Shown piece after piece: positions 1-32,000 of a DNA stretch of 32,000 nt. This stretch comes from Coleofasciculus sp. C1-SOL-03. Its GTDB lineage: Bacteria; Cyanobacteriota; Cyanobacteriia; Cyanobacteriales; Coleofasciculaceae. The translations under genes were made by a program, and so were the position numbers. Where the stretch lies: assembly GCA_040220555.1 (NCBI GenBank), contig JAVJUO010000195.1; one strand, written 5' to 3'. The notes below the pieces were generated by a model. It had not been told where the DNA came from. It saw only the letters and a program-made list of their open reading frames with translations, and made no database searches. The first letter of the stretch is position 1; each line of letters opens with the position of its first letter.

Positions 1-1124
1 GTGGGCATACGATAAAGATAGGCAAGACGCCGCGCTAGGTGGGCGAAGACTCCATCAAGTTTTAATCCTAACCCGGTTAGTGTGGCGTTGTCTGTCCCTA
101 ATGTCATCATTTCGCCTAAATGCTGGTAGCGGAAGGGGAGTAAGGGACGCCCAGTTAGAGATGCCCAAATATTCCAAGCGGCGTAATCAGCTTGCTGGAA
201 GGCGGATTGAGCCGTATTGGGGACTTGTTGACCGGTGATGTCTCGACAATCGGCTAGATCCCCTAGGGCATAAAGTTCTGGATGGTCAACCACTTGTAGG
301 GTTGGGGTGATCATGAGTTGACCCCGGTGGTTTTGTTTAAAGGGGAGCGATCGCACGACGGGGGCGACTGTGGTACCAACTGCCCATACCACTATATCTA
401 CTGGAATGGTATCCACCTGTCCTTTGTACAGCAGAGAAATGGTATCAGCGCTGATCGCATCTACTGAGGTGTCTAGGTCGATCCATACCTTTCGTTCATT
501 TAACGCCTGTTGTGAGGCTTCACGGTTAAATTCGGGAGAGGTTTTCAGAATCATCTCACCTTGTTCAATTAACCGGATGCGTCCGCGTTCTCCTAACCGT
601 TCAGCGAGTTTGCAGGCGAGTTCCACGCCACTATACCCACCACCGACAACCGCGACACGAATTTTTTCCTTGTCAGATTCTTCGAGAATGCGTAACCGTT
701 CTTCTAACCGATAAGCATCTGCGATCGCTCGAAAGGGAATTGCATGTTCAGCCACACCAGGGACGATCTCCATCGGTGTAATTCCGCCTAGGGATAAAAC
801 CAGGCGATCGTAAGCAAATTCTACGCCATCCTGTAATTGTACCCGCTGTTGCTCACTATCAATACCCATCACCGTCGCTTGGGTGAAGCGCACTCCTGTA
901 TTTGCCAGGAGTTCTTCAAACGGTGGGGCAATTTCCCAGGTTTGCAGTTCACCTGTCAGGAGTTCGTACAGCAGGGGCATAAATACGAAGCGATCGCTTT
1001 GATCAACGAGTATAATTTCTGGCTGCTGTGATTTTTCCCAAGGGAGTTGGCTTAAGCGCAGGGCAGTATACAGCCCCCCAAAGCCTCCACCGAGAATACA
1101 TAATCGGGTTGTTTGGTCACTCAT
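1..1124 (-). CDS. ndbB: Type II NADH dehydrogenase (NDH-2), NdbB/NDC1-like; the C-terminus runs off the window start
   Basis: Absent from the supplied ORF track because there is no stop in the window. My own minus-strand translation from the start codon (CAT on + at 1122-1124) reads MSDQTTRLCILGGGFGGLYTALRLSQL...LVDQSDRFVFMPLLYELLTGEL. It continues through a second dinucleotide-binding fold (KIRVAVVGGGYSGVELACKLAE) and LYALGDLADC, and stays open to position 1. The plus-strand ORFs 370-714 and 837-1031 are antisense shadows of it. Confidence 0.85.
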   Translation of the reverse strand, partial: MSDQTTRLCILGGGFGGLYTALRLSQLPWEKSQQPEIILVDQSDRFVFMPLLYELLTGELQTWEIAPPFEELLANTGVRFTQATVMGIDSEQQRVQLQDGVEFAYDRLVLSLGGITPMEIVPGVAEHAIPFRAIADAYRLEERLRILEESDKEKIRVAVVGGGYSGVELACKLAERLGERGRIRLIEQGEMILKTSPEFNREASQQALNERKVWIDLDTSVDAISADTISLLYKGQVDTIPVDIVVWAVGTTVAPVVRSLPFKQNHRGQLMITPTLQVVDHPELYALGDLADCRDITGQQVPNTAQSAFQQADYAAWNIWASLTGRPLLPFRYQHLGEMMTLGTDNATLTGLGLKLDGVFAHLARRLAYLYRMP

Positions 1125-1183
1125 TGTTGAATGGGCGGATTATCCGTGGTAGGGGAACTTCCTTCCAGGATAGCAAGAGGCAG

Positions 1184-1213
1184 TGTAGAGACGTAGCATG
1201 CTACGTCTCTACA
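1184..1213. repeat. Perfect 30-nt palindrome TGTAGAGACGTAGCATGCTACGTCTCTACA; copy 1 of a dispersed palindromic repeat family
   Basis: The sequence is self-complementary as read. It lies 5 nt downstream of the stop (1219-1221) of the minus-strand gene 1219-1716. Related copies are at 8344-8371, 9134-9161, 17545-17569 and 30253-30276. Confidence 0.9.
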
Positions 1214-1218
1214 ATCCT

Positions 1219-1716
1219 TTATATATCGCCGCGAATTTCTTCGACTACGCCATCTCGTAGGAGAATTTCGACCTGCATTTTGCGAACCAAGTTATCTCCG
1301 GCTTCAACGCGGAAGAAGCTTTCGATCTGACCTTGATTGACTTCTTGGTCAAGTTCGAGCATCTGTACCTGTTGCAGTTGCTGGAGTTGCTGGTTTTTTT
1401 GCTCAAGCAGCTCACTTTTCTTTTGATTGACCTGCAATTGAATACTTTCGATTTGCTGCTTGACTTGAGGACCCGGAGGATTCACACTTTGCTTTTGAAT
1501 TTCCGCGATCGCCCGTTGCCCTTGCATGTCTAACTGTTGAAGTTGAGAGTCCAGTTGGTTAATTTGTGCCTGGAGTTGTTGTTGTACCTCCTCTTTCCAG
1601 CGGGGTGTGACAATGGCTTTAATATTAACCGGTCGCTTCAAGAGTAGGTTGGATTGAGATTCTTTGGATTGAGAGTCTTCTGTAGGCATATAGGTATTTC
1701 TCAGTAGGTCTGACAC
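1219..1716 (-). CDS. Q-rich coiled-coil protein, possibly YlqD-family; conserved hypothetical
   Basis: 165-aa ORF. The central region is heptad-like and Q/L-rich (QQQLQAQINQLDSQLQQLDMQGQ...LLEQKNQQLQQLQQVQMLELDQ). The C-terminal beta-like tail is FFRVEAGDNLVRKMQVEILLRDGVVEEIRG. The family assignment is from memory only. Confidence 0.6.
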   Translation of the reverse strand: MSDLLRNTYMPTEDSQSKESQSNLLLKRPVNIKAIVTPRWKEEVQQQLQAQINQLDSQLQQLDMQGQRAIAEIQKQSVNPPGPQVKQQIESIQLQVNQKKSELLEQKNQQLQQLQQVQMLELDQEVNQGQIESFFRVEAGDNLVRKMQVEILLRDGVVEEIRGDI

Positions 1717-1830
1717 TTAAAAAGGTAAGGGTTAATCCGGCTAACAGGATAACCTAAAGTTTGGGGGCATAATCATGTTAAGAGCAACAGGCAACTTGCC
1801 AGCAGACTCTTTCACCCTATTTCCCCGCAA

Positions 1831-3849
1831 TCAGGCGAACATCCCGTTAATGATATCGCGATATCGTTGAGTAACAACGGGTCGCCGGATTTTCAGTGTT
1901 TGAGTCATCATGCCATTTTCGATAGAAAAGGGTTCTGAAATCAGCGCAAATTGACCAATGCGATCATCAGGGCGATAACCGGGTCGATTTTTGACTTCCC
2001 GGTTCAATTCTTGCCGGAATAGGTTCTGCACCTCTTTACTTTTCAGGTCGATACCCGTCCGGAACGACTCGCTGTCCTTCTGCGTATCGGAGTTGGGCAA
2101 GTTTAGGGTAATATTTTCAGCGGCTGCCCACTGTTGCAGGGCATCCAGATTCGGCACAATTAACGCACCGAGCGATCGCTGATCTTGACCCACTAGCATA
2201 ATTTGGTCAATATAAGGACTTCGCAGACAGGCATCTTCAATCGGTTGCGGCTCGATATTTTCGCCGTTGGTCAATACGATGGTATCTTTTGCCCGTCCTG
2301 TCAAGACTAAATCATGGTTGGGCGTCACCCATCCCAAATCGCCGGTATCAAACCATCCCTCGGAATCAATGGCTTTTGCCGTTGCCTCTGGATTTTTATA
2401 ATACCCTTGCATCACTTGGGAACCTTTCACCAAAACCAACCCCTGTTCACCTGTGGGTAAGGGTTTCCGGGTTTCGGGATCAACGATGCGAATCTGGGTT
2501 CCGGGCATGGGGAGTCCGGAGGAACGGCGCAGGTTACGTTCCATCCGGCGAACGTTCGTCACAGGAGAGGTTTCAGTAAGTCCATACCCCACCAGAATCT
2601 CAATCCCGGCAATTTCAAAGAAGTTTTCTAAATGCATTGCCAAGGAACCCCCACCACTGATAATGGTTTTGATTTGACCCCCGGTTGCCTCCCGCACGGT
2701 TTGATAAATGAGTTTGTCGGCTAATTTGTGGGCGGGTAACAGGAGTAAGGCTTGGATGCTGGCACTGAGGCGTTCCAGGGGGCTTGGGTTAAGCTGGTTC
2801 AAGTCTAACCTTTGGGCGATTCGCCGCGCTGCAATATAGCGTTGACTGATATCCAGTAAGCTGAACACTAATTTTTGCTTATTCGGTGGTTGCTCCCGAA
2901 ACTGCTTTTGCACCCCGTCATAAATCGATTCCCACAGCCGAGGAACGCCGATCATGTAGATGGGTTTAAAGGCTTTGAGATCGGCTTTGACATGGCGAAT
3001 TGTGGTGTAAATTTGGGTACACCCTTGAGACAAGAGGAAGTATTCAACGGTGCGTTCGTAGACATGCCACGTCGGTAAAATACTCAAGATGCGATCGCCC
3101 GGTTGGGGTTGGAGGACGATACCAAAGGTCGTCACTTGATGTAACAGGTTACCATGGGTTAACATCACCCCCTTGGGTTTCCCAGTGGTGCCGGAGGTGT
3201 ACATTAAGGTGGCGAGGGTTTGACGGGTCGCCTGAACCGGTTGTAGAGTTGCGTTTGACCCCAGAGTCATCACCTCAGAGAAATTAAGCACCTTGAGCTT
3301 GTCTTCAGCAGGTGGGTCTTCATCGGAGAGTAAGATCACAAACTGAATCGGCAACTCGTCAAGATGAGGTTTGAGTTTGGTCAGTGTCTTGGTATCTTCG
3401 ACAACTAAAGCAATGCTGCCACTGTGTTCTAATATATACCGCAGTTCTTCGGGATCAGCTTGGGCGCTGCGAACCACATTTGCCGCCCCAGCCGTCATGA
3501 TCCCCTGATCCGCAATCAGCCAACGGGGGCTGTTATCGGCAATCAAGGCGATACGGGGCGGAAGTTCCGAGGACTCTTGTTCCTGCTTGATCACCGGATT
3601 ATCGAACAAGGTTTGTAATCCCGCCGCCAATTGGTGAATCTGGCGTACCAACTGAGTGTACGTGAAGATCACCTCGGGTTGGACATGGGGATCTCTGAGG
3701 GCAATAATCTGTCCAAATCGCTGCGCCGCGATCGACCAAATTTCCGGTAGAGACTGGATAGAGGAATAGTCAACCAAGGACTTAAGCCGGTGACGTTCCT
3801 GGGGACTCATCGACAACGATATAGAATTAGTCGGCTTTGTGTTTAACAT
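1831..3849 (-). CDS. aas: Long-chain acyl-ACP/acyl-CoA synthetase (AMP-dependent synthetase/ligase), cyanobacterial Aas-like
   Basis: 672 aa with adenylate-forming motifs: LMYTSGTTGKPKGVMLTHGNL, VGYGLTETSPV, WFDTGDLGWV and GRAKDTIVLTNGENIEP. Size and layout match cyanobacterial acyl-ACP synthetases. Confidence 0.85.
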   Translation of the reverse strand: MLNTKPTNSISLSMSPQERHRLKSLVDYSSIQSLPEIWSIAAQRFGQIIALRDPHVQPEVIFTYTQLVRQIHQLAAGLQTLFDNPVIKQEQESSELPPRIALIADNSPRWLIADQGIMTAGAANVVRSAQADPEELRYILEHSGSIALVVEDTKTLTKLKPHLDELPIQFVILLSDEDPPAEDKLKVLNFSEVMTLGSNATLQPVQATRQTLATLMYTSGTTGKPKGVMLTHGNLLHQVTTFGIVLQPQPGDRILSILPTWHVYERTVEYFLLSQGCTQIYTTIRHVKADLKAFKPIYMIGVPRLWESIYDGVQKQFREQPPNKQKLVFSLLDISQRYIAARRIAQRLDLNQLNPSPLERLSASIQALLLLPAHKLADKLIYQTVREATGGQIKTIISGGGSLAMHLENFFEIAGIEILVGYGLTETSPVTNVRRMERNLRRSSGLPMPGTQIRIVDPETRKPLPTGEQGLVLVKGSQVMQGYYKNPEATAKAIDSEGWFDTGDLGWVTPNHDLVLTGRAKDTIVLTNGENIEPQPIEDACLRSPYIDQIMLVGQDQRSLGALIVPNLDALQQWAAAENITLNLPNSDTQKDSESFRTGIDLKSKEVQNLFRQELNREVKNRPGYRPDDRIGQFALISEPFSIENGMMTQTLKIRRPVVTQRYRDIINGMFA

Positions 3850-4097
3850 CTATTACAATCCCTTGTTTTTTTTACCATACTCTTTTGAAGTGAGGCAGAA
3901 TAGGGGTTTCAGGTGGACAGAATGTCTTCTGTCTGTCATTATTGTGTCTTCCTATACCTCATCTCTCCGTCTCCTGAACAATTGTCACCAACGATGGCGG
4001 CAACGCTGAGGTTGAAGTAGGGGAGGAATTTCCTTCCTAAAAACCGGGGGTATCAAAGGAAGAGTCAGGATCATCTATTGTTCAAAGGGGGAAGACT

Positions 4098-5189
4098 ATG
4101 AAACTTTTGGTTGTTGAGGATAATCCTACCTTAGCCCAAACCATTGTGGCAGGATTAACTCAACAAAATTATGTGGTTGATCTAGCCCAGGACGGTGAGA
4201 CGGGGTTAGACAATGCTTTAGCCTATAACTACGATCTAATTTTGCTTGATATTAATTTACCTCATTTGGATAGTATTAGTCTTTGTCGCCGTTTAAGACA
4301 AGCGGGAAATACCAGTCCAATTGTTTTACTGAGTGCATCAGGGGCAACGCAAGATATGGTGGCGGGGTTAGATGCAGGCGCTGATGATTATATTATTAAG
4401 CCTTGTCCCGTTGAAGGGTTAGCGGCTCGAGTTCGGGCATTACTCAGACGTAACCGAGATGCCAGTACCCCAACCTTGCAATGGGGAAATTTGGAAATCG
4501 ATCCGAGTACCTGTGAGGTAACCTGTCAGGGACAACCCTTGCGTCTATCTCCTAAAGAATATGGTCTTTTGTATTTGTTGATGTCATCTCCCACCCGGAT
4601 ATTTAGTCAAGATTACATTATCGAAAAACTTTGGGCGTTCGGAGATCCACCCAACCGGGAAACGGTTAAGGCACATGTTAAAGGATTACGACGCAAGCTC
4701 AAGAAAGCGGGTGTAGGTGACATTATTGAAACTGTGTATGGGTTCGGTTATCGTTTGAAGGAGCTGTGTGAACTGCAAACGGCGTCGTCTAAGCTTAACC
4801 CTATTCTGGAACGGTTTGTGGCAATGCGCCAGATGGAGTATTTGATCCTTAATCCCGATTTAACCATTCGCGAGATTTCTGATCAGGCTCACAAGTTTTG
4901 TGATTTTCCCGAAAAATTAACCCTTGGTAAATCGGTCTGCATTAGTTTTCCAGAGTTAATTGGTTTAGATGATATATTATTGGATGTTTGGGCAGGAAAA
5001 ACAGAAGATTTTAGGTTGGAAGGTGTGGCGCGTTCCCATAATCCGCAGCGACCGGAGTATATTGATATCTATAGTATGAATGTTGATAATCAGTTATTTC
5101 TGCTGTTTGAAGATGTTTCCCATCAAATGAGCTGGAAACAGACGGTTACTCAACAAGAAAATGAAACCTATCTTTTATTGGGGTTTTAA
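4098..5189 (+). CDS. OmpR-family response regulator (REC + winged-helix) with an extra ~140-aa PAS-like C-terminal domain
   Basis: REC domain: MKLLVVEDNP, DLILLD (acceptor D51) and IIKP (K101). Winged-helix domain: LQWGNLEIDPSTCEVTCQGQPLRLSPKEYGLLYLLM...VKAHVKGLRRKL...ETVYGFGYRLK. Residues ~223-363 lie beyond the normal end of such regulators. Confidence 0.85.
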   Translation: MKLLVVEDNPTLAQTIVAGLTQQNYVVDLAQDGETGLDNALAYNYDLILLDINLPHLDSISLCRRLRQAGNTSPIVLLSASGATQDMVAGLDAGADDYIIKPCPVEGLAARVRALLRRNRDASTPTLQWGNLEIDPSTCEVTCQGQPLRLSPKEYGLLYLLMSSPTRIFSQDYIIEKLWAFGDPPNRETVKAHVKGLRRKLKKAGVGDIIETVYGFGYRLKELCELQTASSKLNPILERFVAMRQMEYLILNPDLTIREISDQAHKFCDFPEKLTLGKSVCISFPELIGLDDILLDVWAGKTEDFRLEGVARSHNPQRPEYIDIYSMNVDNQLFLLFEDVSHQMSWKQTVTQQENETYLLLGF

Positions 5190-5564
5190 TCGGGTCTTTC
5201 GGACTTATTGTGCTAAACTATCAGTTTTGATGAATCGGGAAGCTTGCCACACAAGGACTGTAGCTTTTAATTGCTTCAAAACAAATTGAAATTTTGGTAA
5301 AAATAGTTAAAGCTATTGCTGTAAAATATTCTGGCAAATAAAACTAACAATTTAGCACACTAATTACGAAAAATTCGACTTATTCAGCAGACCCTATTTA
5401 CACAGTGCCAAAAACGGCTGTCCGACTACTTACGCCTAGAGCGGGAAGGCGCGATCGCAATCGCTGCTCCGGCTTGTACTTAATTCAGTGATATTCCACT
5501 TTAGAGTGATGAAAGACGTGGCAGCTTCTCTTTATCCTTTAGGTGAAGCTAAAAGCAAAAACCA

Positions 5565-6491
5565 ATGAATAAGAACATGAGAACCAGTATAATTTCAGGA
5601 CTTACTCTAACATTAGCACTTGGTTGTAGCTCTTCCCCACTGTCTGCCCATGAATCTTTCTCCCAGCAAGCTAACACCCTCGACACGAATAGGGAAACAA
5701 TTGCATCAGAAGTAAGCCACACCAAGCAGACATCTCCTCCAGACTTCAATGATTATCCAGCAACCGAATCTTTCTCTGGTGCTCCTGCACCCGTTGACTT
5801 AAGCAGTGACCCAGATGCTAGAAGATTCCGCACTGTTTTACGAGAGGGCGCACAAACCGGACCCAATTTTGCCGGAAAATATACGGTGGTGACTTGGGGA
5901 TGTGGCACAAGCTGTCAATCCGTTGCCATTGTCGATGCTGAAACTGGCTCAGTTTATATGCCAGGTATTGTGGCTGAAGCGGGTGTGAAGCATAAGTTGG
6001 ATAGTCGGCTACTCGTGGTTAATCCGCCAGAAAATACTCCGGGAAATAGACCCGATTGGATGGAAACCAGTTATTACGTCTGGGATGGTACAGAGTTAAC
6101 GGAAGTTTCGACATCATCGTCATCATCGTCACGCAAAGAGGAGGTTGATGATTGGACAGATACCTTCTTTTATGCGGTTCGTCCAGACATGAAAGGGAGG
6201 AGTATTGATCCTTATAGAGAACTTTATGTTCGAGAATGGAATGCCCTGCGCGGGGTCGTAAAGAATTGGGTGGGGTGGATTGAAAGTAACTGTGGTCCTG
6301 CAAGTTCTGACCAGGATCAAGCTAGCGTGAACAATGTAAGTGTTCGTGATAAATTAGCTGATGCGGTTTTCTATGCTCGTCATCCTGAGTTAAATGGGCG
6401 TGAAATCCGCAGTGGAGAAACAGCTTTAGCGAATGAATGGAAATCAATTCATGATCGTATTTCTGGGGTTCTATTTTCAGGTTTTTGCTAA
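5565..6491 (+). CDS. Secreted protein or possible lipoprotein, function unknown
   Basis: 308 aa. The N-terminal signal peptide has a lipobox-like LTLALGCSSS. The C-terminal half carries an internally duplicated motif (see findings). Confidence 0.65.
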   Translation: MNKNMRTSIISGLTLTLALGCSSSPLSAHESFSQQANTLDTNRETIASEVSHTKQTSPPDFNDYPATESFSGAPAPVDLSSDPDARRFRTVLREGAQTGPNFAGKYTVVTWGCGTSCQSVAIVDAETGSVYMPGIVAEAGVKHKLDSRLLVVNPPENTPGNRPDWMETSYYVWDGTELTEVSTSSSSSSRKEEVDDWTDTFFYAVRPDMKGRSIDPYRELYVREWNALRGVVKNWVGWIESNCGPASSDQDQASVNNVSVRDKLADAVFYARHPELNGREIRSGETALANEWKSIHDRISGVLFSGFC

Positions 6492-6751
6492 ATAAGGCTT
6501 TGAGATAGGTGCTTTTGGACAGGGTGGAGAAAATACAGCTTATGGGTAATTTCTAGGATGAGTTTTATTCTAGAATTTGCGTCGCTGTCGCGTACATCGA
6601 AGACTGGTTATCCCTGCGAGGCGACAGACGGAGGACTTCATTATATGGAACCCTGCGAGGAATAACGTCAATCAATGAATTCAGGCTCTACCGAGCATAG
6701 GGGGGAGAACCAGCGAAATCGTTACTGAAAAGGAGGAAAAAACCAGACCTA

Positions 6752-7777
6752 ATGATTAGGCAAAACTTCAGTTCAAAAAAATCAAAATTAATATTTAGCT
6801 GTCTATCTGTGGGAATTCTTAGCAGCGTAATTCCCTTAAGTTGGACTTTGCCCGCCAATGCCCAAAATCTTATTCAAGATTATCAGAATCGATATGTAGC
6901 TAATTTGAGTAAAGACACAACTAGAGCGGATAATAACGTTGAGTTTAACTGTCAAAACATCCTAGCATCAGCTTCAAACTCCTCGACGGATGAATATGGA
7001 CAAGCCGAACCAGAAGCGGCTTACTACAAGCTAGAACAGTATTCTCCTCAAGAACTGCCAACCCTGAATCAAGGTAGTACAGGACAAAGAGTAAGACAAT
7101 TGCAACTCTTTCTGGAAGATCAAGGCTACTATGATACCACCAGAGAAGACCTGGCAATTGATGGCATTTATGGCAAAGGAACCGCCAGTTCGGTAGAACA
7201 GTTCCAACGCATTCATGATTTGACTAATGACAGTATCGTAGGTTCCCAAACCTGGCAGGCTATCATCAATCGAATCGAGGAAATTTTATCAGTTCCACCG
7301 TCTCAACGGCATACTCTGAGTAGCTATTTACCAGAAGTTTGCCGACGGGTTCAATTTCTAGCTGAAATCTATAGTGATAATCGTAGCCAAGCTGAAGTCG
7401 AGGCAATTCGGCAATACCGCCAAACGTGGCAGAGTCAGTATAATGAGCGAGCAAAATTTTTGGGTCATTGGTATGGACCTTTTGGTGTTGCCATTACTCT
7501 AATTCCGACTTCTAATCCTAATCGTGTCTGTGTGCAATATCAAGACGAGTATGGTGCAGGGGTAGAATCAGCAGAATTCAAAAACAATAAACTACTCTGG
7601 AAGGATCATGTTATGCTACTCATGCAGGACAGATTAGTATTAGTTTGGTACGGACAAGGTAAGATTGATGCGAAAGTGGATGTTCAAGACTTTCCTTCAG
7701 CTAAGATTCCGGCGACAGTCCGCGATGAGTCATTCCAAGAGCAATACGAACAGTTCGGATGTCAAGGATGGAATTAA
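6752..7777 (+). CDS. Secreted protein with a peptidoglycan-binding (PG_binding_1-like) domain
   Basis: 341 aa. Signal peptide ends ...LSWTLPANAQN. PG-binding-like segment: LNQGSTGQRVRQLQLFLEDQGYY...IDGIYGKGTASSVEQFQRIHDLTNDSIVGSQTWQAI. Confidence 0.7.
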   Translation: MIRQNFSSKKSKLIFSCLSVGILSSVIPLSWTLPANAQNLIQDYQNRYVANLSKDTTRADNNVEFNCQNILASASNSSTDEYGQAEPEAAYYKLEQYSPQELPTLNQGSTGQRVRQLQLFLEDQGYYDTTREDLAIDGIYGKGTASSVEQFQRIHDLTNDSIVGSQTWQAIINRIEEILSVPPSQRHTLSSYLPEVCRRVQFLAEIYSDNRSQAEVEAIRQYRQTWQSQYNERAKFLGHWYGPFGVAITLIPTSNPNRVCVQYQDEYGAGVESAEFKNNKLLWKDHVMLLMQDRLVLVWYGQGKIDAKVDVQDFPSAKIPATVRDESFQEQYEQFGCQGWN

Positions 7778-7933
7778 CAATGTAGTCATTGGTACTCCCA
7801 TTCTCAAATTTACTTTAATCTAGTCCAAAGGAGTTAACTATTGACATTTAATTACAAGGCTTAACCGAGCCGTTCGGCGAATGTAGATCTAAAAAAATTG
7901 CCTACACCACTAAGGAGTGCATACGACAATACA

Positions 7934-8228
7934 ATGTTACCTAAAAAAATTTCCGCTTCTTTCTTTGCCATCATCCTTATTTGCTTCTTGCTTCCCTTCG
8001 TAACTGTTTCTTGCTAAGTTAGCAATTATCCCCGCGATCGCCGGAGCTTTTGGCGCTTTAATGCTCTTACTTCTCAAGTCCGCCGTACAAGGACAAGTTG
8101 CCCAACAGGGAACTCAACTAATGGGTTTTGACCTTGATTTTGGAATTGGTTTTTGGGGAGCATTTATCTTTTTCATCTCTGGAACTTTTCTAAATGGTTG
8201 GGTCTTTTTCTCTGAAGTGAAAAAGTAA
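7934..8228 (+). pseudogene. Possible remnant of a small membrane-protein gene: a 27-codon N-terminal piece plus a frame-shifted C-terminal piece
   Basis: ATG 7934 gives MLPKKISASFFAIILICFLLPFVTVSC then TAA (8015-8017). From 8019, in the +1 frame, the sequence reads LAIIPAIAGAFGALMLLLLKSAVQGQVAQQGTQLMGFDLDFGIGFWGAFIFFISGTFLNGWVFFSEVKK then TAA (8226-8228). Both pieces look like transmembrane segments. Confidence 0.35.
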
Positions 8229-8343
8229 ATACCTCATTACTGTCTACACGGGCAATATTCATGAATTCAGCCAAACTTTATTGGTACATTATTACAGCGC
8301 TTTTCAAGAAGTAGACACATCGATTAGGACTTTCGGCACCATT

Positions 8344-8371
8344 GTAGAGACGTTGCATGCAACGTCTCTAC
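8344..8371. repeat. Palindromic repeat GTAGAGACGTTGCATGCAACGTCTCTAC (copy 2)
   Basis: 28-nt perfect palindrome, identical to the copy at 9134-9161. It is followed by CTCTAGATCCCC, which resembles CTCCAGATCCCC after copy 4. Confidence 0.9.
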
Positions 8372-8407
8372 TCTAGATCCCCTTACTCTGATTTGCAATC
8401 TGCTATA

Positions 8408-8441
8408 AAAAATTGGTCTTGTGGGAGAGAACAAGACCAAC
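8408..8441 (-). terminator. Rho-independent terminator of the BON-domain gene
   Basis: A 10-bp perfect stem (TTGGTCTTGT 8414-8423 with ACAAGACCAA 8432-8441) closes an 8-nt loop. On the minus strand it is followed by T6 (A-run 8408-8413 on +). It lies about 60 nt downstream of the stop at 8502. Confidence 0.75.
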
Positions 8442-8501
8442 TTAAAACAGAAAAACTCCGTTTGAGATTAACGGAATACTTATTTATTAATTTCTGATTG
8501 A

Positions 8502-8990
8502 TTAAGAGGGGATATCTTCCAGAGCTAAATCGAAAGTAATCTCATGAACCCCAGGAATGTCTTTAATCTGGTCAATGTATTTACGCGCCGTTGCTTGGTC
8601 TTTAACCGTTCCGGTGAGTCGAACCGCACCACTCGCAACGCCAGCGACTAGGTTCTCAGAGATATCGGACTCAATTTTATCCTGAATCTGGGAATCACTC
8701 AGTTCCTTTCCACCTCGGCTTGATGCAACATATTCAATCCCTTGATACTGATTCCCTGCTGCAGAGGTTGTCACTTTTTCATTGTTGGGTTGTTGACTGC
8801 CTTGAGAGGAATCAACAGCAGCTTGAGGGGGAGCAGCAAAGGCAGGAAAAGCACTATTAAATGTAAAGATGGCAACACCCAGCAGCATCATAACTGAGCG
8901 AAACAGGCGATTTGGCTTCACGAGAACAAGACTCGCGATCGCCAAGGTAGCGATGATCATTAATACGTTGATCATATCCATAACTATCAA
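8502..8990 (-). CDS. BON-domain membrane-anchored protein
   Basis: 162 aa with N-terminal hydrophobic segments. The C-terminal segment is BON-like: AVRLTGTVKDQATARKYIDQIKDIPGVHEITFDLALED. Confidence 0.7.
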   Translation of the reverse strand: MIVMDMINVLMIIATLAIASLVLVKPNRLFRSVMMLLGVAIFTFNSAFPAFAAPPQAAVDSSQGSQQPNNEKVTTSAAGNQYQGIEYVASSRGGKELSDSQIQDKIESDISENLVAGVASGAVRLTGTVKDQATARKYIDQIKDIPGVHEITFDLALEDIPS

Positions 8991-9133
8991 TTTCTCCGTA
9001 CACTACAGCTAACATTACCGACTGCTGCGAAAATAGGCTTCATTCTACGGTCATAAACTACTAATCTATCCAAAGATAGATACAGAATTAAGGAAACAGG
9101 GATATGGGGAAATCCCTGAAGACGCGCCCTGAC

Positions 9134-9161
9134 GTAGAGACGTTGCATGCAACGTCTCTAC
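9134..9161. repeat. Palindromic repeat GTAGAGACGTTGCATGCAACGTCTCTAC (copy 3)
   Basis: Perfect palindrome lying 4 nt downstream of the stop (9166-9168) of the 1037-aa gene. Confidence 0.9.
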
Positions 9162-9165
9162 ATCT

Positions 9166-12100
9166 TCAAGCAACGCCTAAAGCGCCTGCACCTGCGGAAG
9201 CCAACGCCGAAACCAGCGCCGTACCAAACAGCCACCAAGCCGCCGCCGCCGCCGCTTTGCGAGTTTCCTCGGCTTGACGTTGGGCTTGATACTTGACTTG
9301 TTCTAAACGCAGTTGGGCTTGTTGTTGAATCCGTTCTGCCCGTTGTAGCACACGAGTGCGAACCTGCTCAATCTGAGCAATCATCTGATTAGCATCGGCT
9401 TCGGAGATATCGTCACGGGAACTGAGAATCGCGACTAGAGTATCCCGATCAAACTGAGACAAGCGATCGCGCAGTGCATCAAACCCCGCTTCTGGGTCAT
9501 CAAACAACGTCCGCACATCTTGCTTGATGCCATCATAATTCAGTTCAGGACGCTCTAAGCTATTCAGGTAGTCGCGAATGCGCTCAAAAATACCGTCAAT
9601 AATCGACTGGATGCGATATTGTACCGTCCGGATTTGGGCGATCGCTTGGTCGCGCACCTTGAGGATTTGATCGACAATCTGGTTAACATCCTCTTCTGAT
9701 ATATCCTCCCGTTGGGATAACAGCGCCACCAGCGTCGAGCGATCAAAGTGGGACAGGCGTTCTTGCAGACTCGACATCCCCGCACCGGGTTCATTCAGCA
9801 GTAATTGCATATCCCGCTTAATTCCTGCGGGATTCAGTTCCTCTTTACCCGTCGAACGCAGATAATCCTCAAAAGCGGCTTGGAAATCTTGGGCGGTTTC
9901 CTGAGTGCGTAGCGCCCAGCGTCGGGGGGCTTTGGCGATACGGCGCAGGGTGGAAAAGACTTGATCAATGATCTGGTTAACCTCTTGTTCACTCAGATCA
10001 TCCCGTTGGGCGAGTAACTGTACCAGAGTATCGCGATCCATTGCTGCTAATCGACGTCTGATTAAGCGAGTTCCAAGCTGTGGATCATCCAGCAGTTTGG
10101 TTAAATCACGCTGAATCCCGTCTGGATTGAGTTCTGGCTTCCCGGTGTTCCGCAGATAGTCAGCGATCGCGGACATGGTTTTGTCGTATTGCTCTTTGGT
10201 TGTATCCGCCATTTTTTGGGGAATACTGCGAACACGAGTCCAAGTCCGTTCAACCTGATCGATAATTTGGTTAATTTGGCTTTCACTCAGATCCTGACGC
10301 TGATTTAACAGTTGTACCAACGTATCCCGGTCAAAGCGTTCGGCGCGTTTCCGCAGCAGCAGCCATCCTGCTTGGGGTTCATCTAAGAGTAATTTGAGTT
10401 CCTGTTCAATGGCTTGAGGATTCAGTTGAGCTTGACCCGTGTTACTCAATATAGACTGAACCTTCATCCACTGGGCTTCAACTTTTGCCTTCAGCGCCTC
10501 TTGAGTTTCTCTGGCGGTATCCAAAACGCGATCGCGGGCTTTCTCCAGTTCTACGATGACGGCTTCCCGTTCTACCGGGGTTAAATCTTGACGTTGTTCG
10601 ACCAATCGCTCAAATAAAGGACGATCAAACTGAGCCAGACGATTGCTCAGGTGTTCATAATCTGCATCTGGATCATGGAGAATCTCCCTAATATTCAGTT
10701 GAATTTTCTCAGGCGTGAGTGCTTCTTTCGGCGTGGATAGGAGATATTGCTCCATCTCGGCTAATAGTGCGATCGCCTCGGCGCGTTCTCTAGCCGCAAT
10801 TGCCACAGATAAGGCTTCTAAGCGAATGATATCCAGCCAAGTCGAAATTTCTCTGATCCGTTCTTCGGTAAAAACACCCCGTTGGGCTAACAAATCAGCA
10901 AAATCTGACCGATTGAGCTGCTCTAATTCCTGCACCACGGTGGCGGGGTCAGCTTCTGGATCATAGAGTACATCTCGGAATTCCCGCTCCAGCGTTGGTC
11001 GATGCATCTGCCAAGAATATTTATTGAGCAGATAATTTTCTACATCGGCTCGCACCGTACTGTATGCTTCATCCTGAGTCCCACCCCGGATCTGAGCAGA
11101 AACTTGACCAACCTGTTCAGTGACTTGGCTTCTGGCGCTTTTAAGCTGACCAACAATTTTCTCCATATCTAAGTCTGATATATCCACACGTCCCATCACC
11201 ATGCCCATCAGACTATGCATACCTGTGGATGCAGCTTGAGCCAGAGGTCCTGGATGTTGGGCTTTGCGGCGCTTGCGGAGTTCTGCCACTAAATCATCGA
11301 GCTTCTCGGTAAACTCATCACTAACAAGCTGATCTGGCGTAGCGGACTGAAGGTATTCCCTAAATTCTGCGATCGCATCTCTAGAAGAAGGGAGCCGATT
11401 CACCGTTTTCTTCCAGACGGCTTCAAGTTGGTCAACAATCCGATTCACATCCCGTGGCGATAAATCGCTGCGGTTACTGACTAAATCAATAAAAGTCTGC
11501 CGATTAATATCACGTAGGCTGTCACTACCAGCAATTTCTTGTAAATTTGGGTCATTGATTAAGTCTTCTAATTCCCCCCGAATCTTTTGCAGATTCAGTT
11601 CTGGAGGTCGTATCGCCTGAATATAATCTTCTAAGTTCTCGCGAATCGTCTCCGGGTCAATTGCAGACCCCAGTTCTCGACGAACTGCTGCGGCTGTTGC
11701 TTCTGCGGTTTGCACCACCTCTTTTTTTACCGCACTCCCGCCAATAGCGGCTGTAGCCGTGCCTACAAGAGCTTGAAACCCTGAGGTAGCGGTATTAACC
11801 ACTGATCCGATCAACGAACCAACGGTTGTCGAACTGACCCAAACCAGTAACGAAAAATACGTTGCCCAAATCACCAACCCGACGATCGCACCCAATCCGG
11901 GATTCTCCAGCAAGCTTAATTCTACGGCAAATAGACAAGCAAAAAATAGCGCCACGGTAACGCTAATTAACGTGGCTAATCCCAATGCTGTACCAACCTT
12001 GCGAATTTTCCCTTGTACGCTTTCTGAGGATTTGTGATCAGACGATGATGAGTCTCCGCCTCCAGCAAAGGAAATTCCCAACGCCACACCCAGATTCGTT

Positions 12101-12279
12101 AACAGCATCTGGAACGCAAACGCTAAAACCACACCAGCGATTAATGTGGTAAAAAATTGGGGTCCGTCAAAGATCAGCGCCGCATCTTCAACGGTATCGA
12201 GTTCTGGCTCTATCGGTATCTGTGCTATCCAATCTGCCCAACCCGTGAGTCCTAATGCTAGTCCCACACTCTCAACCAT
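9166..12279 (-). CDS. Large membrane-anchored repeat protein (about 8 copies of a ~98-aa helical module), function unknown
   Basis: 1037 aa with N-terminal multi-TM region (residues ~40-190) and a C-terminal TM (AAAAAAWWLFGTALVSALASAGAGALGVA). The repeats share the pattern LNPxxIxxDLxxLLDDPxxGxxxLRxRLxxFDRDTLVxLLxQRxDLSExxVNQIIDQV. Five copies show an exact 98-aa period (module starts at residues 521, 619, 717, 815, 913). Confidence 0.85.
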   Translation of the reverse strand: MVESVGLALGLTGWADWIAQIPIEPELDTVEDAALIFDGPQFFTTLIAGVVLAFAFQMLLTNLGVALGISFAGGGDSSSSDHKSSESVQGKIRKVGTALGLATLISVTVALFFACLFAVELSLLENPGLGAIVGLVIWATYFSLLVWVSSTTVGSLIGSVVNTATSGFQALVGTATAAIGGSAVKKEVVQTAEATAAAVRRELGSAIDPETIRENLEDYIQAIRPPELNLQKIRGELEDLINDPNLQEIAGSDSLRDINRQTFIDLVSNRSDLSPRDVNRIVDQLEAVWKKTVNRLPSSRDAIAEFREYLQSATPDQLVSDEFTEKLDDLVAELRKRRKAQHPGPLAQAASTGMHSLMGMVMGRVDISDLDMEKIVGQLKSARSQVTEQVGQVSAQIRGGTQDEAYSTVRADVENYLLNKYSWQMHRPTLEREFRDVLYDPEADPATVVQELEQLNRSDFADLLAQRGVFTEERIREISTWLDIIRLEALSVAIAARERAEAIALLAEMEQYLLSTPKEALTPEKIQLNIREILHDPDADYEHLSNRLAQFDRPLFERLVEQRQDLTPVEREAVIVELEKARDRVLDTARETQEALKAKVEAQWMKVQSILSNTGQAQLNPQAIEQELKLLLDEPQAGWLLLRKRAERFDRDTLVQLLNQRQDLSESQINQIIDQVERTWTRVRSIPQKMADTTKEQYDKTMSAIADYLRNTGKPELNPDGIQRDLTKLLDDPQLGTRLIRRRLAAMDRDTLVQLLAQRDDLSEQEVNQIIDQVFSTLRRIAKAPRRWALRTQETAQDFQAAFEDYLRSTGKEELNPAGIKRDMQLLLNEPGAGMSSLQERLSHFDRSTLVALLSQREDISEEDVNQIVDQILKVRDQAIAQIRTVQYRIQSIIDGIFERIRDYLNSLERPELNYDGIKQDVRTLFDDPEAGFDALRDRLSQFDRDTLVAILSSRDDISEADANQMIAQIEQVRTRVLQRAERIQQQAQLRLEQVKYQAQRQAEETRKAAAAAAWWLFGTALVSALASAGAGALGVA

Positions 12280-12500
12280 AATGTTCTTCCTTTACATAAA
12301 CGATGACCAGAATAGGATTCCCTCTTCCAGGACAAATCCTCCTGTCTTTCTGCCAGAATCGTGGTCTCAAGGCAGAAAATCATCTCCCCAAGGGGTGAAA
12401 CTCTTGGGCAAATTGCCAATTTATGCCCACCGATAGAGTAATTTGCAAGTTGATTCAGGTGGGAACTATTAAAGTTAACGGTGGGGATTGTCATTGGTTA

Positions 12501-12523
12501 GGGAACAGGGAACAGGGAACAGG
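12501..12523. repeat. STRR-like heptamer array, GGGAACA x3
   Basis: Read directly from the sequence. An adjacent 8-mer array CCCCATCA x2.5 sits at 12557-12578. Confidence 0.9.
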
Positions 12524-12641
12524 TAAGGTAGAGTTTTGAGTTAACTTCCTAATCTTCCCCATCACCCCATCACCCCAGCTCCCTGACATCCAAAGGATGA
12601 GGTAGCATATTAGCGAAGCGCACGGGTATTAGGAGTTTGAC

Positions 12642-13220
12642 GTGGGTTTATTTGAGGATCTCAATCGCTTTCTGGAAAATCGACTGGATGAATTTCTCCG
12701 CAACAATCCCCATCTAGAGTTACAGGCACTCGAAGAGCAGTTACGGGAGCAAGAAGAAGACACATTGAAGCTGATTGCTGACTTGCAACTTCAGCAAAAG
12801 CGCCTACAGGACGAAATATTAGCAGTTGCCCAAGAAATTCAGCGTTGGCACGAACGGATGAATAAGGCTCAATCGAAAGGCAGACCTGATTTAGCCCAAG
12901 CCGCTCAACAGCGAGAAGCTACGCTTTTGCATCAAGGGAATCAACTCTGGGGCAAGATGGAAGGGGTTAAACAGCGAATTGCTCAGACGAAAGAACTCCA
13001 GCGTCAGATTCAAACCCGTCGTAATCAAGTTCATGCCAAAGCCAGAGAAGTCGAAGCCGCCCGCGCTCAAGCCCAAGCTCAATCTCAGTGGCAGACATCG
13101 GCTTGGAACCAGAGTCCTAACTACAACATTGGAGCAGGTGTAGACCCCTTAGAGGCTCAGTTTCAGCGCTGGGAAACTGATGAGGAGTTAGACCAAATGA
13201 AACGGAATATGGGACGCTGA
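12642..13220 (+). CDS. Coiled-coil protein with a PspA/IM30-like N-terminus; conserved cyanobacterial hypothetical
   Basis: 192 aa with a GTG start and AGGAG 8 nt upstream. The N-terminus MGLFEDLNRFLENRLDEFL resembles the PspA/Vipp1 start. A long heptad-rich Q/E/R region follows. The family assignment is uncertain. Confidence 0.6.
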   Translation: MGLFEDLNRFLENRLDEFLRNNPHLELQALEEQLREQEEDTLKLIADLQLQQKRLQDEILAVAQEIQRWHERMNKAQSKGRPDLAQAAQQREATLLHQGNQLWGKMEGVKQRIAQTKELQRQIQTRRNQVHAKAREVEAARAQAQAQSQWQTSAWNQSPNYNIGAGVDPLEAQFQRWETDEELDQMKRNMGR

Positions 13221-13283
13221 GGGGTGTCCCTCCCATTAATTGGTAACTATAGATGAATTAGAATGGGAAACCCAAAACCGTAG

Positions 13284-13516
13284 GGGCGCAAAGACTTGCG
13301 CCCGATTCAATGGTCAAATCTAATCCACAATTTTAGCTGTGTCACGCCAGTAGGGGCGACCCGCCGCATTTAATTGACACCACCCAACCTTTAATTTAAT
13401 CGGGTCGCCCCCAGCCCAGTATCGGCAATTATCTAACACCGCCTACATTTGCAATTGGGCGAGTCGATATAGGTTAATTCTTACACAGCCTACTATATGC
13501 AGCGACTCGCCCCTAC
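13284..13516. repeat. Cluster of three GGGGCG...CGCCCC(TAC) hairpin repeats
   Basis: Hairpin 1: GGGCGCAA 13284-13291 with TTGCGCCC 13296-13303. Hairpin 2: GGGGCGACCCG 13353-13363 with CGGGTCGCCCC 13401-13411. Hairpin 3: GGGCGAGTCG 13458-13467 with CGACTCGCCC 13503-13512, followed by CTAC. Confidence 0.85.
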
Positions 13517-13538
13517 AACCGCGACGCCCCCTCCCTAT

Positions 13539-13865
13539 TCACCCATTCCCTGATGAACGGCGAGGAATCGTAAAGGAAATCGAACGAGGCGGCTTAGGTA
13601 GTGATGTGGATGACGATGAATTAAGTACCGTCGAGTTGGATGCTAGATTGCCACTCTCCACCGCAGGAGACTGAGTTTGATTGGCTGAGAATTGCCTGGA
13701 TTGTAGAAAAATCGACCAACCAGGAGATTTACCGTAGTTAGACGCGATCGCGAGTAATGCTCCTGCCAAAATGAATACTGGCATGGGTAGGATCAAATCG
13801 CTCATCCACTGAGACAATTCTATTAGGCTAAACAATACCACAAAGGTGGTAATTACAACTCTCAT
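13539..13865 (-). CDS. Small membrane protein, hypothetical
   Basis: 108 aa with two hydrophobic segments (VVITTFVVLFSLIEL and LPMPVFILAGALLAIASNY) and an S/T/N-rich tail. Confidence 0.5.
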   Translation of the reverse strand: MRVVITTFVVLFSLIELSQWMSDLILPMPVFILAGALLAIASNYGKSPGWSIFLQSRQFSANQTQSPAVESGNLASNSTVLNSSSSTSLPKPPRSISFTIPRRSSGNG

Positions 13866-13907
13866 CGCTCTGACTTAAAACTAGCGCTGCCGCCATCATC
13901 ATACACC

Positions 13908-14303
13908 ATGCAAATTTTTGCGATTCGCTTAAAACCCAACGACGATTTAAAGGCAAGTTTAGGGCATTTCGTCAAACAGCACCAGATTGAAGCTGGGTTT
14001 ATGATTACGGCGGTGGGTAGCCTCAAACAAGCCACCCTGCGCTTTGCTGGTCAAAATTATGCTCAAGCCTTCAAGCAGCGCTTTGAAATTGTTTCCCTGG
14101 TTGGCACTCTGTCAATCCATGGTATCCATCTACACATTGCCCTGTCGGATAAAAAAGGGAAAACAATCGGAGGGCATCTTTTAGAAGGATGTATCATCTA
14201 TACAACGGCTGAAATTATTATGGGTGTCAGCGACAATTTAATCTTTTTGAGAACAATGGATGAAACGACAGGATATAAAGAGCTAGAAATCAAACTTAAA
14301 TAA
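13908..14303 (+). CDS. PPC/DUF296-domain protein (PCC-type DNA-binding-like)
   Basis: 131 aa. The pattern IFAIRLKPNDDL...ITAVGSL..ATLRF...FEIVSLVGTLS..G.HLHIALSD..G.TIGGHL is typical of PPC/DUF296 proteins. Confidence 0.7.
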   Translation: MQIFAIRLKPNDDLKASLGHFVKQHQIEAGFMITAVGSLKQATLRFAGQNYAQAFKQRFEIVSLVGTLSIHGIHLHIALSDKKGKTIGGHLLEGCIIYTTAEIIMGVSDNLIFLRTMDETTGYKELEIKLK

Positions 14304-14447
14304 ACTTTACTGTACGACCAGCCGAAATTTGTGTTCCTCAAATCCAGCCAAATCACTCTATCACAGTCGTTTAGGGTCATAAACTCAAAACGGATGCGCT
14401 TAACGCTCACTTAGACAGTCGCGGAAAGCCGATTGGAAAATAAAAAA

Positions 14448-14657
14448 CTATCCTTCACCCAGAATTAGCTGAAGCGTTCGGTGCGCTTCTTGTAGGGTTT
14501 GGAGTTCGGAATTAAACTTCCATAGATAGGGCTTAACTCTATTACCTCCCACAATGGCGGGTTCCCAAGCCGTCAATTGCCATCCTTGCTCAGTTGCAGT
14601 GAGGCAATAATCAATTCGGGGAGGAATAATCGAGGGGTTGGCGTTAGTAATCATCAT
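14448..14657 (-). CDS. Small hypothetical protein
   Basis: 69-aa ORF with no recognisable motif. Called as coding only from ORF length and non-repetitive composition. Confidence 0.35.
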   Translation of the reverse strand: MMITNANPSIIPPRIDYCLTATEQGWQLTAWEPAIVGGNRVKPYLWKFNSELQTLQEAHRTLQLILGEG

Positions 14658-14957
14658 TGCTTGCTTGTAATACCCTTAAGTGGTCAAAAAAATTGTGATT
14701 GAGGGTAAGGAAGCGATCGCCTATAGCTTACTGGTGATGCCCTGAGTCCTATCAATCATCATGCCACCCCTTTCTGGAGATGGTAAGCCTTACCCGCAAT
14801 CTTTATCGAAATATCATAATTAAATTGGAACAAAACACGAGGTTATGGGGGGTTGCCGAAGTCTCTGTGAAATTGAGCTTCATCCAAGCTTCACATAACT
14901 CGGTCGAGTAAATAGACTTATTCTACGGATTGTCACAAAATATACAAGAGAGGTGAT

Positions 14958-14990
14958 GGGGGAGCTGGGGGAGCTGGGGGAGCTGGGGGA
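14958..14990. repeat. Tandem 9-mer array, GGGGGAGCT x3.6
   Basis: Read directly from the sequence. A single inverted copy (CAGCTCCCCC) is at 17631-17640. Confidence 0.9.
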
Positions 14991-15046
14991 CACCTCGGCT
15001 CCGCTCGGTGTGTCAGATGGGGAAAATGAGAGAACTTTCCTTGTCT

Positions 15047-15121
15047 GTGTAATCAGTGTCAATAAGCTCTCACCTCCCTACCCCTATCTCTCCAATAAAT
15101 CCGTGAAATCAGTGTTTTGAC
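15047..15121. repeat. 75-bp inverted-repeat arm (left) flanking the ABC-exporter segment
   Basis: Aligned by hand with the reverse complement of 17379-17453, this arm shows 67/75 identical positions. Identical blocks are GTGTAATCAGTGT, CTCTCAC, ATCTCTCCAAT and GTGAAATCAGTGTTTTGAC. Confidence 0.85.
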
Positions 15122-15138
15122 CAATGACCAATGACAAA
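15118..15138. repeat. STRR heptamer array, TGACCAA x3, containing the ABC-exporter start codon
   Basis: TGACCAA TGACCAA TGACAAA. The ATG at 15124 lies inside the array. Confidence 0.9.
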
Positions 15139-16893
15139 TCACCACTCAAACGCCTATTTGCCTACGGTCACAACTATCGCACGGAAATCTGGCAGGCGAT
15201 CGCTTGTTCGGTTCTGAATAAAATTTTTGACTTAGCGCCACCCGCGTTAATTGGTGCGGCGGTGGATGTGGTGGTTCAAAAAGAGGATTCCTTAATTGCC
15301 CAACTTGGCGTCACCGATACTTTCACCCAACTGTTGATTCTGGCGTTGCTAAGTCTGATCATCTGGGGATTAGAATCCATCTTTGAATATGCCTATAGCC
15401 GACTCTGGCGAAATCTAGCACAGACGATTCAGCATGATTTGCGCTTAGATGCCTACGCCCACTTACAATCCCTCGACTTGGCTTATTTTGAGGATAGGAG
15501 TACGGGTAGGTTGATGTCGATTCTCAATGACGATATCAACCAACTGGAACGCTTTCTGGATGTTGGCGCGAATGAAATTCTTCAGGTATCCACAACCGTT
15601 GTGATTATTGGTGCTGCGTTCTTGATTCTGGCACCTGGCGTGGCTTGGATGGCACTTCTACCCATGCCGTTTATTCTCTGGGGTTCTATCGCCTTTCAGC
15701 GCCGCCTTGCGCCCCGTTATGCTGAGGTTCGGGAAAAGGTGAGTTTACTCAATGGGCAATTAGCCAATAATTTAACCGGAATCACCACGATTAAAAGCTT
15801 TACGGCGGAAGCCTATGAAATCCAGCGCATAACTGCCCAAAGTGAAGCCTATCGTCAAAGTAACCGTCGCGCGATCGCACTCTCGGCGGCGTTTGTGCCA
15901 TTAATTCGTATCCTCATCTTATTGGGCTTTATCGGAATTCTCCTCTATGGGGGGATGGAAGCCGTCGCTGGGAGATTAGCGGTTGGAACTTATAGCGTGT
16001 TAGTCTTCCTCACGCAACGCTTATTGTGGCCCCTCACCCGACTCGGACAAACCCTGGATCTCTATCAACGGGCGATGGCGTCTACAACCCGGGTGATGAA
16101 TCTGTTAGATACGCCGATTACCATGCATTCAGGCGAGATTTCTTTGCCTGTGAGTCAGGTAAAAGGGGAGTTAGCGTTAAAAAATATTACCTTTTCCTAT
16201 CAGGGACGCCATCCTGTGATAGAAAATCTGTCTCTGCATATTCCGGCGGGAAAAACCATTGCCATTGTTGGTGCGACAGGTTCGGGGAAAAGTACCCTCG
16301 TCAAGTTATTATTGCGACTCTATGAAGTCCAAGACGGAACCATAACCCTAGATGGGATTGACTTGCGCCAGCTTCAGTTAGCTGATTTACGCCAAGCCAT
16401 TGGTTTAGTTAGCCAAGATGTATTTCTGTTTCATGGCACAGTGCGAGAAAATATTACCTATGGTAGTTTTGATGTCACGCTATCCGAGGTAGAAGCCGCC
16501 GCCGAAATTGCCGAAGCCCATGAATTTATTTGCCAACTTCCCCAAGGCTACGACACAATTATCGGGGAGAGAGGACAAAAGTTATCCGGTGGACAGCAGC
16601 AGCGACTGGCAATTGCTCGTGCTATCTTAAAAAATCCCCCGGTGCTGATCCTCGATGAAGCCACGTCTGCCGTGGATAACGAGACAGAAGCCGCCATTCA
16701 GCGATCGCTAGAGAAGATTACCCAGAACCGAACCACGATCGCGATCGCTCATCGCCTGTCTACAGTACGCAATGCTGATTGTATTTATGTGATGGATAAG
16801 GGTAAATTAGTTGAACAAGGCACCCATGAAGAATTACTGGCACAACAAGCTATTTATGCGATGCTTTGGCGGGTTCAGTCTGGTGTTAAATAA
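15124..16893 (+). CDS. ABC transporter, fused permease/ATPase (MsbA-like exporter type)
   Basis: 589 aa. The N-terminal half has six TM segments. ATPase motifs: Walker [10 protein letters not shown], signature [14 protein letters not shown], Walker [13 protein letters not shown], and H-loop IAIAHRLST. Confidence 0.9.
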
Positions 16894-16928
16894 GTCATTG
16901 GTCATTGGTCATTAGTCATTTGTCATTG
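16894..16928. repeat. STRR heptamer array, GTCATTG x5 (the TTGGTCA type), inverse of the array at 15118
   Basis: GTCATTG GTCATTG GTCATTA GTCATTT GTCATTG, beginning immediately after the TAA stop at 16891-16893. Confidence 0.9.
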
Positions 16929-16941
16929 GGGATTGTCAACC

Positions 16942-17376
16942 ATGATTATGTTCAGTAAACCTCAGCCGAATAAGCCAGAGGATCAGTGGAAAGTTAAGCT
17001 AAATCAGTTTGCTAAAAAACATGGTAAAGAACTGGCGGCGCTTTCATGGGGACTCTTTCTAGAGAAGGGCGAAAGCGACGAAACGATAGGAATTGACCTG
17101 AAACCTAGACCCCATTTTGTCTATTGTCCCAAAGCGGCGCTGGAAAAATTAAATCAAAAGGTTGAGAACTATCTACAGGAAGTGGTAGGTATTGTGAATG
17201 CTCACCAACCGGATAAAGAAGTGTTAATGATTGGGATTGGGAATGACCAAATTAAATTAATTCATTTTGAACCGGAATCTCCGCCTCCAGTATGTTTTGA
17301 GGAAGTGGGGAAAGATGTCGATACATTAATTGAAGAGTTAGAACAGCGTCTGAGCGAATTTGGTATTCGTCCTTAG
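16942..17376 (+). CDS. Conserved hypothetical protein
   Basis: The ORF track starts at TTG 16933. ATG 16942 (MIMFSKPQPNKPEDQW...) is the more likely start. About 144 aa, soluble, with no motif I can name. Confidence 0.55.
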   Translation: MIMFSKPQPNKPEDQWKVKLNQFAKKHGKELAALSWGLFLEKGESDETIGIDLKPRPHFVYCPKAALEKLNQKVENYLQEVVGIVNAHQPDKEVLMIGIGNDQIKLIHFEPESPPPVCFEEVGKDVDTLIEELEQRLSEFGIRP

Positions 17377-17378
17377 TT

Positions 17379-17453
17379 GTCAAAACACTGATTTCACAGA
17401 TTGATTGGAGAGATTGGGGTGGGGAAGTGAGAGGTTAGTTACACTGATTACAC
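17379..17453. repeat. 75-bp inverted-repeat arm (right), partner of 15047-15121
   Basis: Begins 2 nt after the stop at 17374-17376. See the left-arm entry for the alignment. Confidence 0.85.
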
Positions 17454-17544
17454 TGAGTTCCATCCGGGTCAAAACCAAACGTTAGCGATAAAACCCGCCC
17501 CTACAATAGACGTTCCCATTGCTCCCTCATCTCCCTCATCTCCC

Positions 17545-17569
17545 AGACGTTCCACCGGAACGTCTCTAC
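17545..17569. repeat. Variant copy of the GAGACG palindrome family (AGACGTTCC-ACC-GGAACGTCTCTAC)
   Basis: A 9-bp stem shares the AGACGT...ACGTCTCTAC arms, but the centre differs and the left GTAG is missing. Confidence 0.7.
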
Positions 17570-17590
17570 AACCCCATCTCTCCCATCTCC

Positions 17591-17625
17591 TGATAACTGA
17601 TAACTGCTCACTGATAACTGATAAC
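17591..17625. repeat. STRR heptamer array, TGATAAC x5 (one TGCTCAC variant)
   Basis: Read directly from the sequence. It is flanked by a CTCCCTCAT 9-mer array (17523-17546) and CCCATCT-type repeats. Confidence 0.9.
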
Positions 17626-17704
17626 TCCCCCAGCTCCCCCTGCATCCTCATCCCGCGATCGGTACAATAATAGTTAACAAACGACTATCCAACTCTGCAA
17701 ACTG

Positions 17705-18475
17705 ATGACGCCTGACGTAGAAACCTTACCCCAGCAACCCGACACCAGTGAAACCGACAACCTCGACGAACTTCCCAATGATGTCGAGATGTCACTGTTT
17801 GATCACTTAGAAGAGTTGCGGCGGCGCATTTTCTATTCGCTGCTGGCTGTAGCCGTTGGTGCGATCGGCTGCTTTGTCGCGGTTAAATACATTGTTCAGG
17901 TATTGGAAATCCCGGCTCAAGGCGTTAAATTTTTGCAATTGGCTCCCGGTGAATACTTCTTTGTTTCCCTGAAAGTAGCGGGTTACAGTGGTTTGCTGGT
18001 AGCGACACCTTTCATTCTTTACCAAGTGATTCAGTTTGTCTTACCGGGATTAACTCGCCGCGAACAACGCTTGATTGCACCTATAGTTTTCGGTTCGAGT
18101 ATTCTGTTTTTTGTCGGGTTGGCATTTTCCTACATTGCCTTAATTCCCGCCGCGCTGAAATTCTTTATTAGTTACGGCGCTGATGTGGTTGAGCAAGCTT
18201 GGTCAATTGAACGGTATTTTGAATTTGTGCTGCTTCTCATGTTCAGTACAGGGATAGCGTTTCAAGTCCCAATTATTCAGCTTCTCTTGGGAAATTTAGG
18301 CATTGTCTCATCCTCTCAAATGCTTTCCGGTTGGCGGATTGTTATTTTAGGTGCAGTGATTCTCGGTGCTGTGCTAACTCCTTCCACTGATCCTCTGACT
18401 CAAAGCTTACTTGCTGGCGCGGTTATCGGTCTTTACTTTGGCGGAATTGGTCTGGTTAAGCTGTCAGGCAAGTGA
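17705..18475 (+). CDS. tatC: Sec-independent (Tat) protein translocase subunit TatC
   Basis: 256 aa. The motif [19 protein letters not shown] is followed by six TM segments, with FQVPI and TPSTDP motifs typical of TatC. Confidence 0.9.
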
Positions 18476-18513
18476 TTGAGTTCGTAGTTTGTAGTACGGG
18501 AACCTTAGCCTGT

Positions 18514-18519
18514 TATAAT
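18514..18519 (+). promoter_or_regulatory. Candidate -10 box (TATAAT) for the non-coding RNA upstream of iscB
   Basis: A perfect TATAAT hexamer sits in the tatC-iscB spacer. It predicts a transcription start near 18526, about 17 nt before the first conserved-looking helix. There is no convincing -35 element (TTTGTA at 18488-18493 has 20-nt spacing). Confidence 0.4.
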
Positions 18520-18525
18520 TCTGGG

Positions 18526-18762
18526 TTGACTATTAGCGTAACAGCTATCCACTCAACACAGGACAACTGTGGACAAGATAGCCAGACTGAGGCTTAAAAG
18601 CCTACGTTAAAGGGGTTAAGACACCTACGAATGCTTTCCAGTTTGTAGCTCTGTCGTCAAGGATTAAACAGGTGTATTGAGTTAAGCCAGTGTCTTTGAC
18701 CGAACAAGCTTCTTTAACTTTGTCGAGGAACACGTTACCGGAGCAATCCGAGATTAAAACTT
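18526..18762 (+). ncRNA. Candidate omega-RNA (guide + scaffold) of the IscB nuclease; the 5' end is approximate
   Basis: This ~237-nt non-coding stretch lies directly 5' of iscB on the same strand. It contains many nested or long-range helices: GCTATC 18544-18549 with GATAGC 18577-18582; CACAG 18557-18561 with CTGTG 18567-18571; GGCT 18591-18594 with AGCC 18599-18602; AAGACAC 18619-18625 with GTGTCTT 18690-18696; CTACGAA 18625-18631 with TTTGTAG 18642-18648; GTTAAAG 18607-18613 with CTTTAAC 18712-18718. A CGGA-GCAA-TCCG GNRA hairpin sits at 18739-18750. Confidence 0.55.
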
Positions 18763-20064
18763 ATGTTTGTGTTTGTACTGGACAAAAATAAAAAACCACT
18801 CGCTCCTACTCACCCAGCACGCGCAAGAAAACTGCTTCGTACTGGCAGAGCGTCAGTGTTTCGTCGCTTTCCATTCACCGTCATTTTGCACGACACAGAG
18901 GTAGAGAACTCTCAAGTCACGAAATACAGATTAAAAATCGACCCCGGGGCGAAAGTCACAGGGATTGCCATCCTCAAAAGCAATGTGGTGATATGGGCAG
19001 CCGAATTAACTCATAGAGGCTTCGCTATCCGAGATGCACTTACCACCCGTCGTCAATTACGCAGGTCGCGACGCAATCGCCAAACTAGATACCGTAAAGC
19101 ACGGTTCAATAACCGCCGCCGTCCCAAAGGGTGGTTGCCACCATCTCTAAACAGTCGAGTTCAAAATATATTGACTTGGGTAAGGCGATTATCAGGAGTT
19201 TGTCCGATCACGGGCATTAGCCAGGAGCTAGTCAGGTTCGATCTACAAAAGATGCAGAACTCAGAGGTATCTGGCGTCGAGTATCAACAGGGCGAGCTGG
19301 CTGGCTACGAGGTTCGCGAGTATCTCCTGGAAAAGTTCAATCGCTGTTGTGTCTACTGCGGTGCAACCGACACTCGACTAGAAGTCGAACACGTCAAACC
19401 ACGCTCACTTGGCGGCAGTAACCGCGTGAGCAACCTAGCCATCGCTTGTCATAGGTGCAACCAAGCTAAAGGCAATCAAGACATTCGAGAATTCTTGGCA
19501 GGCAAACCAAGTGTTCTCAATCGGATTCTTGCTCAACTCAAGAAGCCATTAGTTGATGCTGCTGCTGTTAATACGACCCGATGGGTTTTGTTTGAGCGAC
19601 TCAAAGCCACGGGGCTACCCGTGGAAACTGGGATGGGTGGACAAACCAAGTTTAATCGCATTCGTCTGGGATTAGAAAAAACTCACTGGGGAGATGCGGT
19701 AGCTGTTGGCAGTTCAACACCCCACCGGGTCATAGTCAAAGTCGTCAAACCTTTGATAATCAAGGCTACAGGTTACGGGCATCGACGGATGTGCAATATC
19801 ACCAAGTTTGGCTTCCCTCAAGTGAATAACAAGGGTGAGCTAGCTGTTCGTTCTAGGGTGAAAAAGGTTCACGGCTTCCAGACTGGGGATATGGTAAAGG
19901 CTGCTGTCCCCAAAGGGAAAAACGCAGGTACTCATGTTGGTCGAGTCACAGTTAGAAAAACCGGGCAGTTTGATATTTCCACATCTATCCAGAAGCTTCA
20001 AATCATTAACCACAAATACTGCACACCAATCCATCGGCATGATGGCTATAGTTATGCCACATAA
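18763..20064 (+). CDS. iscB: IscB-type RNA-guided endonuclease (split RuvC with inserted HNH; RRXRR/bridge helix; PLMP-like N-terminus)
   Basis: 433 aa. PLMP-like N-terminus: FVLDKNKKPLAPTHPARARKLL. RuvC-I: RLKIDPGAKVTGIAIL (D60). Arg-rich helix: TTRRQLRRSRRNRQTRYRKARFNNRRRPKGW. RuvC-II: GISQELVRFD (E155). HNH: CCVYCGATDTRLEVEHVKPRSLGGSNRVSNLAIACHRCNQAKGN. RuvC-III: KTHWGDAVAV (H308, D311). A ~100-aa C-terminal beta-rich domain follows. Confidence 0.85.
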   Translation: MFVFVLDKNKKPLAPTHPARARKLLRTGRASVFRRFPFTVILHDTEVENSQVTKYRLKIDPGAKVTGIAILKSNVVIWAAELTHRGFAIRDALTTRRQLRRSRRNRQTRYRKARFNNRRRPKGWLPPSLNSRVQNILTWVRRLSGVCPITGISQELVRFDLQKMQNSEVSGVEYQQGELAGYEVREYLLEKFNRCCVYCGATDTRLEVEHVKPRSLGGSNRVSNLAIACHRCNQAKGNQDIREFLAGKPSVLNRILAQLKKPLVDAAAVNTTRWVLFERLKATGLPVETGMGGQTKFNRIRLGLEKTHWGDAVAVGSSTPHRVIVKVVKPLIIKATGYGHRRMCNITKFGFPQVNNKGELAVRSRVKKVHGFQTGDMVKAAVPKGKNAGTHVGRVTVRKTGQFDISTSIQKLQIINHKYCTPIHRHDGYSYAT

Positions 20065-20162
20065 TCCACTTTTGTCCATTGATTTAATGACTAGAGGCGC
20101 ACCGATCGCTCAGGAATTGACTCATGTCCGCTTGAATCCCCCTAAATCGTGAAACCTCAGTC

Positions 20163-20222
20163 GGGGCGGGTTTAGTGACATCTGGGTGCAACTGAAAAGA
20201 TAGTCGTGAAACCCGCTCCTAC
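20163..20222. repeat. GGGGCGGGTTT...AAACCCGCTCC(TAC) long hairpin repeat
   Basis: An 11-bp stem (one G-T pair) joins 20163-20173 to 20209-20219, followed by TAC. It belongs to the same family as the hairpins at 13284-13516 and 27202-27225. A half-site AAACCCGCCCCTAC is at 17491-17504. Confidence 0.8.
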
Positions 20223-20253
20223 ACACATTACGCCCCATGCCGTAAAAAGTCAG

Positions 20254-20297
20254 ATCTCCCTCATCTTCCCCATCTTCCTCATCTCCCCCATCTTCCC
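20254..20297. repeat. Imperfect CATCTYCCC-type short tandem repeats abutting the CHAT gene stop
   Basis: ATCTCCC TCATCTTCCC CATCTTCC TCATCTCCCC CATCTTCCCC. The stop codon (CTA on +) is at 20298-20300. Confidence 0.8.
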
Positions 20298-23200
20298 CTA
20301 CCAAGGACTACCAATCATCGTAAACGCTGCCCAATAATAAGGATGAGAGAAATTTTTGTCGGGTAATCCCGATACAACAGGGCGATTTTCCCCTTCTCCC
20401 AACCCACGCAATTCTCCGGATTCCACACGCACCTCCCCTCGCAGCATGGCGATTTGGGCGCGTCGCAGTGCCTCTGCTTTAATCGTTACATCCGGTTGAC
20501 CCAATTGATTGTAGAATTCGCTCATTAGGGCTAAAGAACCGCCATCACTGACGTACCAAAGACTGGCTAACGCTGACTTAACCCCAGCTTTAACCGCTAA
20601 TCCGGCAAAGCCTAACTCCGCTTCTATACTGCCAAAAGCAGTGCGACAGGCGCTTAAAACTAATAGGTCTACTTGGGGCTTCTCATGCCAACCCAGTTGG
20701 CGCATTTGGTCGAGTTGCAGTTTCGTGTCCCAAAGCTGAATATAAGAATTGCTGGGGTCTCCTTCTTGAAAATCCGCATGACTGGCAAGGTGGATGATTT
20801 GCCAAGGCTTTTGTTGGCGCTGAGTTTGCAGATTCTTGAGGGTGAATTGGTCGTTGAGGTAAGCTTCCCCTGACCAGACGTTTTGAGTAATCGTTTCTAG
20901 TTCAATGGGGACAGCAGGTAAGGGTCTTTGGTCAGTGAATTCAGAAGCGCCCATTGCCAGGACTGGGGCATCTTTGACGGGATTGTAGCGGGTATTGGTC
21001 AGGCTGATGCTGGGGATGGAACCGAGGGCGTATTTTTCGATGAGAAATTGTTCCCCGTCGTGTAAAGCCGCCATGGGGATAGTGCGTAAACCTGCGTCCA
21101 TGGAAAAGATGAGGGTGTCAATACCGAGGGCTTCTAGATGCGGTTCTAGGGGGGCAATCATCCAGTTATACAGTTGTTTTGCTGGCGTTAAATAGGCGGT
21201 AGGGCGTCGGTAATTGGTAACGGTTTGGCGGAATTCAACTAGAGTCTTTTTCAGAGTTTTGGCATTAGCGGCGGGAATGGTTTTGCGGATGGGAGTACCG
21301 TCGGGAACAACCATGATGAGTTCCAGTTGGTCGGGTAGGGAAACGGCGTAGACGATAACCGGGTGAGTGCCAGTTTCAGTGGTGATGGTGTTTAGGGTAT
21401 GGCGGATGGTTTCGACGCTGGTTTGTTCGTTGGCGATGTCTTCACCTAAGTAGTCTTCGTATTCTCCTTCAAATAGGTCATCAATGGCGGGAATGGCATC
21501 ATTGAGGTTTTGCGTCAGCAGGTTGGGGATGTTGATGCGTCCCGTGTCTAAGTTTCCTGTACCGGGAATCTGCCAGATAACACGAGATTCCCCGGTGAGG
21601 GGGTCTTGGTTGACTGAAGTTTCAGCACCGACAATATCGCCAATGAGGAAGGCTAAATCGGTTTGGGCGTCGCTGGGAGAATCAGAGGGGCGTTGTGAAC
21701 CTGGTGGGGTGGGGGGTTGAGTAGGGAGTTGAGGGTCAGCACCCGGTGAAGGAGAGGGTTGAGTGGGGGGTTGAGGATCAGAACCGGGTGCGGGGACGGA
21801 GATAATTTGAATGCCGTCTTGGGTGTGGGTGTAGGGAAATTCGGCGGTGGGAGAAATTGTTTGTTCGGGTACGGTATTACCTGTGGTAATTGCCCCGGCT
21901 GTACCGTTGGTGCTGGCATCACCAACCATAAAGGGAGTGACGCCTGCACCGCCGTGACGAATCGTAATTGTACCGCCTGCGGTGACGCCGCCTGTGGAAA
22001 TGCTGGCGGTTGTACCATTGAGATTGGGGAAAGAATCAGTGGCGCGGAAGAAGCTGGGGGTAGTGATTTCTACAGCGCCACCTGTGCCAGCGATGCCGCC
22101 TTCGGTGTTAATGCCTGCGACGGTAATATTGCCATTATCTGAGTTGAGGGTAATGTTACCCCCATTGCTAATAGCTGAATTAGAGACAATGGGTAGGGAA
22201 CCTGTATTGATGCTATCAGCAGCATTGAGGGTAATATCACCGCCATTACCATTACTGGAAAACGAACTGATACTGCCTTGATTGGTAATGGTGTCGTTGA
22301 GGATAGTAATGGCATCACCGCTATCAATGTCAATTGTGCCACCATTTCCATTACCACCGCTAGCGATGATGGTTTGGGTGGTAATATTGCCAGGAGCATT
22401 GAGGGTGATATTGCCACCTGCGCCGTTACTTAAAGAATTGAGAATGCCTGTGATTATTTCGTTGCCACTGGTAAGGTGTATGTCGCCACCATCACCGTTA
22501 ACGCCATTGGTGAGAAGGTCTTGGGTGGTAATTTTGCCTGTAGATTGGAGCGTGATCTCACCACCATTATTATTGCTTAAACCGTTGAGAATGGCTGTGG
22601 TGATGTTGCCGTTGCTATTGAAGTTAATTGTTCCACCTTGACCGTTTTCGCTACCGAATAAAATACTGTCCGTGGTGATATTTCCTGCTGCATCGAAAGT
22701 GATGTTGCCACCATTGGTATTTCCAGAAACGTTGAGAATGGCTGTCGTAATAATATCGCTGTCACTATTCAGATTAATGGTTCCCCCCTGACCATTATCG
22801 CTGCTAGCGATGATAGCGTTGGTGTTAATTTGACCAGCAGCTTGGAGGGTAATCGTGCCGCCAGTACCATTAGTTCCAGCACGAAGTATTCCGCTACTCG
22901 TGTTAATTCCGCCCCGATTATTGATCAGAGTAATATTTCTACCTGTGATATTACTCGCTGTGATATCGCCACTAGAATTATTCGTTAACCCCTCACCTGT
23001 ACCGAGAATTAAGGTTGTATCGCCTGTACCCGAATTGAGTGTAACTTCAGGGGCGATGGAGATGACCGCTTGACCAGGGTCACGATGAGCATTAATCACT
23101 CCATTGGCAGTGGTTTCGTTGGCAATCAGGCTGAGGTTACCATTATTGGTGAAGATAGAGGAATTGACGAGAATGCTGCGCCCTGCCTGAAAGGTAAGTC

Positions 23201-25769
23201 CACCACCATTTCCACTGGGGTTGTTGGTGACAATCGGTTGCTCCACGATAATGTCTGTATTGGCTTGCATCACCACATCAGTACCTGTATTGGTAATTGC
23301 AGTGATGGCGCTAGGGGCAATGCTCACAGATTCAGCAGGGTTGTCATTGAACCTCAAACTTAATTCCCCACCGCTGTCACCATCGCGAGAGAATAAAAAG
23401 GCTTGCCCTGCATCATTGACTCCCCCGGAGGTGTTACGAAAAGCGCCAATCAGGATGTCGCTGCCCACTGCCGCTACTGACCAGCCGAACCTGCCCTCTG
23501 GGACAGGTTGGGGATTGTCGAAGGTTTGCAGCAGTGTTCCATCCCGGTTAAATAAAAAGGCTTGCCCTGCATCATTGACTCCCCCGGAGGTGTTGCGTTG
23601 AGCGCCAATCAGGATGTCGCTGCCCACTGTCGCTACTGACCCGCCGAACCTGCCCTCTGGGACAGGTTGGGGATTGTCGAAGGTTTGCAACAGTGTTCCT
23701 GTTGGGTTAAATAAAAAGGCTTGCCCTGCCTTAGGCAATCCCCCGGATGTGTTATTAAAAGCGCTAATCAGAATGTCGCTGCCCACTGCCGTTACTGACG
23801 CACCGAAATGACCAGGTTCTACAGGTTGGGGATTGTCAAAGGTTTGCAACAGTGTTCCATCCCGGTTAAATAAAAAGGCTTGCCCTGCACCACTGACTCC
23901 CCCAGAGGTGTTACTAAAAGCGCCAATCAGGATGTCGCTGCCCATTGCCGCTACTGAGATGCCGAAGTTGCCACCTGCGACAGGTTGGGGATTGTCAAAG
24001 GTTTGCAGTAGTGTTCCTGTTGGGTTAAATAAAAAGGCTTGCCCTGCCCTAGGCAATCCCCCGGAAGTGTTACCAACAGCGCCAATCAGGATGTCGCTGC
24101 CCACCGTCGCTACTGACCTGCCGAAATGACCATATTCTACAGGTTGGGGATTGTCAAAGGTTTGCAACAGTGTTCCATCCCGGTTAAATAAAAAGGCTTG
24201 CCCTGCATCTTCAAATCCCCCGGAGATGTTGAGGTCAGCGCCAATCAGAATGTCGCTGCCCACTGCCGCTACTGAGAAGCCGAATAAGCCATTTTCTATA
24301 GGTTCGGGATTAAGAAAAGTAACTAAAGGATTATTCGGGTCTCTTATGGTAATTGTTTTCGGGTCAAGCAGCAATGTCCCCGGTTGACCAAAAGATGCCC
24401 CCGCATCCACAAACCCGGTAAAAATCAGCAATTCTTTTCCCGACACCTCCACTAATCCTCCATCTCCCCCACTATCTCCCCCACGAGCGCTGATGTTACC
24501 GTAGAAGCGGGTAAGTTCATCCGACCAAAGAACCACTTCACCCCCATCTGCTGTTACTCCAGACTCTGAGGAAACGCCATCGGCGGTAATTGTCGAATCG
24601 GCACTGACGAGGGTTTGCCTCGCACGGGGTAGGGTATTCTGTCCTTGATAGTCTCCACCAATATGAATGGTGCCGCCACCCCCCATCCCGGAGGCGTCAA
24701 CAGTAGCAGCAAAGAGTCCCACGTTATCGCCTAATACAGTAACATTACCGCCCATCCCAGAGGAGAGGGCATTGCCTGAATCTTCTACATCCGACACGTC
24801 CAGACTACCCGAAACAATCGCTGTTCCAGCTTCATGGGGTATGGTTATCCCGGATTCGGTTAACTGCACCTGTTGAGTCTGAGTCACACTCAACCCTGTT
24901 TCCATCGTTTCAGTTTCTTCTCCGGTGAGTAATGCCGCTAAATCCAGGGGACTCACAGGTAACATTTGCCCTGTACTATCCTCTAGTGGTTCAATCTCCA
25001 AACTCAACACCTGTCCCGGTTGACTAATCCGGACTAAGTTCTCTCCCGGTACAGCAGCGATGGTAATTGTTCCTCCCGGTGCGGTTATTTGCCCTGTGTT
25101 CACCACTGTGCCACCCAGTAAGGTTAAATTCTGCCCTTCTGTGACAGCTAAATCCCCAGCATTGACAATACTGCCCGACTGCGCCAAATCAAAGGCAAAC
25201 TGACTAGGATTCCCAATTAACGTGTCGTAGTTATTATCACCAAAGGCATGAAACCAACCATTCTCCTCAAACCCAATTCCCGTCGCCGTAGTTGCGGTAA
25301 AATCCCCCATCACATTTAACTGGGAATTCGCCCCAAACACAATCCCCGCCGGATTCATTAAAAATAAATTGGCGTTCCCCCCCGTCGCCTGAATCAACCC
25401 ATCAATCATGGAGGCATTCCCGCCCATTACACGGGCTAAGATATTTTGAATATCTGGTGTAGAGAGAAAATTAGCAATCTCATTAGCCGAAAGTCCAAAC
25501 TCCTGGAAACTATGAAACAGGTTTGCCCCATCCCCCGATAGAGAACCCCCAGAAATATCGTACTGATTGCCATCAATCGTCACCACCGTACCCGTACCAT
25601 CCTCAGCCTGGGTAATCGATTGCGCCTGAACCGGAGACATGGAGTGAAGCGTAACCATGCCCAGAGAAATTATTCCCCCTAGAGAAAATAATCCAGGTAA
25701 TTTGCCAACGGAGGAGTTGCACATTTTGCTAACCTGACTTTCACAAATATGCCTAGAATTCTGCCACAT
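20298..25769 (-). CDS. Giant secreted protein: TPS (filamentous-haemagglutinin N-terminal) domain + FG-GAP-like repeats + beta-helix repeats + Pro-rich linker + C-terminal CHAT domain
   Basis: 1823 aa. Signal peptide (the likelier start is M16 at 25724: MCNSSVGKLPGLFSLGGIISLGMVTLHSMSPVQAQ). TPS motifs: ANLFHSFQEFGL, NILARVMGGNASMIDGLI and NLFLMNPAGIVFG. Six copies of FGxSVAxVGSDILIGA...AGQAFLF..GTLLQTFDNPQPV. GGxITL-type beta-helix repeats. Linker PAPGSDPQPPTQPSPSPGADPQLPTQPPTPPG. CHAT His/Cys dyad context: IIHLASHADF and LLVLSACRTA. Confidence 0.9.
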   Translation of the reverse strand: MWQNSRHICESQVSKMCNSSVGKLPGLFSLGGIISLGMVTLHSMSPVQAQSITQAEDGTGTVVTIDGNQYDISGGSLSGDGANLFHSFQEFGLSANEIANFLSTPDIQNILARVMGGNASMIDGLIQATGGNANLFLMNPAGIVFGANSQLNVMGDFTATTATGIGFEENGWFHAFGDNNYDTLIGNPSQFAFDLAQSGSIVNAGDLAVTEGQNLTLLGGTVVNTGQITAPGGTITIAAVPGENLVRISQPGQVLSLEIEPLEDSTGQMLPVSPLDLAALLTGEETETMETGLSVTQTQQVQLTESGITIPHEAGTAIVSGSLDVSDVEDSGNALSSGMGGNVTVLGDNVGLFAATVDASGMGGGGTIHIGGDYQGQNTLPRARQTLVSADSTITADGVSSESGVTADGGEVVLWSDELTRFYGNISARGGDSGGDGGLVEVSGKELLIFTGFVDAGASFGQPGTLLLDPKTITIRDPNNPLVTFLNPEPIENGLFGFSVAAVGSDILIGADLNISGGFEDAGQAFLFNRDGTLLQTFDNPQPVEYGHFGRSVATVGSDILIGAVGNTSGGLPRAGQAFLFNPTGTLLQTFDNPQPVAGGNFGISVAAMGSDILIGAFSNTSGGVSGAGQAFLFNRDGTLLQTFDNPQPVEPGHFGASVTAVGSDILISAFNNTSGGLPKAGQAFLFNPTGTLLQTFDNPQPVPEGRFGGSVATVGSDILIGAQRNTSGGVNDAGQAFLFNRDGTLLQTFDNPQPVPEGRFGWSVAAVGSDILIGAFRNTSGGVNDAGQAFLFSRDGDSGGELSLRFNDNPAESVSIAPSAITAITNTGTDVVMQANTDIIVEQPIVTNNPSGNGGGLTFQAGRSILVNSSIFTNNGNLSLIANETTANGVINAHRDPGQAVISIAPEVTLNSGTGDTTLILGTGEGLTNNSSGDITASNITGRNITLINNRGGINTSSGILRAGTNGTGGTITLQAAGQINTNAIIASSDNGQGGTINLNSDSDIITTAILNVSGNTNGGNITFDAAGNITTDSILFGSENGQGGTINFNSNGNITTAILNGLSNNNGGEITLQSTGKITTQDLLTNGVNGDGGDIHLTSGNEIITGILNSLSNGAGGNITLNAPGNITTQTIIASGGNGNGGTIDIDSGDAITILNDTITNQGSISSFSSNGNGGDITLNAADSINTGSLPIVSNSAISNGGNITLNSDNGNITVAGINTEGGIAGTGGAVEITTPSFFRATDSFPNLNGTTASISTGGVTAGGTITIRHGGAGVTPFMVGDASTNGTAGAITTGNTVPEQTISPTAEFPYTHTQDGIQIISVPAPGSDPQPPTQPSPSPGADPQLPTQPPTPPGSQRPSDSPSDAQTDLAFLIGDIVGAETSVNQDPLTGESRVIWQIPGTGNLDTGRINIPNLLTQNLNDAIPAIDDLFEGEYEDYLGEDIANEQTSVETIRHTLNTITTETGTHPVIVYAVSLPDQLELIMVVPDGTPIRKTIPAANAKTLKKTLVEFRQTVTNYRRPTAYLTPAKQLYNWMIAPLEPHLEALGIDTLIFSMDAGLRTIPMAALHDGEQFLIEKYALGSIPSISLTNTRYNPVKDAPVLAMGASEFTDQRPLPAVPIELETITQNVWSGEAYLNDQFTLKNLQTQRQQKPWQIIHLASHADFQEGDPSNSYIQLWDTKLQLDQMRQLGWHEKPQVDLLVLSACRTAFGSIEAELGFAGLAVKAGVKSALASLWYVSDGGSLALMSEFYNQLGQPDVTIKAEALRRAQIAMLRGEVRVESGELRGLGEGENRPVVSGLPDKNFSHPYYWAAFTMIGSPW
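23368..24321. repeat. Six tandem 159-bp (53-aa) intragenic repeats (FG-GAP-like blades)
   Basis: The anchor GGCTTGCCCTG recurs at 23400, 23559, 23718, 23877, 24036 and 24195, an exact 159-bp period. The outer limits are approximate. Confidence 0.9.
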
Positions 25770-26226
25770 TTTTTTGAGATTGGGTAAGGGTGAGTTTGCC
25801 CCAACTTTGCGGGTTAACCTTAGGGAATGTTTGGCTAAAACCGCCCCAACCGTTACGCCTGTTTTCTTAGCGGTTTATGTTGTGAATCCTTGACTTAATA
25901 TTTGGTTACAAAAAATTAATCAAATCGAGAGTTACTTTAACGGTTAACTGGCGGTTGAAAACACGCCACCCAGATAGATTCAGTCAGGTTGTACAAAGTA
26001 TTACCTTTAAATCATTACTCTCTAGATTGTAAATAAATATGAAAATGATTTACTCTGAGTAAAAAATTCGATTTAATAGGATATGTGCTGTACAGGCATC
26101 TACCACCAACCCCTCATCAATTTAAGCAGTTTTACCTAAATAATCAGGGAACTTTCGACCGAGTAGCACGACTAGCTAGGAATAACTGGAAACACCTAAA
26201 TATTAATTCAGGGAATAGCGAGTATT

Positions 26227-27063
26227 ATGACAAAACAAACCTACTCTCTACTCTTAGCAACCACCTCATTGGTTTGCTCCCTTTCGCTGGTGAGCTTCTC
26301 GCGCTATGCCACGCCAGTGCTGGCAGAATCTCAACCCGTTAATTTATTAGCCAGTAACGTTTTATCTGGTTCATTGAAGTTCGATTTCAGATCTCCACGA
26401 ACTGAAGGAGAACCCAAAGAAAGTGGGACAATCGGCACTCGTGGCGGATGTTCCACTGATGAATCCTTGTCTCCGTCTCTAACTCCGCTAACACCCAATA
26501 CGGTTCAAGGATTAACGGAAAACCAGGACACTGTGGATGAATATCCCACGTTAACCGTGAGTGATCATCCCAGCTTCTTTGTCTATGTACCCAAAACGAG
26601 TGCAACCACAGGAGAGTTTATTTTAACCAATCAACAGGGGACGCAAGAGATTCATTATGCACTTGTAACTCTTCCAGAAACGCCGGGTATTATCAGTGTT
26701 AAACTGCCCACCAATCTAGACCCTCTAGAGATTGGTCAAGTTTATCAATGGTCATTTAGTCTGAAATGTCATGATTCAGATGCAACGGGAAATCCGACTG
26801 TCTTAGGATGGATTGAACGCACTGAACCCAACCCAGCTTTGGAAAAAGACTTAGACAAGGTGAAGCCTTTAGAGTTAGCAGCCTTGTACGGAAATTATGG
26901 CGTTTGGCACGACCTTTTAGCTACATTGGTTGAACTCAGACTGTCTCATCCAGAGGATTCTAACCTAACAATGATGTGGGAAAATCTGCTCAAATCAGAA
27001 TCCGTGAAACTAGAAAAAATTTCTCAAGCGCCTCTGGTTGAAAGTACGCCAGTGGAGTATTGA
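26227..27063 (+). CDS. DUF928-like secreted protein
   Basis: 278 aa with a signal peptide (LVSFSRYATPVLAES). The motifs GTIGTRGGCS, IGQVYQWSFSLKC and ALYGNYGVWHDLLATLVELR match my recollection of DUF928 proteins, which commonly neighbour CHAT and CHASE2 genes in cyanobacteria. Confidence 0.65.
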   Translation: MTKQTYSLLLATTSLVCSLSLVSFSRYATPVLAESQPVNLLASNVLSGSLKFDFRSPRTEGEPKESGTIGTRGGCSTDESLSPSLTPLTPNTVQGLTENQDTVDEYPTLTVSDHPSFFVYVPKTSATTGEFILTNQQGTQEIHYALVTLPETPGIISVKLPTNLDPLEIGQVYQWSFSLKCHDSDATGNPTVLGWIERTEPNPALEKDLDKVKPLELAALYGNYGVWHDLLATLVELRLSHPEDSNLTMMWENLLKSESVKLEKISQAPLVESTPVEY

Positions 27064-27201
27064 GAATTTGGCGAGGCTGGCAATGGGTTGGGAGAGGTTG
27101 AGACGAAAACAGTGGAAATCAAACCGACTAAATTAAGCCAAATTGTAATGATCTGACACGGCTAAACTGGTGGAATAGATTCTACATGTTTTCTGGGCAC
27201 A

Positions 27202-27225
27202 CGTTGGGAAAGGGCGCACGTCAGT
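27202..27225. repeat. GGGCGCAC-GTCA-GTGCGCCC + CTAC hairpin repeat
   Basis: An 8-bp perfect stem with a 4-nt loop, followed by CTAC. It lies in the DUF928-cyclase spacer. Confidence 0.85.
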
Positions 27226-27274
27226 GCGCCCCTACAGTGCCGACTACGAACCTGGGTTAATTCAGTGCTATTCA

Positions 27275-27299
27275 ATGAATGACAAATGACCAATGACAA
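27275..27299. repeat. STRR heptamer array, ATGACMA x3.5, containing the cyclase start codon
   Basis: ATGA ATGACAA ATGACCA ATGACAA. ATGs fall at 27275, 27279, 27286 and 27293, and the gene uses 27293. Confidence 0.9.
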
Positions 27300-29212
27300 T
27301 CCTTCAGTTTTTCCAGGAATGGCGGGGTGTATTAATTTCAGCGCCAACTGTCGCCGGATTAACCATCGCCTTGCGCTTAACGGGTGGGTTACAACTCCTA
27401 GAATGGGCAGCATTAGATCAATTCTTCCGCTGGCGTCCCCCGGAACCTACCTCAGAACGGATTGCGATTGTGGCGATTACAGAAAAGGATATCCAAAATG
27501 CTGGACAGTGGCCCATTTCTGATCGGACATTAGCACAGTTAATTGAGAAACTGAAACAACAACAACCCAAAGCCATTGGTCTGGATTTATTTCGGGATTT
27601 ACCTGTACCACCCGGTCATCAGGAATTAGTTAATGTCTTTGCCTCGACACCCAATCTTATTGGCATTGAAAAAGTCGTCGGCGATGCCTTGGGTGAACCT
27701 GTCGCCCCACCGCCTATCTTAAAGGAACGGGGTCAAGTGGGCGCGGCTAATGTGGTTTTTGATCAAGATGGGAAAGTCCGCCGTGCCTTACTGTCAATTA
27801 CGCTGAAAAATGGCGACACGATTGAAACGTTAGCCGCTAAGTTGGCATTACTTTATCTAGAAACTGAAGGGATTACCTTAGAAGAAATTGAACCGGAATA
27901 TAAATATGGCTTAGGTGACGCGGTATTTACGCGCCTGCAACCGCAAGATGGCAGTTATATCAACGTCGATACAGGCGGGTATCAAATCCTATTTAACTTT
28001 CGCAATCATGAATGTCGGGGAAAACTGGAGGGAACCTGTCCCGTCTATCCCACGGTTTCCATGACCGAGGTTCTAGAGGATAAAATTCCCCCAGATTGGG
28101 CAAAAAATCGGATTGTTTTCATTGGTACAGCGGCTGAAAGTGTCAAGGATCGGATTTTTACTCCCTACAGTAATAGCTTTTTCACTGCCCCGAATGGGGT
28201 AGAAGTTAATGCAGATTTGACCAACCAGATTTTAAGTGCGGCATTAGATGGGCGTCCCCTGATTCAAATCTGGTCGGAACCGATAGAATGGGGCTGGATT
28301 ATTCTCTGGTCGTTTGTCGGTGCAACCGTGGGCTGGAAAGCTTTTCGTATCCGTTGGAAAGCAGCGGGACTGTTTTTGGTGGGAGGATTGCTGACGATTG
28401 GGTCTTACTTTGCATTTCTGGCGGGGTGGTGGATACCGTTGGTGCCACCCCTGTTAGCCCTGAGTGGTTCGGGTGTGGCGATTACTGCTTATATCGCCTA
28501 CACGGAAAGCGAAGACAAGCAAACAGTCATGCACCTATTGGGACAACACGTCTCTCCTAAAATAGCCCAAGCCATCTGGCGCGATCGCAACCAACTCCTC
28601 AAAGATGGACAGTTATCGGGACAGAAGTTAACCGCAACGGTTCTATTTACGGATTTAAAGGGCTTTACCACGATCACCGAAAACACTGACCCAGAAACCC
28701 TGATGGTCTGGTTAAATGATTACATGAATGTCATGGCAGAGACGGTTCTCAACCATAATGGCGTCCTGGATAAATTTATCGGTGATGCAGTGATGGCAGT
28801 CTTTGGCATACCCATCCCCAGTACCACAGACGCCGAAATTACCCAGGATGCGATCGCGGCGGTGAATTGTGCAATAGAGATGGGCAAGAATCTGCGATCG
28901 CTAAATCAGCAGTGGCAAACCCAAGGCTTACCCACAGTCGCTATGCGTGTAGGAATTGCCACGGGTACTGTCGTTACCGGAAGCGTCGGTTCTCGCCAAC
29001 GCCTCAACTACACCACCATCGGCGACAGTGTAAATGTTGCCGCCCGATTAGAAAGTTATGATAAATCTCTCGATGGTGGACTCTGCCGTATTTTAATCAG
29101 CGAAGAAACCTATCAGCATATCCACGATAAATTTACCAGCCAATTTATTGGCACGGTGCAGTTAAAAGGACGCCAGCAATCCATCAAAATCTACCAAATT
29201 TTAGCAGGATGA
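27293..29212 (+). CDS. CHASE2-sensor class III adenylate/guanylate cyclase (probably an adenylate cyclase)
   Basis: 639 aa. An N-terminal TM is followed by a periplasmic CHASE2-like region (IAIVAITEKDI...GQWPISDRTLAQLIEKL...GLDLFRDLP) and then three TM segments. Cyclase domain: TVLFTDLKGFT, LDKFIGDAVMAVFG, MRVGIATGTVVTGSVGS and YTTIGDSVNVAARLES. Confidence 0.9.
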   Translation: MTILQFFQEWRGVLISAPTVAGLTIALRLTGGLQLLEWAALDQFFRWRPPEPTSERIAIVAITEKDIQNAGQWPISDRTLAQLIEKLKQQQPKAIGLDLFRDLPVPPGHQELVNVFASTPNLIGIEKVVGDALGEPVAPPPILKERGQVGAANVVFDQDGKVRRALLSITLKNGDTIETLAAKLALLYLETEGITLEEIEPEYKYGLGDAVFTRLQPQDGSYINVDTGGYQILFNFRNHECRGKLEGTCPVYPTVSMTEVLEDKIPPDWAKNRIVFIGTAAESVKDRIFTPYSNSFFTAPNGVEVNADLTNQILSAALDGRPLIQIWSEPIEWGWIILWSFVGATVGWKAFRIRWKAAGLFLVGGLLTIGSYFAFLAGWWIPLVPPLLALSGSGVAITAYIAYTESEDKQTVMHLLGQHVSPKIAQAIWRDRNQLLKDGQLSGQKLTATVLFTDLKGFTTITENTDPETLMVWLNDYMNVMAETVLNHNGVLDKFIGDAVMAVFGIPIPSTTDAEITQDAIAAVNCAIEMGKNLRSLNQQWQTQGLPTVAMRVGIATGTVVTGSVGSRQRLNYTTIGDSVNVAARLESYDKSLDGGLCRILISEETYQHIHDKFTSQFIGTVQLKGRQQSIKIYQILAG

Positions 29213-29243
29213 GCGAGGAATAACTGTTAGGAACAACTTCCCA

Positions 29244-29561
29244 TTAACATTGTTTTAGCAGCGCAATCCACATATCAGGTGGGTTGGCATAATAATTAAT
29301 CTTATCCACTTGATAGCGGTTTGAAGTAGAACCTCTCTGCAAAACTAGATAATCACCCGGTTCTATGCCTTGACCCTGTTCTGTCATATACGCCCGAATT
29401 CCGCCATCTTTCGAGACGAACACATGATTGTAACGCTCATTGGATACTTTGTAGTGATGCGTTCTCTTCTGTTGCTGGGATAGATTGGATAACGTTTTTT
29501 GGTGTAAGGGCAAATTCGTGGAAGCAAGGGTCGCTAACTGGTTGGAAGACATATCTGACAC
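29244..29561 (-). CDS. Hypothetical protein
   Basis: 105-aa ORF with no recognisable motif. The C-terminal half (GIEPGDYLVLQRGSTSNRYQVDKINYY) looks like a small beta-barrel. Confidence 0.45.
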   Translation of the reverse strand: MSDMSSNQLATLASTNLPLHQKTLSNLSQQQKRTHHYKVSNERYNHVFVSKDGGIRAYMTEQGQGIEPGDYLVLQRGSTSNRYQVDKINYYANPPDMWIALLKQC

Positions 29562-29926
29562 TTCTTGACTGAATGTTAGAATTTGTTAGAAAAAGTTATT
29601 TCTGAAAATGTAGGACTCATTTTCAGACCAATTGTTGATTGACTAATTACGTTTTATCAAAGTTAGTGGCTACATATCTCAGCAAAATAGCGTAATTTTT
29701 ATCCGCATGATCACCGATATTGAGACGAATCAACTATTGTAAAGATATTTTTATGTAAATATACAAAATTACAACAATCTTTTCATCAAACAGGTTAAAA
29801 AGTCGTGTATTATAGATAAATTTGGGTTTATTTTCAGCAGGAAAGGCAGTTGCAGCACTGGGAGTTATTGCTGTCATGGAAATGAACACTAGCTATAGTT
29901 TTGTAAAATTTTGTTAAGGGTAGCTC

Positions 29927-30232
29927 ATGATTCCAGGGGAACTAATCATCCAAAAGGGAGAGATTGAACTAAATGCGGGACGTCCTACCTTGCGCCTATC
30001 GGTAGCGAATACAGGCGATCGCCCGATTCAGGTGGGTTCTCATTTCCATTTCTATGAAGTGAATGACGCTCTCGCCTTTGACCGAGAGCAAGCCAAGGGA
30101 ATGCGGTTAAACATCCCGGCGGGTACAGCCGTGCGCTTTGAACCGGGAGATGAACGGGAGGTTGAGTTAGTTCCGTTTGTCGGTAGTCGTCAGGTTTATG
30201 GGTTTAATGGCAGAGTCAATGGGGCGTTATAA
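29927..30232 (+). CDS. ureB: Urease subunit beta
   Basis: 101 aa: MIPGELI...IELNAGR...[44 protein letters not shown]...V.LV. This is a textbook UreB. No ureA or ureC is adjacent, which fits the dispersed ure genes common in cyanobacteria. Confidence 0.95.
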
Positions 30233-30252
30233 CGGCAAGCTGGGGGAGCAAT

Positions 30253-30276
30253 GTAGAGACGTAGCATGCTACGTCT
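30253..30276. repeat. Palindromic repeat family, copy 4 (GTAGAGACGTAGCATGCTACGTCT, right arm truncated)
   Basis: Lies 20 nt downstream of the ureB stop. Its centre is identical to copy 1, and the terminal CTAC is replaced by GGAA. Confidence 0.85.
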
Positions 30277-30495
30277 GGAAGCAGGGGAAGCTGGGGAAGT
30301 CATTACATACGCTTACGCTACTCCAGATCCCCGACTTCCTGGTTGAAACCCTGATGTTACAAATGACTTGATTCAGAAGTTGGGGATTTATCGGATAAGT
30401 AGCCAGAATTGTGGTTTAGGTTGACAAGGATGCCGTCATTCAGCCAGATGCTGTGAAATGTAAGAAGCGTCTACCTGGTGGGGATGGATAGCCAG

Positions 30496-31845
30496 TCAGG
30501 AATTAACGGGACTTTGAGTCACCGAGGGGGCTTTTATCGGGGAGTGATCCGATACCCGTTGTAATCGTGCGCCAAGTTTCTGTAACTTCGCCTCTAGCTT
30601 CTCATACCCTCGATCTAAATGATGCAGTCCCTGAATTGTGGTTTTACCATCGGCGGCTAAGGCGGCTAATATCAGCGCCGCTGATGCCCGTAAGTCGGTG
30701 GCAACCACAGGGGCACCGGATAACAAAGGCACACCGCGCACGATCGCATTATTCCCTTTAATCCGAATATCTGCCCCCATGCGATTCAGTTCAGGAACAT
30801 GTCCTAAACGATTTTCAAACACGGTTTCAGTAATCACACTATCCCCATCACTCAAGGTTAAAAGTGCCATAAAGGGAGCCTGCATATCCGTAGGAAATCC
30901 GGGATAGGGCAAGGTTTCAATATCCGTCGCCCGAATAATTCCCGTCGGGATAATCCGCAGACAATCTGGGGCTTCCTGAATCACTCTCATGCCAATATCT
31001 TGGAGTTTCGCGATCGCGGCGGTAATATGATCAGGCACAACCGGGGACAGAGTGAGTTCTGAGTGAGTAATTGCCCCAGCGACTAAAAACGTACCCGTTT
31101 CGATGCGATCGGGAATAATCGAGTAGTCTACTGAATGTAAACTGGGAACACCCGAAATAATAATCGTGTTGGTTCCCGCCCCCCGAATCTTGGCACCCAT
31201 GGCGTTACAAAAATTTGCCAAATCCACCACTTCTGGCTCTTGGGCAGCATTTTCTAGGATCGTTTCCCCCTCTGCTAACGTCGCCGCCATCATCAAAGTT
31301 TCCGTTGCACCCACACTAGGGTAGTCCAGATAAATTTTTGCCCCCTTTAACCGCCGCCCATTCCCTCTCACATACGCATGAACCATACCATGCTCAATTT
31401 GCACCTCAGCCCCCAGCGCTTGCAATCCCCTAACATGAAGATCGACAGGTCTAGCGCCAATGGCACAGCCACCCGGTAAAGGCACTTGAGCCGCACCCAA
31501 TCGTGCCAACAGAGACCCAATCACAAAGAAACTGGCTCGAAGCTGGTTGACTATCTCGTAGGGGGCTTTTGACTGGTTTAAGTGACGCGCATTGATATCC
31601 AAGATATTGCCTTGGCGTTCTAGCTTGACACCCACAGCCGCCAGCACTTGACCCATCCGCCCTATATCTACCAGAGAAGGCACATTACGTAGTCGGCAAT
31701 CGTCCGGACACAGCAGCGCCCCTGCCATAATCGCCAACGCCGAGTTCTTCGCGCCACTAATGGTGACATGTCCTTTGAGGGACGATCTGCCCCAAATCTC
31801 TAGAACGGATGGGTTTGACTTGGGTACAGAGCCAGTATCGGTCAC
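30496..31845 (-). CDS. murA: UDP-N-acetylglucosamine 1-carboxyvinyltransferase
   Basis: 449 aa with a GTG start. Motifs: [32 protein letters not shown] (active-site Cys retained) and [16 protein letters not shown] short non-conserved-looking C-terminal tail follows. Confidence 0.95.
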
Positions 31846-32000
31846 ATTAAGAGAGTGGTTGATAGGTCTATCCTCCAGAATTGGTGAAATCTTGGCATGT
31901 TTTAAAATTTGGTTTTGATTCTACCTGAAAGAGGGCAAATGTCTAGATTTGCTCCCCAAAAGAGTGAATCGACTAGCCTTGAATTTTGAATTTTACCTTG

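Follow-up and report, generated by a model that had tools for sequence, protein, structure and literature searches.

The locus described here was found to be, very probably, an intact and non-autonomous IscB transposon (ISC-type, IS200/IS605 superfamily) of ~1,558 bp in a Coleofasciculus-like cyanobacterium, acting by the mechanism proposed below. It is present in a stretch of 32,000 nucleotides, which is referred to as the window. The element was found to contain an omega RNA followed by iscB and nothing else (Table 1), and it was found to lie inside a HIP1 octamer without a target-site duplication. IscB loci are known by the thousand, with an Rfam family for the RNA and with solved structures. 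The IscB family, its omega RNA and its mechanism are already well known and the locus of the window is an ordinary intact member, the less ordinary point of its subfamily being the insertion inside HIP1.

Table 1. Positions of the element, its parts and its flanking features in the window.
Feature	Position	Strand	Description
tatC	17705..18475	+	Pfam TatC 219 bits; co-oriented with the element, ends ~68-70 nt before it
Predicted guide	18530..18545	+	16 nt, CTATTAGCGTAACAGC; flank-derived, directly 5′ of the scaffold
Left part (GC) of split HIP1	18544..18545		Host sequence, not element
HEARO RNA (Rfam RF02033), conserved core of the omega RNA	18544..18738	+	124.1 bits
Terminal stem-loop	18544..18582	+	GCTATC (18544-18549) pairs with GATAGC (18577-18582); inner stem CACAG/CTGTG
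Transposon body, non-autonomous IscB (ISC-type, IS200/IS605 superfamily)	18546..20103	+	~1,558 bp
Putative omega RNA scaffold	18546..18762	+	217 nt, to the iscB start codon; HEARO match
iscB	18763..20064	+	ATG start, 433 aa, uninterrupted; profile, alignment, structure-model and dN/dS basis
Element end past the iscB stop (LE in the TnpA convention)	20065..20103	+	Minus-strand reading GGTGCGCCTCTAGTCATTAAATCAATGGACAAAAGTGGA
Right part (GATCGC) of split HIP1	20104..20109		Predicted TAM; on the strand of iscB it lies 3′ to the protospacer

Limits, copies and state of the element

The element is discrete, being found at different sites in related genomes and being absent from an otherwise collinear allele. 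The matches of the copies L005/L006 (95.3%) and L008 (93.6%) were found to cover window positions 18544-20109 alone, followed on both sides by unrelated flanks, and copies with 93-95% identity were found to occupy other sites in Coleofasciculus genomes. A single copy was present within the 32-kb window. A further match of L008 to window positions 17374-17456 was rejected as shared synteny, since it proved to be a small dispersed repeat whose context differs. Scans of the window and of the related loci examined gave neither miniature nor solo-end derivatives of the element.

In the TnpA convention the top strand of the element is the minus strand of the window. The LE was found to be kept in distant copies as ...TTGTCCATTGA...TTAGAGGCGTA(C/G)C. 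No hairpin better than shuffles was found in single-sequence DNA folds of the LE (z = 0.3), and the alignment fold of eight LE sequences contained just a 5-bp stem, formed by GCGAT with an internal ATCGC-like word, with no covariation.

No Y1_Tnp/TnpA was found by Pfam scans among the window ORFs of at least 120 aa, and the element is classed as non-autonomous because it contains no tnpA. A tblastn search of 990 kb of related loci with two approximate TnpA query sequences gave no match, which is a weak negative. The locus had been described in the initial annotation as borne by IS200/IS605, which holds for a non-autonomous element of that superfamily and does not extend to a TnpA in the window. 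IscB elements usually lack tnpA, with 1.5% of the iscB genes being near tnpA and ~98% of the iscB loci being without it (Meers et al. 2023); its absence marks a non-autonomous member and the membership stands.

An immobile, domesticated or decaying relic, i.e. a fixed copy that no transposase moves and whose nuclease is idle or recruited by the host, is an unlikely description of the locus. The lack of tnpA in the window and in the related loci (the latter search being weak), the undetected LE hairpin and the frameshift in the close copy L008 (389-aa ORF) are in its favour, as is the occurrence of one and the same sequence and context in four sequencing runs. Short assemblies of these four public runs were the only places in which the exact window protein was found. 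However, the ORF of the window is intact with all of its catalytic residues kept, the dN/dS of iscB against the L005 copy was 0.17 (dS = 0.138), the RNA is conserved, and the site is polymorphic, either occupied or empty, among close relatives, in addition to the presence of the 93-95% identical copies at other sites. Active IscB elements are, moreover, normally without tnpA (Meers et al. 2023), and in C. chthonoplastes an IS605 family (IS605-1_CC) shares a terminus with another ISC family, according to Kapitonov et al. 2016. The intact transposon remains the preferred reading, and it may be mobile at present.

Insertion inside the HIP1 octamer

Among 8-base words, HIP1 (GCGATCGC) shows the strongest over-representation in cyanobacterial genomes. 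The window contained 26 occurrences where 0.29 would be expected, and the spacing of HIP1 in the genome was ~1 per 1.2 kb. The position of the cut (marked ^ here and below) is ambiguous by 1 nt, G^C or GC^G, and can be read as G^CGATCGC or GC^GATCGC. The right part of the split octamer reads GCGATC on the opposite strand, where it adjoins the LE.

Insertion inside the octamer, with no target duplication, was found in two independent pairs of occupied and empty sites. In the first pair, the empty allele L085 from a metagenome scan was collinear with the window from 14198 to 18548, with the allele being 92% identical, and it contained 8 nt, GCGATAGT, between the same flanks as the element. The ancestral HIP1 at the window's own site would have been two substitutions away from this GCGATAGT. 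In the second pair, the Microcoleus copy L037 was found to contain GC before the element and GATCGC after it, and the eight corresponding empty alleles contained a perfect GCGATCGC in 7/8 and GCGGTCGC in 1/8. A search for an empty site with the exact TatC protein returned occupied contigs only.

Across the 14 independent copies of the subfamily, all of them cyanobacterial, the GC...GATCGC flanks were exact in 12. The exceptions to GATCGC, L033 (GATCAG) and L049 (GATCGG), were found to differ within the last two bases alone. Insertion upstream of an intact HIP1 (N^GCGATCGC) was rejected because the right junction is ...CCGATCGC in six copies, the window's included, and independent insertions would all need the same HIP1 mutation to give it.

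That GC and GATCGC are the termini of the element, with the real target and TAM elsewhere and HIP1 not the target at all, is very improbable. The two motifs are invariant or nearly so across the copies, like true termini, and the HEARO model starts with GC at its first two positions, paired in the stem P1. Yet the empty alleles should then join the flanks directly, and this is contradicted at two independent empty sites, by the 8 nt of L085 and by the seven Microcoleus alleles with exactly GCGATCGC between the same flanks. The outermost bases vary in L033 and L049 as host sequence would, no motif was found to be conserved beyond GATCGC across the copies, and in an analogous case verified by Kapitonov et al. 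2016 the first two bases (GT) were the target.

With HIP1 as the target, GATCGC would be the TAM, as deduced from the insertion site followed by the rule of Meers et al. that the TAM abuts the LE. No literature linking HIP1 to IscB targeting was found, although an earlier report is possible, as the 2009 HEARO paper and Elhai 2008 were outside the coverage of the search. The HIP1 papers examined contained no mention of IscB or IS200, and HEARO was not mentioned in the Weinberg 2010 paper.

Omega RNA and guide

The match to RF02033 was found to be full-length (model positions 1-211 of 211; gathering score 83; E = 1.6e-25) and to stop 24 nt short of the iscB start codon on the same strand. HEARO was found upstream of iscB in 19/20 related loci. 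RF02033 is without the downstream elements of the omega RNA, which on average takes up 242 bp upstream of the ORF (Meers et al. 2023). The 287-bp spacer (18476-18762) had been called non-coding and structured, and both properties were recovered: no ORF was present inside it, and in addition to the HEARO match its RNA fold was better than that of shuffled controls (z = -2.1). The scaffold contained 10 mismatches in 217 nt against L005, fewer than the synonymous rate of the ORF would give, and the omega RNA is thus more conserved than the synonymous sites of iscB.

The 16-mer CTATTAGCGTAACAGC was found to be unique in the window and would be the guide of the omega RNA, judging from the HEARO start, the element boundary and the rule of Meers et al. 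that the guide lies outside the boundary; its length of 16 nt was assumed from characterised IscBs. The transcript start proposed in the initial annotation, 18526, is near to the present estimate but not identical with it, as the guide is placed at about 18530-18545 and the scaffold from 18546.

The stem-loop at the start of the scaffold gave z = -2.26 and -1.90 in DNA folds of both strands, and the Rfam structure line was in agreement. In the omega RNA this stem-loop is P1, and on the opposite strand it is the subterminal hairpin of the transposon RE. The canonical subfamily contained GTCAAC...GTTGAC at the position of the P1 stem, and in the HIP1-type subfamily, to which the window element belongs, the RE end and the P1 stem have undergone a joint change.

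The element is flanked by tatC and by a CHAT/TPS gene. Between tatC and iscB, the + strand was found to contain neither promoter-like nor terminator-like sites, and the guide and the omega RNA are probably transcribed by read-through from tatC. A bias of IscB elements towards co-orientation with the upstream gene has been reported (Meers et al. 2023).

The IscB protein

The ORF encodes a full-length IscB with the complete RuvC and HNH catalytic set. The domains were found in the IscB order, with a PLMP-like N-terminus followed by RuvC-I (D60; 18940-18942, gac), an Arg-rich bridge helix (aa 94-122), RuvC-II (E155; 19225-19227, gag), HNH (aa 196-239, with C196, C199, H210, C229 and C232; H210 at 19390-19392, cac) and RuvC-III (H308 at 19684-19686, cac; D311 at 19693-19695, gat). 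The residues D60, E155, H210, H308 and D311 were found to be invariant across 92 homologues. The uninterrupted frame, the quoted motifs and the expected catalytic residues of the initial annotation were all confirmed in this way.

In the NCBIfam profile search, NF040563 (RNA-guided endonuclease IscB), an equivalog-level model with a cut-off of 175 bits, matched aa 3-316 with 464 bits. The Pfam matches were RRXRR (248 bits, aa 3-177) and HNH (47-48 bits, aa 196-239). The earlier identification as IscB and not as a plain HNH protein was upheld by these profiles, and a group II intron maturase was equally not indicated. The sequence search of the PDB gave TbaIscB (3e-43), HfmIscB and OgeuIscB. 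In the alignments, the RuvC residues D60, E155, H308 and D311 fell on the catalytic positions D61, E193, H340 and D343 of OgeuIscB (the H308/D311 pairing being obtained by profile search), as had been anticipated, and H210 of the HNH domain fell on H247; the catalytic residues of OgeuIscB were taken from PMC9640706. The PLMP domains of TbaIscB, HfmIscB and OgeuIscB were found to correspond to residues 1-50 in the alignments, with a pLDDT of ~90 in this part of the model, and the motif variant PLAP was present at aa 12-15 against PLMP in OgeuIscB.

The AlphaFold model of the 433-aa protein had a pLDDT of 78.7. When it was compared with the PDB by Foldseek, ranks 1-10 were all IscB or IsrB-omegaRNA-DNA complexes (E 1e-22 to 5e-16), with 8csz at the top (E = 1e-22) followed by others including 9liq, 9k30, 7xht and 7utn, and Cas9 far behind; the TM of about 0.55 is that of a multi-domain model. 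The best structural matches are thus solved IscB complexes, with one of which a structural comparison had been proposed in the initial annotation. The C-terminal domain (aa ~320-433) was predicted to be beta-rich (aa ~330-432 in the structure model), at the position of the WED/TAM-interacting domains, and the sequence profiles aligned the ORF with the solved IscBs to about aa 345 of the latter and not beyond. Identity in this domain was 46-74% among the HIP1-type elements against 34-52% to other types, a weak trend with overlapping ranges. The expectation that routine pipelines would annotate such a locus only as an HNH endonuclease is outdated, as the NCBI IscB model names close homologues IscB, and JGI names them McrA.

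A protein-guided HNH homing endonuclease that reads HIP1 by itself, with the upstream RNA as a leader or regulatory RNA and not a guide, would share the HNH domain and the site-specific insertion into a palindrome, and would suit the name McrA given to homologues by JGI. It is nevertheless highly improbable, more so than the reading of the junctions as termini, as the IscB equivalog match spans the whole RuvC-BH-HNH-RuvC core, the predicted fold is like that of IscB RNPs, HEARO is the IscB guide RNA in the literature, and the left flanks differ at every copy as a flank-read guide predicts. That the protein is a type II CRISPR effector (Cas9 or Cas9d) of miniature size, whether whole or fragmentary, is scarcely credible, since the weak partial matches to Cas9d (50 bits, cut-off 375) and Cas9 (15 bits, cut-off 100) are confined to the HNH region and far under the family cut-offs, the Cas9 structures come lower down the fold search, the protein has 433 aa and no REC lobe, and neither a repeat array in 17300-20400 nor an adjacent cas gene was found. 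For the IscB of the window, RNA-guided cleavage would be expected by analogy with its characterised relatives.

Proposed mechanism and significance

The steps of the mechanism are drawn from members of the family already characterised (Altae-Tran 2021, Meers 2023, Kapitonov 2016). Transcription running on from tatC would give an RNA of which the 5′ 16 nt (CTATTAGCGTAACAGC, from the flank) would be the guide, followed by ~217 nt of IscB-bound scaffold. A Y1 TnpA encoded elsewhere would excise the element as single-stranded DNA and rejoin the flanks to ...CTATTAGCGTAACAGC^GATCGC.... The IscB-omegaRNA would find this donor joint by the guide and the GATCGC-type TAM and would cut both strands, the target strand by HNH and the non-target strand by RuvC, and recombination with the sister copy would then reinstate the element. 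While the site is occupied, TATCCA and not GATCGC would stand next to the guide match, and the element would for this reason be spared from its own cutting. Landing sites would be very abundant because of the spacing of HIP1.

It is tentatively proposed that a cyanobacteria-restricted IscB lineage has re-tuned its transposition target and the TAM of its nuclease from the ancestral AT-rich TTCAT to HIP1, a reading which is somewhat less than evenly balanced as a whole. In this reading the insertion specificity is directly observed, and the nuclease TAM and the methylation link are putative. Every HIP1 site would be a potential landing or homing site, and because HIP1 carries GATC and CGATCG methylation (DmtA, DmtC), methylation could gate cleavage or transposition, e.g. 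to newly replicated DNA only.

The function of HIP1 has been debated for ~30 years, and genome-editing tools are limited in cyanobacteria. The window element is a protein-coding mobile element exploiting HIP1, and in the HIP1-type subfamily a change of the target motif has gone along with one of the transposon end (RE/P1 stem) within one IscB clade. The link to HIP1 leads to a concrete prediction, GATCGC, for the TAM of a compact nuclease that is native to cyanobacteria. If the re-tuning to HIP1 is true, the element would offer a natural means of probing HIP1 biology and would supply a nuclease with a GATC-type TAM native to cyanobacteria.

Comparison with known systems

The OgeuIscB-omegaRNA complex (PDB 7utn, 7xht, 8csz, 8ctl) contains PLMP, RuvC-I, bridge helix, RuvC-II, HNH, RuvC-III and C-terminal WED/TI domains in the same order as the IscB of the window, in which the C-terminal domain is a putative counterpart of WED/TI. 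Its catalytic residues pair one to one with those of the window IscB, it is the best fold match, and its guide RNA is likewise encoded upstream of the gene. The two proteins differ in length (496 aa against 433 aa) and share about 16-21% sequence identity over the structural alignment, and the TAM of OgeuIscB is NWRRNA (PMC12660989) whereas the predicted TAM of the window IscB is GATCGC. The HEARO consensus RF02033 contains the same helices in the same place upstream of an HNH ORF as the window RNA, with the first stem being GUCAAC/GUUGAC in the consensus and GCUAUC/GAUAGC in the window.

GstIscB/ISGst of Geobacillus stearothermophilus (Meers et al. 2023) is, like the present element, a non-autonomous IS that is co-oriented with the upstream gene and has its omega RNA at the RE; its guide is read from the flank and its TAM abuts the LE, as is predicted for the present element. 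Its TAM is common to the transposase and the nuclease, and the proposed role is cleavage of the donor joint (Meers et al. 2023). The Gst TAM is the AT-rich TTCAT, in contrast to GCGATC(G), a part of HIP1, in the HIP1-type subfamily; the canonical relatives among the related loci were found to end in ...ATGAA, the reverse complement of TTCAT.

The ISC1/ISC2 elements of Kapitonov et al. 2016 are IscB-only, 1.3-1.7 kb long and without target duplication, like the window element; they insert in the middle of the target (GT^GG, GT^GA) or just before it (N^ATGA), Y1 TnpA moves them in trans, and empty sites served to verify them. They include two elements of C. chthonoplastes PCC 7420, ISC1-1_CC and ISC1-2_CC, as well as ISC1-1_MA from Microcystis. 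The target of the window element, GC^GATCGC (or G^CGATCGC), is absent from the ISC targets listed in Table 1 of the same source as available, which are GT^GG, GT^GA, GT^GT, TT^GG, TT^GA, GT^AA, AA^GG and N^ATGA.

The SDR5 small dispersed repeats of Nostocaceae are a case in which HIP1 has been reported as the insertion site of a mobile sequence (Elhai et al. 2008, as cited in PMC5861425). Unlike the protein-coding window element, they are tiny non-coding repeats and are said there to be restricted to Nostocaceae. Coleofasciculus IscB genes are already present in GenBank, e.g. P0006, which has 82% identity and bears the name RNA-guided endonuclease IscB. These genes and the MAG copies L005/L006 (95%) belong to the same subfamily and contain the same ends and RNA as the window element, and they were found to occupy other insertion sites.

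IscB protein

Coordinates of the IscB locus and the adjoining gene in the window
Feature	Coordinates	Strand	Basis and remarks
iscB ORF	18763-20064	+	translation; 433 aa, ATG start, uninterrupted
HEARO RNA (RF02033)	18544-18738	+	Rfam, whole model; 124.1 bits vs gathering 83, E = 1.6e-25
tatC	stop at 18475	+	co-oriented with iscB; stop 68 nt before the element

The initial annotation had described an intact ORF encoding an IscB-type nuclease, and this interpretation was supported. The frame was found to be unbroken, every motif quoted earlier was present in the translation, and the codons of D60, E155, H210, H308 and D311 were verified directly in the window sequence. The protein contained the Pfam domains RRXRR (aa 3-177, 248 bits) and HNH (aa 196-239), and aa 3-316 matched the NCBIfam equivalog NF040563 'RNA-guided endonuclease IscB' (464 bits, cut-off 175). 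The NCBIfam models of Cas9d and Cas9 matched the HNH region alone, with scores far under their cut-offs, and these identities were rejected.

The closest PDB sequences were TbaIscB (3e-43), HfmIscB (7e-29) and OgeuIscB (~5e-25). In pairwise and profile alignments, the RuvC residues D61, E193, H340 and D343 and the HNH residue H247 of OgeuIscB (Kato et al., PMC9640706) were found to correspond to D60, E155, H308, D311 and H210, respectively, and its PLMP motif (residues 14-17; Kato et al.) to PLAP at aa 12-15. Across 92 aligned homologues, neither the five catalytic residues nor the four cysteines of HNH varied. An AlphaFold2 model built from this alignment (pLDDT 78.7, pTM 0.68) gave, as its ten top PDB fold matches, complexes of IscB/IsrB with omega RNA and target DNA, including 8csz (E = 1e-22), 9liq, 9k30, 9nvu, 8dmb, 7xht and 7utn; Cas9 structures ranked below these with much weaker scores. 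Profile and fold place the protein in IscB and not in a non-RuvC family, and its catalytic residues fall on the RuvC positions of OgeuIscB.

Omega RNA

No ORF was found in the 287 bp that separate the tatC stop from the iscB start codon; previously described as non-coding and structured, this spacer indeed folded better than shuffled controls (z = -2.1). HEARO was the sole Rfam match in the window, and its stems were recovered in the centroid structure of the upstream region. This RNA was later identified as the IscB omega RNA (Meers et al.), in agreement with the proposed candidate OMEGA system. Of the 20 related loci tested, 19 had HEARO directly before iscB, and L060 (Scytonema sp. HK-05) was the sole locus without an above-threshold match. 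IscB elements tend toward co-orientation with the upstream gene (Meers et al.). Here tatC has the orientation of the element, and no promoter-like or terminator-like site was found on the + strand between the two. The guide RNA probably arises by read-through transcription.

Copies of the element and selection

Scanning a single genome for each species yielded 80 related loci, nearly all cyanobacterial. Two Coleofasciculus copies occupying the same site (L005 and L006, 95.3% identity to the window copy) and a copy of C. chthonoplastes with a frameshifted iscB (L008, 93.6%) matched the window solely at 18544-20109, with flanks unrelated to those of the window. The IscB locus is a discrete mobile element, and its gene content was found to be omega RNA and iscB, nothing else. 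No Y1 transposase was found in the element or among the larger ORFs of the window, nor in the related loci by tblastn, which is a weak test; with tnpA located near ~1.5% of iscB genes (Meers et al.), this absence is the normal condition for iscB loci. No convincing hairpin was found at the left end (LE). The dN/dS between the iscB of the window and of L005 was 0.17 and their RNA regions contained 10 differences in 217 nt, set against a dS of 0.138; both iscB and omega RNA are under purifying selection.

In the L008 copy (3001-4276) the frameshifted iscB leaves a 389-aa ORF, but the ends and HEARO (117.5 bits) are intact; it is a decaying copy of the same element. Four public-run assemblies (L001-L004) contained the exact window protein. 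Three of them (L002, L003 and L004) end at window 20100, three bases inside the element end, and L001 continues to 20284, suggesting that the assembly graph branches there in those samples, whether from multiple copies or from a mixed population.

HIP1 target site

The empty-site allele L085, recovered by a metagenome scan with the TatC of the window, had 91-95% identity to the window and was collinear with it over 14198-18548. The insertion-point sequence is ...GACTACTAGCGTAACA GCGATAGT TCAGGAATTGAC... in L085 and ...GACTATTAGCGTAACA GC[TATCCAC...GCGCACC]GATCGC TCAGGAATTGAC... in the window, which assigns the outer GC and GATCGC to the host. The element itself spans 18546-20103 or, by a 1-nt ambiguity, 18545-20102. 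The rejoined window site would read GCGATCGC, which is the octamer HIP1, the most over-represented 8-base word of cyanobacterial genomes (26 in the window, 0.29 expected); the L085 site is two positions off HIP1. An independent test was provided by the Microcoleus copy L037, for which the syntenic locus of other strains was fetched via the neighbouring GntR gene. The empty sites were ...gagcg(g/a) GCGATCGC ... in seven strains and GCGGTCGC in one, and the occupied site was ...gagcgg GC[ TATTCACC...GGCGTAGC ]GATCGC ...; an exact HIP1 was split in L037 without duplication.

The 14 independent insertions of this subfamily were found to start with GC|TAT and to end with ...TTAGAGGCGTA(C/G)C|GATCGC, except for L033 (GATCAG) and L049 (GATCGG), both deviating in the outermost two bases. 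No conserved bases were found outside GC...GATCGC across these copies. The HIP1-type copies were all cyanobacterial, and a GTCAAC start was present instead in relatives from Alicyclobacillus, Vreelandella and Ectothiorhodospira and in many cyanobacterial relatives. The first RNA stem was GTCAAC/GTTGAC in relatives and GCTATC/GATAGC in the HIP1-type subfamily, shifting in step with the element start and the target type; the C-terminal domain of the protein co-varied weakly with target type. A GATCGC-type TAM, the motif next to the target that is read by the nuclease, is predicted, as deduced solely from the insertion site. The GTCAAC-type ends defined in three Ectothiorhodospira copies were ...ATGAA, the reverse complement of TTCAT, the measured TAM of GstIscB (Meers et al.).

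The HIP1-type copies L079 and L083 (Scytonema sp. NIES-4073) and L060 were longer than usual (1,779 and 1,605 bp vs ~1,555-1,585 bp). Their iscB, if translated from the start of the reported match, is soon interrupted, and these copies may carry an insertion or frameshift.

Proposed mechanism

By analogy with the characterised family, the guide would be the 16-mer whose last base is 18545 (CTATTAGCGTAACAGC), which occurs once in the window. Excision by TnpA would restore the guide match followed by GATCGC at the donor joint, which IscB and omega RNA would cut; the cut would promote restoration of the element by copying from the sister chromosome (Meers et al. model). With the element in place, TATCCA and not GATCGC follows the guide match, so that self-cleavage would not be expected. 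The omega RNA side is the transposon right end (RE) and the TAM abuts LE (Meers et al.). On the opposite strand, the TnpA top strand, the predicted TAM reads GCGATC(G) and the RE end ...GGATA(G), alike and not identical, as are TAM and TEM in Meers et al. Insertion in the middle of HIP1 has a precedent in ISC elements, for which Kapitonov et al. give verified mid-target insertion at GT|GG and GT|GA.

Neighbourhood and other repeats

Past the insertion site, collinearity with L085 lasts only 12 nt (TCAGGAATTGAC), with the break at window 20121/20122 and L085 4342-4360. Beyond it come genes for a histidine kinase and a Mur ligase in L085 and a 1,823-aa TPS/FG-GAP/CHAT gene in the window; a rearrangement or island boundary therefore lies 12 bp from the IscB insertion. 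A HIP1-free stretch of 11.8 kb (16749-28580) covers tatC, the IscB element, the giant CHAT gene, DUF928 and part of a CHASE2 cyclase; ~15 HIP1 were expected there at flanking density, and the remaining 20 kb hold all 26. No clear difference was found in its GC content. The part right of the element may have been acquired recently, in keeping with the synteny break.

In the intergenic regions 17513-17665 and 20149-20305, a 9-nt unit (CTCCCTCAT / CCCCATCTT type) is repeated in tandem. Adjoining it is a ~68-nt dispersed repeat (17572-17639 and 20156-20225), which L085 carries in other places and orientations (754-821, 3192-3259 and 5815-5931) and which looks like a small cyanobacterial repeat family. 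The 83 nt at 17374-17456, just past the stop of ORF 16933-17376, were 85.5% identical to L008 2320-2401, just past the stop of an unrelated 640-aa ORF of C. chthonoplastes, and probably represent a small dispersed element or a shared terminator module. The 1,037-aa ORF 9166-12279 (-) contained weak partial Pfam matches (a Bac_DNA_binding fragment and DUF2087), neither passing alone, and no Pfam match was found for the 308-aa ORF 5565-6491 or the 147-aa ORF 16933-17376.

Comparison with known systems

The literature already covers the IscB/ISC family, HEARO/omega RNA, the structures and the biological model. More than 8,000 homologues scored in a single search, and several, including Coleofasciculus proteins, bear the NCBI name 'RNA-guided endonuclease IscB'; the earlier remark that pipelines label such loci only as HNH or RRXRR is therefore out of date. 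No paper tying HIP1 to IscB, HEARO or IS200/IS605 elements was found, priority being uncertain with the 2009 HEARO paper and Elhai 2008 outside the search. The nearest prior statement, as relayed from Elhai 2008 in PMC5861425, is that the tiny SDR5 repeats of Nostocaceae may use HIP1 as a site of insertion. The window element is an ordinary family member, and its moderately interesting trait is the insertion into HIP1 together with the predicted GATCGC-type TAM.

Follow-up and report, generated by a model that had tools for sequence, protein, structure and literature searches.

HEARO RNAs and the ωRNAs of OMEGA systems are reportedly to be credited to Weinberg/Breaker and to Altae-Tran 2021. 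HEARO is the guide RNA (ωRNA) of IscB nucleases, and its Rfam model RF02033, which does not include the downstream elements of these RNAs, has been used to find ωRNAs (Meers et al. 2023, bioRxiv 10.1101/2023.03.14.532601). In the IscB elements described in that work, the scaffold of the ωRNA is the transposon end, the guide lies outside, and transcription must start outside; a strong bias for a co-oriented gene upstream of the elements was also reported, as was a homing/retention mechanism for OMEGA systems (Meers et al. 2023). From a biochemical perspective, a guide of ~17 nt is functional and 16 nt are sufficient, residues D61, E193, and H247 of OgeuIscB are named as catalytic, and the ωRNA forms a nexus pseudoknot of 4 bp, in which the loop of a hairpin pairs with bases immediately 3′ of the nexus stem, and the disruption of which abolishes activity (Kato 2022, PMC9640706).

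Here, we compare these systems with an interval of a Coleofasciculus contig (positions 18514-18762 of the window, that is, of the whole 32-kb stretch of DNA that was analysed), which a sequence-only reading had put forward as a candidate IscB ωRNA. We conclude with high confidence that 18544-18762 is the scaffold of an IscB ωRNA, with which a non-autonomous IS200/IS605-type element of ~1.56 kb, inserted downstream of tatC, begins. The flagged stretch is thus a known kind of object, belonging to a curated and structurally solved family.

A full-length HEARO match between tatC and iscB

The interval is bordered by tatC (17705-18475; Pfam TatC 1e-64) on one side and by iscB on the other, and the features of the locus are as follows.

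18511-18519, + strand: TGTTATAAT, an extended -10-like box (TG at 18511-18512, TATAAT at 18514-18519) in the host flank, 25 nt ahead of the scaffold; possible start signal for the ωRNA, with a predicted start near 18526
18526-18543, + strand: predicted guide segment, host DNA 3′ of tatC; 3′ end fixed at 18543
18528-18543, + strand: 16-nt core of the predicted guide, GACUAUUAGCGUAACA, of published guide length
18544-18738, + strand: ωRNA scaffold, HEARO RF02033; Rfam match, with the same helices in the minimum free energy (MFE) fold
18544-20102, + strand: mobile element, non-autonomous IS200/IS605-type, ~1558 bp; from its copies and an empty site
18763-20064, + strand: iscB, 433 aa, with PLMP/RRXRR, RuvC, and HNH domains; from Pfam and matches to IscB proteins in the PDB
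20103-20109, + strand: CGATCGC, target-site DNA at the far element end and predicted target-adjacent motif (TAM); from conservation and an element-free allele

The covariance-model scan that the sequence-only reading had proposed as a check returned HEARO on the + strand, with 124.1 bits (E 1.5e-26) against a curated gathering threshold of 83 bits. The match runs end to end (model positions 1-211 of 211), is the sole match to any Rfam family in the whole window, and ends 24 nt before the ATG of iscB (18763), on the same strand, the structured region itself extending to 18750. The candidate ωRNA is therefore borne out by a full-length match adjoining an intact iscB. Every string quoted in that reading is present where it had been placed, and the ensemble of complementary strings is far beyond chance. 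When an IscB protein search was conducted with one genome per species, yielding 80 loci that are nearly all cyanobacterial, the ωRNA sequence was found to be kept upstream of 75 of these 80 related iscB genes.

As for the Cas9-like nuclease, Pfam recognizes RRXRR (PF14239, 6e-74) and HNH (PF01844, 2.6e-12) in the iscB product, which also matches the solved structures of TbaIscB (3e-43), HfmIscB (7e-29), and OgeuIscB (5.6e-25). Its residues D60, E155, and H210 align with D61, E193, and H247 of OgeuIscB, H308 and D311 lie within the RuvC-III "H..D" motif, and all five catalytic positions are thus present. The iscB open reading frame is intact and full length.

Helices and pseudoknot of the scaffold

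The fold was examined in 66 homologous upstream regions, aligned with MAFFT in a structure-blind manner, in which pairs were counted for the Rfam structure and for the candidate pseudoknot. Its elements in this copy are listed below.

18544-18582, + strand: guide-adaptor hairpin, GCUAUC/GAUAGC around CACAG-GACAA-CUGUG (Rfam alignment)
18585-18724, + strand: nexus stem, GACUG 18585-89 with UUGUC 18720-24, enclosing the multiloop (Rfam structure)
18590-18603, + strand: small hairpin, AGGCU-UAAA-AGCCU (Rfam alignment, MFE fold)
18606-18718, + strand: central stem, GUUAAAGGGGU 18606-16 with GCUUCUUUAAC 18708-18, containing GTTAAAG/CTTTAAC
18621-18654, + strand: pseudoknot hairpin, AC/GU plus CUACGAAU/GUUUGUAG, loop 18633-18640, containing CTACGAA/TTTGTAG
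18636-18639, + strand: 5′ strand of the nexus pseudoknot, UUCC, in the hairpin loop, pairing with 18727-18730
18656-18700, + strand: third hairpin, GUCAAGGAU/GUCUUUGAC, then AC/GU, then GGUGUAU/UUAAGCC (covariation)
18727-18730, + strand: 3′ strand of the nexus pseudoknot, GGAA, separated from the 3′ side of the nexus stem by G18725 and A18726
18739-18750, + strand: terminal GNRA hairpin, CGGA-GCAA-UCCG, outside the Rfam model, followed by GAG and the start codon

Across the 66 homologues, 83.4% of the cells form standard pairs and 53 of the 68 pairs show changes on both sides. The covariation score reaches 0.467, versus 0.173 in shuffled alignments (0 of 500 attain the observed value) and 0.07-0.13 when the partners are slid by 1-3 columns, so that the compensatory changes that the sequence-only reading had suggested looking for are indeed present. 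The MFE fold of the single sequence (ViennaRNA, -64 kcal/mol) reproduces the Rfam helices, with a folding energy z of -2.28, meaning that the signal of thermodynamics alone is only modest.

The support can be followed helix by helix, bearing in mind that two regions are poorly aligned by MAFFT, namely the vicinity of hairpin 18590-18603 and, in sequences other than those of the GCTAT subfamily, the variable first hairpin. The outer helix of the guide-adaptor hairpin (GCTATC/GATAGC, 18544-49/18577-82, around CACAG/CTGTG, 18557-61/18567-71) is kept in the 18-member GCTAT subfamily, where its sixth pair covaries (CG 12, AU 5, UA 4), and this hairpin is the most variable part across the wider family. 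The nexus stem is unevenly supported: all 66 sequences pair at column 107/359 and, of the next four pairs, the two 5′-most covary (CG/AU/UA) and the other two are for the most part left unpaired by MAFFT; this copy carries one U-U. In the small hairpin, which contains the GGCT-TAAA-AGCC (18591-18602) of the earlier reading, 3 of 5 pairs covary in a gappy part of the alignment. The best supported helices are the central stem (columns 148-155/345-352; 8 pairs, 93% paired, 6 with both-side changes), the hairpin CUACGAAU/GUUUGUAG (94% paired, both-side changes in 6 of 8 pairs), and the outer helix of the third hairpin (93% paired, 7 of 8 pairs with both-side changes). The inner helix of the latter is 76% paired and mismatched in this copy at 2 of 7 pairs. 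Lastly, the terminal GNRA hairpin, which lies 12 nt before the ATG, is 74% paired with both-side changes in 4 of 4 pairs.

With respect to the pseudoknot, the pairing UUCC 18636-18639/GGAA 18727-18730 is 97% paired on its own, and its tetrads covary (UGCC/GGCA in 24 sequences, UUCC/GGAA in 20, UGCU/AGCG in 12), with UA/GC and UA/CG swaps. It totals 35 double-change cells, a number attained in none of 500 shuffles (which give 10), and the pairing collapses when the partners are slid. Judged by this covariation and by its position, it is the family's real pseudoknot, namely the known nexus pseudoknot.

Six of the eight pairings that had been drawn from the single sequence are supported by covariation in the homologues (GCTATC/GATAGC, CACAG/CTGTG, GGCT/AGCC, CTACGAA/TTTGTAG, GTTAAAG/CTTTAAC, and CGGA-GCAA-TCCG). 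The remaining two, a helix AAGACAC/GTGTCTT and a pseudoknot GGCTTAA/TTAAGCC, are neither conserved nor covarying: GTGTCTT belongs to the covarying GUCAAGGAU/GUCUUUGAC, and the bases of the proposed pseudoknot are used by the third hairpin. These pairings are complementary in this copy and extendable to 11/14 bases; we reject them because they compete with covarying helices and because they pair no better than shuffles (59.5% paired vs. 60.4%; covariation 0.106 vs. 0.113).

Element ends, predicted guide, and possible routes of transcription

For the analysis of the junction, we took advantage of 17 independent insertions drawn from the wider "GCTAT" subfamily. The most common base has a frequency of 0.29-0.53 at each position from -20 to -1 and of 1.00 throughout +1 to +5, conservation jumping from ~0.4 to 1.0 exactly at 18543|18544. 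According to this comparison, the conserved scaffold begins at G18544, where both the Rfam match starts and the earlier reading had drawn its first helix. The 5′ end of the scaffold is the transposon end, upstream of which the flank differs among copies, and the start can be set exactly at 18544 because the element copies share only 18544-20109 and because an element-free tatC allele joins both flanks.

The three closest copies, found in Coleofasciculus MAGs (L001, L002, and L004), are 93-95% identical in DNA over exactly 18544-20109 with unrelated flanks, and the right-hand boundary is unchanged in more distant copies; as L001 and L002 represent the same site, three independent insertions are counted. 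A search of metagenomes for an element-free site by an exact flank-to-flank pattern found none, and the exact TatC sequence occurs on two further contigs, in both of which the element is present. The element-free allele was reached via TatC relatives: a 26.7-kb metagenome contig, L083, whose TatC is 97% identical and whose DNA is 92% identical up to window position 18548. Its junction reads …CCTGTTACAATTCTGGGTTGACTACTAGCGTAACA-GCGATAGT-TCAGGAATTGAC…, that is, left flank, GCGATAGT, and right flank (the left side can also be written …CTAGCGTAACA-GCGATAGT…), when the window reads …CCTGTTATAATTCTGGGTTGACTATTAGCGTAACA|GCTATCC… at the start of the element and …GCGCACCGATCGC|TCAGGAATTGAC… at its end; the reconstructed donor joint would be …GCGTAACA-GCGATCGC-TCAGG…. 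Because L083 joins both flanks, the allele pair indicates a simple ~1558-bp insertion next to GCGAT.., without target duplication, the ends of which are ambiguous by 1 nt because G18544 could belong to either side. The element thus has sharp identical ends, no target duplication, and a motif adjoining one end only, as in the IS200/IS605 type. We found no convincing inverted or direct repeat linking its ends, and no Y1 TnpA among the 8 window ORFs scanned with Pfam, out of 20 of at least 120 aa; on the basis of the scanned ORFs, mobility would depend on a copy elsewhere.

The far end is CGATC in 14 of 14 independent copies of the subfamily, extended to CGATCGC in 12 of them, when the flank at the opposite end is devoid of conservation. 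The counterpart in L083 of the 7-8 bases CCGATCGC (20102-20109) is GCGATAGT, which makes CCGATCGC target DNA, outside the element. On this basis, CGATC(GC) is likely the TAM. CGATCGC also represents 7 of the 8 bases of the cyanobacterial HIP1 palindrome (GCGATCGC), which occurs 26 times in the window versus 0.29 expected, and none of the 15 best-ranked among 333 papers containing two or more of the terms links GCGATCGC with IscB, HEARO, IS605, or TnpB. The HIP1-like TAM is a modest lead only.

The junction can also be read as G^CGATCGC, which would put the element inside a HIP1 site. Other IscB subfamilies among the loci compared end differently, e.g., GTCAAC…ATGATGAA in Ectothiorhodospira.

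On the other side, the guide would be supplied by the last 16-18 nt of host DNA, up to 18543, with 18528-18543 as core because a ~17-nt guide is published and 16 nt are enough (PMC9640706). The guide previously placed at 18526-18542 (TTGACTATTAGCGTAAC) holds as to its position and ~17-nt length, its 3′ end being one base further, at 18543. Elsewhere in the window, the only match to the guide is a 3-mismatch one at 10146-10161, which we judged to be due to chance. In L083, one guide base differs (at 18533) and the motif is CGATA instead of the CGATC seen elsewhere, and because of these two differences, the L083 allele itself may be no substrate.

A18543 had been left unassigned in the sequence-only reading, between the guide and the first helix.

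The way this guide would come to be transcribed admits two plausible and, in our view, equally possible routes, which are not mutually exclusive. A perfect TATAAT does stand upstream of the scaffold, as noted beforehand, but it is not the element's own, contrary to what had been supposed: rather than an element-borne sigma-70-type promoter, it is a box located outside the element, in host DNA, already found as TACAAT in L083 and unmatched upstream of other copies. What is notable is where it lies rather than that it occurs, as TATAAT is found 9 times in the window versus 15.5 expected and TGNTATAAT once versus 0.91 expected. Still, the box may drive the ωRNA here. Under this first route, which we consider to have a little less than an even chance, the ωRNA would be a primary transcript from the host-derived TGTTATAAT, starting near 18526 and carrying an 18-nt guide without any 5′ processing. 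The perfect -10 with its upstream TG speaks for it, as does its spacing, which gives an 18-nt 5′ segment near the ~17 nt used by IscB (PMC9640706). Moreover, the occupied alleles harbor TATAAT (identically so in two other occupied contigs) when the empty allele harbors the weaker TACAAT, and retained insertions have been argued to sit where outside transcription exists (Meers et al. 2023). However, no usable -35 accompanies the box, which the consensus promoter scan did not call; it is host DNA older than the insertion, facing a convergent gene in L083 and hence having no obvious native role; and a 5/6 match within a positional window of ~10 nt is not rare. In addition, the 70-nt segments preceding 16 other independent copies share no relationship in sequence and contain 5 hexamers of the -10 type versus ~8 by chance (a rough estimate); with flanks unrelated and -10-like hexamers not enriched, we rejected a family-wide promoter upstream of the scaffold. 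The second route, on which we set the same probability of nearly one half, is read-through from tatC, followed by trimming of the 5′ end of the RNA as far as the IscB-protected part. tatC is co-oriented, its stop (18475) lies 68 nt before the scaffold, and no terminator-like site stands between them. A co-oriented open frame is also found upstream in 11 of 15 subfamily loci (a rough survey), which is the same orientation bias as that seen across IscB elements (Meers et al. 2023). This route nevertheless has to assume a 5′ trimming activity for the IscB ωRNA.

More radical departures from an active guide RNA seem much less probable. The structured region could act chiefly in cis, as an iscB mRNA leader controlling translation, rather than as a trans-acting guide RNA, since no terminator separates the scaffold from the adjoining start codon and a conserved GAG/GGAG, resembling a ribosome-binding site, comes directly after the terminal hairpin; yet this family has been established by experiment and structure as the IscB guide RNA (PMC9640706; Meers et al. 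2023), and a sharp conservation edge at the transposon end with a variable 5′ flank fits a guide, which makes the leader function extremely improbable. Nor is this copy likely to be a decaying relic that has lost its function. One inner helix carries 2 mismatches and TnpA was not found among the window ORFs scanned, but iscB is full length with every catalytic residue kept, the Rfam score is far over threshold, and copies 93-95% identical at at least 3 distinct sites in related genomes point to recent mobility; we thus deem decay quite unlikely, if somewhat less so than a leader function.

If the locus does encode a functional IscB guide RNA, then, by analogy with the published homing/retention system, transcription would enter from the host DNA and yield an RNA composed of the last 16-18 host bases (to 18543) as guide and of the scaffold, which IscB would bind. 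The IscB-ωRNA complex could then recognize the element-free site, through the guide match GACTATTAGCGTAACA followed by CGATC(GC), and cut it, and the cut would force recombinational repair from the occupied copy, whereby the element would be retained or spread. The occupied site would escape, as the guide match there precedes GCTATC (the start of the scaffold) and not GCGATC. The analysis itself shows to which family the RNA belongs, where its scaffold starts, and how it folds with its pseudoknot, together with an intact nuclease, the ends of the element, and an empty site; that the RNA is transcribed, where its 5′ end lies, what its TAM is, and that the target is cut are inferred from this published precedent and from the features described above. 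More tentatively, and as a possibility that we do not favor, this cyanobacterial IscB lineage may use a HIP1-derived CGATC (usually CGATCGC) as both TAM and landing site and, at this locus, a captured pre-existing host -10-like box, possibly sharpened from TACAAT to TATAAT, may make a primary ωRNA with a guide of the right length.

Implications and comparison with described IscB systems

With regard to annotation, the tatC-iscB spacer is settled as a guide-RNA gene, its junction is fixed at 18543|18544, and its fold and the position of its pseudoknot are corrected. With regard to biology, this is one more case of a described system, with two points that go modestly beyond routine, namely the allele pair and the HIP1-like motif. 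The natural pair of occupied and empty alleles provides a target with which the homing model could readily be tested in a cyanobacterium. If CGATCGC were indeed the TAM, an OMEGA element would be tied to a long-puzzling genomic repeat and a GC-rich TAM would be added to the IscB toolbox; and if the HIP1-derived landing site were real, GCGATCGC, the most over-represented octamer of cyanobacterial genomes, would double as a docking site for an RNA-guided transposon.

Compared with the HEARO family (RF02033), the locus has the same position and strand relative to iscB, the same nested helices along a full-length match over threshold, and the same encoding of the guide outside the transposon end. 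The differences are nothing categorical: the GCTAT subfamily starts with GCUAUC when the Rfam consensus starts with GUCAAC, and the first hairpin is short here, with 2 nt in place of an 18-nt insert in the model.

The same order of elements is found in the OgeuIscB-ωRNA complex (PDB 7XHT/7UTN; PMC9640706), that is, guide, adaptor hairpin, nexus stem, and central stem, together with a hairpin whose loop pairs, as a pseudoknot of 4 bp, with the bases directly 3′ of the nexus stem, and a single-stranded linker leading to terminal hairpin(s). The 3′ strand of the pseudoknot at 18727-18730 occupies a position analogous to G155-G158 of the OgeuIscB ωRNA (PMC9640706), and the catalytic D61, E193, and H247 are matched in the protein. 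In contrast, the similarity between the two proteins is distant (E 5.6e-25 with partial coverage; 433 aa here vs. 496 aa), the RNA has here only one terminal hairpin, along with a supplementary small hairpin (18590-18603), and the TAM reported for OgeuIscB is NNRR/NWRRNA, when CGATC(GC) is predicted here.

Lastly, this element resembles the IS200/IS605 elements of GstIscB (Meers et al. 2023) in being non-autonomous, in having its scaffold at one transposon end and its (here predicted) TAM adjoining the other, and in following a co-oriented gene. As in GstIscB, the start of the scaffold (GCTATC) resembles yet differs from the TAM-side motif (GCGATC), which would prevent self-cleavage. It differs from GstIscB in that no TnpA partner was identified among the window ORFs scanned, and in that the TAM of GstIscB is AT-rich, whereas the motif predicted here is GC-rich and corresponds to the HIP1-like CGATCGC.

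The right-end motif and the element-free allele

At the element end opposite the ωRNA, CGATC adjoins 14 of the 14 independent copies whose right ends we compared (L001-L005, L017, L029, L033, L045, L056, L058, L071, L075 and L079, all homologous iscB loci), and in 12 of these it extends to CGATCGC, a match to seven of the eight bases of HIP1, the cyanobacterial palindrome GCGATCGC; the window contains 26 HIP1 sites, where 0.29 would be expected. The corresponding positions, along with those of a natural empty allele of the tatC locus carried by a metagenome contig (L083), are as follows:

Window 20102-20109: motif at the right element end
L083 3800-3860 (JGI11826J13684_1128165): natural empty allele of the tatC locus, compared with window 18500-18543 and 20102-20121

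Because the empty allele marks the CGATC(GC) bases as target DNA, they would probably represent a target-adjacent motif (TAM) or an insertion motif. The same allele differs from the occupied one in its -10 box (TACAAT vs TATAAT), at a single guide position (C in place of T18533) and in the motif next to the insertion point (GCGATAGT vs CCGATCGC). L083 could be an escape variant or else merely a diverged strain. Within the window, the sole further near-match to the 16-nt guide lies at 10146-10161 on the minus strand (GACTATCTGCGGAACA); with three mismatches, it was judged a chance occurrence and rejected as a guide target.

Repeats and a convergent ORF around the locus

On the right, L083 and the window share only 12 nt of flank, the genomes being rearranged past that point. 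The surroundings of the locus comprise:

Window 16894-16935, 17572-17639, 20159-20225 and 20249-20293: short dispersed repeats
Window 20298-25769, minus strand: 1823-aa ORF, convergent with iscB

The repeats, several further occurrences of which are found in both orientations in L083, include the source region of spurious 'GELGEL…' ORFs; they probably belong among the small repeat elements of cyanobacteria, and may account for the rearrangement right of the insertion. As for the ORF, it harbors Gly/Asn-rich repetitive segments, and by eye its C-terminal region resembles CHAT; at the matching position of L083 the ORF has no counterpart.

ωRNA copies and neighboring genes

Variation among ωRNA copies, and the boundary with iscB, were located in the window, in a Prochloron sp. 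chromosome (L014) and in a structure-blind MAFFT alignment of ωRNA regions (A1):

L014 (OZ240666.1) 2342-2524 and 2809-2992: tandem ωRNA-like sequences
A1 columns 203-246 (L056/L075), 305-330 (L021) and 360-384 (L008/L074): GC-rich insertions
Window 18739-18762, A1 columns 400-423 in homologues: terminal hairpin and GAG/GGAG

The tandem pair lies 5' of one iscB, about 470 nt apart, and its upstream member, devoid of its own ORF, could represent either a stand-alone ωRNA or what is left of a second insertion. The 25-45-nt GC-rich insertions occupy peripheral points of some copies (beside the pseudoknot hairpin, within the third hairpin and 3' of the nexus stem), suggesting either that the RNA tolerates expansion there or that these are nested mini-insertions.

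Directly 3' of the terminal tetraloop hairpin, a conserved GAG/GGAG precedes the iscB start codon by 8-12 nt. Since the hairpin adjoins this Shine-Dalgarno-like motif, and its 3' arm overlaps it in many homologues, the arrangement hints that ωRNA folding might be coupled to iscB translation.

An opposite-strand frame adjoins the element in L001 and L033. Overall, among the 15 subfamily loci in which a frame open for 120 codons or more lies within 700 nt upstream of the scaffold start (L001, L003-L005, L017-L075), this frame is co-oriented with iscB in 11, which matches the published orientation bias of IscB elements.
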